A stretch of 64,000 bases of DNA, taken from NCBI GenBank assembly GCA_964276515.1, contig OZ193909.1, forward strand, positions 20,460,001 to 20,524,000, read 5' to 3'. The translations under genes and the position numbers were made by a program. Below, in pieces: positions 1 to 64,000 of this stretch. This DNA is from Gordius albopunctatus (taxonomy: Eukaryota). How positions within the stretch are numbered: position 1 is the first letter of the stretch; every line of letters starts with the position of its first letter. The notes under the pieces are model-generated. The model ran no database searches. It was given only the letters and a program-made list of their open reading frames with translations, and was not told the DNA's origin.

Positions 1-2505
1 CGAAAGCTCGGGAATTAGGAGAAGGATACAAGCTTTTCTACAGTGGGTCACCAAATCGTAGAAACGGGGTCGGTATCGTTCTAAGCGAATCGTTCAAGGA
101 CAAGGTGGTGGAAGTCAAACGTTGTTCCGACAGGCTGATGTGGGTGAAGATTGCGGATCAAGGGGGCCTCCTAACCGTTATGTGCGCGTATGCTCCCCAA
201 ATTGGGTGTTCGGAATCAGAGAAAGACATATTCTTCGAATCATTGGAAAAGGAAATACAAGGAATCCGACAGGAAGAAAGGCTAATTATTGGGGCCGATT
301 TCAACGCTCACGTAGGGAAAGATCGCCTCGGGTATGAACGCAATCATATAGGCTATGGGCATGGTCTGAAGAACAAAGAAGGGGAAAATCTTCTCCAAGT
401 ATCCCAAGCATATGACATGGCAATCGTTAACACCTATTTTCAAAAGCGCGAAGATCATATTGTGACCTATAGAAGTGGGAAGCATTTTAGTCAAATCGAC
501 TATTTGCTAATACGGCGAAAGGACTTATGGAGTATCAAGGATTGCAAAGTAATACCGGGAGAAGAAATCGCCAGGCAACATCGTCCCCTTGTTATGGATC
601 TTGACAGAAGAGTATTTCCTGAAAGAAGAAAGGTATATGAACCTCGAATTCGATACGAAAGGCTAAAGGATACGTCGACGAACGAAGAATACCATCAAAA
701 AGCCTCCTCACTCTTGGGTGCAAGGAAGTTGCAAAGGGACGTAGACGAAGATTGGGAGACGCTATCTAAGGACATTAAGGAAACAGCGATTCGTGTTCTA
801 GGACAGACCAAAGGAGGCAAAGCTATGAATAGGGAACTATGGTGGTGTGATCAATCGGTTAAAGATTTCATCGAAATAAAGAAAAATCTATATAGACGGT
901 GGCATAAATCAAAAAAGTCGGAGGATTATCAAGAGTACAGGGACGCAAAGAGGGCCGCAAAAAAGGCCGTTGCAAAAGCAAAGAATGCTGGGTACACCGA
1001 GATGGCAAACAAACTGGATCATAAAGGGGGCGATAGGCTTATGTACAAATTGGCCAAGATAAGGGAGAAGAAAATTCGAGATGTCGGAGTTCTTAAAATA
1101 GTCAAAAGCGAGAAGGGTCAAACCTTATTCAAGCCGAAGGAAGTGATGGAAAGGTGGAAAGGATATTTTAAGAAACTTATGAATATTGCAAATGACAAGG
1201 ATTCCCTTCCCGAAATTGAGCCAAATATAAGTATGGTCGAACTCTTTCAGAAGGATGAAGTTAGGACACGAATGAACAAGATGCAAAAAGGACAAGCAAA
1301 TGGCCCAGATGGAATACCTATGGAAGCATTGCTCGGATGTCGTGAGGAAGGAGTCACCACCATGACGAACCTCCTTAATAAGATATTGGTAGAAGAGCGA
1401 ATCCCTAATCAATGGAGAGCAAGCACGATTATACCTTATTCAAAGGCAAAGGAGACCCTCAGGACTGCGGAAATTACAGAGGTATCAAGTTAACTTGCCA
1501 CTCCTTGAAGCTTATGGAAAAGATCTTAGTAACAAGGCTGAAAAACTAAGTGTAAATATCGGCTAATCAATTCGGATTCGTGAACGGCAAATCAACAATC
1601 GATCCAATCTTCCCCCTAAGACAAATGATGTATAAGTATGGTGAAAAGAGGAAATACCTACATATGGTTTTTATCGACTCGGAGAAAGCTTATGACACGG
1701 TCCCCCGCGATTTAATATGGTGGTGCCTGAGGAAACAAAATATCCCTGACGCATATATACGGCTTATGAAAAATATCTATGAAGCCTCAAACTCTTGCGT
1801 TAGGACGACAGTTGGAGACTCTAAACCTTTTCGGGTTAATATTGGATTACATCAAGGCTCTGCTTTAAGTCCCTCTTTATTTAATATAATTATAGACACG
1901 ATAACGAGGGACTTTCAAAAGCCATCACCATGGTGTATGCTATATGCCGATGATATAGTACTATGCGAGGAAACAAGGGAGAAGGTATTCGAAGAAGCAG
2001 AAAAGTGATCAAAGCGCTTAGCTGGATATGGTTTAAAGGTCAACGATCGAAAAACGTTATACATGGAAATGAACGGTACAAGCACCCCATCGCTGGATGA
2101 CCACCTAAAGTACCCAAAAGTAGACAGGTTTACTTACCTCGGCTCTATGCTACATCAAGAGGGAGGTTGTGCAACTGAAATCAATGCCCGGATTCAAAAA
2201 GGATGGCTTAAATGGCGAAGTATATCCGGTGTAATGTGCGACAGGAAAATGCCAATATGGTTGAAGAGCAAAGCTTACAAATCCATCGTAAGACCGGTGT
2301 TACTCTATGGAAGTGAAACATGGGCATTAAACACCACGGAAGGAAAGCTATTACAAGCCACGGAGATGAGAATGATACGGTGGAGCTTGGGGTATACTAA
2401 GCTCGACCATATGACGAATGACTTTCTCATGACAAAAATGGGTATTCAACCTATGGCGGACATGATTAACGAAAATCGGCTAAGGTGGTATGGACATATA
2501 CTAAG
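1..2505 (+). mobile_element. RTE-clade non-LTR retrotransposon (APE endonuclease + RT), degenerate; its 5' part is cut by the window edge
   Basis: ORF 105-1493 has APE motifs (CAYAPQ, GADFNAH, SQIDYLL). ORFs 1580-2008 and 2063-~2505 carry RT motifs (KAYDTV, GLHQGSALSP, YADD, FTYLGS, LLYGSETW, RLRWYGH). Frameshifts and stops lie between them. Confidence 0.93.
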
Positions 2506-2813
2506 TTCCACAGAAAAAATCCTTAAGGAATGCTGGCGGTTTCCGGCTACGTTGTGGGTATCTCGGTTCTTCCCTAGGCGTTCCTGTCTGGTTTTGGCTT
2601 TGTTCCCTTGTCGCACTTGTTACCCTGTTTTGCATTTGTTCCATTGGCGCATTTGTTCCCACTTCCCTTTCTGGTGATATTCTTTGTGGCCACCCGTTCT
2701 CTTGCCCCAGCGTGGTCCAATCTAGGATTTTCCGTTTCCTTACTTGATCCAGGTGTCGGTGGTGCTTTCTTCCCTGTGCCCATACATCGTAGGAACGACT
2801 CCCGTGTTTGGCT

Positions 2814-5800
2814 TTATCGTGCTTCCACACATTTTCTTGGACCCAGGAACATGCGTACCCACACCAAGTCTCCTACGTTGAACATTCGTGGGTTCCCGGT
2901 CTCTACCCATTGTTGCGGTACGGTTTCCCTTAATACCTCCCATTCGGTTCGCATACGCCTTTTTAACATCATCTCTGCCGGGCTTTTATTGGTTGTGTGG
3001 TGTTTTGTCGATCTATAGTTTTCCAGAAATCTATTTATCCCTACTTCCGACTCGTTCCTCATGATGGCTTCTTTCATTAATCGTACGTATCTTTCTGCCA
3101 AACCGTTCGACGCAGGATGGTACGGAGCTGTCCATCGCTGATTAATCCCTCTCATCTTGCAAATGTTTTTTAAATCCTGTCCTTTGAATTGTGGGCCATT
3201 ATCCGATATTAGCCATGGTGGATTTCCAAATCTCGCAAACGTCTCGGCAAGTTTTTTTATAATGGTTGTCGACGTGGTGTCTTCTAACTTAAACACCTCT
3301 ACCCATTTCGAACTATTGTCAACCATCACGAGGTATAATTTACCCTTGAGAGGCCCCATGATATCGATATCTACTTGGACCCATGGTTTTTGGCTAGGTT
3401 GACACTCTATCAACGGTGCCTTCTTCGCCGCCGTGGCCGTGTAATTGCAATTCCGGCATCCTTTCGCTACGCTCAATAAGTCCTCGTCGAGAGTAGGCCA
3501 CCATATATACTGCCGCGCCACTTCTTGCATTCGCTTGATACCCACGTGGCCCCTATGTAGTCTTTGTAGTACCGCTCCTCGTAACTTAGCCGGAATTAAT
3601 ATTCGTCGCCCTTTGTAATATATTATGCTCTTGGCCTCATGCAACTTTGGCAGGTGTTTTTCGTAGGTGCGTTTTAGCCCACCCGTGACCATTGTGTTTT
3701 GTTTACCTTTCATCCACTCTTTTACTTGACGTAGCCCCGGATCCTCCCAGGTGCGTTGTCTTACTACGTCCAATGAAATAAACGGATTCGTCGAGTCTTC
3801 TGGAATTTCTTCGGTAACCTGATACGCGTGTTCGTTCGGTTTCCTGGACAAGAAATCTGCCGCGTTTTCGGCTCCCTTGTTGTACTCGAACTTGGTTGTG
3901 TAGCCTGATACCATGAGCACCCACCTAGTTAGCCGAGGTGACCATTGTTCCTTGCCCTTTTTGCTCTGGTCGAATATATATACTAGCGGTCTATGATCCG
4001 TCATAATAGTTACGCTTCGTCCCTGTATAAATTCATTGAACTTTTTTAGTCCATACACCACCGCCAGAGCCTCTCGTTCGATCGTCGCATACCGGCTTTC
4101 GCTATCGTTTAACGCTCTTGACGCATAGGCCACCACCCTCCAATTCTCTCCTGGTGCTCGTTGCTGTAAGATGGCCCCTAACCCTGTACTAGAGGCGTCT
4201 ACTACCAGCCCCGTCTCCCAATCTCCACTAAAGTACGCCAGTACGGGGGCTTTCGTAAGGGCGGATTTGATAGCTTCAAACGAGCCTTGTTGTTCTCTAC
4301 CCCAGTGGTACAACACATTTTTTTTCATTAGTTTTTGAATCGGGTGTATGATTTTGGCGTAGTCCTTAATGAACTTTGCAAAGTATGCTGTTAACCCCAG
4401 GAAGGATTTTATTTCATTTTCGTTTGTTAAATTTTTCCACTGCTTGACTATTTCGGCTTTATTGTCGTTGATTTGAATCCCACTGTTACTTATTATGTAT
4501 CCCAAAAAGGTTACTTCCTTCGCCCACAAGTTGCTCTTGGTAATGTTTGGCACGAACCCCCACTTTTGTAACGTTTCTAGTACTTTGAGTAACCGCTCGT
4601 TGTGAATTTCTTCCGTTTCCCCTGCAATTAGTATGTCGTCGATGTATACCGCTACCCCCTCCATGCCTCCTAATATTTGGTCCATTGTTTTTTGGAAAAT
4701 AGCCGCGGCACAATTTAAACCAAACGGCATCCGGTTAACCTTGAATAAGCCCTTGTAAGTCGAGATCGTCAACCGTTGGCTCGTCTCTGGTCCTAATTCA
4801 AGCTGTAAGTACGCTTTCGTGAGGTCTAGCTTCGTACAATAACACGCGTTATCGAGTTTATTTAACAAATCGTCGATTTTGGGTAAGGGGTACATCAACC
4901 CTTGTGCGTATTTATTTATCGTAAACCGGTAGTCTATACATAATCGCAGAGTCCCATCGCTTTTTTTCACGGGTACCACTGGGCTGGCCCATCTAGAGAA
5001 ATCGATTGGTTCTATCACCCCGTCTCTGACCCATTTATTCAGTTCTTCTTCTATTTCTTTCTTCCACGCCATCGTCACTCTTCGCGCGGGGATAAATACG
5101 GGATCTATGCCCTCTTTTACCGGTACTTCCACCGTTATTCCCTTGACTGCTTGCGGGAATTCGTTTCGCTGGCCCTCCCATCGCTTCATCACGTGCTGTA
5201 TCGCTAACTTGATATCCTTCGGTCTTTCCACGTAATTGACCGCGAACCATTCCGCCGCTGTTCTCGAGTTCCAACGCATTTGACGCCATACTTCGGGTTC
5301 GAATTCTTGTATCCAATCGATCCCGCATAGCGGCGGCCCCGCTACATCTGCTAGCAATAACGACAGCTGTTTCCTCGTGTAACCCAATCGGACATCGGCT
5401 TGTACCTTGGCTACGATCTTTATTTCCCCGTGGCCGTAGGCGTACACCGTCGGGACGGCCTCTTTGTTGCGTGGGATCTCCTTCGCCCATCTTTGCGCTG
5501 GTAATATCGAAACCGTAGCGCCGGTATCGACGATAAATTGGAACAATTCGTTATTAATATATATATCAACTGTTAACACATCTAAAGCATGGTTTAACCT
5601 GGGAATCCGGACCGGCCCAGGCCACGCTTCTCGTCTCGCAACTACGCTCCACGCCTCTTCGCCCCCGTCCTGCAAGGTGCTTAGCCCGCCATTTATCGTG
5701 TCGGCCGTTACTGCCAGCTCCCGTAGGCGGTCCCATTTGATGTCATTTTCTGCCAACAGTCTCGCTTGTAAGCTTCTATCGCGCAATCCTATAATGGATT

Positions 5801-6173
5801 GGTCGACGATTCTGCTCTGCACTTCTTCATTTCCGAAGTTGCAGCTATTAGCCCCGGCCTTGAGTCTATTAGCGTACGTGTCTATCGTCTCTCCCTAGCC
5901 TTGTCGGAGCTTTGAGAATTCGTACCTCTTTGCCCTCGTACATGAATTTCTCTGGAATAATTTCCTTAATCGATTTTTCGCTTCTTCGTATGTAATTCCT
6001 GTCAACTCTTGCGGTCTATAACCCTCTAGTATTAATTGGAATGCATCCCCCTCGAGGCTGGTTAATAATAGCGCGGCATTTTGTTCATCTGTCTCCGTCT
6101 TATTGTTCCTAAGGAATAACTCAAATTGGGTTAAGAAAGCGTCGATGTTAGCCGTTGTTTTATATTTCTGCAT
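2814..6173 (-). pseudogene. Gypsy gag-pol polyprotein with one in-frame TAG (5895-5897) in gag
   Basis: ORFs 5895-6173 and 2814-5822 are in the same frame. Motifs: VDTGA protease, YIDD RT, VDAS/TDHRPL RNase H, HHCC zinc finger and DDE integrase (VDIDI, SDNGPQF, NGLAER). Confidence 0.9.
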
Positions 6174-6182
6174 CTCCGCGTA

Positions 6183-6202
6183 GGATCCTACTCACGACGC
6201 CA
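6183..6202 (-). promoter_or_regulatory. Primer-binding site of Gypsy copy 1
   Basis: Minus-strand TGGCGTCGTGAGTAGGATCC lies 1 nt inside the LTR end; the cognate tRNA was not identified. Confidence 0.7.
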
Positions 6203-6203
6203 C

Positions 6204-6440
6204 TGTTAAGGGCTGATATTTATTCACGTAAACTATTAGGGGTGTGATACAAAAAAAACGACTACAACCACAAGTGTCCTGGCGTATATATCCAACGCCT
6301 TTATATGTTACAACCAATTAACGATAATTTGATCGCCAACGCGCGTGTAAATAACATCAAATTTGATCGCCAACGCGCGTGTAAATAACATCAACACGCA
6401 GGTAACTATCGTATCCCTGGAGGCACTTTACCTCTCTACA
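6204..6440 (-). repeat. 5' LTR of Gypsy copy 1, with an internal ~34-bp tandem duplication
   Basis: TGTTAAG...CTCTCTACA ends; homologous to 9901-10108; AATTTGATCGCCAACGCGCGTGTAAATAACATCA occurs twice at ~6326-6393. Confidence 0.85.
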
Positions 6441-6498
6441 AAAACAAACCCCACCAATGTGGGACCAAATGACTGATAAAGAAGAAGAAGAAGAAGAG
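6441..6498 (+). mobile_element. 3' terminus and (GAA)n tail of the interrupted RTE
   Basis: CCAATGTGGGACCAAATGACTGATAAA(GAA)n; a near-identical end occurs inverted at ~59986-60035. Confidence 0.75.
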
Positions 6499-6991
6499 AT
6501 GGTGTTAACATACAAAGATATGTCATACGGCTGCTGGTTTACTGATTATTTTTGAATTATTTCAATTAACATTTTATAAATTTTAATTAACTTTAAATAA
6601 AGTAAAAAAGACAATTTTACATATACCATTTGATTTTAGAATAGTTGAGACATTTTTATCAATATTATTGTTTAAAACAATAGATGTGAGTGTTTCAATT
6701 GAATCTTCTTCATTGAACAAATTTAAATACTCTAGAAATTATAATTGTCATATCCATGAGAAACTCTCAAAAAGGGAACCAGTCCTTATAAGGCATGGAC
6801 ATGTGATAAGAGGAAAAACAAAGGAAGGGAGAAGGAAGGTTACCAAAATTTGGGTTGGTAGTTAAATGGTACAAGAACACAGCTATAAATTAAGACTTGG
6901 CCTGAAAGAAGTAGCAGAAGGAAGCAAGGGTACGACACAACCTGGGAATAAATATCGAATTGGCATAAGAAAGGTAGGGGAAACCTAGAAC

Positions 6992-7796
6992 TAGTGATGA
7001 TCAAAACATAGGTCAGGTTTTCCCGAGGTTCAACCTCAGGTCGGTTTTAGGTTCTGGCGTTCTAAAACCTGGCAAGGTTTTTGAACACCCGAACCTTAAC
7101 CTGAGGTTGATCCCAAAAATCAACCTGAAAAACCTTCAGGTCAATTTTATCCCCAACCTGAAACCCAGGTTGACCTCAGGTTAACCTGATAAAAATCTCT
7201 TGTTTTATGCGATAAATTTAAGAATAAATTTTTATTTTACTTTAACTATTTTCCTTTTTCAAGATGCGTCAAACCTTTTAAATATTTACAATTTTAAATG
7301 AACAAAAAATGGTTTTTGGTTATTATTTAAAAAAAATAAGATTTTTTTATATAAAAACTTAATTAATTGTTAAACATGTATATTACTCGATGACGCCATC
7401 TATATGTTTATAAATTTTGATAAACATATCCTATACAAGTTTAACAATTAATTAAATTTTTATATAAAAAAATCTTATTTTTTTTTAAATAATAACCAAA
7501 AACTATTTTTTCTTCATTTAAAATTGTAAATATTTAAAAAAGTTTGACGCATCTTGAAAAAGGAAAATAGTTTAAGTAAAATAAAAATTTATTCTTAAAT
7601 TTATCGCATAAAACAAGAGATTTTTATCAGGTTAACCTGAGGTCAACCTGGGTTTCAGGTTGGGGATAAAATTGACCTGAAGGTTTTTCAGGTTGATTTT
7701 CGGGATCAACCTCAGGTTAAGGCTTGCCAGGTTTTTGAACGCCCCAACCTGAACCTTCAGGTTGCCTGATCAAAACCTAGGTTTTGATCATCACTA
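6992..7796. mobile_element. Fold-back non-autonomous hAT element (MITE)
   Basis: TIR TAGTGATGATCAAAAC...GTTTTGATCATCACTA; 8-bp TSD CCTAGAAC (6984-6991, 7797-7804); internal arms ~7094-7380 and ~7433-7722 are near-perfect inverted copies. Confidence 0.88.
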
Positions 7797-8719
7797 CCTA
7801 GAACTGTCAGCTGAGGGTTCCAAAGGACGTGGAAAAGCCTTGGAAGCGAAGGGCCATTCATCACGGAATTGGCGCGGGAAAATGGGTCAGAAAGAAAAGA
7901 AGTTTCAAGGATAAGGATACAGGCCAAGAAAATCAAAAACCTAAATAAGTTCCAGCAAAATCGATACTCCAGAGAAAAATAGGATTTTCTCCCGTAGAAT
8001 GAGAATTTCTCCATTGTAAACCCAATCCCCCCCCCCCCCTGTAATCGCTAGAAATTATATTCCTGCGCTATTATTGTCTTGTTAACAATTATTGCCGAAT
8101 ACTTCAATTATATATCGTGTCCGGAATTGTATCATAGTTATTTGAGTGAATAAACTAGTATTTGGAGTATCACAGATTTGGTGAATAATCGTACAAATAA
8201 ATAATCCCCAGACTAGAAACCAATAAATAATTCCCCCCCCCCTTTGGTCGGAGGATGTAAAAATTATATTTGGTAAAATTTGTATATATACAGAATAGAT
8301 AACATAAATATTAGTAGTCAACAATGCTCATTGCTTAATTATGTTTAAAATTGGCAATGTAATCACAATATTTATAACAATTAATATATATAAGAAATCA
8401 ATTACTATAACTATACTATATAAACATAAAATAAAAGCCTAAGTCACTTACTAGAAATACCATATTTTAAAGAGGAAAAAATCTTGTATACAAACTCTCT
8501 TCATAATTTACAATCAATGGTGGAAGTCGAAAATTAAATTCTAAATATTGAATGTATATATTATGTTTCTAGACTTTTATACGTGTCTCAAAATCTTTTA
8601 TGCAACTAAACTATAATATTTTAACCCATTTAATCTAATTATTAAACAAAAAAAAATCCAAATTTTGGTCAAGGGGCCAGAAACATCCCACTTTCTGCCC
8701 CCTTGGCTACGCGCCTGCA

Positions 8720-9900
8720 TTTAGTGATCAGCTACTTCAAGTAGGTTCTCCATGTATTCCTGCACTTACACCAGCTTCGCTTTGGCTCGTACCTTCTTAA
8801 GTCCATATCTATTTTATGCTTCCATGTCAGCTTAGGTCTCCCTCTCTTTCGCTTACCTTCGACTTGCACTTTCTTGATACGATTTGCCAAGTGACTTTCC
8901 TCCCGTCTGTCCAAATGGCCATACCATCTCAATCTTCTTACCACCAACTTTTTCTGAATCGGAACTACATTTAGTTTATCCCTTATGTCTTGATTTCTTA
9001 TATGGTCCTTTTTGCTTATTCCGTAGATCCATATCAACATTCGTATCTCCATTGTAGCTAAGCTTTGCTCCTCTTTTGCCTTAATTGCCCAGGTTTCCGC
9101 TCCATACAATACCGTGGGTACAATAACGGTGTTATATAACCTTCTTTTCAATTTTAGTGTTATGTGCTTGTCACATAGGACACCACTCAACTCCCTGAAT
9201 TTTAGTCAGCCTGCGTTTATTCTTGCCTTAATTTTGTTTTCCACACCTCCATCACATTGTAGCCTAGAGCCAAGATATTTAAATTCTTTCCTGGTGCTTA
9301 AACACCAGTCATCTATTTGCAGGTGTGTTTCTCTGTATTCATTCCTGACTCCGAGCATACATATTCAGTTTTATTTCAGTTGACCCTAAGGCCTTTGCTT
9401 TCAATTCGTTCCATCCACACTTTTACCTGCTCTGCTAATTCCAAGTTTGAGCATGCGCACAGGACGATATCATCCGCAAAGAGCATTGCCCAAGGTGATC
9501 CGCGTTTCAGGTCCTTCTTTATCGAATCCATTATTGTTATGAAGAGCAATGGACATAGGGTCGATCCTTGATGCACACTAATATTTAGACTGAATCCCTT
9601 TGATGTACCACTGGATGTCCGAACTTTGGTTTTTGCGTTTCTATACATATCCTTTATTAACATTATATAAGCGTCGGGTACACCATTGGAACTCAGGCAA
9701 TCCCATATCAACTGCCTTGGCACTTTATCGAAAGCTTTTTTAAGATCGATGAAACTCATATGAAGATCCTTTTGTTTTTCCCTATATAATTCTATAAGTC
9801 TCCTAAGACCATGTATTGCATCTGAAGTCGACTTTCCAGGCATCAACTCAAATTTTCGTTCATCTATTGATATTATTTTTCGGAGTCTAGCTTCTATAAC
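8720..9900 (-). mobile_element. Second RTE-clade LINE fragment (RT C-terminal half), a different subfamily
   Basis: ORFs 9376-9846 (FIDLKKAFDKV, HQGSTLCP, FADD) and 8732-9190 (VLYGAETW, RLRWYGH, RKRGRPK). Confidence 0.9.
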
Positions 9901-12578
9901 TGTTGAAGGGCTGGATCTTTATTCACATAAACTATTAGGACTGGGATACAATAATCGAAAAAGTGACCATCACCGTATATAACAAACGAATATATAAGTT
10001 ACAACCAATTAACGATAATTTGATCGACAACTCGCAGGTCAATAACGTAAAAACGCCGGTAACTAACGTATCCCCGGAGGCACTTCGCACTCCTATTACC
10101 TCTCTACAGTTCCCCCCTTTTCTCAGACAAAATCCTTAAGGAATGCTGGCGGTTTCCGGCTACGCTGTGGGTATCTCAGTTCTTCCCTAGGTGTTCCTGC
10201 CTGGTTTTGGCTTTGTTTCCTTGTCGCACTTGTTCCCCTGTTTTGCATTTGTTCCCTTGGCGCATTTGTTCCCTCTTCCCTTTCTGATGATATTCTTTGT
10301 GTGGCCACCCGTTCTCTTGTCCCAGCGTGGTCCAATCCAGGATTCTCCGTTTCCTTACTTAATCCAGGTGTCGGTGGTGCTTTCTTCCCTGTGTCCATAC
10401 ATCGTAGGAACGACTCCCCTGTTTGGCTTTTATCGTGCCTTCTACCCATTTGCTTGGACCCAGGAACATGCGTACCCAAACCAAGGCTTCTACGTTGAAC
10501 ATTCGTGGGTTCCCGGTCTCTACCCATTGTTTTGGTACAGTTTCCCTTAATACCTCCCATTCGGTTCGCATACGCCTTTTTAACATCATCTCTGCCGGGC
10601 TTTTATTGTTTGCGGAGTGTTTTGTCGATCTATAGTTTTCCAGAAATCTATTTATCCCTACTTCCGACTCGTTCCTCATGATGGCTTCTTTCATTAATCG
10701 TACGTATCTTTCTGCCAAACCGTTCGACGCAGGATGGTACGGAGCTGTCCATCGCTGATTAATCCCTCTCATCTTGCAAATGTTTTGTAAATCCTGTCCT
10801 TTGAATTGTGGGCCATTATCTGATATTAGCCATGGTGGATTTATAAATCTCGCAAACGTCTCGGCAAGTTTTTTTATAATGGTTGTCGATGTGGTGTCTT
10901 CTAACTTAAACACCTCTACCCATTTCGAACTATTGTCCACCATCACGAGGTATTATTTACCCTTGAGAGGCCCCATGATATCGATATGTACTTGGACCCA
11001 TGGTTTTTGGCTAGGTTGACACTCTATCAACGGTGCCTTCTTCGCCGCCGTGGCCGTGTAATTGCAATTCCGGCATCCTTTCGCTACGCTCAATAAGTCC
11101 TCGTCGAGAGTAGGCCACCATATATACTGCCGCGCCACTTCTTGCATTCGCTTGATACCCACGTGGCCCCTATGTAGTCTTTGTAGTACCGCTCCTCGTA
11201 ACTTAGCCGGAATTAATATTCGTCGCCCTTTGTAATATATTATGCTCTTGGCCTCATGCAACTTTGGCAGGTGTTTTTCGTAGGTGCGTTTTAGCCCACC
11301 CGTGACCATTGTGTTTTGTTTACCTTTAATCCACTCTTTTACTTGACGTAGCCCCGGATCCTCCCAGGTGCGTTGTCTTACTACGTCCAATGAAATAAAC
11401 GGATTCGTCGAGTCTTCTGGGATTTCCTCGGTAACCTGATACGCGTGTTCGTTCTGTTTCCTGGACAAGAAATCTGCCGCGTTTTCGGCTCCCTTGTTGT
11501 ACTCGAACCTGGTCGTGTAGCCTGATACCATGGGCGCCCACCTAGTTAGACGAGGTGACCATTGTTCCTTGCCCTTTTTGCTCTGATAAAATATATATAC
11601 TAGCGGTCTATGATCCGTCATAATAGTTACGCTTCGTCCCTGTATAAATTCATTGAACTTTTTTAGTCCATACACCACCGCCAGAGCCTCTCGTTCGATC
11701 GTCGCATACCGGCTTTCGCTATCGTTTAACGCTCTTGACGCATAGGCCACCACCCTCCAATTCTCCCCTGGTGCTCGTTGCTGTAAGATGGCCCCTAACC
11801 CTGTACCAGAGGCGTCTACGACCAGGCCAGTCTCCCAATCTCCATTAAAGTACGCCAGTACGGGGCCTTTCGTAAGTGCGGACTTGATAGCTTCAAATGC
11901 GCCTTGTTCTCCCCCCAGTGGTACACCACATTTTTTTTCATTCGTTTCTGAATCGGGTGCACAATTTTGCCGTAGTCCTTAATGAACTTTGAAAAGTATG
12001 CTGTTAACCCCAGGAAGGATTTTATTTCATTTTCGTTTGTTAAATTTTTCCACTGCTTGACTATTTCGGCTTTATTGTCGTTGATTTGAATCCCACTGTT
12101 ACTTATTACGTATCCCAAAAAGGTTACTTCCTTCGCCCACAAGTTGCTCTTGGCAATGTTTGGCACGAACCCCCACTTTTGTAACGTTTCTAGTACTTTG
12201 AGTAACCGCCCATTGTGAATTTTTTCCGTTTCCCCTGCAATTAGTATGTCGTCGATGTATACCGCTACCCCCTCCATGCCTCCTAATATTTGGTCCATTG
12301 TTTTTGGAAAATAGCCGCGGCACAATTTAAACCAAACGGCATCCGGTTAACCTTGAATAAGCCCTTGTGCGTCGAGATCGTCAATTGTTGGCTCGTCTCT
12401 GGCCCTAATTCCAGCTGTAAGTACGCTTTCGTAAGGTCCAGCTTCGTAAAATAACACGCGTTGTCGAGTTTATTTAACAAATTGTCGATTTTGGGTAAGG
12501 GGTACAGCAATCCTTGTGCGTATTTATTTATCGTAAACCGGTAGTCTATACATAATCGCAGAGTCCCATCGCTTTTTT
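9901..12578 (-). mobile_element. Ty3/Gypsy copy 2 (3' LTR, PPT and RT-RH-INT; 5' half lost)
   Basis: LTR 9901-10108 (TG..CA); polypurine tract AAAAGGGGGGAAC at ~10109-10121; internal region highly similar to ~2515-4967 but with frameshifts and stops. Confidence 0.92.
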
Positions 12579-12699
12579 AATTCCATTATTGTTTTTGTGC
12601 CTGACTGATTACCTTTATTAATTAATTTATTTTGGAAATTTCTCTAGATTCTTAATTACTTTTATCATTGTTTTTTCATTTTATATCAATAACCTAAAT

Positions 12700-13228
12700 A
12701 TTTAAAACGGTGGCAAAGCAAAGAAGCTAAGTAGTTTTATTGAAACATTATAACCTTACTTGGCACAGCGTACATTATATAGCTCTGAAACTTCAGCGTT
12801 TTCCTCTGTTATAATATAACTGACCTGAAATGCGAATCTTATTCTATTATTTAAATAGATTCATAGAAGTTACAACTTTAGAAATAAGATAAGTAAATAT
12901 TTCAAAAAGTTTTTTTATTTGGAACTGTAAAAAATAAATTTTATAAAGTTAAATTTTTAGCTTTAAATTATTATTAGCTTAATATATTGTAACGAGTGAA
13001 AATGGATTTTTTATTTCAAACTCATCCTAGTTGTAAATTACGAGTAATAACAATCTAATGCATTTTATATTTAGATGGTGAAAAATTTTTGAAAAATATA
13101 ATTTTTCGAAAATTTTATTTGAAAAATCGGTTTGGGTTCGGGTCGGGCCAAAAATAAAAAAGTCTTTCGGTCTCGGGCCGGGCTCGGGCCGGGTTCGGGC
13201 AGCAGAAATCTCATTTTTCAGGGCTCTA
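12700..13228. mobile_element. hAT-like MITE family member with GGGCCG-rich subterminal repeats (approximate left end)
   Basis: Ends in CAGGGCTCTA; body is shared with ~32990-33498 and 47792-48380. Confidence 0.6.
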
Positions 13229-13375
13229 TTGATATCTTCGCGACTTTTAATAACAAGTTCAATTCAAGAATTTATTAAAATTATGGCTAAAATTTCAAAA
13301 ATGTTCATTTTGCCCCCCCCCCCAATATTATTGCCCCTCTAATGCTGGTTACGCCCATGTGTTCAACCCACTATC

Positions 13376-13640
13376 TTAGGTCTTGTCTTAATATCGGATT
13401 CAGATTCAAATGGCGCGAATTTATCTTTATCAAATATCCGATTTGATTTCACGTGTCAAACTCGGTTTTAATTATTAATATTTAGTTTTTTGATAATTAA
13501 AACCGTTTTTTAGTTCATTTCAACTCTTGAGATGAATCGCTGTTATATTATGCGTCTGAAATGTAAATCTGCTGCTGTGAATTCGAAGTTAAGACACGGC
13601 AATGTTATAACCCGTGCAACGATTTTTACAAGCCCTTAGG
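13376..13640. mobile_element. Non-autonomous DNA element with a related inverted copy at ~18628-18985
   Basis: Shared blocks ATCGGATTCAGATTCAAAT, CACGTGTCAAACT and GTAAATCTGCTGCTGTGAATTCGAAGTTAAGACAC; CTTAGG at both ends. Confidence 0.55.
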
Positions 13641-14240
13641 CGGAAGATCGGAAAAACACTTAAATACCGAGATATGGCTCAATCTAAAATTTTTATCCCC
13701 ATAGTAGTTTCCTGTTGCGCCACTTTTGGCAAGAAAGCATTAGCGTTTTTTAAATTGATAGGAAAGAAATCCCTAAAGCCAAATACTCAGGCAGCTTTAT
13801 TTTACCTCAAAAAATTAGCGTTTTAATCGAAAAATATAGTTATAATAAATCTGAACTCTGACACAACATGGCTCTTCGGATTAATAATTTTTTATTTATA
13901 TCATTTTATGCTCGTTTACTGCAAATTTCGTGGATTATTTTTATCTAATAAAAGCATTTTAATAACATAAAGTAAACTTTTTGAAATAAAAAAAATAGTA
14001 ACTACTATTAGTGCTGTAAAAAGAGCTGGGATTTGATTAGTCGAACTTTGGTTAAATTAAAACTATGGGCTGACTTAACAGAAGTAGACCGAATCCTCTG
14101 GTCTGCCTTTTCAAATTTCGACTCGGGCTCGAGGTCTTTTTTTGAGGTCGACTAAACAGCACTCCGGTCTTTTTACAACACTAGTGTAACTATAAAGGAC
14201 TCTTTTTCTCCGGTAGATTAAGTGAACCTTTAGGGATTAA

Positions 14241-14403
14241 CATGGACGTAGCCAGGGGTGGCAAAGAGGGGCGACTGCCCCCCCTCTAAATCCAACAAAT
14301 CTTCAAAATTTCATATAATTCTGGCTAAAATTTCAAAAAATATCATTTTGCACTTCCCTAAATCATTATTGCCCCCCCCCTAATCCAATCCTGGCTACTG
14401 CCG
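14241..14403. mobile_element. Short GC-ended MITE family (~160 bp); further copies at ~22695-22856 and ~47161-47310, plus fragments
   Basis: TIR-like ends CATGGxCGTAGCCAG...CTGGCTACGCCCATG with internal C/G runs recur through the window. Confidence 0.6.
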
Positions 14404-14698
14404 TATATTATGAGCTCTATCCGAATGCTCATGCACGGAGGAAACGGTTATAATTATTTTACTTAATTCAAAGTAAACCTCTTATAAATGAAATAGATGG
14501 GAGGACACTTTGTTTCAATAGCGAGTGACCTTCAAATGGATTAGTATATTTAAATTTATCAATATTTTTGCAATGTTTTGTTTTATAATTATGAATCGAC
14601 CATTAGACTAAATGACATTTTATATAAATTGGAATTTATAAAAATTATGGGTAAAATTTTATAGAATCATCATTTAGCTCTTTCCTATTTATCCAATC

Positions 14699-15032
14699 AT
14701 AGCTGTTAGGCATCTATGATTGGACCTGTGGGTTCCGACAGGGCATGCCCTGTTATCCCCCACAGCGTTTATTAGTAATATACTCATAAACAAAAATAAC
14801 TACAGGCAAGCAAAGTGTAAAGTACTAAGTTATGAACGACGAGCGAGGTGTGACATGAATCATGCGAAGAAGGAGAAGTGGCGCGCGCGTCGATAAATGT
14901 AATAGATACAACAGCTGGTGGCGAAAATTTATATATACTTGTAAGGAATAAATGGGAGAAAAGGTGTTATAAGGTAAAACGTATAACGCGAAAATTCCAA
15001 AGAGCGTTGGTTTAGTCAGCGGTTTTCCTTTT
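14699..15032. repeat. Left arm of the 334-bp terminal inverted repeat
   Basis: Reverse complement of 17868-18201; no mismatch seen by eye. Confidence 0.95.
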
Positions 15033-15052
15033 ATAGGTGCGTATGATAGTGC
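14925..15052. repeat. 128-bp direct repeat, 3' copy
   Basis: Identical by eye to 17694-17821. Confidence 0.95.
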
Positions 15053-15184
15053 GTGCAAGGGTTTAGTTCTGTTCTACACCTTCATTTATGGAAATTTCGC
15101 CTCCAGCCCAAGTTGACCAATCAAAGAGGTCCTCTTCTTCGAAAACGTCTGGGATGGTTTCGCTCTCAGGTGGCTCTCCCGATA

Positions 15185-17097
15185 CTATGGATGGGACGGT
15201 GTATCTTTCAGGGGGGAGCCAGGTGCGTGATGGATAGTCGGCCGGGTTTTCTTCCGTCGGTATCCACTTAATATTGTACCTTATGGCCAGCAGGGCATTG
15301 AGCCCGTACTCCTTTACGAACCGTGAAATGAGTTCCTCGATAATTGGAGAGTTTGACCCCCCCCTTCATCAGGACGTAGTATGCGGTTGTCGAGTCGGTG
15401 CGGATCCTTGGGAAGGGGGTTCCTCCGAATCTAGCGACCAGGTACCCGTATATTGCTCCCAACGTTTCGCACAATGTGATGTGGGGATCCGGGGGGAGCG
15501 TGAAATTGAGTGCCGCGTCCTCGAACGTAATGGACAAGTTGCTGGTTCCCCATGTTATGCCGATGTGTTCGCTCGATGCGTCGGTGTAGACGGTTAGGTC
15601 CGGGGGAACGTATAATGGGATTCGTTGTCTCAGGGATGTAATTATGGCAAGGAGCTTGAAGCAGGCATGGTTCATGTTGAATAGCCTTGACCGGTCTGAT
15701 AAGTACGCGTAGAAGGGAGCTAGAAGCTTTGACATACCTGTCAGGTTGTATAGGAAGTAGTTGAGCACTCCCAGTGCTTCCAGTAGGATTTGGGTGGGTG
15801 GTGGTGTGTTAGTCGCAAAGGCGAAGAATAGTATGTCAGCCGCGTATTCTAGTCTGGTGATCACCTGTGGGGTGCATCTGATCGAGTGGTCGATGAATGA
15901 TAGGTTTAGGCCCAGGTACTCGATGTCGCGTGTGGGAAGAATTGAGGATTTTCGTGCGTTTATCGTCAACCCCCACTCCGAGGCTAGAGTGAACATGGAT
16001 TCTAGATCCTCTTGTACGTCTGCGTGTGTGTCTCCATATATCAGGATGTCGTCTAAATAGACGTTGTATTTGCACTTGCGTACTGCCTTTTTGGTGAGAT
16101 CAGATACAACCATTTGTAGGACGTATGGGGAGTAGGACGCTCCCATGGGTAGAACCTTGTATCTGTATTTACGTGTTTTATATGTATAGGCGGCGAATTT
16201 GCGGGCCGATACGTTTAGCGGGATGCTGAAGAAGGCAGCTTTTAGGTCGATTTTGGCGACCCAATTTGCTCTGCTCAGCTGTCTAGATGTAAGGGGGATG
16301 GATGCCAGTTTGACCGGGTAGTGTATGTAATTTTTAGATACCTGAGAGAGGTCCGTAATTACCCTGGCATCCCCGTTGGTTTTTGGAATAAAGAATGTTG
16401 CCGATTTTATTATTTCTTTCTCCGTTACTTCCACGACGTCTGCGTCGACCATTGTCTGAAAGTATTCCGGTTTTACTCTCGATATGGCTTTTCTCCGGGA
16501 TGTGAGGAATATGCCATTATGTTCCCGAATTTTGTTCATATCGAATCTCGGGGTGAATCCCTTCCGGGCTATCCGCCTTGTGAATGGGGATTGAGAATGA
16601 TGTGGCCGAAGTTTTGAGGTGGAAATGTCTAGCTGACCGGTGGGAGATGGGAGCTGGGGCTCTTTATTCCACCGGAAAATAGATTTGTGGAGGCCAAAAA
16701 TGGGAAGCGTTTCCGATCCCATTTCCCGACCGAAGGCGGCCTCCACCTGTTGTATACGCTGTTCGACTTCAGGGGCAAGAAAGAATATATTGGAATAATC
16801 CATATTTGTAGGCAATTGGATCGCTCCCGTCGCCCCTGACGGGAGTTCAGATGGGGAAAAGATCCAGCGGCGCGTCTCCCTTATTTGGAAAATAATGCGT
16901 GCGAGCCAGCGAGGGGACCTGGATGTGTTTCCCTTATCGAGAAGCGATACGCCCGAGGGCCCGACTTTCCAGGATCCTGCCAGAGCCTTAATTCTGCGCC
17001 TTACTCCTGGCAGAGGCCGGCGTCTTTTTGACGTGGCGGCTCTTTGGGAGGCTTCTGCCTCTGCCAGCGCCAGGAAATAACTGCCTTCTTGGCTGGA
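15185..17097 (-). CDS. Reverse transcriptase-RNase H polymerase; one frameshift in a G8 run at 15357-15364
   Basis: Motifs FFIPK..RVITDLSQVSK, IDLKAAFFSIPL, LPMGASYSPY, YLDD, IEYLG, VYTDAS, HITLCE and RTDS. Removing one G restores KWIPTEENPADYPSR and a stop at 15185-15187. The frame is stop-free up to 17097; the first ATG is at 16803. Confidence 0.88.
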
Positions 17098-17674
17098 CTA
17101 CCTCCAGGTTAGGGATATTCCAGTCTTCTGCGAATGACTTGTCGTTCCTGATTGCTGTGGCCCAATTGAAATTGATTGCCGTAGCGAGTGTCGTGAGGCG
17201 CGCTGTGGTTTCTTTAAGTAAGGCTTCAGGGGATTCCTCTGATAAGGTTTCCGCGACCAGGAATATGTATTGACTCTCTTTCCTGTCTCTTTGTGAGACC
17301 TTGGTCGGGAATTGTGCCATGAGATCTTTCAACTTGTTGATTTTATCTTCGATCTCTTTTAGCTTCTCCGCCGGGGTCTTTTGGACCGGTTCCGGCTGTA
17401 CTATGTTTATAGCGGGCGGAGGAGCGGCTCTTTGGACATTAAGTTGTTGGATGAGGGTGGCAATTGTTTGCTGTGACTGGTTGAATTGTGCTTGTGCCCT
17501 CCTATTTTGGTCCGCTATGACCCTTAGGACTTCTGTCATGTCCGGGGGGTCTTCCCCCCTACCCGACGGAGTTGGAGAGCCGTCCCTAGATGAGCTCTCT
17601 TCATGTGGAGGGGGTTTTAACGCCGGGAAAGGCTGCGCCGCAGGTGTCACGGGGTTTCGTGCTGGTCTTACCAT
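16988..17674 (-). CDS. ORF1, gag/core-like nucleic-acid-binding protein (228 aa)
   Basis: Intact ATG ORF upstream of pol; Pro-rich N-terminus, predicted coiled-coil/helical middle, Arg/Lys-rich C-terminal tail; no CCHC knuckle. Confidence 0.75.
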   Translation of the reverse strand: MVRPARNPVTPAAQPFPALKPPPHEESSSRDGSPTPSGRGEDPPDMTEVLRVIADQNRRAQAQFNQSQQTIATLIQQLNVQRAAPPPAINIVQPEPVQKTPAEKLKEIEDKINKLKDLMAQFPTKVSQRDRKESQYIFLVAETLSEESPEALLKETTARLTTLATAINFNWATAIRNDKSFAEDWNIPNLEVVQPRRQLFPGAGRGRSLPKSRHVKKTPASARSKAQN

Positions 17675-17693
17675 ATTTCTCCTGAAAATTTAT

Positions 17694-17821
17694 AAATTTA
17701 TATATACTTGTAAGGAATAAATGGGAGAAAAGGTGTTATAAGGTAAAACGTATAACGCGAAAATTCCAAAGAGCGTTGGTTTAGTCAGCGGTTTTCCTTT
17801 TATAGGTGCGTATGATAGTGC
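17694..17821 (-). promoter_or_regulatory. 128-bp direct repeat, 5' copy, containing a TATA-like box
   Basis: Minus-strand CCTATAAAAGG lies about 125 nt upstream of the ORF1 ATG. Confidence 0.6.
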
Positions 17822-17867
17822 ATTTAAGCCATCCTTTTTGAATCCGGGCATTGATTTCAGTTGCGCA

Positions 17868-18201
17868 AAAAGGAAAACCGCTGACTAAACCAACGCTCTT
17901 TGGAATTTTCGCGTTATACGTTTTACCTTATAACACCTTTTCTCCCATTTATTCCTTACAAGTATATATAAATTTTCGCCACCAGCTGTTGTATCTATTA
18001 CATTTATCGACGCGCGCGCCACTTCTCCTTCTTCGCATGATTCATGTCACACCTCGCTCGTCGTTCATAACTTAGTACTTTACACTTTGCTTGCCTGTAG
18101 TTATTTTTGTTTATGAGTATATTACTAATAAACGCTGTGGGGGATAACAGGGCATGCCCTGTCGGAACCCACAGGTCCAATCATAGATGCCTAACAGCTA
18201 T
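17868..18201. repeat. Right arm of the 334-bp terminal inverted repeat
   Basis: Reverse complement of 14699-15032. Confidence 0.95.
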
Positions 18202-21197
18202 TAAACACGACAAGCATGGATAATTACCAATTTTTAAATAAAACTTAGCATTTTCTTCAAAATACTTTGCACCATGATTAAAAATACTTAGCATAACGAA
18301 TTTAGCATTTTTTGATAAAATACTTAGCATTTTCAATAAAAAAACTGGTGATAATTTATTTTTACTTGGCATTGAAATAGCAAACGAAACACCCATGAAT
18401 AAATAGCATTTTTTACATAAACTTCCGCAAAGATAAGACTGCAAACTTTAAATCTAAATATTTTCCTTTAAATATTATAAAACATTTCACAAATTCTAAA
18501 CATAAATTTAACTATTTAAAGAAAATACCTATATCACAAGTATCCACTGCAATTATTACTAAATTAAGAAGTCGGACAAGACAGACAGGGCGGATGGCTA
18601 ACTAAAGGTGAGAGTTCATTAAATTGCCTAAGGACCTTTCTTAATATCGGATTTTGTTGCGCGCCAAAAATCGTCGTGCGGGTTATAACATAGCCCCGTG
18701 TCTTAACTTCGAATTCACAGCAGCAGATTTACATTCCTGACGCATGACGACAGCGCCAGCGATTTTGAAAGATGCAACATTTTATGTCTTTAACTTTTTA
18801 GGTGTAACAACAGCAAAGTTTAGATTTAATCTCAGTAGAGTTTAAATAAACAAAAAGAAACGTTTTAAACTATCAAAAAACAAATTATTAATAATTAAAA
18901 CAGAGTTTGACACGTGAAATTGAATCATCGGATATTTAGACAAAGATCAATGAGCACGATTTGAATCTGAATCCGATGCCCTAAGAATTAATAATATTTA
19001 TAAGAAATCGCGAGCGCCAGGTTGACAAATACCACGGACACAAGCGTGTATTTGCTAAGCGGGGGGGCAGGGTTTTGTGGAAGGTAATGGCTAAATAATC
19101 AATAATTTCGTTTTTGTCGCACTAAACCAGTAGTTGTAGAGATTAGCTGATATCAAATGCCTCCTTCAAAATTTCTTCTAAATATTTATTAGAAAAAAGG
19201 AATTAATTTTTAAATTCGCTCTTTATTTATCCAATATGTGGTCTAAATATTTTTGCTAGATCTACTAAAAAGGAATATGATGAATTTCAATGTAAGTTTT
19301 ATTATAAAATTTGATTTATTTTAATATTTTTTGATATTTTTAATTTTTTAAATATTTTTATTCGAAATAAAATAAATTTCATAGTTTATATTTTAAAATT
19401 TATAGCAAAATGTAAGTTTTATTATAATAATTTGATTTTTATATGTTTTCTATTTATTTATGTTAAATATAAATAGAATTTTATTTTTTTTTTTATTTCA
19501 AAATTTATGACAAATGATGATATTTATATACAAATATTTATTTAAAAGGAAGATTTATATTGTTTTTTATTTTAGATGGCTTTATTAACCTTTTTTATGA
19601 GTTATAAATAAATTAATCACATAAATGGAAATCAACTAAATTAGAATTAAATAAAATTCAAGGATGTTTTATATTTTGTATAAATTGAGTTTTTAATTTT
19701 TATTTCAAAATTAATAACATTTCAAGATGTTTATGGTCAAGTATTTATTAAAAAGAAAGATTTAAATTGTATTTTTATTCTTTTAGATTGCTTTAACTCT
19801 TTTATGAGCTATAAATTAAAAAAAAACACAAAAAAAGCCATTAACTAAATTAAAAATTAAATAAAATCTAATCATAAAAGCTTTAAAGGCTTAATATTTA
19901 AAAATTTAATTTTCTAAATTAAATATATTAAAAAATTTATATATTTTTAAAAATAATTTAATTAAATAAATGGGATGCGTGTTTAAACATAACTTGAATT
20001 TAAGTGATTGTCAATTAGTGTGATTGAGAAAGGCCATTTTCCTATTTTTATTTAATTTAATTTGGTCAATCAACCATTTTTTGTTTTTTACAAAATTTTA
20101 AATTTAGATTGTAAAATAAAGATTTAATATTTGTAAAAATGAAAAACCACTTGAATGTTTCACAATTTTTATTGTTTTGATTTTATATAATAAATATTTT
20201 TTGAGCAAAAATGTTAGAAATGTTTTATTAAATTGAAATTTTTTAAACAAAATTATAATTCTTTAATTTAATTTGTAAAATACAATTTTTATATATAAAA
20301 ATGGAAAGCCACTTAAATATTTCTTAATTTTTATTATTTTAGATATTTATAAAAGGAATATTTCTTGAGAAACAATGTTAAAATGTTTTAATAAATTGAA
20401 AATAACGATTTTCAGCTCCATTTAAGATCTAGAACATCTTGATTGATTAAATATTTTGACATTTGGTGACATAAAAATGAAAGAAATCTGAAAAAAATAT
20501 TTTTAATCAATTAAAAATCGATAAATCTCTATTTTTTATTTTATTTTATATTTATTTGCTATTGTATTTTTGAAAAAAAATAAAAATTTTACAATTTAAA
20601 AATTTAATTTAATCATTTTTTTGTACTTGTTTTTATCATTTTTTGTTAATGAATAAAAAAAATCGTTTTCGTGATACAATTATAAGCTTATCGATTTGTT
20701 GCTTAAAAATAAAATTACAAAGATGACAAAATAAATAATTTAATTATTAATTTTAGTTAAGCTTCGAGTTTAAAATTAATTAAGATTGTTATTTAAATGC
20801 TAAGCAAGAAATAACAAAATGCCAAGTATTTTATGCTAAGTTTTTTTTACTGAAAATTCCAAATATTTTATTGAAAAACGCTAAGATCTTTATGCTAGGA
20901 AGAATTAAAAACTTAGCGAAATTGGTTAAAAAACTTATCAATCACGAATAAAACTTTGTAATTAAGAGAAACTGAGAATTAAAATTAATTTTTTTTATTT
21001 TAATTAATAATTTATAAAAAAAAATATATAATTTTGTCAAAAATTATAAAAACAATTATTTTAAATTTAAGTATTTTTATAATAGACCTTTTAGATAGTA
21101 TATAATATTTTAATTTCCTTAAAGAGCTATTAAATGATAGCTATTAAACTAAAGGTAATTAAAGAAAAAATCGATATAATGTTTAACCTATTATTCC

Positions 21198-21403
<206 letters not shown>

Positions 21404-21407
21404 TCAG

Positions 21408-24400
21408 ATAATGCTCCTAGGGGATTCAGGAGTAGGTAAAACATGTTTATTAGTTCGGTTTAAAGAAGGAAGTTTTCTTGGAGGAAATTTTATGACCACA
21501 GTCGGAATTGATTTTAGGGTATATTTGTGAACTTTTTTTTTATTTTTTCGCCATAATTTTAAAATTAAAATCCTATTTTAATAATTCAATTCTAATTTAT
21601 AAACTTTTATTCCAACAATATTATTAAATAAAAAAAATATTTTTAGATTAATTTAAATTGTAATTAAAATAAAAAAAAAATAATAAGTTTTTAAGATTTC
21701 GCATATTAAATTGATATTTTTATTAATAAATCAATGTTTTTGGTTATTTACTGGATAAATTCTTATATTTATATACATTAATAACTTATTAGAAGCTCAT
21801 AGACGGTTTAATTCTTCGAGGAAATGGCTAAACACTTCACTGAGATTGTTTGATTTTGGATGGCAAATATTGATAAATTTCTTTTTCTTTCCTTGCTATA
21901 TGCATTTTAAACTAAGAATTTTTTTTAATTTTGTTTTTTGGATCTAAAATAATTTACAAAAAAGTTTATAAAAGTAAAAAAAAACAATTAAAGTTTTAAA
22001 ATATAATAAATAATTCATATAATTTTATATTTTTTTATCAAACATATCTGTTATGTTTTATTTGTATATAGACTAAATAGACTGCTCATCAACTTTAAAT
22101 AAGTGTACAGTTTTTTGGCCATTTTGAAATGTGCACCAATAAGAGAAGGACATATAGATTTTAGTGATTTTGGTTAATTAAAGTGTTTTTGAAACTTAAT
22201 AAAAAATATTGAGTTAAACATTAAAAACAGCATTTTAAAATATATCATATCATTTACGAAATTCAAAAAAAATATTGTGATGATGATATGATGTTAAAAA
22301 GCAATTTAGTGCCATCTGCATTTTATTAAATAATCATTTATTAACATTCTTTTGAAAGTAGATTTACTTTTTCTTTTTTATGGGAAATAGTTGAATTCAA
22401 AATGGCGCAGTATTTAATGGCACACCATCTTGCCATATATGAAACATATGACATGAGCAGTCTATGTAGTCTAAGGATTTATATTCCTTCCCTAGGGTAT
22501 TAACTACTTATAATAATTATATATCTTATCTTAGGCAGTATTTGGAAAAAAGGAATAAATTAGTAAATTTTATTGCTATATAAAAACAATTATTATGTTA
22601 TTATTAGTTTGCTCAGTATTTTTCCAATTTTGCCAAGTTTTCTCTAAAAATGTATTTTAGTCTAGACAAGACTAAAGTGACCTTACAAATAACATAAGCG
22701 TAGCCAAAGGCAGGCAGAGAGGGGCGGCTGCCCCCCCCCTCTCCCCTAAATTCAAAAATTTGTTAAAATTAACTAAAATTATGGCCAAAATTTATCATTT
22801 TGTCCCTGCCCAAATCATTATTTCCCTCTCAAATTCCAATTCTGCCGACGCCCATGACAAATAATAAACATGAGATATTCAATTTTGTTACGGAGCGGTG
22901 GGGGGGGGTATAGATAAAACTGAGCATTATTGAATTTTTACTGAGCAATTTAATTAAAATTTATTTAAATATTATGTAAAGAATGCTTAGTACCTTATTA
23001 GTTTGCTCAGTATTTTTTTAATTTTGCCTGGTTATCTCTAAAATTATTTTTACTATGAAAATATGTATTCTAGTCTACACAAGGCTAAAAAGTGACCTTA
23101 CAAATAGTAAATTTGAAACATAAAATAAGATAAATAGTAAATTTGAAACATAAAATAAGATAGATAAATTTGTTACTGAACGGTGAGGGGGGGCGGGTTA
23201 TATAGATAAAACTGAGCATTATTGAATTTTTACTGAGCAATTTAATTAAAATTTTGTATTTGTTTCTTTATTGCCTAGAGCAAATTGATCGAAATCGACA
23301 ACGAAAAAATCAAATTGCAAGTTAATCCATTATTTATTTTTAATAAAAAAATGTATCAAATTTTTTTTAAAATTAAATTAATATTTTTTTAGATATGGGA
23401 TACAGCAGGTCAAGAAAGATATAGAAGCATTACGCATGCTTATTATAGAGATGCCCATGGTTTAAATTTATTTTTTTTCTCCAAAAAAATCATATTTATT
23501 TAAAAATATTATTTAAAAAGCTTTTTCTATGAATTAGGTTTTACAATTTTTCTAAAATATTCAAACAAAAAAGTAATTTTATCAAGCTAACTTATGCCAA
23601 AAACCTAAAAATTTCTTACATTTTTATTAATATAAACTATTTTTTTAATTTTTATAAATAAAAAATATCTAAATTTTATTAATTAAATTCTACAATTTTT
23701 CTTAGATATTAAATAAAAATGTAATTTTTTAAGCCAACTTATGCCCAAAATTTGGATTTTTAATAAAAAAGCCAATAAAATAAATTTGATTAATGCTATT
23801 CAAAAATAAGAAATATGATTTTAAATTCTCAAAAATATTTATTTATGTTTTGTATTTAGCTTTGCTCTTGCTATACGACGTGAGCTGTAAAAGCTCATTC
23901 GACAACATTCGAGTATGTTATATTGTAAAAATATTTTAAAATTATTAATAATATTTCGAAAATTTATTTAAAAATTCAAAAAATAATTTTTTAAATTAAA
24001 AATAATATTTTTTTAAAAGGCTTGGCTATCAGAAATTAAACAATACGCGTCTATGGGTGTGGTTATTTTATTATTAGCAAATAAATCTGATCTTTCACCT
24101 ACCTTGAGAAAAATAAAAAAAGAAGATGGCCTAAGAATCGCTAAAGTTAGTTTTTTATTAATTTTTATAATTAATTTTCAAAAATATTTTAGGAAAATTT
24201 AGTTTATTTTATGGAAGTTAGCGCAAAAACGGGTCATAATGTACAAGATGCATTTACTTTTGTCGCCAAGTAAAAGATTCAAATTTTTATTAATTTAAAA
24301 AAATATTTTCGTTTTTGAAATATTTTTTTACAATTTTTAATATTTTACATAAATTGGCGAAAATGAAACTTAGCAAATCCTGGAAAAAAATTGGCAAAAT

Positions 24401-24684
24401 ATTCAAAATCCTTTTTACCATTCCTTCACAACTTAAAATAAAATACGATCACAAAAACAAAAAAATTGATATATCATAAAAAAATTATATATTATTTATA
24501 ATATTTAACAAAATAAATATATTTTTTTACACATTTTTACCAAAGATGTCTACTAAATAAAGCCTATAGTCCAGCAGTATCAGATAGTCAAACTTTCAAA
24601 CTAACCAACGAATCGAGAAAATTATCAACAAATTCGATTAAAAATAAAGCTGCACATCCTTATTATTTCAATTGTTGCAGTTGA
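21408..24684 (+). CDS. Rab26: Rab26/Rab37-like small GTPase, at least 7 exons; first exon uncertain (possibly ~19277-19291, MMNFN)
   Basis: Exons ~21408-21518 ([26 protein letters not shown]), 23279-23320, 23393-23459 ([21 protein letters not shown]), 23860-23912, 24020-24146 (NKSD), 24193-24269 (EVSAK) and 24547-24684, ending in a CCS* prenylation motif. Confidence 0.88.
22076..22466. mobile_element. MITE family with TAGACTGCTCAT termini (relatives at ~30440-30790 and ~53470-53836)
   Basis: ATAGACTGCTCAT...ATGAGCAGTCTAT inverted ends; shared GTGCCATCTGCATTTT core. Confidence 0.6.
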
Positions 24685-25247
24685 CACTAAATCATTCCTT
24701 AGAGTTATGGGCAGGGGACAAATCTGCCCCGACATGAATAAAACACTATTGGTATTTATACTTTCCTTATTTCTATGTAAAATACTTATTAATTTCCATT
24801 TTAATTACCATAATAAATGATAAATATTTTATTTATAAATAAATAATTAAATCTTTCCATTTTTTATTTTAATTTTTTTTTAACTAATAGACGTTCATTT
24901 TAAAATAATTGTGTATGATACTTGCTAAAATAGTAAATCTCTAATTATTATTAGAGACTGAAAAGTAATCAAAAACACAACATTTGCTCCAAATCACATA
25001 ATGGTTTTAAATTAAAATTTTAGATATTATAATCTTGAAATATACAAAATAGGAATATTTAAATCAAATTTAATTATTAAAAAGAGGTGTTTTAACAAAT
25101 CAAAGTGCATATATAAAATCAATAACAAAAACGTTAAAAAAGTTGTGCTATAAAATGGAGATAAAAAATTGCATAGTAAAATATTTTTTGGCAGGAGCTT
25201 TTTGAGAAATAGTTCGAGATTTTCTGGCTCGGAATGTTAACTCCAAT

Positions 25248-28200
25248 TTACAATTCTTCTTTAATTTCTTTGCCTTTCCCACTCCTCATTTGTTCTTCCA
25301 AAAATTGCGTAAATGCCTCCAAAGTCCTATGCAAAATTTAATTTTATTATCAAAATTATTTATAAATTTCATCAAAAAACTTAAAATGGACACGACTAGT
25401 GTTATAAGCAGACCACAGGGTTTTCGGTCCCTTTTTCTTGGTCGACTTTTAGGCTTAGTCGAAATTTGAAAAATAGACCGGAAGTGAGCGTTGAACTTAG
25501 TAAAACTAAGAGTCGATTCAACAAAAGCCACCCGCTTTTACAACACTAGACATCGTGAGATTAATATCATCGAGTCGCCACTTTCAAACGGCGCATAAAA
25601 GCCGTAATTTTCGAAGATATCGGAAATGATCAATAATCAAGCAATGGGTAAAAGTGATTGATCCACTTACCGATTGCCGTGGAAGGGGACGGGATTGCTT
25701 TTATCACCTCTCGGAAAGAAATAAATGCTCGGAAAACCGCCAATCTCTAGGGTTACATCATTGGCAGTCGCATCCATTTTAGCTACGATCAGGTCGGAAG
25801 CGATGTTTTGCATCTTCTTCGCTAAAACCACGCCCCCCCCCAAAACAAATATGCGATAAGGTCAATTTGCATGGGGGTACCCAGGGACCCCCTTTAAATC
25901 CAAAAAGTTGTTAAATTTATTAAAGTTATGAGGACTCAAATTTCAAAAAATGTTCATTTTACCCCTTTCCTAAACCATTAATTTCAATGCCATGTCTATC
26001 TGTATTTATAGTTAACGTAACTAGTATGAAAAAAGACGGGACACAAGCTGCCCCGACCTTGGACTTATTTCTATATCCGTTCAAGTGTTGTTGCTTTAAG
26101 TAGCTCCTTCTTGAGGAAAAAAATTTCCAACGCTCTTTCCTAAGTACAGTGCAATCATTGGATTCAAGATTTTTCGCAGGCTAAAAATACCAACAGGATT
26201 AACTTAAGTAAGGGATGTAAGGGGTTGAGAATAGCGAAATCTCATTTATTCCACCCGAACCCGACGCGAAAGCATTTTAAAATTTTTTAGCCAAGCCCGA
26301 TAGCATTTATTTTCAAATAAAACCTCGGATTCGGGTCGGATTTCGGGTCTCCCGTACGGGTATCTAGTAGGCAGCCATGTTTAAGACATGCATTCGGCAA
26401 GTCTAAGGCTAAATTCAAAATTTTAAGCCTTAAACTAACACCTCTTTATTCTTTCTCCCATAACCTTTGCCATTTTTCACCGCACGAGTGCGCACATTGT
26501 AAAAAATATCACTCGAGATGGCAGACAAACTTACTTAATAAAATGCAGAGTCAGCGTTTTATCAGTCTACTATGGGAAGGACCGAAGGCAGAAGGAAAGT
26601 TAAATTCGCAATTTCACATGTATACGTTATTAGATAACGAGAAATTGAAGGATTCATAACGAGACTTTAAGGCAGGCTAAATTGAAAATATGTGTAAAAT
26701 TCGCAAATTTTTTTCTTATTTTTGTCAAAAAAGCGAAAAAAGGTTTTATGACAGACTAAAGATAACTAAATGTGTCAAATTTGCAAAATATCTACTTTTT
26801 CCCCGTAAAAAAGCAAAAATTAACATACCTAGGTGAAATAAATTCGAGGGTCACAACCTGCCCCGACTTCGGTTTCATTTATTTATTTTCTGTTTTACAA
26901 AAAAGAGCTACTACCCAATTTAGTGTATATCGGCTCCAAGCTTTTGCAGTGTCCGCACCAAGGGGCGTAGTATTCGAGCAAGACGTGACGTTCGTCGTAG
27001 TTGACGATAGAATCAAATGTTTCGGCTACTACCGTAATCACCGGTCCCGGGTTTCGGGCCAGAACGGGTTGAGACCATATGACCGGGTCGAGTTTTTCTA
27101 ACAAAAACCCATCATACACGCACTAGTGTTTTGTAAAAACGGCGGTGGGTTTTGTTGGGCCCACCTTCGGTCTAACTAACGGACAACTTCGAATTTCGAC
27201 CAAGCCTGGTGCTGGACTACGCATAAATAGAGACCAAAAAACCATTTGTCTCTATTTATGTGTAGTCGACTGAAATCAAAGGTGGACCAAACAAAACCCA
27301 GAAGTTTTCACGACACTTATACAACACACACACACACACGTATGAAAAACAATGAGGAATTTATCAGAATTCGGCTATTAATAATATATCTAAAAAACGG
27401 TATTTAGTGGGAAAAAGTTGATAGCAAGCTAGCTCAGACATTACATAATTTATGAAATTTGTTAAAAATTTAATGGGAAAAAAGAGATTTTGGTGAAAAA
27501 ATTTGGAAAAAAACGACTAACTAGCTTTGAATTGCTCAATAAATGTCCTCAAATCTTCGACTTCTAGTTCGGTTGGCTCCATGCGGAATCTTTCCTTCTC
27601 CGTATAACAACCAACATTAACCTCTTCCCCGTTATCATCCAATTCTAAACGAATGAATGAAATAATATATGTAGAGCCGTGCATGGGCGTGGCGGCCGGC
27701 ATTTTTTAGTGGACTAAACATAGGCAGACCAAAGATTTCGTTGACCAGCAGGCTTAGTCGAAAGTTGAAAAAGAGACCAGAAAATGCTTAATATGATTTG
27801 GTTCAATTCGGGCCAGGCTGAGCCACTTCGGGCTGCTCTGTCAGGCCCGACCCGAGCCCAAGGCCCGGGCTCTAAATATGGCTCAATTAATGAATGTACT
27901 TAATTTTTTGAGCTCCAACTCGAAATCTTCGTCGTTGGCTATGGCGAAGGTTACGTCGGGATGATCTTTCGCCACTTCCAATATTTTAGATCTCCAATGC
28001 TGTGTGGCTGCCATTTCGAAATGTGCAATTTTAGATGTCAAATACATATAAAAAATTAATTTCAAAAGGCGAGAAGCAATTTTTAGGATTAACGCCTACT
28101 ATAATTTGGTTTATTATTAGTTATAAAAAAATAAATGTTATGTAAAGATGAAAATAAAATAAATAAAAAAGCAGTTAGGTAATATAAATTTGAAAAAGAG

Positions 28201-31200
28201 ACCACAATGGACCGCTAGTCATAGTTTAACCAAAGGTCGACCAATCAAAACACAGCTCCGTTTTTACAACACTCGTCGCATCTCAAACTTTGATGAAGCC
28301 TATGTTCGATAATGTCGAAAGGGTTCTTAATTTGCGACTTGACTCTTATTTAAAAAGGGTAGAGTAGGCTCTGTTGGGTCAAAATGCAATATATATATTA
28401 ATAACCTTTTATGTAATTATGACTCCAATCCACCGCGTAATAAGCCACGCACAAAGGCAGTGTTCTGTACAAGGTGGGTCTGTTGGCCTTTGTCATTTGA
28501 CCCACCAAGGGACGTCTCCATTTGGCCACGAATCCCTTAAATCCTTCCATCGTCAATTCTTGGTCCTTGCAAAATAACGAAGAAAATATAATCCATTTTT
28601 TTAAACACTAATAGAGGTTTATTTCCAAACCGTTGTGTATGATACACGCTAAAAAACATTAAACTAATAAGCTTTTGTATTGGATTTTACAATTTCCATC
28701 CTGATTTTCTGTTCGTGATTTTTGAGATATTTGCAATAACACATCGAAATGGAACATTTTTGCATGATTTTGGTCGTGATTATATTAAATATTAGAGCCC
28801 GTAATATAATTATGATAAGACTGTGTGAAAGTTTTCAAACTATTAATCAAGAACCTACGATGGCAGGAGGCGCGGAGAGGGGGGCACTGTTCTTACAAAA
28901 CTCTTCGTCTATACCCCGTATAAACATAGCACATTTGCTATGCAATTCAGAGGCGAAGTGATTTACAAAAGCAAAAGAAGTTTCCAAAAATTGAAAGTTG
29001 GACGGGACAATCAAAAGCGTGCTCATAAATGGGGTCTCAGAGACCCAAGCCCCCGACCCCGGTGCTTGTTGTGATTAATTTTCAATTACTTCTGGGTATA
29101 AAAAGCGCGGGCTTTCGTATTTCGACCGAAATTTCACGGGTTGATACATTGCCACGGTGCCAGATTGCGCGCGAAATTCTTCGTGCAAGGCTGGATCGAA
29201 TGTATGAAGCAGTCTGAGTTCGTCCCTCAGCTGATTACCTAATAATAATTTAAGAGTAAATTTGGCTTTCCAAAAAAATGAAATTTTGTATCAAACTTAT
29301 TTATCTCTTTACAAATCTTAAAAAAAAAAACTCGAATATAATCGGAAATTGCATGAAATTTGAAAAAATTCGTTAATTTTTAATAAGTAGCATCAAATTC
29401 GAGCCATTTCCTTACAAATTAAAATTACTAAAAGCCTGCATTTTAAGAAAAAAAGAATTTTTAAATTATGGAATTATAGAGTCGAAAAAAAGGTTGTTAA
29501 TTTCAAGATGGCCGCCATATCCCCCTTAGGCGCATATTATTTTGAAAAATATAATGTTGATTTTTATAATATTACTAATTTCCAGATAAGACAAAAACTG
29601 AGGATCATTAGCATCTAGGAAAAACCCGAGAATTGTGACATCTTCGGGATTTGAAAATTTCTTGTAATCGCTTTTCGAGGTTAGTTCTTGTGACGCGTCG
29701 CCCCGTTGCTTCAACATGTACTCAACTATACCTACAAACGCATTTCGGGGCAATATATATTTAATTTTGAAAATAAATCAAAAACTAATGAATATAAAGA
29801 GATAAAATGTTATAATTGAACGAGGGTTTAAATTAAAAGTTGGCAAGTTGAAGATTATATTATAATGTTTTTAAAAATTGGATTTTTATTTTTTGAAATT
29901 AAATTAAATTTATTGCAAATGTGTTTTACCATCTGCTTCGTTTCGGGGTCCATTGTATTCGTAACGTTTCCCTTCCCGAAAAATTATCAAGGTGGGGTAA
30001 CCCGAAACGTTGTACCGTTGCGCCAATGCGCTCTCCTGCGTAGCATCCACTTTGGCCAAAATAACGTCGGAGCGCGCCAAAATTTTGGCGGCATCCCGAT
30101 ATTTTGGCGCCAAATTTTTACAGTGTCCACACCTTTTCAGATTTTAGATATAAGCCAAACTGAAAATTCTAGGGAATACAGTTACTAAAACCCTCTAAAA
30201 CTATAATCATCTAATCTAAATCTACCATAGAATTTGGGAATAGACATTTTAAAATTAATAATATAAAAACTAAAACTTTTTATTTGTAATTTCTGGTCTA
30301 AGAGATCTCCCCCATGCATTTGGCCAAAAATTTTTGGTCTGTTTTTGTTACTAGACCTCTAGGCTTGGTCGAAATTTGGAAAAAAGACCAGAGTATTTTT
30401 TTGGTTTTGTTAAGTTGGCCGTTAGCCTTAGTTGACCCCATAGACTGCTCATGTCATTTTAATATATTAAAACATGTATCATTAAATTAACCATTTTAAA
30501 CTTAACCATTTCCCATCAGTGTAACCCATTGTTAAGACAGAAAAAGTGAATTTACTTTCGTGATTAGTTAATAAATTTTTATAAAATGCAGATGGCACTA
30601 AAGAGCTTCAACAACACATCAGCAATTTTTTAATTTTATGAATTGTGAAAATGAGATGATATAAATTTTGAAATGCCGTTTTTATGTTTTACTAATCCAA
30701 TATTTTTTTATGTAAAAACACTTTAATTAACCAAAATTACTAAAATTTATATTTCCTTCCCTTATTTGCCCATATTTCATAAGGGCAACAAATTCCAGGT
30801 AGTAATAATAAAAAGAATTTTTGATGGTTGGGGGAGGGAGGGGGGTTCTAACTTTATATTAAATCAGAATCATTAAAAAAAATAACAAAAGTAAAATAGG
30901 GCAATTTGTAAATAAAATATAGGATATTATAACAATAAAGATTAAGATAATAAATAAATATAACTCAATGAATATTTAAAAAAATATACCATGGGGCATA
31001 GAATTCAACTAACACTAAACTGTTGGCAATGGTAGCATTAAAATTGTCATCAGTTAAAGTAAGAACTGCTTCAGGCTCAGGTTGCCAATCTTTTTGAGCA
31101 ACTTCTTTCATAAAATCAACAATTGCTAAAATCATTAAGATACATTTATATAATGAAAATAAATATATTACAATCTGCATCACGATTCTTTTCATATGTG

Positions 31201-31657
31201 TACCATTTCTTATTTTTATAAAATTTAAGAGTAGGAAATCCTTGAATATCATGTTCTTTTGCTATATCTTTCTCCTCATCTCCATCTACTTTTGCTATTA
31301 GTATATTTGGGTTACCTTTGAACTTTTCAGCTATAGCTTCATACACAGGAGCAAATGATTTACAATGACCACACCTAGAAATTAAATATAAAAAATAAAG
31401 GTTGAATTACCATTTAGCATAAAATTCAACCATTGAGAGTTCATATTTCTCAATCGTTTCTGAAAAATTTGTGCTATCAAGTGTCACAACAGACGATTGT
31501 ATCTCATCTATAAAAGTTATATTATATTAATGAAACAATATATATTTTTAGATCATTTTAAAAATCAACTCAATTACCTTGAGAAGAACAAAAACTCTTA
31601 ATACAAAATACAACAAAGAAAAGCCACATGGCTTTTACAGGGGTCAACGTAATCATA
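25248..31657 (-). CDS. PDIA4: Protein disulfide-isomerase A4 (ERp72), multi-exon
   Basis: Signal-peptide exon at ~31657-31578; three thioredoxin domains with WCGHC (across introns at ~31375 and ~30132; YAPWCGHCK at ~26960); b/b' exons at ~29730, 29238, 28565, 28008 and 27645; last exon 25326-25248 ends KEIKEEL*. Confidence 0.92.
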
Positions 31658-31779
31658 CGCTTGCAAATGAATGTATGTTGAAATGCTTTTATTTTTTTTG
31701 ATTGATATATGAAATATACAATAAACGAGCATAAAATAATATTATAAATAAAAATACACCAAATTCGTCAATAGACAAC

Positions 31780-32740
31780 ACGGACCATGTGTCGGATAAA
31801 GATTTGTAATTATATTTAGCTATCAAAATGCCGATTTTTCGGCGTGAAATAAAGCTGGGTGAGTATTTAGCTTTGGGGGATATGTTTACTATCGATTTAA
31901 AAAAACTAATGCTTTTTAGCCAAAAGTAGCCGAACAGGAAGATACTATTGGAATAAAAATCTTATAATCAGCGATGACTAGGTATTTGAGTGTTATACGA
32001 TCTTTGGCACAAGAAAGTGGGTTATAATTATTAATAGTTGGCGCGAAGATATCAATGCAGGTAATGTCTCAAGCTAAGAACTTACCATCCTACCAGGGGA
32101 TCATAGAAGTTCCATCGGGACGCATTTTATCTTCTAAAGAAGGATCGAATGGTTCAAGGATGGAAGGAGTGCCGGCCTTTTTTAAAGCCGATTAGAAAGG
32201 TTTATCTTTTGATGTCGGATAAAGCAATATTTGTTTAACTTGCAATGGAGTGGGTGATGAGCCCAGATATCTATTTACTTATTGCAATTTTTGCAGGGAT
32301 ATCCTATGGTAACTTTAATACATAGGCGGAGAGCTATTGCATACGAAACTTCTGGATTTGAAAGCAAAAGTTCCGAGTGTTTACATGGGATACATTCAAG
32401 CCATTCGTGACCAGAGTCGGCCGTAAGTGACCTGAGATTAAAATGATGCACAGTATCACAACTCGAAAGTAGGTAAGCGACGGAGCGAGATACTATACTG
32501 GTATCCCAATCTCGTTGTTTGGCCGACTCTGGAAGTCTGGTTCCTGATATGACGTTCTCATGCCAAGACAATATGGCCAATTCCGTTAAAAAATTATTTG
32601 ATTGAGAGGTTAATTCAAAAACAAGATCCTTCACAGATTTAAAGGACGAGAGAAAAGCCACAAGGGAAATAGTGAGTGGGGACCTAATTCCTAAGCCTCC
32701 AAATTTGGTTGGAAGGGTGGCCTGCAGCCAGCTGGTATTA
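31780..32740 (-). mobile_element. Degenerate CRE/NeSL-type non-LTR element with a restriction-like endonuclease
   Basis: QATLPTKFGGLGI, KQRDWD, HEWLECIP..AIALRL and a broken EP..RPDG..IPW..G..L..DITCID motif; a related + strand scrap lies at ~13640-13830. Confidence 0.65.
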
Positions 32741-32989
32741 TCAAAAGGTAGTATTATGTTTCAATTTAATTATATTTTCGCGATAACTATATTCCGCGAA
32801 TATTTATTAGTTCCAATCTTTCTGCTCTACATCTCTTTTGATTTATTTACACGCGAAAAAAAATCAATGAATGATAATATCGAGCGATCGGGTATATATT
32901 ATTAATTATCGCTTAATCACGGTTATGCCATAATATCTCTAAACGTGATGGTATAATGATAATCAATAGTGAAGATAACATTTTTTACC

Positions 32990-33498
32990 ATATAAATATA
33001 TAATGCATTAAATTGTTATTACTCGTAACTAATAACTAGGATGAGTTTGAATTAAATTTTTATTTTCACTAACTACAATTTATTCATCTAATAATTTAAA
33101 ACTGGAAATTTTACTTTATAAAATATTTTTTATGTAATAGTCCCAAATAAAAAATTATTTAAAATATTTCCTAATTTTTTTTATAAAGTAATAGCTACCA
33201 TAAAGATATTTAAATACTAAAATAAGATTTTCAATTGAGGTCAAAATATTATTAACAGGGGAAAAAAGCTGAAGCTTGTAATCTATATTATGTATGGTGT
33301 ACGAGATAATTAATTAATATCGAGTTGAGTTTGTTTAAATCATATTTTATAAAAGATTAATTTGCTTTAGTCATATTGGGCCGAGGTCGGGGGCCCGACC
33401 CGAGCCCCGATTGTTTTATTAAATTCTCCCCGAGCGCGGCCCGAAGTTCGATCGGGTCAGACTCAGGCCGGGCTTCGGGTGGCCCGTGCAGGGCTCTA
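32990..33498. mobile_element. hAT-like MITE, an inverted relative of 47792-48380
   Basis: Ends GGCCCGTGCAGGGCTCTA; shared internal blocks. Confidence 0.65.
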
Positions 33499-34329
33499 AG
33501 GCCCAGCCCATAAAAAATCGAAAATTTAGTGGACATTCATTGTTATTTTGCCTATATATTTATTAAAATATCTTTAAAAGATTGTTTACTATATTATTCC
33601 ACATCTTGATCCATAAAAAATATTATTAGGATAATTCCTTCAAAAATAACGCCAAATGTTGTGACATATTAAATATTTTATTTGTTTGTTAAAAATAAGG
33701 TTATACTTTTTTTTAATCTCCTATTTTTTTATATTAAAAATTGGGAAAAATTAAATGAATGCCAAGCGTCAAAGAACATTGTGTAGTTGTTAGATATCCA
33801 CATGTCCCTAGTTGCGCGAACACACTCCTCTCCAAATAGAATTTATGCTTTTTAAAATTTGCAAAAGTCACTTAAGATCCGACAAATCACTAAAATAATC
33901 AATTTTTATAGTTTTGACTTGCATTAAAAATATCTATAGCTGTTATTTATTAGTTTTAATAAAAAGCTACTTTAATAAGTTATGTAAAGGAGTATTCATC
34001 ATCAGTGACATAGCCAGCTATGCCCACTTTTAAGAATATAAAATATTTATGTTTTGACCCCCCCCCTAAATCTAAATCCGACCATGGGTCAAATGCAATT
34101 AAACAAATTTTCCCTCATAAACGTTGGACAAATTCAAAATTCCGCTTCTATTTTGTGTATTTGCCCCATTAACATCACATTAATATGTCCTCTCACGTTT
34201 ATAGCCGGCATAAAATAAATAAAATGTATTCATAAATAAAACAAAGTGATGTAGTTGAAACAAGATAGAAAATTTCACATGGTATAATAAGTTTTGTATA
34301 AATGAATTGTAAGGGTAGTCGTTGATATT

Positions 34330-34957
34330 TTAAATAATAATGCAAATAGTTTTAAAAAAAAACTATACAACAAAGTTTTTATAGAAAAATTTTATTGCCA
34401 CATTGATTTTAACAAAATATTATTTTGAAAGTTGTCATCTAAATGACATGTTCGCTTGTCTCCAAATAAAATTTTGCCCAAGCTAAATAATCTTTCCACA
34501 GGGGCACTTGATGGTAATGGCATATTATATTTAATAAATATTTTTTAATGGGCAAAACTGTCTAAAAGACTTAAATTCCGGTTATTAGAAAGCAAAGAAC
34601 GTTCAATTGATTCATTCTTCTCATCATTTTTTAATTCAAAAAATCCATTTCTTATAAACTAGGTCCTGCCTGTTGAGATTTAGGAAAAAACAAATTGATA
34701 TCCTCTAAAATATTTGCTTTTATTTTATATAAATTTCCATAAGTCGGAAAATTTATTTAACAAACACTACCGTGAATAAAATACTAAATAATATTTAAAT
34801 TATAAATTAATTTTAAAAATTTTAATGTAATTTGAAATTGGCAAAAGGAACTTAAAAGTAACTTGTAAGTAGTTCCTTTTGCGATAAATTGAGAAAAAGA
34901 GGAACTAGTTCCAGTTCCTCATTTTAAAAAGGAACTAGTTCCTTTAACAGCTCTATC
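34330..34957 (-). mobile_element. Deleted hAT transposon with a relic of the transposase dimerisation domain
   Basis: The minus strand encodes LPSSAPVERLFSLG near 34480-34520; a TAGAGCTGTTAAAGGAACTAGTTCC end lies at ~34956. Confidence 0.65.
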
Positions 34958-36010
34958 CCTTGATATTATAAATTAAAATGAACTAATAATAACCAATTGT
35001 TCAAATAAATATTAATTTATTTATATAAAATAATATAATTTTAAATTTTGAAAAGCATACATTATAAATAAATGAAAGCACTATCACTAAGTAAATACCT
35101 TTCAGGACTGCATTTTTTCACCTAATAATATTATATTTATATACACCTAATAATCAATTTTTTAAATAGCTATTTGATTTAATCTATTGCTTGGAGCTAA
35201 GGACTTTAAAAACATGTCAAACTTTAATTTTAATAAAAGTAAAGTGGAAATTAATATTAATTTTGAAATTATGTAATTATGTCAACTCAACAATTTGATA
35301 CAATTTTCACCCTTTATTGTCTTATACAGCATCTTTATTTTTATTTGTAATATTATAATTAAAACTTTTATTCAGAAACAATAATAATAACCTTTATATT
35401 GTTTCTTAATTAAGATTAAAAAAATATTGGCGGAAGGGGCCCGGGGCCCAAGATTTTTCCCTTGGGGGGGGGGGGGCAGCTACGCCCCTGTTATCCTATG
35501 CTAAAAAATAAAATATCAACAAATTGTTTAAAACTAATATAACACGAAATGGAAATGAATGAATGTGACAGGAAAAATGTTCCTAAATAAATGATTGAAC
35601 AAATAATAAATATATATACACCCTTTACATTTTCATATACGAATTAAGCCCATCTAATAATATTTTATTATCCAATTTCTTTTGTTCTATACACTAAAAA
35701 TCGATATTAAAAAAATCTCAAAAAGGCAGTTTGTTCACATTTAGTTTGAATTTCAGATCCGTTTATATAATTTTAAGTCCTTCCGAAACTTGTTTCACCC
35801 TCTGGAACCAGATTTTAATTTCAAAGCGCGTGAGTACCCGCTCGGGGGAAAGGTTTAGGTAAGTCCGCAGACCGGATTCCCCCGTGCAGACATGCCTCTT
35901 GAATCCCAATCAGGTGCCCGTTCCTATTCTAGCCAAGCGCAAAGGCAGGAGGCGCTGCTGAATGAGATGGATAGAGCAGAGGGAAATGCTAATAAACTTC
36001 ACATATGTAG

Positions 36011-36437
36011 TAACTAAGTTTTTGTTATAATATTGAAATATTTCGTTTATCAAGTAAATGTTTATTTCGTCAGTAAAATTACTAATATACAAGTTTCTAT
36101 ACACTATTTAAGGGCTAATATTAACTAAGTTTTTGTTATAATATTGAAATATTTCGTTTATCAAGTAAATGTTCATTTCGTCAGTAAAATTACTAATATA
36201 CAAGTTTCTATACACTATTTAAGGGCTAATATTAACTAAGTTTTTGTTATAATATTGAAATATTTTGTTTATCAAGTAAATGTTTATTTCATCAGTAAAA
36301 TTGCTAATATACAAGTTTCTATACACTATTTAAGGGTTACTATTAACTTTATATTGAAATATTTTGTTTATCAAGTAAATGTTCATTTCGTCAGTAAAAT
36401 TACTAATATACAAGTTTCTATACACTATTTAAGGGTT
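36011..36437. repeat. 111-bp tandem repeat, about 4 units
   Basis: Units start at 36011, 36122 and 36233; the fourth unit is slightly deleted. Confidence 0.93.
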
Positions 36438-36883
36438 ATGGGTGAGCGGAAAAACTTGGACTAGAAATAAATTCATATAATATCCTGTATGCTGTAAAAC
36501 GATACAATTTGTATTATATCAAAATTTTTAATATTTCGAATCAACTAATTATCGCCACTTGAGCCAACGGCTGTAAACTAGAGTAGCTTAATAGTTTTCA
36601 TAATTAGTAAGAACCTAAATATAAAAATATTTTATAGTTTTAATCTCGTTTAGCCATAATGGCTATTCAAAACAATGAATTTTAAAAACAAAGTGTCTAC
36701 AATTTAAATAACAAATATGACTCCTGCTCAACAAATCTTTATAATAACAGCGTTACTCACACCTAAGATGAGGGATTACATTTTATCAAATGACACACGC
36801 AAATTTATTTGTAGCGAATTAACAACAATTATAATGTTGACCAATAGATGTCATTCAATTTATAAAAGATCAAAAAAGCTAGA

Positions 36884-39325
36884 TCAATCGATCCTTTCAT
36901 AAAAATAGAGGTAAGCCAAATTTAGGGGAGGATTTTCCGATAGCGCCACGCGTTCATCGTTGTATATGACCCATTTACCATCTTTAAGTACGTGGGCCAC
37001 GTAATGACCGGAAGTCAGGGTGTTACCCATATGACTAACACATCCTACCAATTTGTACACCGGGGCGCCGGTGTCAAGATTGCTAACATTTGAGCCACCC
37101 GTCAGGCCTTGTAAAACTCCATTCGAATTCAGATTAGCCTCAAGGAGTGGATTACCGCTATTCACGGTTTGACTGGGATTGTCAGCCAAGAACAGCTGTT
37201 CTTGACGACTAAACAACCAATCAACGGCTCGCTCTACGTTATTAGACGTAGCTCGTAAAGCTTGTATTGCCTGTTCTCTGGAAAACCCCATGTCCAAAAT
37301 GGCGGCACAATGTTCTTCGCTAACGATAATTTCCGGTTTATCAGCTGTCACATGAGGATCCTCCATAAGGTCATCGTCCAAATGGCGAAGTATCCAGTTG
37401 GATGCCTCTTCCACGGATGCGTTTCCCGTCTTTGCCAGCCCGCGCTCGCATTGGAGATCGGTAAAGCCCATATCCTTTAACTGGAGCAGGAATTGGGGGT
37501 TGGGAGTAAATTGTTGACCTTGTGGAAACAACTCGCTCTCATCTCCCATTAACTGCTCGTCCGACTGAGGCCCACGAGCTACGTATTGTGCCAAATCCAA
37601 GATGGAAGGCACGTCTGTAATCATGGCATCCAGCTTGCTGGGTAACCATTGATCGACGCAATCTTCTAGGACATACCTCTTTACGTGAAACAGAAGATAT
37701 TTGGGAAATGTGGACAATCGATTGGTCTTGACCACTTGCGTATCGTAGCCAATCGTCAAATCACCGCAACATTTTATGGTTTCCGGCACGAAATGGTGCT
37801 TCAAAACGTCGTTAAAAGGAATCCTGGCAAACACCTTATCATCTCCGCCACCCTTTTGTTTACCCTTTTCGGCCACATACTTCTCGTATTCTTCTCTGTT
37901 GGTCGCTTTATCGAGCGGCAGGGTTAGGGAAATGTGATTTTCCACCTTTTTGGTGTACTTGCATCTATTGGTTGACAGGCATTGCCACCTCTCTTCGATG
38001 CACATGTCAAAAAATTTGGACGGTGGAGCTTTGTTGTAATTATTCACTTCCATTTGATTCATGAAATGCATAAAAAATTCGTGAGCATCTTGTTGGTGAT
38101 TGTTCCTAAATTCGGCGTAACATTTCTTAATCATCAAATTAAAAAGTTTTGCTTCAATGCCATTATGACTTGTGCTATCATCTGATGTTGGTGGAATGGA
38201 ATATTTACCACTTAGAAGACCGTAGGAAATTTTACAAGTTTGGAAGTTGTAATTATCCATGGGATTTTTTAAATTATTCAACATTTTTTGGGTACAATCA
38301 TCATAAAAATATTGCTGAAATGCGGGTAAAGAAAATACAACTTGTACTATGGATGAAATGTAACAAGTATTGCCCAAATTATGTAACCCAGTGTACCCCT
38401 TCCCATAGATTGGAGTTAATTTTTGGGATGTTTCTTGTATAGCAGCCCATTCTTTATAATTTTTGTTCATTTCAATTTCAAGTTCTGAAATTGTTTTATC
38501 AGTTTTTTCCAAATTTTCAACATTAATTCCAAAATGCAACAAGTGTTGAGCAAGATTAGGATCTTCAACCATGTCATTTTCATCATATGAATATACATCT
38601 GCTCCTCCATGTTTAGTTATTGTTCCAATTTTAACAGCAAGAGGATATTTCAAAGCATCATAATGTTCTAGAGCATGATTATTACCACCTGTGCCATCAA
38701 AATTTTTCCTTCCACATAAAATTGTACCATCTGTTAAGTTTAGCCATAAATTTTCTTTAATATTACACTTTTGACAGCTGGCATTTAGTAAATTTACCTT
38801 AGGTGGATTAGGCAATTGCATGAGATTATCGTTTTTAGTAATAGGCCGTGTCTCACCATCCCAAGCAAATTTTTTAATTTCCAAATCCAATTGCTTTATA
38901 ACTGATTCACATTTAATTATGCTATTAATGGAATTCATGATAAATTGTGGAATATTAGAGTTATGAATAGATATTGTGTTAAAATCAGGCAGTATTATTA
39001 ATTTGTAGTGTTCCAAATACTTGCTTTTTTTATCAACCTGAAAACCCCCATCAACTCCAATAGCCATTTTTTGTACTTTTTCTTTTGGTTCTTCCTCCTC
39101 ATTTAACTTTTCTTGCAGAATATTAAGGTAGATTGATCTGCCTGTAGTCTTGTAATAATCAAGCATATGAAGTTTGTCAAATCCATAAAAAGTCTCCAGA
39201 CAAACGTATAAACCATCATTCATATCAGGCGTATCAAAGCACATCAAGCACTCATCCTTAAAAACACATGATTTTTCAATATCAGCTATCTTAACAATGT
39301 TTTCATATTTGAGAAAATCACACAT
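36884..39325 (-). CDS. USP5: Ubiquitin carboxyl-terminal hydrolase 5/13 (isopeptidase T), single exon, 813 aa
   Basis: ZnF-UBP (NLWLNLTDG.ILCGR..GGNNHA), Cys box GLHNLGNTCY, QQDAHEF, two UBA domains (DMGF), His box HMG..SGHYVAH. Confidence 0.95.
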   Translation of the reverse strand: MCDFLKYENIVKIADIEKSCVFKDECLMCFDTPDMNDGLYVCLETFYGFDKLHMLDYYKTTGRSIYLNILQEKLNEEEEPKEKVQKMAIGVDGGFQVDKKSKYLEHYKLIILPDFNTISIHNSNIPQFIMNSINSIIKCESVIKQLDLEIKKFAWDGETRPITKNDNLMQLPNPPKVNLLNASCQKCNIKENLWLNLTDGTILCGRKNFDGTGGNNHALEHYDALKYPLAVKIGTITKHGGADVYSYDENDMVEDPNLAQHLLHFGINVENLEKTDKTISELEIEMNKNYKEWAAIQETSQKLTPIYGKGYTGLHNLGNTCYISSIVQVVFSLPAFQQYFYDDCTQKMLNNLKNPMDNYNFQTCKISYGLLSGKYSIPPTSDDSTSHNGIEAKLFNLMIKKCYAEFRNNHQQDAHEFFMHFMNQMEVNNYNKAPPSKFFDMCIEERWQCLSTNRCKYTKKVENHISLTLPLDKATNREEYEKYVAEKGKQKGGGDDKVFARIPFNDVLKHHFVPETIKCCGDLTIGYDTQVVKTNRLSTFPKYLLFHVKRYVLEDCVDQWLPSKLDAMITDVPSILDLAQYVARGPQSDEQLMGDESELFPQGQQFTPNPQFLLQLKDMGFTDLQCERGLAKTGNASVEEASNWILRHLDDDLMEDPHVTADKPEIIVSEEHCAAILDMGFSREQAIQALRATSNNVERAVDWLFSRQEQLFLADNPSQTVNSGNPLLEANLNSNGVLQGLTGGSNVSNLDTGAPVYKLVGCVSHMGNTLTSGHYVAHVLKDGKWVIYNDERVALSENPPLNLAYLYFYERID

Positions 39326-40831
39326 TAAAATGGTTTACAAATCTCACGAATGAATGTTCGTCATATGTTTTTTACACGATGATCACTATACATTTTTGAA
39401 GATAAGGTAAGAAGGGTTAAGTTTAAACCAGGAGTGTTAAAGTAAATATTAGGATTAAAATTGCGATAAAGTTATAACATGGTTAATTAGAAAAAAAAGT
39501 AAAATGAGAATTTTAAACAGGCTTATTAATAGATTTACAAATCATGCAATACATTGAACTACTTAGGTTTTGGATTATTAGGAAGTCTAATAAAATTCTA
39601 ATCATATTTATACTATTAATCTTAAAACTATGTGCCTAATCCTTATTAAATATTAATTTGGTTTTTTAAATTATAAATATGGAATGTATCTTCTATATTT
39701 GATTCTAATCACTATATTTTTTCATATTTCAAACAAATGCAGTATATTGCTTCAAGGGCATAATCCCGAATTTTAAGGCTACATTGGTCTCTAACATTTT
39801 TTATAAAAAAATTGACATTACTCAAATTGTATAGGAAAATTTTTTTAACATATAATCAAGAAAACTTGGATAGATTTATTACAAGTGCAGGCAACCAAAT
39901 ATATTTCAATGCCCAAAAATATCATCTGTACTTAAAAATCAACATTGTATGGTTACAACTGAGAATCGTATTTAAAATAACATACTGTATTTCGCATCAT
40001 AAAAACTGAAATATTTCAAATAGGAAAAGTTTTAAACTTATTGAAAATATCTCAGAGGGTCAACAGGGTAATAGCTTTTGAAATATTTTCTTAAAAAATA
40101 TACATTTTCTTCTGGTTTAACTATATTTGCATTTTTATTAAACTCATCAAATATTACATACATCTATTTAATGCTAATGAGAAGACCCTTTCGGGATTGT
40201 TTTATTTAATATCCAATTACAAGAGCAAGTGTCTTTTGAGAAAAATAAGTGCGTTTATATAATCGCGTATTAATTGAATAAACAATTAAATTTGTGTCGA
40301 GGTATAAATAAATCAATTTAGTGGTGTCTCCGCCAGGTATGCTTGATTGGTCAATTAACGTCGTGAAGTAGTAAGGTAATGTAAATGAGACAATTAAGTC
40401 AATTGACGCAACAACCCCTTCTCAGGGGGTGGAGGATACCACAATTATTTTAAATTTTAGAGAATGCAGCCCCCCCTGTCAAACCCTGGCTACGCCAATG
40501 TTATTAGGTAAATAAATGAATATTAATTTTAGCTTTACTCAGTAGTTTGATTTTGGATTAATAATGTTTTATAGCCCCTGCCCTACAGTTCATTTAAAAT
40601 TTCCAACATTTTCTAACTTTTTTCTCCACTTCACTAACGCTTTATAATACACCGGTCCCATGCTGAATTTAATGGATAAATAAATTTTGAATTTAAACTC
40701 AATTGTTTCTTCCTATACTTCCCTTATAGGTATTAATTAATTTGGGATAGACGCGAGGGGGGAACGATGAAGAATAAAAAGAGGGTCTTGAATTATAGTG
40801 TAATTCTTAAACTCTTTTACGGTTTTAGCGT

Positions 40832-41248
40832 TTAGCAAACTGTGTTTTGTTCTGTGTGTGTGGTAATATTCGAGCGGGTCCAATGAACGATTTGACCTAG
40901 CTGAAAGTCATCATAACAGGGTTCTCGGGACGGACCATCGGCAGGGTTTTTGTCGGTGGGCACCCATTCCAGATTTTGTTTGATCTTTATCATGTTATCC
41001 AGACCCATAACATCGCATATTTTGGTGAAGGCATATTCTAGATGTGGAGCATGGGTGCTCCCTTTCTTTACTATGTAGAATGCTGTGCGGGAGTCGGTTA
41101 GAATTTTGGGACAGCTATGTGGTGAGTCTACAGCCGCTTTAATGAATGCTAGTGGGATGGCTACTAGTTCCAAGAGGTTTATGGTGGGTATGAGATCGTG
41201 GACACCGAAGATAGCTTCAATATCAAAAAATTTTAATTGTATTGACAT
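40832..41248 (-). pseudogene. RNase H C-terminal relic of a second hepadna-like retroelement family
   Basis: INLLEL..A, PKILTDSRTAFY and LEWVPTDKNPADGPSR align with the frame-corrected C-terminus of the pol at 15185-15500. Confidence 0.78.
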
Positions 41249-42517
41249 TTACAATTTTGGGCTTGTTTTAGATGCAATGCCGTTTTCTATGCAAAATCGA
41301 AAGATTAACTAATAAATAATTCTATAGACTGCAGTATATTAACAATTTTAAGTATGGCTTAATAGAGGCCTGCATCCACTTATTATATCTAACGAGATGG
41401 ACTAACTAATTATACAAATAAAATTAAAAAATATATTTTATTAAATTTAAAAAAATAATTTTGTGTACTTATAAGTCATATCTGAGACTGTGCTAAAACG
41501 GGCGCCGAAGGTACGATCTTTCTCCTTCACTATCCATTAGGATCGCCAAAGTCAAAATTTATTATGTATTCCTGCCATTTTAAATAACATTTGAATAATT
41601 TGTACTAAAATGGCTAGAAGAAGGGTGGTGAAAATAAAAATAATTGAGATTTTCTAATTAGAACTTAGATTATTATGAACAATAAATTGCTTTATAAGAG
41701 ATGAGAAATTGCAAATATCCCAGTACCTTGTCGTTCCAAATTAAGATATGTGTACAAGCATGAAAAAAATTCTCAAGAAAATGCGATAAATATATCTATG
41801 CCCTAGCAGCATCTTAATGAATTCAATGGCAAGACCTTCCAGCAAGTCCGCTCGGATTAAGTTGGTCGTGGTAGCCTGTTTTTTTTGTATTTCAAGTATA
41901 AAAAAAAGCTGTATGAATTTTGACGTCACCTGCATGCCAGTATTAACTCAAACAATATTTCTACCTTATAATTATTGATTAATGTATATACAATTTTATG
42001 TATTAGAATTTTTTTAAAGTAGGACTACGAGACGGTGTCATCTAATGTGTGGTAACATCGGAGATAGGAATAAAGATAGCAGTGCAGGAGCTCACCAAAG
42101 TTAACCAGAGAGCATGTACATTCAGAAATATAAGCTGAAAATCCTAATGCTCCGTGGTCGTTGCAATGATTTTGATAGAACTTAGGTAATTTACATTTGT
42201 ATCCCATGCCATAAGAGCCTAGTTAAACAAATACGATATCCACAGTGATTTTACCATTAAAGTGGGACGTATTAGCACGTTACGTATATACATATAGGAG
42301 TATAGGATTTTTGGTAAAGGCAGGTGTTAAAATCGTCTTTATATTTTCATCTAGATTGATTAAGAGACAAACTTGAATTATTTTTTGTAAACGTAAGTCA
42401 TACTAAGAAAAATTAGGGATAACAAATTCAAATCATAATCTGATCACATTTATTACATTAAAAATGTAACCTATTAACTCTTCATGTGCTTAACATCTGT
42501 CTCTGCTGCGACAAAAT

Positions 42518-45500
42518 ATGGAAGGAGAAAATTGTGATTTTTCTTACCTACTTAACTTAGAGCCATTAACTTTAGGAAATTCTACTCAAATACCAGTTGC
42601 TTTGAAGGAAAATCCCATTGCCTTACTTGAAAGTATAACTAAAGGAGATGATGGAGATAATAGGATTTCAAATGTAAAATTTGGTTTAAAAAGCAATATA
42701 TTTGTTTAGGATGCCTCTAATCAAAGAGTAGATTCGGATGATAATTTTTTAAATGAAATATCATCTCAATATATTCAAGGCGTTATTTCATTTGATTTGT
42801 ATAAAGATATATTGAGCAAAATAAGGTTCAAAAAAGGTATGTATATATATTAATTTAAAAAAAAATATAGCTGACGTCACGTAAAGACAATGCTAAGGGC
42901 GGCAAAAATGTATTAGAAGAAGAATCTTTTGATGAAGATAGTGAAGAAGAAAGTGATGAAGATTATAAACCAGCATCTGAGGCTGAAAGTGATGTGAATA
43001 TGAGTGATGAAAATGAATTAAGTAAATCAGATATCCAAGAACATCAGAAAACCAAAAGAGAAGACAAACGTAAAACACGATTACCTAAGCATTTACAAGG
43101 TTTAATGGGAACTGCGAATCTTTCTTGGGTTAGTGGCAACAAAATTGAGGCAGAAAATATTTGCAACCAAATTATCCAGTACACTAATAAAAATTTTATT
43201 AAAATTTTATTAATAAAGAGCAGCACCTTCAGCTCATGAGCCTTATAGTTTGTTAAGTTTAATTTATGAAGAAGGAGGATTGTTTGAAAAATCAAATCAA
43301 TATGCTCTGATAGCGGCCCATCTTGATTGTTCAAATTCTCCAGATGCTTGGATAAAACTTGCAGAAAATGCCAAAAAAGATGAAAAATATAACATTGCTG
43401 CTGATTATTATAGAAAGGCAACGGCAATATTTAGAAAGTACTTACTGCAAAAAAAACTTTTGGAAGATAACATTATCAAACAATACATTGACACACATAA
43501 TGAATCAGCCATTTTACATGAAAAATGTGGTGAAATTAGTAAAGCCTCTCGAGGTTATAATACTTTTTACAATACTTAATGCATATTTGTTAAAATATTA
43601 GACTATCAGAGCATACTAAATCTTATAACACATCAAAGGAAATATAAAGATTTTGTTGATGCAGAGTATAAATCAATTTTTATAAATACAACCCAAATAT
43701 TGGCCAAACTCCATCACTCAGCAAACAACTTTAAAGAAGCCCATGCTTGTTTGAAAGTTGTTTTTGACAGATACGACATGAAGACTATTGATATTGGTTT
43801 ACTTAATCTCTTCGTAGATATGCAGGTTCATATACTCTTTCCATCAAATTAGTGCTTTTAATCAATTATGTTACTTGCACATTATGATACCTTTATTGAA
43901 AGTACACTTCAAAAGTAGCTTATAATTTATTTAAAAAAATAATTTTTATTTTTATATATCAAGTTGAATCAATTTTACTACCTTGAAGCCTTGCAATTGT
44001 TGGGACAATTTTGTGGCATAGACTGGACATTGCCAGCCAACACATCTCAATCCAACCAATTATCAGATTACCACGGAGTTTCCATTTCAACTATGATACC
44101 TTCTAACTTTCCCATAGATTTACAAGTCAAATTAGTCATATGCCTAATTCACTTGCTCAAAAATCCACAACATCCTGGCGACTATAATTTTTCCGTTCCG
44201 TTTTACCAAAATTTGCTGGAATACCTGGAAAGCTCGGTGCTAGAAGTTGAAGCCAACGCCTTCGGAGATTTAATTATAGATATAACCGAAGCATACCGGG
44301 ATTGCCTGGGTGGGAGTAAGCGACAGCAGGAGAACGATGTATACGGAGAAAAAACTTTTTTAAGTTACGCTCGGGTATTGCCTTTTTTCCACAAAATTTT
44401 GGGCCTCAATGCCGGCGATGGTATAAGCGTGGCGAGAGCTACCACTTATACCAACGTCCCGGGCATTTGGTTGGGGTACGGAGAAGCGCTAGAAACCCTG
44501 GCTCAGCCTCGACTGGCAGTGCGGGCCTTGGAAAAAGTTGTGGAGTTAGCACCACACCATCAGCTATCTCAATTTAAGCTGGAACGTATGAGGAACGAAG
44601 TGAAAGGTAAGGTTGCAGGCAGGCTCAGGCCTTTGCTTGTAAAGTTATTCAAAGTCTTGACTTCACGGTAGATGGTTTAGTTAATTAAATGAATTTTCGT
44701 CTGAGACGGCTCGTTGATTAAATGTTAGAACCTGGTACTTCTGACCGCCTGAATCTCAATTCGTCCCGAGATGGGGTCGGCTCAGGAAAATTTAATGAAA
44801 TCATTGTGCTCGGCCCGAACAAAATCCATTATGCAGCATGGCTTAGTCACCAGACATTTGGGGGATTTTTAAACCTATAAACCCGTCGGATAATTATAAT
44901 TGCATTGTCTCTGTAGAGTTGATTCTGTTGATGTCATTCGATAAAATCGGTCGGTTTGGATTGATAACCTAGGAGGATGGATTGAATATTCAATATTATG
45001 TTAATTCAGTTAGTTATTTTAATCATTTGCCCGCATTAGTATCGGGGATCGAATCTCAAAGATCGACGAAAACTCGATCAGAAGTAGTTGGTGCTGGGAC
45101 TAAGGAGGAAAAATCTAAAAAATCCGTGCACGAATCTGCTCCTTACCCCGCTCCACCTATTACGTTGACCATGTTGACTAACATCCTGAAAGATGTAACC
45201 GCTTGCCAGGAGTGTCTGGATCAGTGCTCGCAATATTACGAGGAATTTCGGATGAACCTCGAGCCGGGGGCCAAGAAATCGGCGGCTCGTGTCAATTTTT
45301 TGAGCCTCGGCCTCTCCATTTTCTTTTCGTTGGCTAGCGAAAATTTGTCGATCCCCAACTCTGAAACCTTTTACAAGGCCCTAGCTTTAACCGTTGTCCG
45401 CGAGGCCGAGCTCAAGTTGGGGGTAGATCTCTAGAATTTTACTCACGTGTTGATTTAACTTGGTTTATGAATAAATTAGTGGAATTATTCATCGTAGTTT

Positions 45501-46810
45501 ATAAAGCTTTGGGTCAATTAAATGCTGCTTAAATTTTATTATTATTTCTTCTTATCAATCGATTTCACATTGTAAATCGAGTCTTGTTTTAGATTAACAA
45601 GGAACCGTCTACCCTAATGGATGATGATGATGCGTATAGTATCATAGCCCTACCTCCCGGCATCAGGGGCAAGTTGGATCGGCTCTTTCAGCTTCTCGCC
45701 GCTGAACTACGTCCGAAAGACGCGAACTCGCCCCATAGCGTCGAAGGCTGCCCCGGGGTAACGGACGATCAGCTGTTTTTATATGCTTGTGCGATGGGAT
45801 GCCTTGGGCAATTCTCCAATCCCAAAGTACGCGAAAACCTGCGCTACCAAACGCTAAGCGCCGCTTTTTGCGCTCGACGCTGGCGCTACGCCCTCCTTTG
45901 CGTCAAATGCTCTATATCCATCCTCACCAAAGCGGATTGGATGAGTAGACAGCACTCCACTAAATCGCCGGTGACCCCGTCTGCAAGCGTCAAAGTAAGC
46001 TCGATGATACGCTCGCTCGGCGTGCTAGTAGCTTGCGTGCAGCAATTGCAGACCCGTCAACTCGCGTCATCGTTGAGCGACTCGGGCTATTTAAGCTGTT
46101 CGGTTGTGGGCATTCCAAGGGGAACGCACGCTTCCATAGCGCGTAAACTCTGCCTTTTCCTACTCAAACAACTCCGTCTCTACCCACCGACGCAACTCCC
46201 GTCAGCACTCCACACCCTAGCTGAGAGGGAAGAATTAGGCTTTTTGCTGTCTTGGACCTACGCCTGCCTCAGTCACGGCATAGCCTCGTACGGTGTAGCT
46301 TGTTTCGAGTATAGGCGAGCCTTGGCTTTTCTCTCCGAGTCTCCCAGCCCTCCTCGTCAACTCAGGTACGTTCACTTGAAGCCTTTGGTATTACTGTCCA
46401 TGGCTACCGCCATGTTGGAATTAGCATGTGGCCCCAAAATGTTTTGGCTAGGCCCATATCCGCCACAAGCAACGAAACATAAAGACAGCAATAACATGTG
46501 TCATTCCATGATCCCTCTCTCATATGCTTTCGTATGCCTATCGGCTTACGCCAGCCTCAGAGGTCCTTGTCAAGAAGTTTTTTACAACTTGGGCCGGGCT
46601 TACCACCAAATAGATATGCTTTCGCAAGCGGTGGAACACTACAACGCCGCTCTTACTTACCCCCCTCCCGACGTATGTTCGGACCCTTCCGTTAATTCCC
46701 GTTTCGATCTCACTCCTCGCATAGCCTATAACCTCGCGTTGATTTATAGATCGATAGGTTCCATTAAAATGGCGAGCTACGTTAAGCAAAAATATTTGAC
46801 TATACGATAG
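42518..46810 (+). CDS. GTF3C3: TFIIIC TPR subunit (Tfc4/TFIIIC102), multi-exon
   Basis: Acidic N-terminus; RLPKHLQGLMGTANL; EPYSLLSLIYEE..ALIAAHL; FGDLIIDITEAY; C-terminal GPCQEVFYNLGRAYHQ..DL..IAYNLALIY. Internal exon borders are only partly resolved. Confidence 0.9.
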
Positions 46811-47791
46811 TCGGTTTTGTAATACATTTGTACATATGATATCAAATCTAAAAATAAATCTATACGATGATTGAAATGTAATGCCATTTAATCAAAAAAT
46901 CCCTATTTGCTAGGATCAAAGCTTTTATGGAAATATTTTAAGAGAATCGGATGAGGTACACTATATAAGATTTGAAATGAAGGCTTCTGTGATAAAAAAC
47001 AATGTTATAAAAAATTGTCAAATTTTTTTTCCTCAGGACCCAATAATTTTTTTTTGCGAAAACAAATTATTTTTGGGAGAGTTTTAAACAAGTGATTCAC
47101 CTAACTTAAGATCTGATAATAATTATTTTGTAAATGACATCGTCTCAAAGTGAAAAGGGGCATGAGTGTAGCCAGAGGGTGGCAGGAAGGGACGGCTGCC
47201 CTCCCTCCAAATCCAGAAATTCCTAAAAATTGATCATAATTACGGCTTTGATTCCACAAAATGATCATTCCCCGCCCCCCCTCTCTGGTTGCAATCCGGC
47301 TATGCCCATGAAAAAGCCTTTCGTCGCCAATAGCATGCCCTGACCCTCAACATCTTTTACCTTTATATCATGGAGATTGTCCAGTATAAGCCTGGCTTAT
47401 AATACAGCTGACGATAAGCAAAATTTTGCATTACCATTTGGAAGGACCATGAGCGTAGCCCGCATTGAGATCAGAGGGGGGGAATGAATGATGATTTGTT
47501 AAAACAATTTTTGAATTTAGAGGGGCAACCGCCCTTCTCTGCCCCCCCCCCCGGGGCAACACCCATAAGGAGGATGATAAGTAAGTTTAACATGTGATTC
47601 GATCAAATTGAAAAGCTATTAATTGCATGGAAGGCTGCCTGCTTGTTTATCGTTTTTATGGTCATTAGTTTACAATTAATGGTCATTAGTACAATCTATA
47701 CAATTATTATTGAAGATTACAAAAGATATACATCTAATTCGTTTTAACAATAAGAATTCTGACGTAAACGTATTATTTTTTATAATTAAAC

Positions 47792-48380
47792 TAGAGCCCT
47801 GCACGGGCCGCCCGACCCGATCGGGCTTCGGACCGGGCTCGAGCAAAATTTAATAAAACAATCGGTCTCAGCCGGTCCGACCCGAAGCCCGGCCCGAATT
47901 GACATGGCAAACTAATCTTTTATAAAATATGATCTAAACAAACTCAACTCGATATTAAATAATAATTATCCTCGTACACCATACATAATATAGCTTCCAA
48001 GTTTCAGCTTTTTTCCCCTGTCTATTAATATATTCTGACCTAAATTGCAAATCTCTGTTTTTAAATATATTCCTAGTAGCCGTTACTACATTAGAATTAA
48101 AATAGGGAAATATTTCAAAAAGTGTTTTATTTGGAACTTTTAGGTAAAATATATTTTAAATAGTTAGATATCCAGTTAGCTGAATAAATTGTAGTGAGTG
48201 AAAATTTTATTTTAAACTTATCCTAATTGTAAATTACGAGAAATAACAATTTATTGCATTAAATTTTAAAATAATTTTTTTTTTAATTTTATATATGAAA
48301 AATCGGATCGGTCCCAAAAATTAATAGACGTTCGGGCCGGGTACGGGCAAAATGAAAACTGAGATGTCGGGCCGGGCTCT
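47792..48380. mobile_element. hAT-like MITE
   Basis: Starts TAGAGCCCTGCACGGGCC and ends ..CGGGCTCTG; same family as the copies at 12.7 kb and 33 kb. Confidence 0.7.
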
Positions 48381-49102
48381 GAATCCCATATAAAAGTTTA
48401 ACTATATAAATTCTTTTAAACGAATTAATAGAGTTTAAGCATAAGCATTTTTATTTGTTAAAGATATATTAATACCTATGTCAGCCACCATCTATATTAA
48501 TTTTTTATTTTATTATAAAAATGTTTAAAATTCATTCTATATTAGGAATTAAAATAAAACATAAATAATGGTATATTGCAAATTGATATTGTTTTCTTGC
48601 AATTTATAAATTTATATAACTTACAACAATTACCAAAAAAATGCATTTGTTATTAGGAAAAATTTAAAATAGCATATGCGTTTTGCACATTAAAATTTTC
48701 AATTATTACCTTAGCACCCTTTTATAGGCAAATAAAACCAATTGTATTAATAACAAATTTAGAAGTAGATGGCAAAGTTTTAAGATAACTTTTGTCTATT
48801 GGTAAACCCAAATTAGTTTCTAAAACTCAGATTTACTTAAATTCCCTTCTGATACACATTGAGAAAATTCTGGATAGTTTTAGTCTCTCTAGACAATTAC
48901 ATAGGAACTACGAGAATTCCTTGTTATGCTTTTTGCAACTTATCTTGACCTCGCCATTTTAGCATCAAAGCAAAATTTTATGGAGTTCACGTTCAGTCTT
49001 ATGATATATATATATATTAGTATGTGGAATCTTTTACATAAACGTATGTGTAAGAATAAAAAACGAGATGTTTGAGCAGAGCAAAGGTGGGTGTCGTTAC
49101 GC

Positions 49103-49395
49103 CTACAATTGAAGGTGGTAGTAGTGTTTTTGTGCTTCCTCCATCAAGTAATGCCATTTTGTAATGTCTACCCCGGGCTTCTCAATCACTGCTCGCCTTT
49201 GAGAAATTTCCGATTCTTCTGACGATCCATATTCTACCCTAACTTGGCCTATCATGTGTTTGGACAAAAGATTAGAATTATAAACCGTAAAGCATACACC
49301 GGTCTTCGCCGCCAACTGTCCGTCCTTTCCTTTTGATTGCTTTGCACGTGCTAGGTTGCAAACTTGACTGTGTTTCGCATTTTTCTCAATGCCCT
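49103..49395 (-). CDS. Possible terminal exon or relic of a synaptotagmin-like C2 domain protein
   Basis: FTVY..L.K..IGQVRV..GS..E..Q..AV.EKPG..ITKWHYL resembles the end of a C2B domain; the frame is open from an AG at ~49396; upstream exons were not found. Confidence 0.42.
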
Positions 49396-50012
49396 ATATC
49401 AATTTTTGATAAATTCCCATTTAGATGCTTTAATGTCATTGTTTGGCTATCTTCTTTATATGTTTTCCCATTGTCAAGAGATGGAGATGATTCATTATTA
49501 TTATCTTCAGCTATAAAGTAAATTTATATGTGATTATTTAATGACCGGCATTTTTTAATGAGGCAGTGTGGATTGACAAAATGAATTATCTATATTGCAA
49601 TCAATCATGCCCAATTAACCATGATTAGTAAACTAATATTTAAAGGTGGTAGGCAAAACAAATGTAAATTATTGGTCTGTTTAAGTCTTGGAATTTTATC
49701 ACATTTGAATCGGACGATTGTTTAGGACAATAGGTTGAAATAACGTGGCATTATAAAAATTTTACATCTCTTTAGGACATTTATTGCATTCGCCACTTTT
49801 AGTGCAAGAATCAATTAAAATTGTGTAAACTATAAAATCGAAATTATATTGCATGTTAAAGATCCTAAATACACTGGGAACCTCAAAATGTCCATGCAAT
49901 ATGCTCACACTACAGTTATTTCCGATTAAATTATGATAAAACACTGCCTCTTTCCTAAAAACTATAGGTGCTCCTCCCCCTTTTAGCACGAATCCGTTAT
50001 TTTATGATACAA

Positions 50013-51254
50013 CTAGCTGTGCCCGGGCAAGCGTTGCTTTGGCTTAGGTTTTATTTGGCCAAATGAAATTAGTGGGTATCAATAGGAATCAAATATGAAA
50101 GAATTTAGGTTATCTGTATGAGAGTTTATGATGTAAAAAATATTTTCTTCATGATGTGCAAATGCATATTATTTAATTTAAAAGGAAAATGCATATTTTT
50201 TAATTATAATTAAATAGATTTATAACAGTTTAAATATTTATTAGGTAGCGATCTTTGCGATAATATGCATAATTGGGAGACAAAAGTGTATAAGTTAGAA
50301 GCCACGGGGCAGTGATCTCACCAAATTTGGTGGCAATCGGTCGAGAACTTTAGGAGTTATTAGAGGCCGACTTCAATTTTTTTCTATAACTCTATATTCC
50401 AATTTTCAAAGAACACGATAGATACGCAGTACGTCATGAGGTTGCATTTGATTGACATTTTATTAAACGTCAAAACGTATAAAACGGGACTAAAAAGAAT
50501 TTTAGGAATCTGAAAAAGCTATTTTACCCCTGGCCGCCCTGGGCATCTACTGCTAAATTTTCGCGCGAATCGAGCCGGTAGTTTCAGAATTTAGCCCTAG
50601 AGGCCTGCAAATTCCCTTTTTTTCAACTCGAACCCGACCCGACCCGAAAGCGTTTTTTTTAATATAAATTTTGCAAATAAAATAAGTATAAAATTTTAGA
50701 TCCACATAATAATAAATAAAACTTACTTTTTTGTTGATTCATGAATATTTAGTTATATCTTTATGTAGTTAAATTTATAATCTACTCTATAGACTATAAA
50801 CAATAATAAATACTCATTTGTTAATATTTTACCTTTCGTGATTCAGCTTTAAATTTAAATTTGCCTCCAAATTAAACGAATTAAAAAATCGAAAAGGAAA
50901 TTGATTCTACGAATGAATGATTATAATTAGTTATACAATTCGATAGTGTATAACTAAAATTATAGATAATAGCATTAATTTAACAAATACGTTTCGTTCA
51001 TTTTGTAATGGAAGATTCATATCTTTTGACCCGACTCTAGAAATGCAACCCGAACCGAAGTGTTTTTAAAATTTAAACCCGAACCCGATCCGACCCAAAA
51101 ATTTAAACCCAATCCGACCCAAAAATTTAAACCCGAGCCGATCCGAAAGCGTTTTTAAAATTTAAACCCGACCCGATCCGAAAGCGTTTTTAAGGGTTTC
51201 GGATGAGCCGTGCAGAATCTCTAACATACATACACTTTACTTTATATATATAGA
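50013..51254 (-). mobile_element. Non-autonomous Helitron with a nested hAT-like MITE (~50598-51222)
   Basis: The minus strand begins TCTATATATATAAA after an A and ends GCAACGCTTGCCCGGGCACAGCTAG before a T (5'-TC..CTAG-3' in an A|T site). Confidence 0.7.
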
Positions 51255-52707
51255 TGACAAAATTACGCTAATTTTTGGATTGGTGAATACATTTATCTAT
51301 TTTAACGATATAAATTATTTTATTACCTGAAAATTTTAATAAATTCACTTAGAATTCTACACTAAAATTCAAAATTTTTTGTTTTAAATTTAAAAATATG
51401 ATTTCATAAACCAAATATATTGAAAATGAATGAAAGCAAATAAATATTTTACTTTGCCTAATTTCTAATTATACAAGTGAAAGTAACTTGACAGCTTTTG
51501 AAGAAATAAAAAATAAATCTTAAAAACTAACATACAAAAAAGAAATTTCATTTAATATGAATTGAAATAAATAAATAAATAAATAAAGAGTATAGCTAAC
51601 TTAATAAAAAAATTAATCAAAACTAATTATTTTTTACTATACTGATAGAGTAGATAGACTCCTCATTCCACATATAATATTGCAAATGCTTAATTCCGTG
51701 TCAAATTTTCCTCCATTTTGAAGATCGGAACTGGTGTATTTTAACCCCATCTGTAGTTTGGCCTTATAACAGTCAATTCACCTTTCTCGCTACTTCATAA
51801 ATTAAAACGAACGTCAAATTAATATTAATATACAAAATTATTCAAATTTCTATCACAGTTTTTACATTTTTAATTTTTATGACTTATTTAAATGATATTT
51901 ATTTTAAAATGCTGTTTTTGGATACCTATACAATTCAATATTTTTTTATTTACCTTTTTAAGATTATTTAATTTGCGAAAATTAGGAATCACTTTACCCA
52001 AGATCTCATCAAAATGGTTGAAATGATAAGCAGTCTGTCTATCTACTCTATGAGACTATAGGTACTACTTCAGACATAATTGAGTAAATTAAAGTGCTTT
52101 TTTTGATATTTTGGAGAAAAAATAAAAACTTTTTACCAATATATATATATGTGTTTACAATTATTTATTCTTATTGCGAACTTACTTAATCAATTAAAAA
52201 CTATCAAAATTAATTTATTTATCGGAAATTTTTTTTAAAAATCTTGTGTGACTAAAGGGGGGGGGGCAAAGGGTAGCAAAACACACGGAGGGTTAGGTAT
52301 TGTAGAGTCCAATTAAAGATAATTAAATTATTGCAAGATTTGTCTATATCGTGAAATTCACCTTTCAAAATGTCATATATTAAATTGATTTGTTAAATTT
52401 TAATTAATTTATAATTGATTACAAAATAAAATAATTATTATTTCTATTGTTTTCATCATTATTATTTTATTTTATCTTCATTCTTCTAGTATATAAATAA
52501 AAAATTTTTACTGTTTTTTCAATAACTTTTTTATATCGTTCTATATATCTTATCTAGTAAGTGATTTTTTTATATTATAAATTAAATTTAATCATTTCCT
52601 TTGTATATAAAAATTCTTTTTTTTGATTTTAAACCATATAAATTATTAATTAAAAAAAATTAATTAATGTATTTTTGTCATTAATTTTACAATAGAAAAG
52701 GTTTATC

Positions 52708-54464
52708 ATGTCAAATTGCCTTGACCTCAATCGCCATGGGTTATCCATAAAAAGCAAATTTATGGTTAAATCTTTAATGATCATTTCTATATGTCTATTA
52801 ATGTGCGCTCTTCAAGGCACCCAATCAACCCCTTTGAATATCAAAAAAAGGTATATTTTATTTTTAAAAAAATATTTTTTTATTTAAAATTTTTTTTTAT
52901 GTTTTTTATTTATTTTTAATAATTTAATATAAATTTAGAATTATGAGTGTGATAGATTTTGAGATCAATTGAATTTTTTCCGAAGATCTTACTTTAATTA
53001 ATAGATGAAAAAAATAGAAAAAAAAATTAAAAAGCGAAAGTTTAGGGTTTAAAAATTCGTAAATTTTTATAAAAAAAATAGGGTTAAAATGCAATTTATT
53101 AATTATTTTCCAAATTTTTATAAAAAAAACTAAAAAGTTCTTTGATCCTTGATTCTAAATTTTTAAATCTCTTGAAGTTTTTACACTTACAAAAACATAA
53201 TTTATTAATTCTACAATATAAGATGTATTAATTTCAAAATTTTTATCATTTTTTGCAAAATTGCTTTTCTTTGTTATTTCCAGATATTTCAAATTTTTAT
53301 TTGTACCACCTGAAAATAAATAAAAAATAAAAATTGTCTTTTTTTTACTTAAGTTTCACATCTCATCAACTAATGAACTCCGTGTGATTTGAAATTTAAT
53401 ATCTCTAATGTAACAACAGCATCATGATTAAAAGTAATGAATTAAATTCATAAAATTTATCTTAAAATCATAGACGTGTTAGCGACTGCCCATCAAATTT
53501 AAATAAATGTCCCGTTTTTCCGCCATTTTGAAATGTGGACGAATAAGGGAAAGATAGGTGGATTACAGTAATTTTTGTTAATTAAAGTCTTTTCAAAATG
53601 TAATGCAAAAATATTAAAGTAGTTAAACTTTAAGAAAGCCTCAAAAATATGTATATATCATTTACAAAATTCATAAAAATAGTGCGATCATGTGATGCTA
53701 AAGCAATAGTGCCATCTACATTTTGTTAAATAATCATTTATTAACATTATTTTAAAAAGATTAATTAATGAAGAAGGTAATTTTTCCAAAATGGTGGAAT
53801 TAATAGTACACATTTTAGCATATGATCAGTCTATGCTTAAAATTTAATATTTTAAAATGCCACATTAAAGTTATGATTGTGTAAATATTTTTTGATTTTT
53901 TATAAAATTTAAAAGAAAATTTAAATAAATAAAATAAGAATTCAAATTAATATGGGCATTTGTGATTTTCTTTTATCCCTCTATACAATATTTCTTGTAA
54001 TTCAAAAGAACAGTCTAATTTGACCTTCGCTTTGACGAATTACAACAAATTTTTAATTAAAAAGTAATTTACAAAACAAATTATGCTTCACTTTCCTAAG
54101 TCAATCCAATTTTAAATAACATATTAATTAATATTTATAACTTTTGCGTGGGGGGGTTAAATATTGAAATTTTAAATAAATCAATGTTATGTTTAGATCA
54201 GCTGTGAATAATTTTTACAAGCGGACAGCTAATTTAGCTTGCGTAGTAAATGGTGGAATGTCACACAGCTGTGATCATCAGGAAATATCTGAAGCCATGA
54301 GGAGACTTCGCTATTTGAGTACCATTCAGGGTCCTGGTAAAAGGAGCGAAATCGAAAACAACATGGCGCCCAAATTTAAATTTACGGGGATTAGAAAAAA
54401 TATTGGAGGCATTGGACCTGATTTCATATTGGATTTCACCGATGAAAATCAATTTGATTATTAA
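52708..54464 (+). CDS. Calcitonin-type neuropeptide precursor, two coding exons (52708-52850, 54197-54464)
   Basis: Exon 1 has a hydrophobic signal-like segment. The phase-2 GT..AG join is in frame. KR-TANLACVVNGGMSHSCDHQEISEAMRRLRYLSTIQGP-GKR gives two Cys and a C-terminal Pro-amide. Confidence 0.82.
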
Positions 54465-57400
54465 AATAATTTAGTTATTTATATTTTAGCATAAATTAAT
54501 ATTTATATCGTAAAATTATATTTAATTAACTTATAATACGCTTTTCTATACTTTGTGCCGCTATTATTACTTAGTTTTATGTAAAAGGAAAATAAAATTA
54601 ATTAAAATAAACTGTGTCAGCAATTTCGTATATTTAAATAATTTAAATAGCCTTTTATTTTTTATCATTTAGGTGAAATAGTAGATTTTAATTAAAAAAA
54701 TATAGTTTAAAAATTCTAAATTAATATGTTTATGGAAAAATGTGAAAATTCAGTTTTTACAAAATAAAAACGGGTTTAAGGTAAATATATATTTTTTCAC
54801 AGCAAAGATAATACTTGAAATTAGAACACTTTAAAGATTTATGCAAGAGATGAAACTTATAGCTAAGTATCTAAATATAAAAAAATTTAAATTTCTAAAA
54901 TTGTCTATAACATGAGTTTTTATAAATCTATCCTATTCTTTACATATGATATAGCTTGATACAAAATTAGCTGAGAATATATAATTCGCAAAAAAGTTGA
55001 CCTTTATCAGCACATCAAAAAAATCTTTAAAATTTGTTAAATTTTACTTATAAAATAGAGCCATCTAGCGGAGTTTTATAAAACCCTCTCGTGCAACAAA
55101 AATTAATATTTAATGCATTTAAAGTTTCCTTAAAATTAGACGTCCATTGTAATAAATAAAATTAACTATTGCATAACAATGATATATAGAAATTTTGATT
55201 TTTTATATAATTTAAAACAATAATAAACTAAAATTGTGTATAATTTTAATAAATAAAATGCAGGTCTATTTTGAAATTGGTTAACAAACCATGTTTTTCC
55301 ATCTTAACTCATTCGATTTTGTACATGGATCGTCAATGGCACAGATGGAATATAGCATACGGTTAAATCATCAATCAATAATTTACATTTTTGTCAATTA
55401 TTACATCATTTACCCACACACATATTTTTATTTAAAAATTTTATTTTAGAAATTGTAAATACCATATCTGCTATAATTTTTTTCAAAAAGACAATATCCA
55501 CTAGATGTCAGGTTTGTATATAATGCCCGAAACCGGCCCGGTCTCATTTTTGAACTGAATTGCCCGCCCAGGCCCGCCCAAACCCCTCTAAGTGTCCGCC
55601 CGGCTGCTCGAACTGCTTCATAAAATTTTTTATATTTTTTATTTTGGGATATGCTTATAGGAATTATAAATTTAATTCATGATTTTTTTGATAGAACCTA
55701 TGATTAATAAATAGCATACAATCAAAAAGTGACATAACAATACACCAAAACAAAATAGCCCGTCCGGGCCCATCCGAAAGTCTAATTTTAAGACAGTTGC
55801 CCTACCCGGCCCGTGGGCCAGGCTTTTCATGTCTCTGATTTCCAAATCATTGCATCGAAATTGTATTGGATTTTACGAATTCATCAGTGATTTTCTGCTT
55901 AATATAAAAAAATTATTTGGGGTCGCGTGTAATTGAGGCAATAATGTTTGATATTTATGTAAGGAATTGGCTACCCTCGGGGCCTAAATTACCGAGAGTC
56001 CTGGCCACTACAGGGACAAAAATGATTGAGGTATTTGTAATATTTTTCTACTTTACTTCTCTCGGTACAAGAAATGAGGTCGGGGGAGCTATTAGATTTG
56101 GCAAATATATCCACCGTAGTGAAGTCGCAACAAGCGTTTAGAGCCAAAGGCTATGGGATGATTGTTGAGCCGTCGGGTCCTTTACCGTTAGTAAAGCTCA
56201 GACCTGTGGGTTCTAGTGAGTTAATAAAGCCCCGGCTGTTTTCAGATATGCCTGATCATTTTTTGTATAATGGAATAACAGGGATGCCGTCCCTAGAACC
56301 CTGGAAAATGAAATTTCTTCAGCACGAGCCCGTCACTCCCCCTAATCCCAGTGCTGGCTAGGCTTAAGGTCATGTGGCCACGACTAGGACCAAAATGAAA
56401 TTAAGATATTTGTGTTTTATCTTATCGTCCTGAGTAAAGGAAATTAGATTTAGTAAACACCCCTAATATTCCTTGCTGATGAATAGACCTTTATATCCTT
56501 ATCTTAGATAACTGTAAAACTCCTCCTATCTTTTAAATCAATACCTACTTTGTTGATTCGCTAATTCTAGATACAAAAAAAATTAAAGTTTTTCAAAGAA
56601 GACAATTGTTGTATATGTGAATGAGGAGTTCCGGTATAACTATCCAGATGTGGAAATGTAATAACAAGGTGAGACGATGACAGCTATTTGACACGGAGAA
56701 TCGAGGCAGAGAACTCCTTGTTAGTATTGGACAACAACGAAAATAGAGATTGAAATATTAGACATATTCTTTTATCAAATTTTTGGATTCAGAGAGGTGC
56801 AGCCGCCCCCTTCTGCCCCCACCCCCTGGCTAAGCCTATGAAAAATAACCTCCTTATTAGTCATTTTACAGTTACAATCCCCTATTTCCAAATTACAATT
56901 ACGTGTTCCCGCTAGTGGATTAATTCTGACTAAAGTTTAAAATTATCACGAACATATTTAGCAACAATAAGTTAAAGAGATGTTTTCTACAAACATTTAC
57001 ATACTTATTTTCAATATCAAGAAAAATATATTCTAGCATACTGCCCGAAATGAGTTTTTTATTGTTATATTTTAGGAACAAAAATGTATTTAAACTTTAA
57101 TTTTGTAGAAACGTAATTAACAGTAGCTATTTTTGCAAAATATAAAATTTTTAATATTTATCAATTCATAATATATTAACTTGATAGATTTAATGTGACT
57201 TAAGGTTCAAAATAAAAGATATATTTCAAAACCATTTTAATTTAATATAATTTTAAAAGTAATTTTCTCTACAAAATTGGATACTTCATGATTTAATTTC
57301 GAAATGTCTACTAACCATTTGACAGGAAATCAGCTGCTACAAAATTAAAGAAAAAACATAATTTGTCTTTTAGTATAAATAAAAAAAATATTATTAATTT

Positions 57401-59049
57401 TTTTAAATAAACTAAATTCACATAGGTGTAACCAAACACTAGTTGCCATCTAGCGGATATTTATTTTATAAAATTCACTCATGTACCAATGTTTAGCATT
57501 AAAAAGTATTCACTAAAATAGCTTGAAAATGGCAGTGCAGATTTAAAAATAAAATTAACTTTTACATAGTCATGATTTCGATTTAGTTGTATTTAATGTA
57601 ATTTTAAATTATAAATTACTGAAAGTTAATGTTTTTGTAGTTCCAAATATACCTATATATTATATAAACTCCCCAAACGACAAATTAACTTTTATATATG
57701 CGATTTATTCAAAGTCAACGCTTTGCTTTAGGATAATTATTATAATAATTTTTCTAAGGGCAATTAATAAATGCCTGATATTAGCTCTTTTGTCTCTCAT
57801 CATCTCTTGTGATTGTGTGCTTTGCGCCAGTTGTCATTCTCTTCTTTCTTGCATTTCCTTTGTCTACTGCTGTCTATTGTCGCCTAGCATCTGGTAAACA
57901 TCTCTTGCATCTGGTTGCTGTTCTTCAACGCCTTGCCCCAAAACACACGACATATATGACAAATGTGTATACATCTATATAAGTGATTCCGTTAAAAATA
58001 ATTATTATAACTGAATATAAAAGTAAAATAAATAATAATTTTCACCTTCTAAACTTTCAAAATATTTATCGTGTATTAACATATTTTATGGAGTGATAAT
58101 GGCGAAGGGATGAACTAACTAAACATAACCAGGCAAAAGATTTGGTATCCTCTTAGTCACATAGACAGACCGAGGTTTTTTGGTCAAACCCTTTTGGTCT
58201 GCCTATCTTTACTCGACTAAAACCAAAGGTCTACCAAACAGAACCACCAAGCCGTTTTTACAACAATAGCGCATATAATAGTTAAAAACAAAGTTTAGTC
58301 ACAGTCAGCATAATGACGTATGCCTCCCCTTTTTACAAGCCGGTGACTGCCCTTGCAGACCACTTATCGAGGTCATAGGCGCCAAGGGGTGACCAGTTTG
58401 CTGCCAACGGTCGTTACCCACCGGCTGGTCTGCACTTGGGGAGTCACCACCTGGTCCCCAACAGGCAGGCTACTTTTATTACTATTTCAGGTAACACCGG
58501 AAGGTTGGCACCCCAACAACGCCTCCGGTTAACGGTCTGGGGATAATTCCGAGCGAACACAAGGGGCATCCTTGGACCCCTAGCCACAGGAAGTTTTGTG
58601 GTGTCTACCCTCCATACCATTTACGAACGATATATGCAAAGGGGATGGAGGACGCAATCCGGCCAAACGCTCAACTCAACTACTCTTTTTTCAATGCAGT
58701 AGTGTTGTCGGCTGGGTTCTGTCTGTTTGGTCAGCCTTTGGTTTCAGTCGAGTAAACATAGGCAGACCAAAAGGGTTTTTTGGTCTCTCCTTTTCTTAGT
58801 TGACCTCTAGGCTTAGTCGAAGTTTGAAAAAGAGACCAAAACCGTCCGCTTAATAAAACCAAAGGTACAAATGCACCATGATGCGATCACTCCCATCTAA
58901 AAAATATTTTTAAAATATAGACATTAGGGAGCAGAGAGAAAGTTAAAAGTTGTTCGACATGCCTAGTAGTTTCTACTTTTCCAGTCTGTAATGACCTACC
59001 CTGGTAAATCTCATTACCTCCATGGCCAACCATTCTAGAGGACTCCCAC

Positions 59050-59540
59050 TTAGACTAGATCATTTATATTATATTTGGTCTTGCCTCTTAAATGATGCGG
59101 TAAAACTGCTCTCCACCAAAAAGTCTGACGGAAAGGGTAAATTATAACCAAAAAACTCGACACCTGCTGGCACACGTCTCAATCTAGTGTCATGTTATGA
59201 TATAATCGAAATAACCATGTAACCTCTTCATCTATTTCTGCCAATTCCAACCATTTTTTAACAAGTGCTACCTACATCTCCACCTCTCCATTAGAACTAC
59301 AATGCTGCGGTGGCGTTAAAAAGTTAGTTACTTTCCAATTATTGCAGAAATCTCTAAAATCGGCACTTGTAAACGCTTTTCCATTATCCGTTATTGTAAA
59401 TTTCGAAAAGTCCTATGAGCCAATTAATTCTTTATCAAACATTACAGGAACCTTTGTAATAGATATATTGTATACTAGTTTAAATTCAGGCCAACCGGAA
59501 TATGCGTCTACCACTAATATTACCTCTTTTTATTAAATTT
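59050..59540 (-). mobile_element. Degenerate LTR-retrotransposon integrase fragment
   Basis: The minus strand reads TDNGKAFTSADFRDFC..W...TPPQH..SNGEVE, with stops. Confidence 0.6.
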
Positions 59541-59985
59541 AACAAAAAATTAAGATGAATTTTTCATCCAGGGACCCTCTGGACGAGGCCATCGAGCCTT
59601 CTTATCCCTAAGCGGCATTGCTGCCTTTATCTTAAACATAGCGCATTGCCAAACATAGATATCAACGTCCCTTGCAATTTCGCTCTTTTTTTGCAATAAG
59701 TAATTTTTCGTCATTCTTAACTTCCTAAACATTTTATTATATATCATGTCATCGTATCCAACGATAATCACAAATGCATCGTACAATGCGGTTTAAAAAT
59801 AACATATTTTTTATGGAGCGACAATGATCAGGGAAAAGCGCAAGAATGAGGCGAGAAACCTGTGATGAGCATAATGACTTATGCTGCAGGTTTATTGAAA
59901 TATTCCTCGCGCCACCAGTTTAAAAATGTTTCATTTTCTAAACACTATTTTTTACAGGAGAGAGTTGATATATTCTGTAAAAAGA

Positions 59986-60098
59986 CTTCTTCTTCTTCTT
60001 TATCAGTTATTTGGTCCCACATTGGTGCGGTTTGTTTTGATGAGTCTGTTCCATCTTGACCGGCTTAGTGCCGCCATGTCTTCTTGACTAATCTCTAA
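59986..60098 (-). mobile_element. Short 5'-truncated RTE insertion with a (GAA)n tail
   Basis: Matches the RTE 3' end at 6441-6498 and encodes ..SRSRWNRLIKTNRTNVG. Confidence 0.7.
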
Positions 60099-60823
60099 AA
60101 AGACTAAATTATGAAATTTTACGTGAGGGAAGGGCTATGCTAAAATATATGTAATAGAGATTAATGAATCATGCATGATTGTATTTGGATTTAACAATCA
60201 CCATATGGATGGATGATATCTGCTTAATGTAAAAAGTAACTTTCCTTAGGGTCGTGTTCGTGTGTTATTTGTCTGAGGTAGATTTGATTGAGTACATATA
60301 TATATCATAATAAATTTTAAATATTTTTTGGATTTATATGGGAGCAACTGGCATACAACATTTACATAGTTTTGTTAAATAAAAAAAATTTTCATCAAGC
60401 GCCTGAAATGAATTTTTTGTTATATCTTAGGTACACACCTATTGGGACTTTAATTTTGCAAAAAGTTTAAAAATTAGCAGTAGCCATTCATGTAAAATAT
60501 ACAATTTTGATTTTTATTAATTCCTACTATTTTAAAATGTCAGTGGGCCGATTTAATGTGACTTAATGTTTAAAAATAAATAATCAAAAACAATTTAAAT
60601 AAAATGAAATTTAAAAGCATATTTATTAAAAAATTAAATAATATAAAGTAATCATAAAACCGAGAGAAAGAAACAAATTTTAAATTAATTGAGATGTTAA
60701 ACTCACAAAACAAATCCTATTTAATTTTTATTTATAATTTTATCCCTAAATGTCTAGTAACCATTTGACAGGAAATCAGCTGATAAAAAATATTTTAAAA
60801 AAATATCATTAGCTTGTTTGAAT

Positions 60824-61175
60824 TAGAGGTGTGCACGGATCAAATTTTTTTGATCCGACCTGAGGGGTTTTTGAAAAATTTTATATCCATCCGATCCGAA
60901 ATTTTTAAATTAAAATTTTACGAACAGAACTTTTTTTGATGATTAAATTCAAAATACATAAAAATAAGGTATAGCAATTTTAATAGACCTGAAATAAATA
61001 TAAAATTTTATTTGAATAAGATAATTATGAAAAGGTATACTAAAAATTATTAATTTAATTAATTACAACTTATTATTGTTTATTTTATAAAATGTTGATC
61101 AGATCCGGGTTCCAAAATTAAAATGTTGATCCGATCCAAGTTCAGACGGATCGGATTGATCCGTGCACACTTCTA
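60824..61175. mobile_element. hAT MITE with an 8-bp TSD, inserted in an older repeat family
   Basis: TIR TAGAGGTGTGCACGGATCAA / TTGATCCGTGCACACTTCTA; TSD GTTTGAAT (60816-60823, 61176-61183); the empty-site family is visible at ~57050-57650. Confidence 0.85.
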
Positions 61176-62399
61176 GTTTGAATAAACAAAATTGTCAAAG
61201 GTATAACCAAAAATCTTGCCATCTAGCGGATATTTATTTTGTAGAACTCTTTCATGTACCAGTATATAACATTAGGAGTATCCGAAAAAATAGCCTAAAA
61301 ATTGCAATCCTATTTTGTAATAAAAATTAACTTATACATTGCAATAATTTATATTCAGTTACGTATTTAATAATATTTAAATAATAAATGACTTAAACTT
61401 AATTAATTTATATTTATTCGTATGTTTATTACATGATAGCCGTTGAAATGGCGAAAAATTTGACACACTGAATTTTACGGAATGTACGTGTATAATTTTT
61501 ATCATTATCCCATACCCAAAAACGATTAGTTTAAATTTTTAATGTTGGCCTAGCCGTCCTCGGCCAGCCGGCGAGCCTTTTGGTCTCTTTTCACAATACA
61601 ACCACGTGGTATACACTAGTGTTGTAAGAACGGCGCTGGGTTTTATCTTGTCGACCTTTGGGTTAATTTTCGAATCTTGACTAAGTTCAGAAGTCGATAG
61701 AAGATAGACTACTCCTCATCATTGTGTACCATTTTGTCCAACATTTTAATAATAACATGGTGAAGTAGTGATTATATAGATATTATAGTAGTTTTTGTAA
61801 ATTAAATAATCTTAAAAAGTAAAGTAAATCCATATTGAATTAAAATTTAAAAATGTAAAAACCGTGATGAAAGTTTGTTTGATAAGCTAGCCTCATCTAT
61901 ATTTTGTATAGTATTAATTTATTGACGTTCGTTTCAAATTTATAAACTAGTGAGCAAGGTAAATTGACTGTTATAGCGCAAAATGACACATGGAGTTAAA
62001 ATACACCAGCTGTTGTCTTCAAAATGGAGGAAATTTGAGACACAATATACCATATGGAACATATGGCATTAGCATTCTATCTAGTCTATCATTATACATT
62101 CATCATTAATTTGCAGGCAATTTTTTATACGGTTTCGCAATTCATTTATGCCAACAAATTATTTTGCATAGTTTTTTATTCAAAGTGCAAAGTTTTTTTT
62201 TGCCATTTTTCAAGTTTTGATTTAAATGTTAAATTTTTTATTAAATGTTCAGATTTTTATTTATTTGCTCAGAGATTTATTACACTTGCCAAGTTTTTTT
62301 ATGCAAAGTGGTTTTAATTTTTAACTAAAAACAGGTAAGTGCGCTTCATATAAACATGATAAAAAATTGATTACTAGCCCATCTATACAACTCAATTTA

Positions 62400-62760
62400 T
62401 GGAGCATCAACTACCAATGAGCCAATGAAAATAAAAATGTTATATCACTGGAAACCCCTAACTATATTGAATATTATGTTGCTTCAGACAGCAATATTAT
62501 TAATAAAGATGACATTGAAATTAACAAACTAATTAATTACAGATCAATTGATGAATGTACAAAGAATATTTCAGAATTTTGGATTGTAAATATGCCAATC
62601 AATCCTCACCAATGGGATAAAGGAATTTGTAATTGCCCTGCATTTTTCAAGCAATACATTTGCAAACAGGTTGTAGGACTTTGAATCAAGCTTAAATTCT
62701 GCAAACCTCCTATAGAAGCCAGAAATATTAGTATTGGTCAAAAAAGACGAAGCTAAAAAT
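62400..62760 (+). mobile_element. Mutator/MULE transposase relic (SWIM zinc finger)
   Basis: WDKGICNCPAFFKQYICKQVVG at ~62613-62680, followed by a stop. Confidence 0.55.
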
Positions 62761-64000
62761 GTTTTAATTATACCTTAATTTACTAATGGAATATAACGGT
62801 TTGTTGCGTTTTTGTATATATTATTTTAATAAATGATTATTAAAGGCATCATTTTGTTTGTTTTTAATATACTTTGATTATAATAGGTACTTAGAGTTGT
62901 TATATTGCTAACTTTCTTCAACTCCAGCTACCATCTGCTCTAGTTTCTGCTCGGCCCTCGAGCATTTTTATATGCTAATGTTCTACCTAGTGCACCGAAC
63001 AGAGATCACATATTGTGCTAACGCGCATATTAAGCAACTCAGTGTGCGTGCTCGCGTCTGGAGTTTGAAGAAATTTAGCAATTTAACAACTCTATAGGTA
63101 CTTAATATAAAGACAATTCTTAATATACAAATTTAGAGTAATAACTTAAACGATTATAAAAGCTCTCTAAGGTTTCCACACCTAAATTATATTTTTTTAT
63201 TCTTGCCTATAAGGCCATAAAACATTTAAAATTTTAATGATGCACAAAAGATTCAAAATTCTTGTGTTAAATTTTTTTAATAATAACTGAGCATATTTTG
63301 AAAAAAAACTGAAAATTTTTTGAAAATTACTGAACATTTGTTTACAAAAAAACGGAACACTTTTTAATTAAAATCTGAGCATAAAAAAACTGAACATTTT
63401 TAATTAAAAACTGAGCACAAACAACTGAGCATTATGGAATTTTTTACTATGCATTTAAATATTACCCTTTATTTATATATCAAAAATGGAACTAAAGCTA
63501 ACTAGCGGTCATTAGCTAGTCTATAGAAAGTCTCTTACAGAAAAATAAATAATTTCCAAAGCAATTATAAAAAAACTACAATTTGGACAGGATGACGGAC
63601 GAACGGACAGGACAACGGAAAGCGAGCTCTTAAATTGCATAGCAATTACTAGTTATTACCAAGATAATTATGAGTTAGCTAACAAAGCGTATAGTACTTA
63701 TCCATCTTAACGCATTCGATATTTACATGGTTTTAAATTAGAAGGGGGGTGGAGGTGAAAACTGTCAAATGATCGATGAATAATTTACATAAAAGTAAAA
63801 CTTGTAAACCATATTAACACAAATCCTTTTTATTCATTTAAATAAAGGTAGACTACCCAGTTTAAAAAATAGAAATTTTTTAGAGATAGGCAACGGGCAG
63901 TTTTTATGAGGTCCACCTGCACTTCCGGTTCGATAACTTCAAGGCCCGCTCCGTCCATAAATTTTTTTATGTGCCTCAGGCCCGGCCCTCTACTAAGATC

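Follow-up and report, generated by a model that had tools for sequence, protein, structure and literature searches.

A multi-copy Gordius albopunctatus retroelement family with an RT-RNase H probably on the hepatitis B virus side and no integration enzyme detected

The window, meaning the whole 64,000-nucleotide stretch of Gordius albopunctatus DNA analyzed, carries a retroelement on its minus strand at positions 14692 to 18201. Coordinates, translation and repeat comparison bore out the sequence-only reading of a 3.5-kb element with two ORFs and sequence-identical repeats. The GC content of the element body was 50%, versus 29% in the flanks. The inverted arms (14699-15032 and 17868-18201; 334 nt) and the two copies of a direct repeat, named a (14925-15052 and 17694-17821; 128 nt), showed no mismatches. 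Direct duplication was limited to part a, resulting in the layout a-ORFs-a-b, without an inner copy of b, and in an a-to-a unit of 2,769 nt. The 3' copy of a begins 10 nt past the pol stop, and the inverted arm 30 nt past it, in place of the approximately 130 nt first estimated between the RNase H stop and the terminal repeat. Nor does the youth deduced from identical repeats follow: since a single event can copy both arms, and most sister contigs were 85 to 95% alike, identical arms need not denote a young family. No convincing target-site duplication was found at the element ends; the candidate CTATT overlaps an arm, and a TA/TTA match of 2 to 3 nt at both flanks is at chance level in AT-rich DNA.

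The 5' end is composed of three pieces on the minus strand: repeat a (17694-17821), a LINE piece (17821-17868) and an inverted copy of the 3' end (17868-18201), the latter being the exact reverse complement of that end minus its last 7 nt. The LINE piece, whose origin had been overlooked at first, is a 48-nt portion of an RT coding region, matching window positions 2167 to 2214 at 98%, with LINE sense on the strand of the element; its source is presumably an RTE-type LINE. Of the contigs in run X1, 53 continue as LINE at one edge of this piece and 56 at the other. The inner joints, 17821 and 17868, were bridged by no contig listed, and the filler was seen in this assembly alone. Exact contigs in two runs carried each flank 26 to 30 letters into the arms (match bar, 31 letters). 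The arm middle was rare among sister contigs, with about one-fifth of the body depth or less, and thus two arms per copy do not appear to be the rule at this identity. In the one sister contig with a listed layout, the hairpin end abuts a piece of RNase H in inverted orientation, so end-joins of this inverted kind occur repeatedly. The location of a host LINE piece between an inverted arm and a direct repeat points to template jumps. The 5' repeat a also contains a TATA-like run at 17706, and an acceptor-like TTTTCAG precedes the ORF1 ATG; a promoter or splice role may be envisaged for this region. A 10-nt word just after the 5' repeat a (17684-17693) recurs at 14923-14932.

ORF1 (16988-17674, minus strand, in a frame open from 17689 to 16988) encodes a product of 228 aa with a proline-rich start, a coiled coil, a three-helix bundle and a basic tail. 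By its position, it may be gag-like. Its sequence gave nothing above the cut-off against Pfam, no match among stored loci and proteins, and no match to an HBV-type core profile in a search run without a distant control. The single-sequence structural model (pTM 0.34) matched generic helical bundles: no viral fold scored under an E value of 0.001, PDB matches were generic three-helix bundles and nothing else, and the best Atlas match (0.78, to DUF4806) serves as a lead only.

The pol frame (open from 17097 to 15268) overlaps the end of ORF1, and 184 nt separate the ORF1 stop from the pol ATG in the window copy. From this first ATG, pol (15364-16803, minus strand) comprises a short N-terminal part, the RT, with a YLDD motif and a Pfam RVT_1 match (E 2e-28), the thumb/connection and the start of RNase H. 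The frame breaks in a homopolymer run at 15355-15365, a site at which the Gordionus relatives continue in a single frame and sister contigs differ from the window copy. The RNase H tail follows in another frame (15063-15365), with NPADYPSR and an acidic C terminus, and pol ends 46 aa beyond the RNase H motif. The predicted structure of pol reached a pLDDT of 86, and HBV P showed the lowest rmsd (4.2 Å over 366 columns) of the viral structures aligned over more than 350 columns, among 50 matches listed. The five pol motifs previously likened to those of HBV were all found in the translation, and the likeness is genuine, their HBV counterparts having been seen, VFADAT aside, but the motifs are not HBV specific; NPAD..[ST]R occurred in 26 of the 268 proteins examined, including at least five methylase-type DIRS pols and one Ty3-type protein.

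At the 3' end, the second copy of a is followed by a non-coding stretch (14774-14924) that varies among sisters, where the summed depth of contigs was low and they differed at many places, and then by a terminal module (14692-14773) with a poly(A) signal, AATAAA, and two stacked hairpins, both on the minus strand. The double hairpin gave a z value of -6.9 as RNA and -6.6 as the opposite DNA strand, and none of 200 shuffles was as stable. The module, which falls outside the a-to-a unit, was common to far more contigs than the body, with a depth peak and loose ends at 14773. In sister contigs the hairpin lies near the RNase H tail: its end at 14773 is joined to RNase H positions 15190, 15300 and 15303, and in the single contig with a listed layout both lie within the first 561 nt. 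Rfam yielded two weak matches below the gathering score, and no ribozyme. The terminal double hairpin is likely to prime copying of the element.

The other copies that the earlier reading had proposed to collect were found in abundance as short contigs in public runs. No RNA run appeared among those listed as carrying the element, which has no bearing on its expression. The variation among them was mostly silent in both genes. Third codon positions accounted for 10 of the 12 listed variant places in ORF1 (silent bias, P = 5e-4) and for 16 of the 18 in the RNase H tail (P = 2e-6), with a weaker bias in the pol body (P = 0.02); these comparisons show purifying selection on both ORFs across copies. 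The family includes internally deleted copies and extra hairpin-bearing ones. Most of the ORF1-pol junction was covered collinearly by sister contigs, with a depth peak over it, and the high-depth stretch (16900-17100) folds normally (z = -0.35). The sole close relatives were Gordionus (horsehair worm) proteins, 36 to 42% identical. Neither the family nor the HEART-like clade had loci among the viral or metagenome contigs searched. A literature search turned up no account of the family, and anatomy shared with HEART1/HEART2, of the retroelements reportedly described by Gong and Han in 2018, is possible.

The six-frame search that had been suggested for recombinase and integrase was in agreement with the initial impression. 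A YR profile built from eight Ngaro loci gave no match under an E value of 5 among 1,942 segments obtained by six-frame translation of the window, whereas two DIRS control sequences were positive (1e-9 and 4e-6). No Pfam protease or integrase match appeared in the 7 of 71 element frames scanned, the remaining frames being at most 99 aa and the longest unassigned frame 148 aa. A terminal protein (TP) search was negative for the element (profile-profile, 0.6%) while recovering the Toolik virus TP at 8e-16, and PF00242 and PF00336 gave no match in the element. Dam methylase was detected neither in the window nor in the Gordionus pols, including all those reaching the RNase H end. An internal complementary region (ICR) was absent: the terminal 60 nt had no better match inside the element than a single 9-mer.

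The trees, built without VIPER/TATE and published HEART sequences and with Ngaro rows taken from eukaryote-like contigs inside MAGs, place pol likely on the hepatitis B virus side of the retroelement tree. In the careful tree of 26 rows, DIRS and Ngaro grouped together (99/98) with the family outside, and the family, on its own long branch (100/100), joined Blubervirales (hepadnaviruses and Toolik virus) and unnamed HEART-like proteins (81/92), which carry the W-x-H-[ILV]-D-[DN] motif of Ixodes HEART RT rows from the supplement of PMC12691608. The same grouping was obtained with 112, 50 and 43 rows (93, 90 and 85, respectively), with the RT alone (91) and with the thumb-RNase H alone (92); in all six trees support ranged from 81 to 93, the key branch was never starred, and long branches lay nearby. 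In the RNase H tree, one DIRS row fell inside the group. AU tests rejected the family with Ngaro or with DIRS (P = 0.002 in both cases), left it borderline as sister to DIRS plus Ngaro (P = 0.056), and did not reject it with Blubervirales (P = 0.42) or with the motif-alike clade standing in for HEART (P = 0.14). Hence, pol did not nest inside DIRS/Ngaro. The placement comes from trees of moderate support, and plain similarity does not favor HBV: in BLAST comparisons, window pol scored 72 bits with HBV, 97 with DIRS and 99 with Ty3, and ranked about 38th of 268 with the HBV profile, below many DIRS pols. With the HEART-like profile, Gordionus P0001 scored 245 bits, Ty3 at most 148 and Toolik virus P 116. 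RNase H profile matches were 99% for DIRS, 99% for HEART-like proteins and 97% for Blubervirales, and the best match of the pre-RT region was a weak one to DIRS (42%). Motif scans of viral contigs for nackedna/proto-nackedna and Ngaro sequences returned HBV only or nothing.

On balance, we lean toward a broken member of a multi-copy RT-RNase H family without its own integration enzyme, which likely belongs to a HEART-like grade beside the hepadnaviruses, is likely primed by its hairpin and would insert through host repair or at a LINE nick. An RNA would span repeat a, ORF1, pol and the 3' module, with ORF1 packaging or chaperoning it, and the terminal hairpin would prime or recruit the RT. At the template 5' end the RT would jump, first copying repeat a from its 3' copy, possibly by way of the 10-nt word found at both places, and the control region upstream would thereby be restored. 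In the window copy, the RT would next have read 48 nt of LINE RNA and then the first strand already made, so that a panhandle with perfect arms resulted. Chromosomal entry would depend on host break repair or on a nick by LINE endonuclease. Of the two options originally put forward, a lineage of retroelements close to the DIRS-hepadnavirus junction and without an integration enzyme was supported by the trees, the lack of YR and the hairpin near RNase H in sisters, whereas an endogenized pararetrovirus fitted poorly with a missing TP (the control worked), a missing core match and a many-copy, internally deleted, transposon-like family.

Descent from a VIPER-like or basal DIRS-like YR retrotransposon, with the recombinase lost and YR now supplied in trans, seems rather unlikely. 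The 3' hairpin and the inverted terminal repeats, which extend further at the right end, recall DIRS-1, VIPER/TATE elements combine a gag-YR-RT/RH order with an HBV-like RNase H, the position as sister to DIRS plus Ngaro is borderline (P = 0.056), and the TA/TTA match at both ends, although at chance level, and the depth peak over the junction could be accommodated. However, element and window lack YR, there is no ICR, which DIRS-1 needs, no Gordionus pol reaching the RNase H end bears a methylase, only 184 nt lie between the ORF1 stop and the pol ATG, the frames overlap, and sister contigs are mostly collinear over this junction.

We regard as improbable that the copies arose when an exogenous reverse-transcribing virus, non-enveloped and predating TP, inserted repeatedly into the germline, with ORF1 as an unrecognized capsid and the 2,769-nt unit as a circular genome. 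The 128-nt terminal redundancy around this 2.77-kb unit, purifying selection as in a replicating population, the AU value with Blubervirales (P = 0.42), the many HEART-like relatives on 2- to 3.6-kb contigs and one rotifer proto-nackednavirus that also lacks a recognizable core (PMC12691608) would agree with it, but TP (control at 8e-16) and core are missing, the hairpin module, the most widely shared part, falls outside the unit, and the deleted and extra hairpin-bearing copies resemble transposon derivatives. Still less probable is that, in a real element, a single repair event or an assembly chimera gave rise to the 5' arm and LINE filler, which would then be uninformative on how the family moves. 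While the unbridged joints, the scarce arm middle and the possibility that the public runs come from the source sample would allow it, the exact contigs entering both arms from the flanks and the inverted join at the hairpin end of a sister contig speak against it.

On the preferred reading, a HEART-like family without its own integration enzyme, the window copy is a rare case in which a member of a little-understood group can be viewed from end to end: both ends are present, along with a second gene under selection, a hairpin module conserved at the 3' end and signs of template jumping. Because many copies and relatives exist in an assembled genome, priming and insertion become testable by copy comparison. 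The searches also brought up dozens of methylase-free RT-RNase H proteins without names that fall on the family's side of the tree, so the grade seems to extend well beyond the few rows described so far. More tentatively, the family might be a living relic predating the acquisition of protein priming by hepatitis B viruses, an autonomous, hairpin-primed, nuclease-free class that spreads through animal genomes in the form of panhandle DNA and uses LINE nicks or host repair for insertion, the unnamed proteins being additional members of a large uncharted grade ancestral to Blubervirales.

Among known systems, three were discarded: LTR retrotransposons (Ty3/Gypsy), given no protease or integrase match in the frames scanned and a direct repeat of part a rather than two full LTRs; Troyka, which has protease, integrase and LTRs; and Penelope-like elements, the RT being of the LTR/DIRS type with RNase H. 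VIPER/TATE elements of kinetoplastids, compared by description, have a gag-YR-RT/RH order, split direct repeats and an RNase H grouping with hepadnaviruses (PMC6681497); the family shares RT/RH as last ORF and the hepadnavirus-like RNase H, but the middle ORF for YR would have to fit where the window copy has only 184 nt, sisters being partly covered there. Unlike Ngaro, the family showed no YR or split direct repeats and lies outside the Ngaro RT clade. DIRS-1, modeled as rebuilding its left repeat from the right one, with a suggested 3' hairpin primer and a need for its ICR (PMC7192593), resembles it in inverted terminal repeats, 3' hairpin, a gag-like ORF1 overlapping pol and a related RNase H, yet the family showed no YR, methylase or ICR and stands outside the DIRS-Ngaro branch. 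With Blubervirales, which comprise hepadnaviruses, nackednaviruses and proto-nackednaviruses such as Toolik virus, it shares an RT-RNase H ending in NPADxPSR, the lack of integrase, a size of about 3 kb and similar predicted RT-RNase H packing; it differs in having no TP or core match, many chromosomal copies and inverted ends, and membership fails for want of TP. HEART-type elements, proposed as the source of hepadnaviruses (PMC12691608), are invertebrate RT-RNase H elements beside Blubervirales whose mobilization is stated to be unresolved (PMC12440569). The family likewise has an invertebrate host and an RT-RNase H, likely placed beside Blubervirales in trees without published HEART rows, but has the canonical YLDD instead of W-x-H-[ILV]-D-[DN], and in it ORF1, both ends and the hairpin module are visible.

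The two-ORF retroelement recognized by the sequence-only reading at 14692 to 18201 held up in its coordinates, its ORFs and the identity of its repeats. Translation of the minus strand placed ORF1 at an ATG at 17674 (228 amino acids), the pol frame at 17097 to 15268 and, in a frame different from that of pol, an RNase H tail at 15365 to 15063. Neither the inverted arms (334 nt; 14699 to 15032 and 17868 to 18201) nor the direct repeat a (128 nt; 14925 to 15052 and 17694 to 17821) contained any mismatch. However, the ~130 nt formerly counted between the RNase H stop and the terminal repeat has to be corrected, the pol stop lying only 10 nt from repeat a. Among seven element frames scanned with Pfam, one yielded RVT_1 (E 2e-28) and the other six gave no match above the cut-off; the longest unassigned of the 71 element frames of at least 30 aa was 148 aa.

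In sense order, the element has a three-piece 5' end (an inverted copy of the 3' end, a 48-nt LINE filler and repeat a), followed by ORF1, pol, repeat a again, a variable stretch, AATAAA and a double hairpin. The filler matched positions 2167 to 2214 (98%), within the RT region of a LINE that we take to be of the RTE type, and its joints showed overlaps of 1 to 2 nt. That LINE (from position 3 to 2510), whose family supplied the filler, is cut short by a Ty3/Gypsy pol (2511 to 5894), 2.46 kb of which occurs again at 10124 to 12578 (96%). Some 14 nt past the right arm, a further 7 nt (TGGATAA) are again complementary to the left end (14688 to 14695 versus 18202 to 18222), as if this arm had formerly been longer. 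An older inverted repeat (83 to 96%; 13393 to 13627 and 18666 to 18977) surrounds the element, which probably landed in a non-autonomous DNA transposon bounded by this repeat. Elsewhere, an uninterrupted 816-aa frame at 36887 to 39334, presumably a USP5/USP13-type deubiquitinase, and a TPR protein in long frames at 43943 to 46807, which we assume to resemble a TFIIIC subunit, suggest an intron-poor host genome. A tandem repeat with a period of ~111 nt (units 91 to 98% alike) occupies 36008 to 36438.

The element was present in three public runs from two studies, the source sample possibly being among them, and was covered entirely in two runs by sister contigs that were mostly 85 to 95% alike and whose joints suggest internal deletions. 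In the best-supported subset of variant places listed for these contigs, the RNase H tail had 16 of 18 places at third codon positions, the pol body 6 of 8 and ORF1 10 of 12, versus 2 of 5 upstream of the pol ATG. These counts show selection on both ORF1 and pol in the family. In the overlap of the two pol frames, variation fitted the tail frame in 6 of 7 places and the main frame in 0 of 7; the family therefore encoded a single continuous RT-RNase H, which in this copy is broken near 15355 to 15365. Summed contig depth was ~33 to 52 times that of flank contigs for the RNase H tail and ~166 to 253 times for the terminal hairpins, a rough sign of many copies that does not equal copy number. Depth at the ORF1-pol junction (16616 to 17220), a sequence with no second occurrence in the window, exceeded body depth by a factor of up to ~8, much as at the terminal hairpin, and may reflect either a cis signal or derivatives that are short and non-autonomous. 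Both flanks were present in exact contigs reaching 26 to 30 letters into the arms, just below the bridge threshold, and no bridging contig among those listed spanned the inner joints of the 5' end.

The sister copies share the 3' module, 14692 to 14773, which forms two hairpins (z of -6.9 as RNA and -6.6 for the opposite DNA strand; none of 200 shuffled sequences was as stable) with no Rfam family match. Sister-contig matching ended at 14773, where AATAAA begins, with loose ends in 12 and 8 contigs, and contig joints connected 14773 with RNase H at 15190, 15300 and 15303. In one sister contig of 2,052 nt, both hairpin and RNase H lay inside the first 561 nt, an RNase H piece in inverted orientation abutting the hairpin end.

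A word-indexed search gave 81 matches, the best being a Gordionus protein (38%, E 4e-84; runner-up, E 1.5e-18), and a second Gordionus protein was found later. Among 1.84 billion representatives, all four matches better than 1e-67 fell into the family, as did three further fragments, with Gordionus as the source in all six looked up. Family pols reaching the RNase H end carried an acidic tail or a stop shortly after, and no methylase behind it. The literature covered held no account of the family; Gong and Han 2018, outside this coverage, could already describe HEART anatomy.

Plain similarity gave HBV no advantage, pol scoring 72 bits with HBV versus 97 with DIRS and 99 with Ty3, and the HBV profile ranked it ~38th among 268 proteins. 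The likeness of its motifs to HBV is real but not HBV specific, and methylase-type DIRS pols share the NPAD motif. Trees are more informative on placement. With 112 rows (136 proteins cut, near-duplicates removed), the family grouped with HBV and methylase-free short pols (support of 93), and quick mixture-model trees of 50 and 43 rows, leaving out protein P0306, which was impossible to cut, gave the same grouping (90 and 85), with DIRS plus Ngaro on a branch of 99. A careful tree of 26 hand-picked rows rendered 99/98 for DIRS plus Ngaro and 81/92 for the family, Blubervirales and seven HEART-like rows. With protein P0291 dropped, support was 91 for RT alone and 92 for thumb-RNase H alone, the latter with one DIRS row within the group. 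In these trees, built without VIPER/TATE rows, pol fell outside the DIRS plus Ngaro branch, and AU tests gave p=0.002 for the family with DIRS, p=0.002 with Ngaro, p=0.056 with both, p=0.14 with the clade of the unnamed protein P0114 and p=0.42 with Blubervirales.

HEART-like is our label for unnamed proteins tied to HEART by by-eye motif likeness to Ixodes rows. Their profile scored 245 bits with the Gordionus protein P0001, at most 148 with Ty3 and 116 with Toolik virus P; RNase H profiles, with only two family rows, matched DIRS and HEART-like proteins equally. P0114, P0269-P0291, P0122, P0142, P0151, P0112 and others form a large unnamed methylase-free RT-RNase H set, mostly on 2- to 3.6-kb contigs, and W-x-H-[ILV]-D-[DN], typical of Ixodes HEART rows, occurred in 36 of 313 stored proteins. 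Loci L018-L020, L022, L023, L025, L027, L030-L033 and L035 are Ngaro-type retrotransposon sequence in contigs catalogued as parts of bacterial MAGs, where host contamination is the probable explanation; most have a YR frame, and three contigs each carry two oppositely oriented matches. For its part, the pol model (pLDDT 86) ranked caulimoviral and retroviral RTs top by E-value in a structure library without DIRS; among the matches listed, HBV P was the best long-span superposition (4.2 A, 366 columns, both models predicted), and solved structures gave generic RT matches only.

A profile from 8 Ngaro loci that matched 2 of 3 DIRS control proteins found no YR below E 5 when run against 1,942 segments from all six frames of the window, in agreement with the recombinase-free appearance described earlier. 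A YR element whose recombinase was lost is the main rival, and an unlikely one. The copy in the 2,052-nt contig leaves no space for a recombinase downstream of pol; however, a YR between ORF1 and pol in sister copies is only partly excluded, and VIPER/TATE, according to PMC6681497, are arranged gag-YR-RT/RH, with an RNase H that is HBV-like. An endogenised virus, one of the origins first proposed, is less probable again. A TP profile matched nothing in the element and none of 17 pols from the family and the HEART-like set, whereas its version built without Toolik virus recovered Toolik virus TP at E 8e-16. The core profile left ORF1 unmatched, its sole element match being a 37-aa plus-strand frame (E 0.06), and the ORF1 model, a predicted coiled coil plus three-helix bundle, had no specific fold match on structure comparison. 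Membership in DIRS, Ngaro and Blubervirales was rejected on the features tested.

The best reading, to which we give somewhat better than even chances, joins the composite 5' end with its LINE filler, the common 3' module, the selection acting on ORF1 and pol and the missing nuclease to a mechanism in which the terminal hairpin would prime reverse transcription, repeat a would be restored by a jump at a 10-nt word present at 14923 to 14932 and 17684 to 17693, the first strand would be copied by fold-back, and insertion would occur either at a nick made by a LINE or through host repair. To judge from sequence, the element appears to behave as a nuclease-free retroelement of HEART grade, a link made via the HEART-like stand-ins; HEART mobilisation itself is called unresolved in PMC12440569. 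No ICR was present in the element on a search for matches to its ends. According to PMC7192593, DIRS-1 would, in the model proposed, restore its left repeat from the right one, and a 3' hairpin primer has been suggested for it, a precedent for both steps, yet DIRS-1 requires an ICR and a YR.

Follow-up and report, generated by a model that had tools for sequence, protein, structure and literature searches.

A 48-nt piece of an RTE LINE lies at the joint between the two head-to-head parts of a retroelement in a 64,000-nt window of the Gordius albopunctatus genome, the window being the whole stretch of DNA that was analyzed. On balance, this piece is probably the product of a one-off chance capture, through a template jump or as end-joining filler, at the meeting point of two cDNAs that were primed on opposite sides of a chromosome break. 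The original prediction had interpreted it as a template-switch or priming scar; a template-switch or repair scar is indeed the likeliest origin, whereas the location at an inner joint and not at a priming end speaks against a regular primer. The element itself was found to be a reverse transcriptase (RT)-RNase H retroelement, for whose family no description was found in the open literature, and which is apparently undescribed.

Architecture of the element

The element spans positions 14689-18201 and carries ORF1 and an RT-RNase H on the minus strand. Read in element sense, the order is right flank, a 334-nt antisense copy of the element's 3' end, the RTE piece, direct repeat D, ORF1, pol, a second D, a spacer of ~150 nt, a double hairpin, and the left flank. 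Both flanks thus join the 3' hairpin end of the element, which is complete on the left (14689) and 10 nt short on the right (18201). The left part of the insertion reaches up to the 5' repeat at full length; on the right lies a 5'-truncated inverted copy, and the RTE piece joins the two head-to-head.

The 5' copy of D (17694-17821, minus strand, 128 nt) is 100% identical to the 3' copy (14925-15052, minus strand), which begins 10 nt past the pol stop and has a TATA box, right after pol (TATAAAA at 15029-15035, and at 17798-17804 in the 5' copy). Repeat to repeat, the unit measures 2,769 nt. The 5' copy carries 17 nt upstream of its own TATA box as well as TATATATA at 17699-17706, and it is devoid of the last 236 nt of the element; the fold of D has a z-score of ~0. 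Downstream of the 3' copy follow the 3' spacer (14774-14924, minus strand), also present in diverged family copies that are ~89-91% alike, and the terminal double hairpin (14689-14773, minus strand, 85 nt, z -5.4), which is preceded by AATAAA at 14768-14773. The inverted arm (17868-18201, plus strand, 334 nt) is 100% identical to the reverse complement of 14699-15032, ending 10 nt short of the terminus and cutting through the TATA box.

Within the element interior, no 10-mer matched the terminal region 14680-14780 as an internal complementary region (ICR) would. Repeats resembling DR1/DR2 were not found either, 10-mer repeats being no more frequent than in shuffles and absent near the element ends, and neither Rfam (nothing near the gathering score) nor the core pattern gave a hammerhead ribozyme. 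A scan of viral contigs with the terminal hairpin pattern remained without match. A solo LTR within 14751-14916 was considered and dropped, no target-site duplication (TSD), PBS, or PPT being visible by eye. Where the 5' repeat ends on its inner side (17680-17700), an 8-nt tandem duplication is followed by TTTTCAG, which resembles an acceptor site and lies 7 nt ahead of the start of ORF1.

Several further features of the window were recorded. The element is flanked by an inverted pair of diverged repeats (13393-13627 and 18666-18977; 83-90%), which is older and not part of it, and a foldback element with 264-nt arms lies at 7094-7722. A USP5 gene (36884-39334) consists of one uninterrupted frame of 816 codons; its closest protein by local identity is from Gordionus, with 57% over the first half vs. 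40-42% to other animals. Together with the Gordionus relatives of pol described below, this makes a nematomorph host likely.

The RTE-derived piece and its possible donors

The match that had first drawn attention to this locus was borne out: 17821-17864 is identical in 44 of 44 positions to the reverse complement of 2171-2214, and extension to 17868 gives 47/48 against 2167-2214 (blastn E 4.9e-17 within the window). The sole mismatch lies at 17865, with 17866-17868 matching again, and is synonymous in the RTE frame (TGT/TGC, Cys). The RTE portion may possibly end at 17864, with 17865-17867 being self-templated. In the RTE ORF, the counterpart of the piece lies directly past the RT core (CATEINARIQKGWLK). 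Within the element and beside it, 17821-17868 is the only RTE match, and no RTE was found in the 1.6 kb checked on each side.

The location of the piece was confirmed as well: it reads in RTE sense along the minus strand and is bordered by the direct repeat (128 nt) on one side and the inverted arm (334 nt) on the other. It shares one base with each neighbor (17821 and 17868), leaving 17822-17867 unique to it. This microhomology of 1 nt at each of the two RTE junctions would arise by chance at roughly one junction in four and hence marks no pairing step. The two flanks showed no target-site duplication, as they share no 2-15-mer with either choice of the left boundary. Its running in the same sense as the element's transcript had been put forward as an argument, which is uninformative in a head-to-head structure: the opposite arm is antisense, so that the piece would continue one of the two cDNAs in whichever orientation it lay.

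The matching stretch (2167-2214, plus strand) belongs to a decayed RTE LINE (1-2506, plus strand) with stops and frame breaks, one of very many copies, which is cut off by a gypsy element. A LINE 3' end, consisting of a stem-loop and subsequent AAG repeats, lies directly after the gypsy 5' LTR (6440-6498, plus strand) and is probably the tail of this RTE. Neither element end carries AAG repeats, and alignment of the ends to this presumed tail scored at chance level. RTE sequence makes up about 6% of the window, and RTE depth over the piece in two public DNA runs (X1 and X2, see below) amounted to ~2,000-4,400x that of the single-copy flanks, a rough value inflated by overlapping contigs that still corresponds to roughly thousand-fold or more. 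Because of this abundance, a random foreign fragment would often be RTE. Compared by eye with the majority letters of the RTE contigs from both runs, the window copy agreed at 58 of 60 neighboring positions, and the chance of a 44-nt exact match from another RTE copy was estimated at 0.10-0.41. In a family this abundant and homogeneous, a near-exact match to 2167-2214 does not make that copy the donor. The local copy, 15.6 kb away, was therefore dropped as a necessary source, since any sister copy or RTE RNA could serve; the donor was likely one of the numerous RTE copies, or RNA made from them. The synonymous mismatch fits a sister copy, which would give such a change.

Both gypsy copies of the window adjoin RTE LINEs. 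At 1-6498, gypsy interrupts the RTE, with the gypsy 3' LTR and the 3' part of the RTE deleted at ~2506 and the LINE tail resuming after the 5' LTR at 6440; at 8600-12578, a second copy of that gypsy (96%) lies against a different RTE family on the minus strand.

Coding capacity and placement of the reverse transcriptase

ORF1 (16988-17674, minus strand, 228 aa) encodes a helical protein of no known family, probably in gag/core position, and overlaps the pol frame. Neither Pfam, the Atlas (best 0.78), nor fold comparison assigned it to a family, and its single-sequence model matched generic helical bundles only. The pol frame (15268-16803, minus strand) comprises the RT (Pfam RVT_1, 2e-28) and the start of RNase H, and is broken near 15360 in this copy; the RNase H end and an acidic tail are found in another frame (15063-15365, minus strand), which matches Gordionus proteins and is followed by no methyltransferase (MT), tyrosine recombinase (YR), or integrase. 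The claim that the element possesses neither endonuclease nor integrase held up: of the 24 listed frames of at least 60 aa, all seven of at least 100 aa were scanned, and they returned RVT_1 only, with no integrase, recombinase, or endonuclease. No ORF for a tyrosine recombinase was found, nor is there room for one after pol. An ORF for GIY-YIG or any other nuclease is equally missing from the element, the RT being of the LTR/DIRS class with RNase H. A terminal-protein domain before the RT gave no Pfam match, and the model of residues 1-170 stayed under pLDDT 50. Modeled as a whole, pol gave a structure of low confidence (pLDDT 48.5) that resembled every LTR-class RT equally well.

Among 1.84 billion representatives, three relatives of pol were found at E < 1e-30, all of them from Gordionus and with the catalytic motifs of RT-RNase H kept; homologue searches by word index missed these relatives. 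For an RT tree, 28 sequences were picked by hand from 161 matches with a long enough core and combined with the query. In this 29-row tree, which holds no labelled HEART sequence, the element groups with Gordionus (99/97), and both fall into a wider group with three unnamed proteins (93/90, unstarred), separate from the DIRS-like rows that carry MT and YR. Two of these three proteins have weak matches to DNA_pol_viral_C, the hepadnaviral RNase H. A quick tree of 68 rows, with long branches and again no labelled HEART sequence, agreed (97 SH-aLRT). In the Atlas ranking, hepadnavirus P clusters (0.92) came slightly below DIRS-like clusters (0.93-0.94). Taken from these protein comparisons, we tentatively place the element with hepadna-like RT-RNase H proteins rather than with DIRS, the placement being tentative because the trees contain no labelled HEART sequence and because the Atlas puts DIRS-like clusters slightly higher.

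Scans of viral contigs gave nothing for the single protein or for query A1, and one distant locus (23%) for query A2. A metagenome scan yielded 11 loci of 25-37% identity. Among those, L011 has a palindrome resembling the joint of the element and was rejected because it belongs to a gypsy locus whose insert is unrelated; L001 turned out to be gypsy and L008 VIPER/TATE-like, and the remaining eight loci were checked for ORFs and repeats. L008 (1-4517) is a circular or tandem contig with a recombinase-like ORF, which has no match in Pfam, RT-RNase H, and a gag-like ORF in VIPER/TATE order. The unnamed RT-RNase H proteins P0172, P0220, and P0151 (contigs of 2.6-3.6 kb) have weak hepadnaviral RNase H matches and are candidates for HEART- or proto-nackednavirus-like elements.

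Copies of the element in public DNA runs

The public DNA runs X1 and X2 come from a single study and are possibly not independent of the window. No part of the element is left uncovered by their contigs, in which most copies are 88-95% alike. Some diverged contigs extend from the hairpin across the spacer to D (X1 records 3-5, X2 records 11-12; joint 14773-14917), so that the 3' end belongs to the family. Depth is low at 17522-17672, and few copies seem to keep the 5' end. The hairpin is far more abundant on its own and breaks off sharply at 14773, where the flanks of 11 and 10 contigs are unlike; as a short repeat with fixed ends, it may have arisen as a non-autonomous derivative or as a MITE, or else mark a preferred target.

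The outer junction at 18201/18202 was found in contigs of X1 and X2 with zero differences. Neither run gave an empty allele, the flank contigs continuing unbroken into both element ends. No contig bridging 17821 or 17868 occurs among those listed from the two runs, and both RTE junctions consequently rest on the window assembly. For the region 14670-15110, 161 and 72 contigs were collected, among which the 5' spacer of every copy would appear as a loose end behind 15052 or 15032. Among the 12 of 52 rows listed, one-contig rows included, there is no such loose end. If the rows are ranked by contig number, no spacer is common to several contigs, a weak result because few copies keep their 5' end and because the junction of this very copy is not among the rows listed.

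Origin of the RTE-derived piece

According to the capture model that we favor, the two ends of a chromosome break would each prime, or be joined to, a cDNA begun at the 3' end of the element. One reverse transcriptase, either the element's own or that of a LINE, would run off the 5' end and jump onto broken RTE RNA; alternatively, a short RTE cDNA or DNA could act as end-joining filler. The two cDNAs would then be ligated through the captured RTE fragment. The lack of flanking RTE, of a TSD, and of an RTE tail at the element ends is consistent with such a capture, as is the origin of the piece from the middle of an ORF. Parallels exist among non-canonical LINE-1 insertions and 5' chimeras: in the accessible text of PMC11702581, an insertion made by L1 contains two parts of a single mRNA in inverted orientation, with separate reverse-transcribed pieces at the junction between them, and that of PMC13174262 reports 5' chimeras with many other RNAs. 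These cases resemble the present insertion in having a foreign reverse-transcribed fragment, either where two inverted parts meet or at the 5' end, and little microhomology. Unlike them, the present insertion has a second copy of the 3' end as its inverted part, a cargo with its own LTR-class RT, and LINE sequence as the captured piece, and it shows neither TSD nor poly(A). Cutting and extension of both DNA strands in vitro are described in the available part of PMC11167929. The capture model builds on the 5' junction of one copy. Moreover, the 17 nt upstream of the TATA box cannot come from a simple transcript, so that an extra strand transfer or a read-through template is needed. To our knowledge, there is no case of priming on chromosome ends for the RT class of this element.

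Alternatively, though rather unlikely, arm, spacer, and direct repeat could be the regular 5' end of the family, rebuilt in the manner of DIRS-1, with the RTE piece caught once in an ancestor and inherited as a loop. The transcript would start in the arm (TATATATA at 17963-17970), the cDNA 3' end would pair with its own 5' part and copy it, and the resulting hairpin-ended panhandle would be inserted by host repair. Such a fold-back would explain the sequence upstream of TATA in the 5' repeat, the 100% identity of the arms, and the longer 3' arm; according to the accessible text of PMC7192593, DIRS-1 does use its right repeat to restore the left one, and its cDNA is linear and single-stranded. 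The element shares with the DIRS-1-like YR retrotransposons described there an ORF1 overlapping RT-RNase H and inverted terminal repeats of unequal length (334 nt, 100%, in this copy only). A diverged contig that joins ORF1, the putative gag, to a 5' D (joint 17517-17768) fits this reading as well. So would the depths of diverged 3'-spacer contigs in X2 (170 and 209 vs. ~80 for this copy), which would suit two arms in other copies, whereas those in X1 (331-588 vs. 450-620 for the interior) fit one arm and do not indicate two. Against a regular fold-back stand the missing ICR and recombinase and the absence of an opposite-strand joint at 15032/15052 among the 12 of 52 rows listed. Inheritance from an ancestor is furthermore at odds with a piece that, being still 47/48 like RTE, is young. 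Having neither tyrosine recombinase, methyltransferase, nor ICR, and standing apart from the MT/YR-bearing matches in the tree, the element is not a DIRS element.

It is quite unlikely that the RTE protein mobilizes the element in trans, a route proposed in the original prediction, by which the RTE endonuclease would cut and the RTE RT would copy element RNA from both DNA ends before jumping to its own RNA. The idea draws on the missing nuclease, on flanks that both join 3' ends and thus show target-priming polarity, on the plentiful copies consisting of the 3' end only, and on the abundance and homogeneity of RTE; LINE RTs also make such chimeras, as described in the available text of PMC13174262 and PMC11702581. 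The element ends, however, show no TSD, no AAG tail, and an RTE-tail alignment at chance level, the piece stems from mid-ORF, and a terminal direct repeat is not a product of target-primed reverse transcription (TPRT). The element moreover has its own RT-RNase H, with catalytic motifs kept in the Gordionus relatives, and the 12 of 52 loose-end rows listed include no recurrent RTE spacer. This last result, together with the location of the piece at an inner joint, also speaks against cellular RNA fragments as a regular primer or bridge, as had been suggested.

That the scrap is old target DNA, an isolated RTE crumb at the empty site with element copies added on both sides, appears very improbable. 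Given the abundance of RTE such crumbs exist, but the 1.6 kb on either side hold no RTE, which equally contradicts the proposal that the element targets RTE DNA. This scenario furthermore requires that breaks occurred at two sites separated by 46 nt and that both were filled by identical sequence, its 5' ends directed toward the crumb, and in X1 and X2 the flank contigs run unbroken into the element ends with no empty allele there. Least probable of all is that arm and spacer form a fold-back chimera from library amplification or assembly. Such chimeras do take the shape of a perfect inverted duplication around a short loop, and neither RTE junction is among the contigs listed from X1 and X2. 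The right outer junction recurs, however, in two runs with zero differences, and identical arm contigs in X1 reach a depth of 935-1135, about twice the 450-620 of the interior of this copy.

Relation to known systems and significance

In its DNA structure, the element resembles Penelope-like elements (PLE), for which the accessible texts of PMC3846280 and PMC8557442 describe two direct repeats and one inverted repeat with a tail. In both, an ORF lies between two direct repeats with a TATA box, an inverted copy truncated at its 5' end is found next to them, one end carries a short extension, and many copies consist of the 3' end only. Unlike Penelope, the element has a separate ORF1 along with an RT of the LTR/DIRS/hepadna class that comes with RNase H; it has neither GIY-YIG nor hammerhead (the latter being absent in Naiads too), and its 5' direct repeat is not a full copy of the 3' end. 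The available part of the Gordionus genome preprint reports no Penelope in that genome. The element is thus built like a Penelope-type or twin-primed insertion, but by its proteins it is not a PLE.

With HEART and the proto-nackednaviruses (accessible parts of PMC12691608 and PMC12440569) it has in common hepadna-like RT-RNase H motifs, the absence of a detectable integrase, TATA right after pol, and a unit of 2,769 nt from repeat to repeat. It differs from them in that no terminal-protein domain, DR1/DR2, or epsilon was detected and that ORF1 has no core fold match. DR1/DR2 and epsilon, listed as features of Blubervirales in the available text of PMC12691608, were not found in the element, which is known here from DNA contigs alone. 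The accessible part of its supplements names no sequence from Gordionus or Nematomorpha. HEART mobilization is called unresolved in the text available from PMC12440569.

Captured fragments at the joints of retro-insertions are already known, and the RTE piece is probably incidental. The element matters more than the scrap, representing a young, multi-copy, nuclease-free RT-RNase H element with intact ends, whose relatives were found here in horsehair worms only. If it is of HEART grade, its junctions bear on the choice among break repair, DIRS-like fold-back, and LINE borrowing. Unlikely, although conceivable, is that a nematomorph lineage of HEART grade would routinely insert by both break ends priming on hairpin-ended RNA, with RTE protein or RNA as cutter or bridge and the RTE scar as the footprint. 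If true, this would be the first mechanism for integrase-less relatives of hepadnaviruses, converging on a Penelope-like insertion structure.
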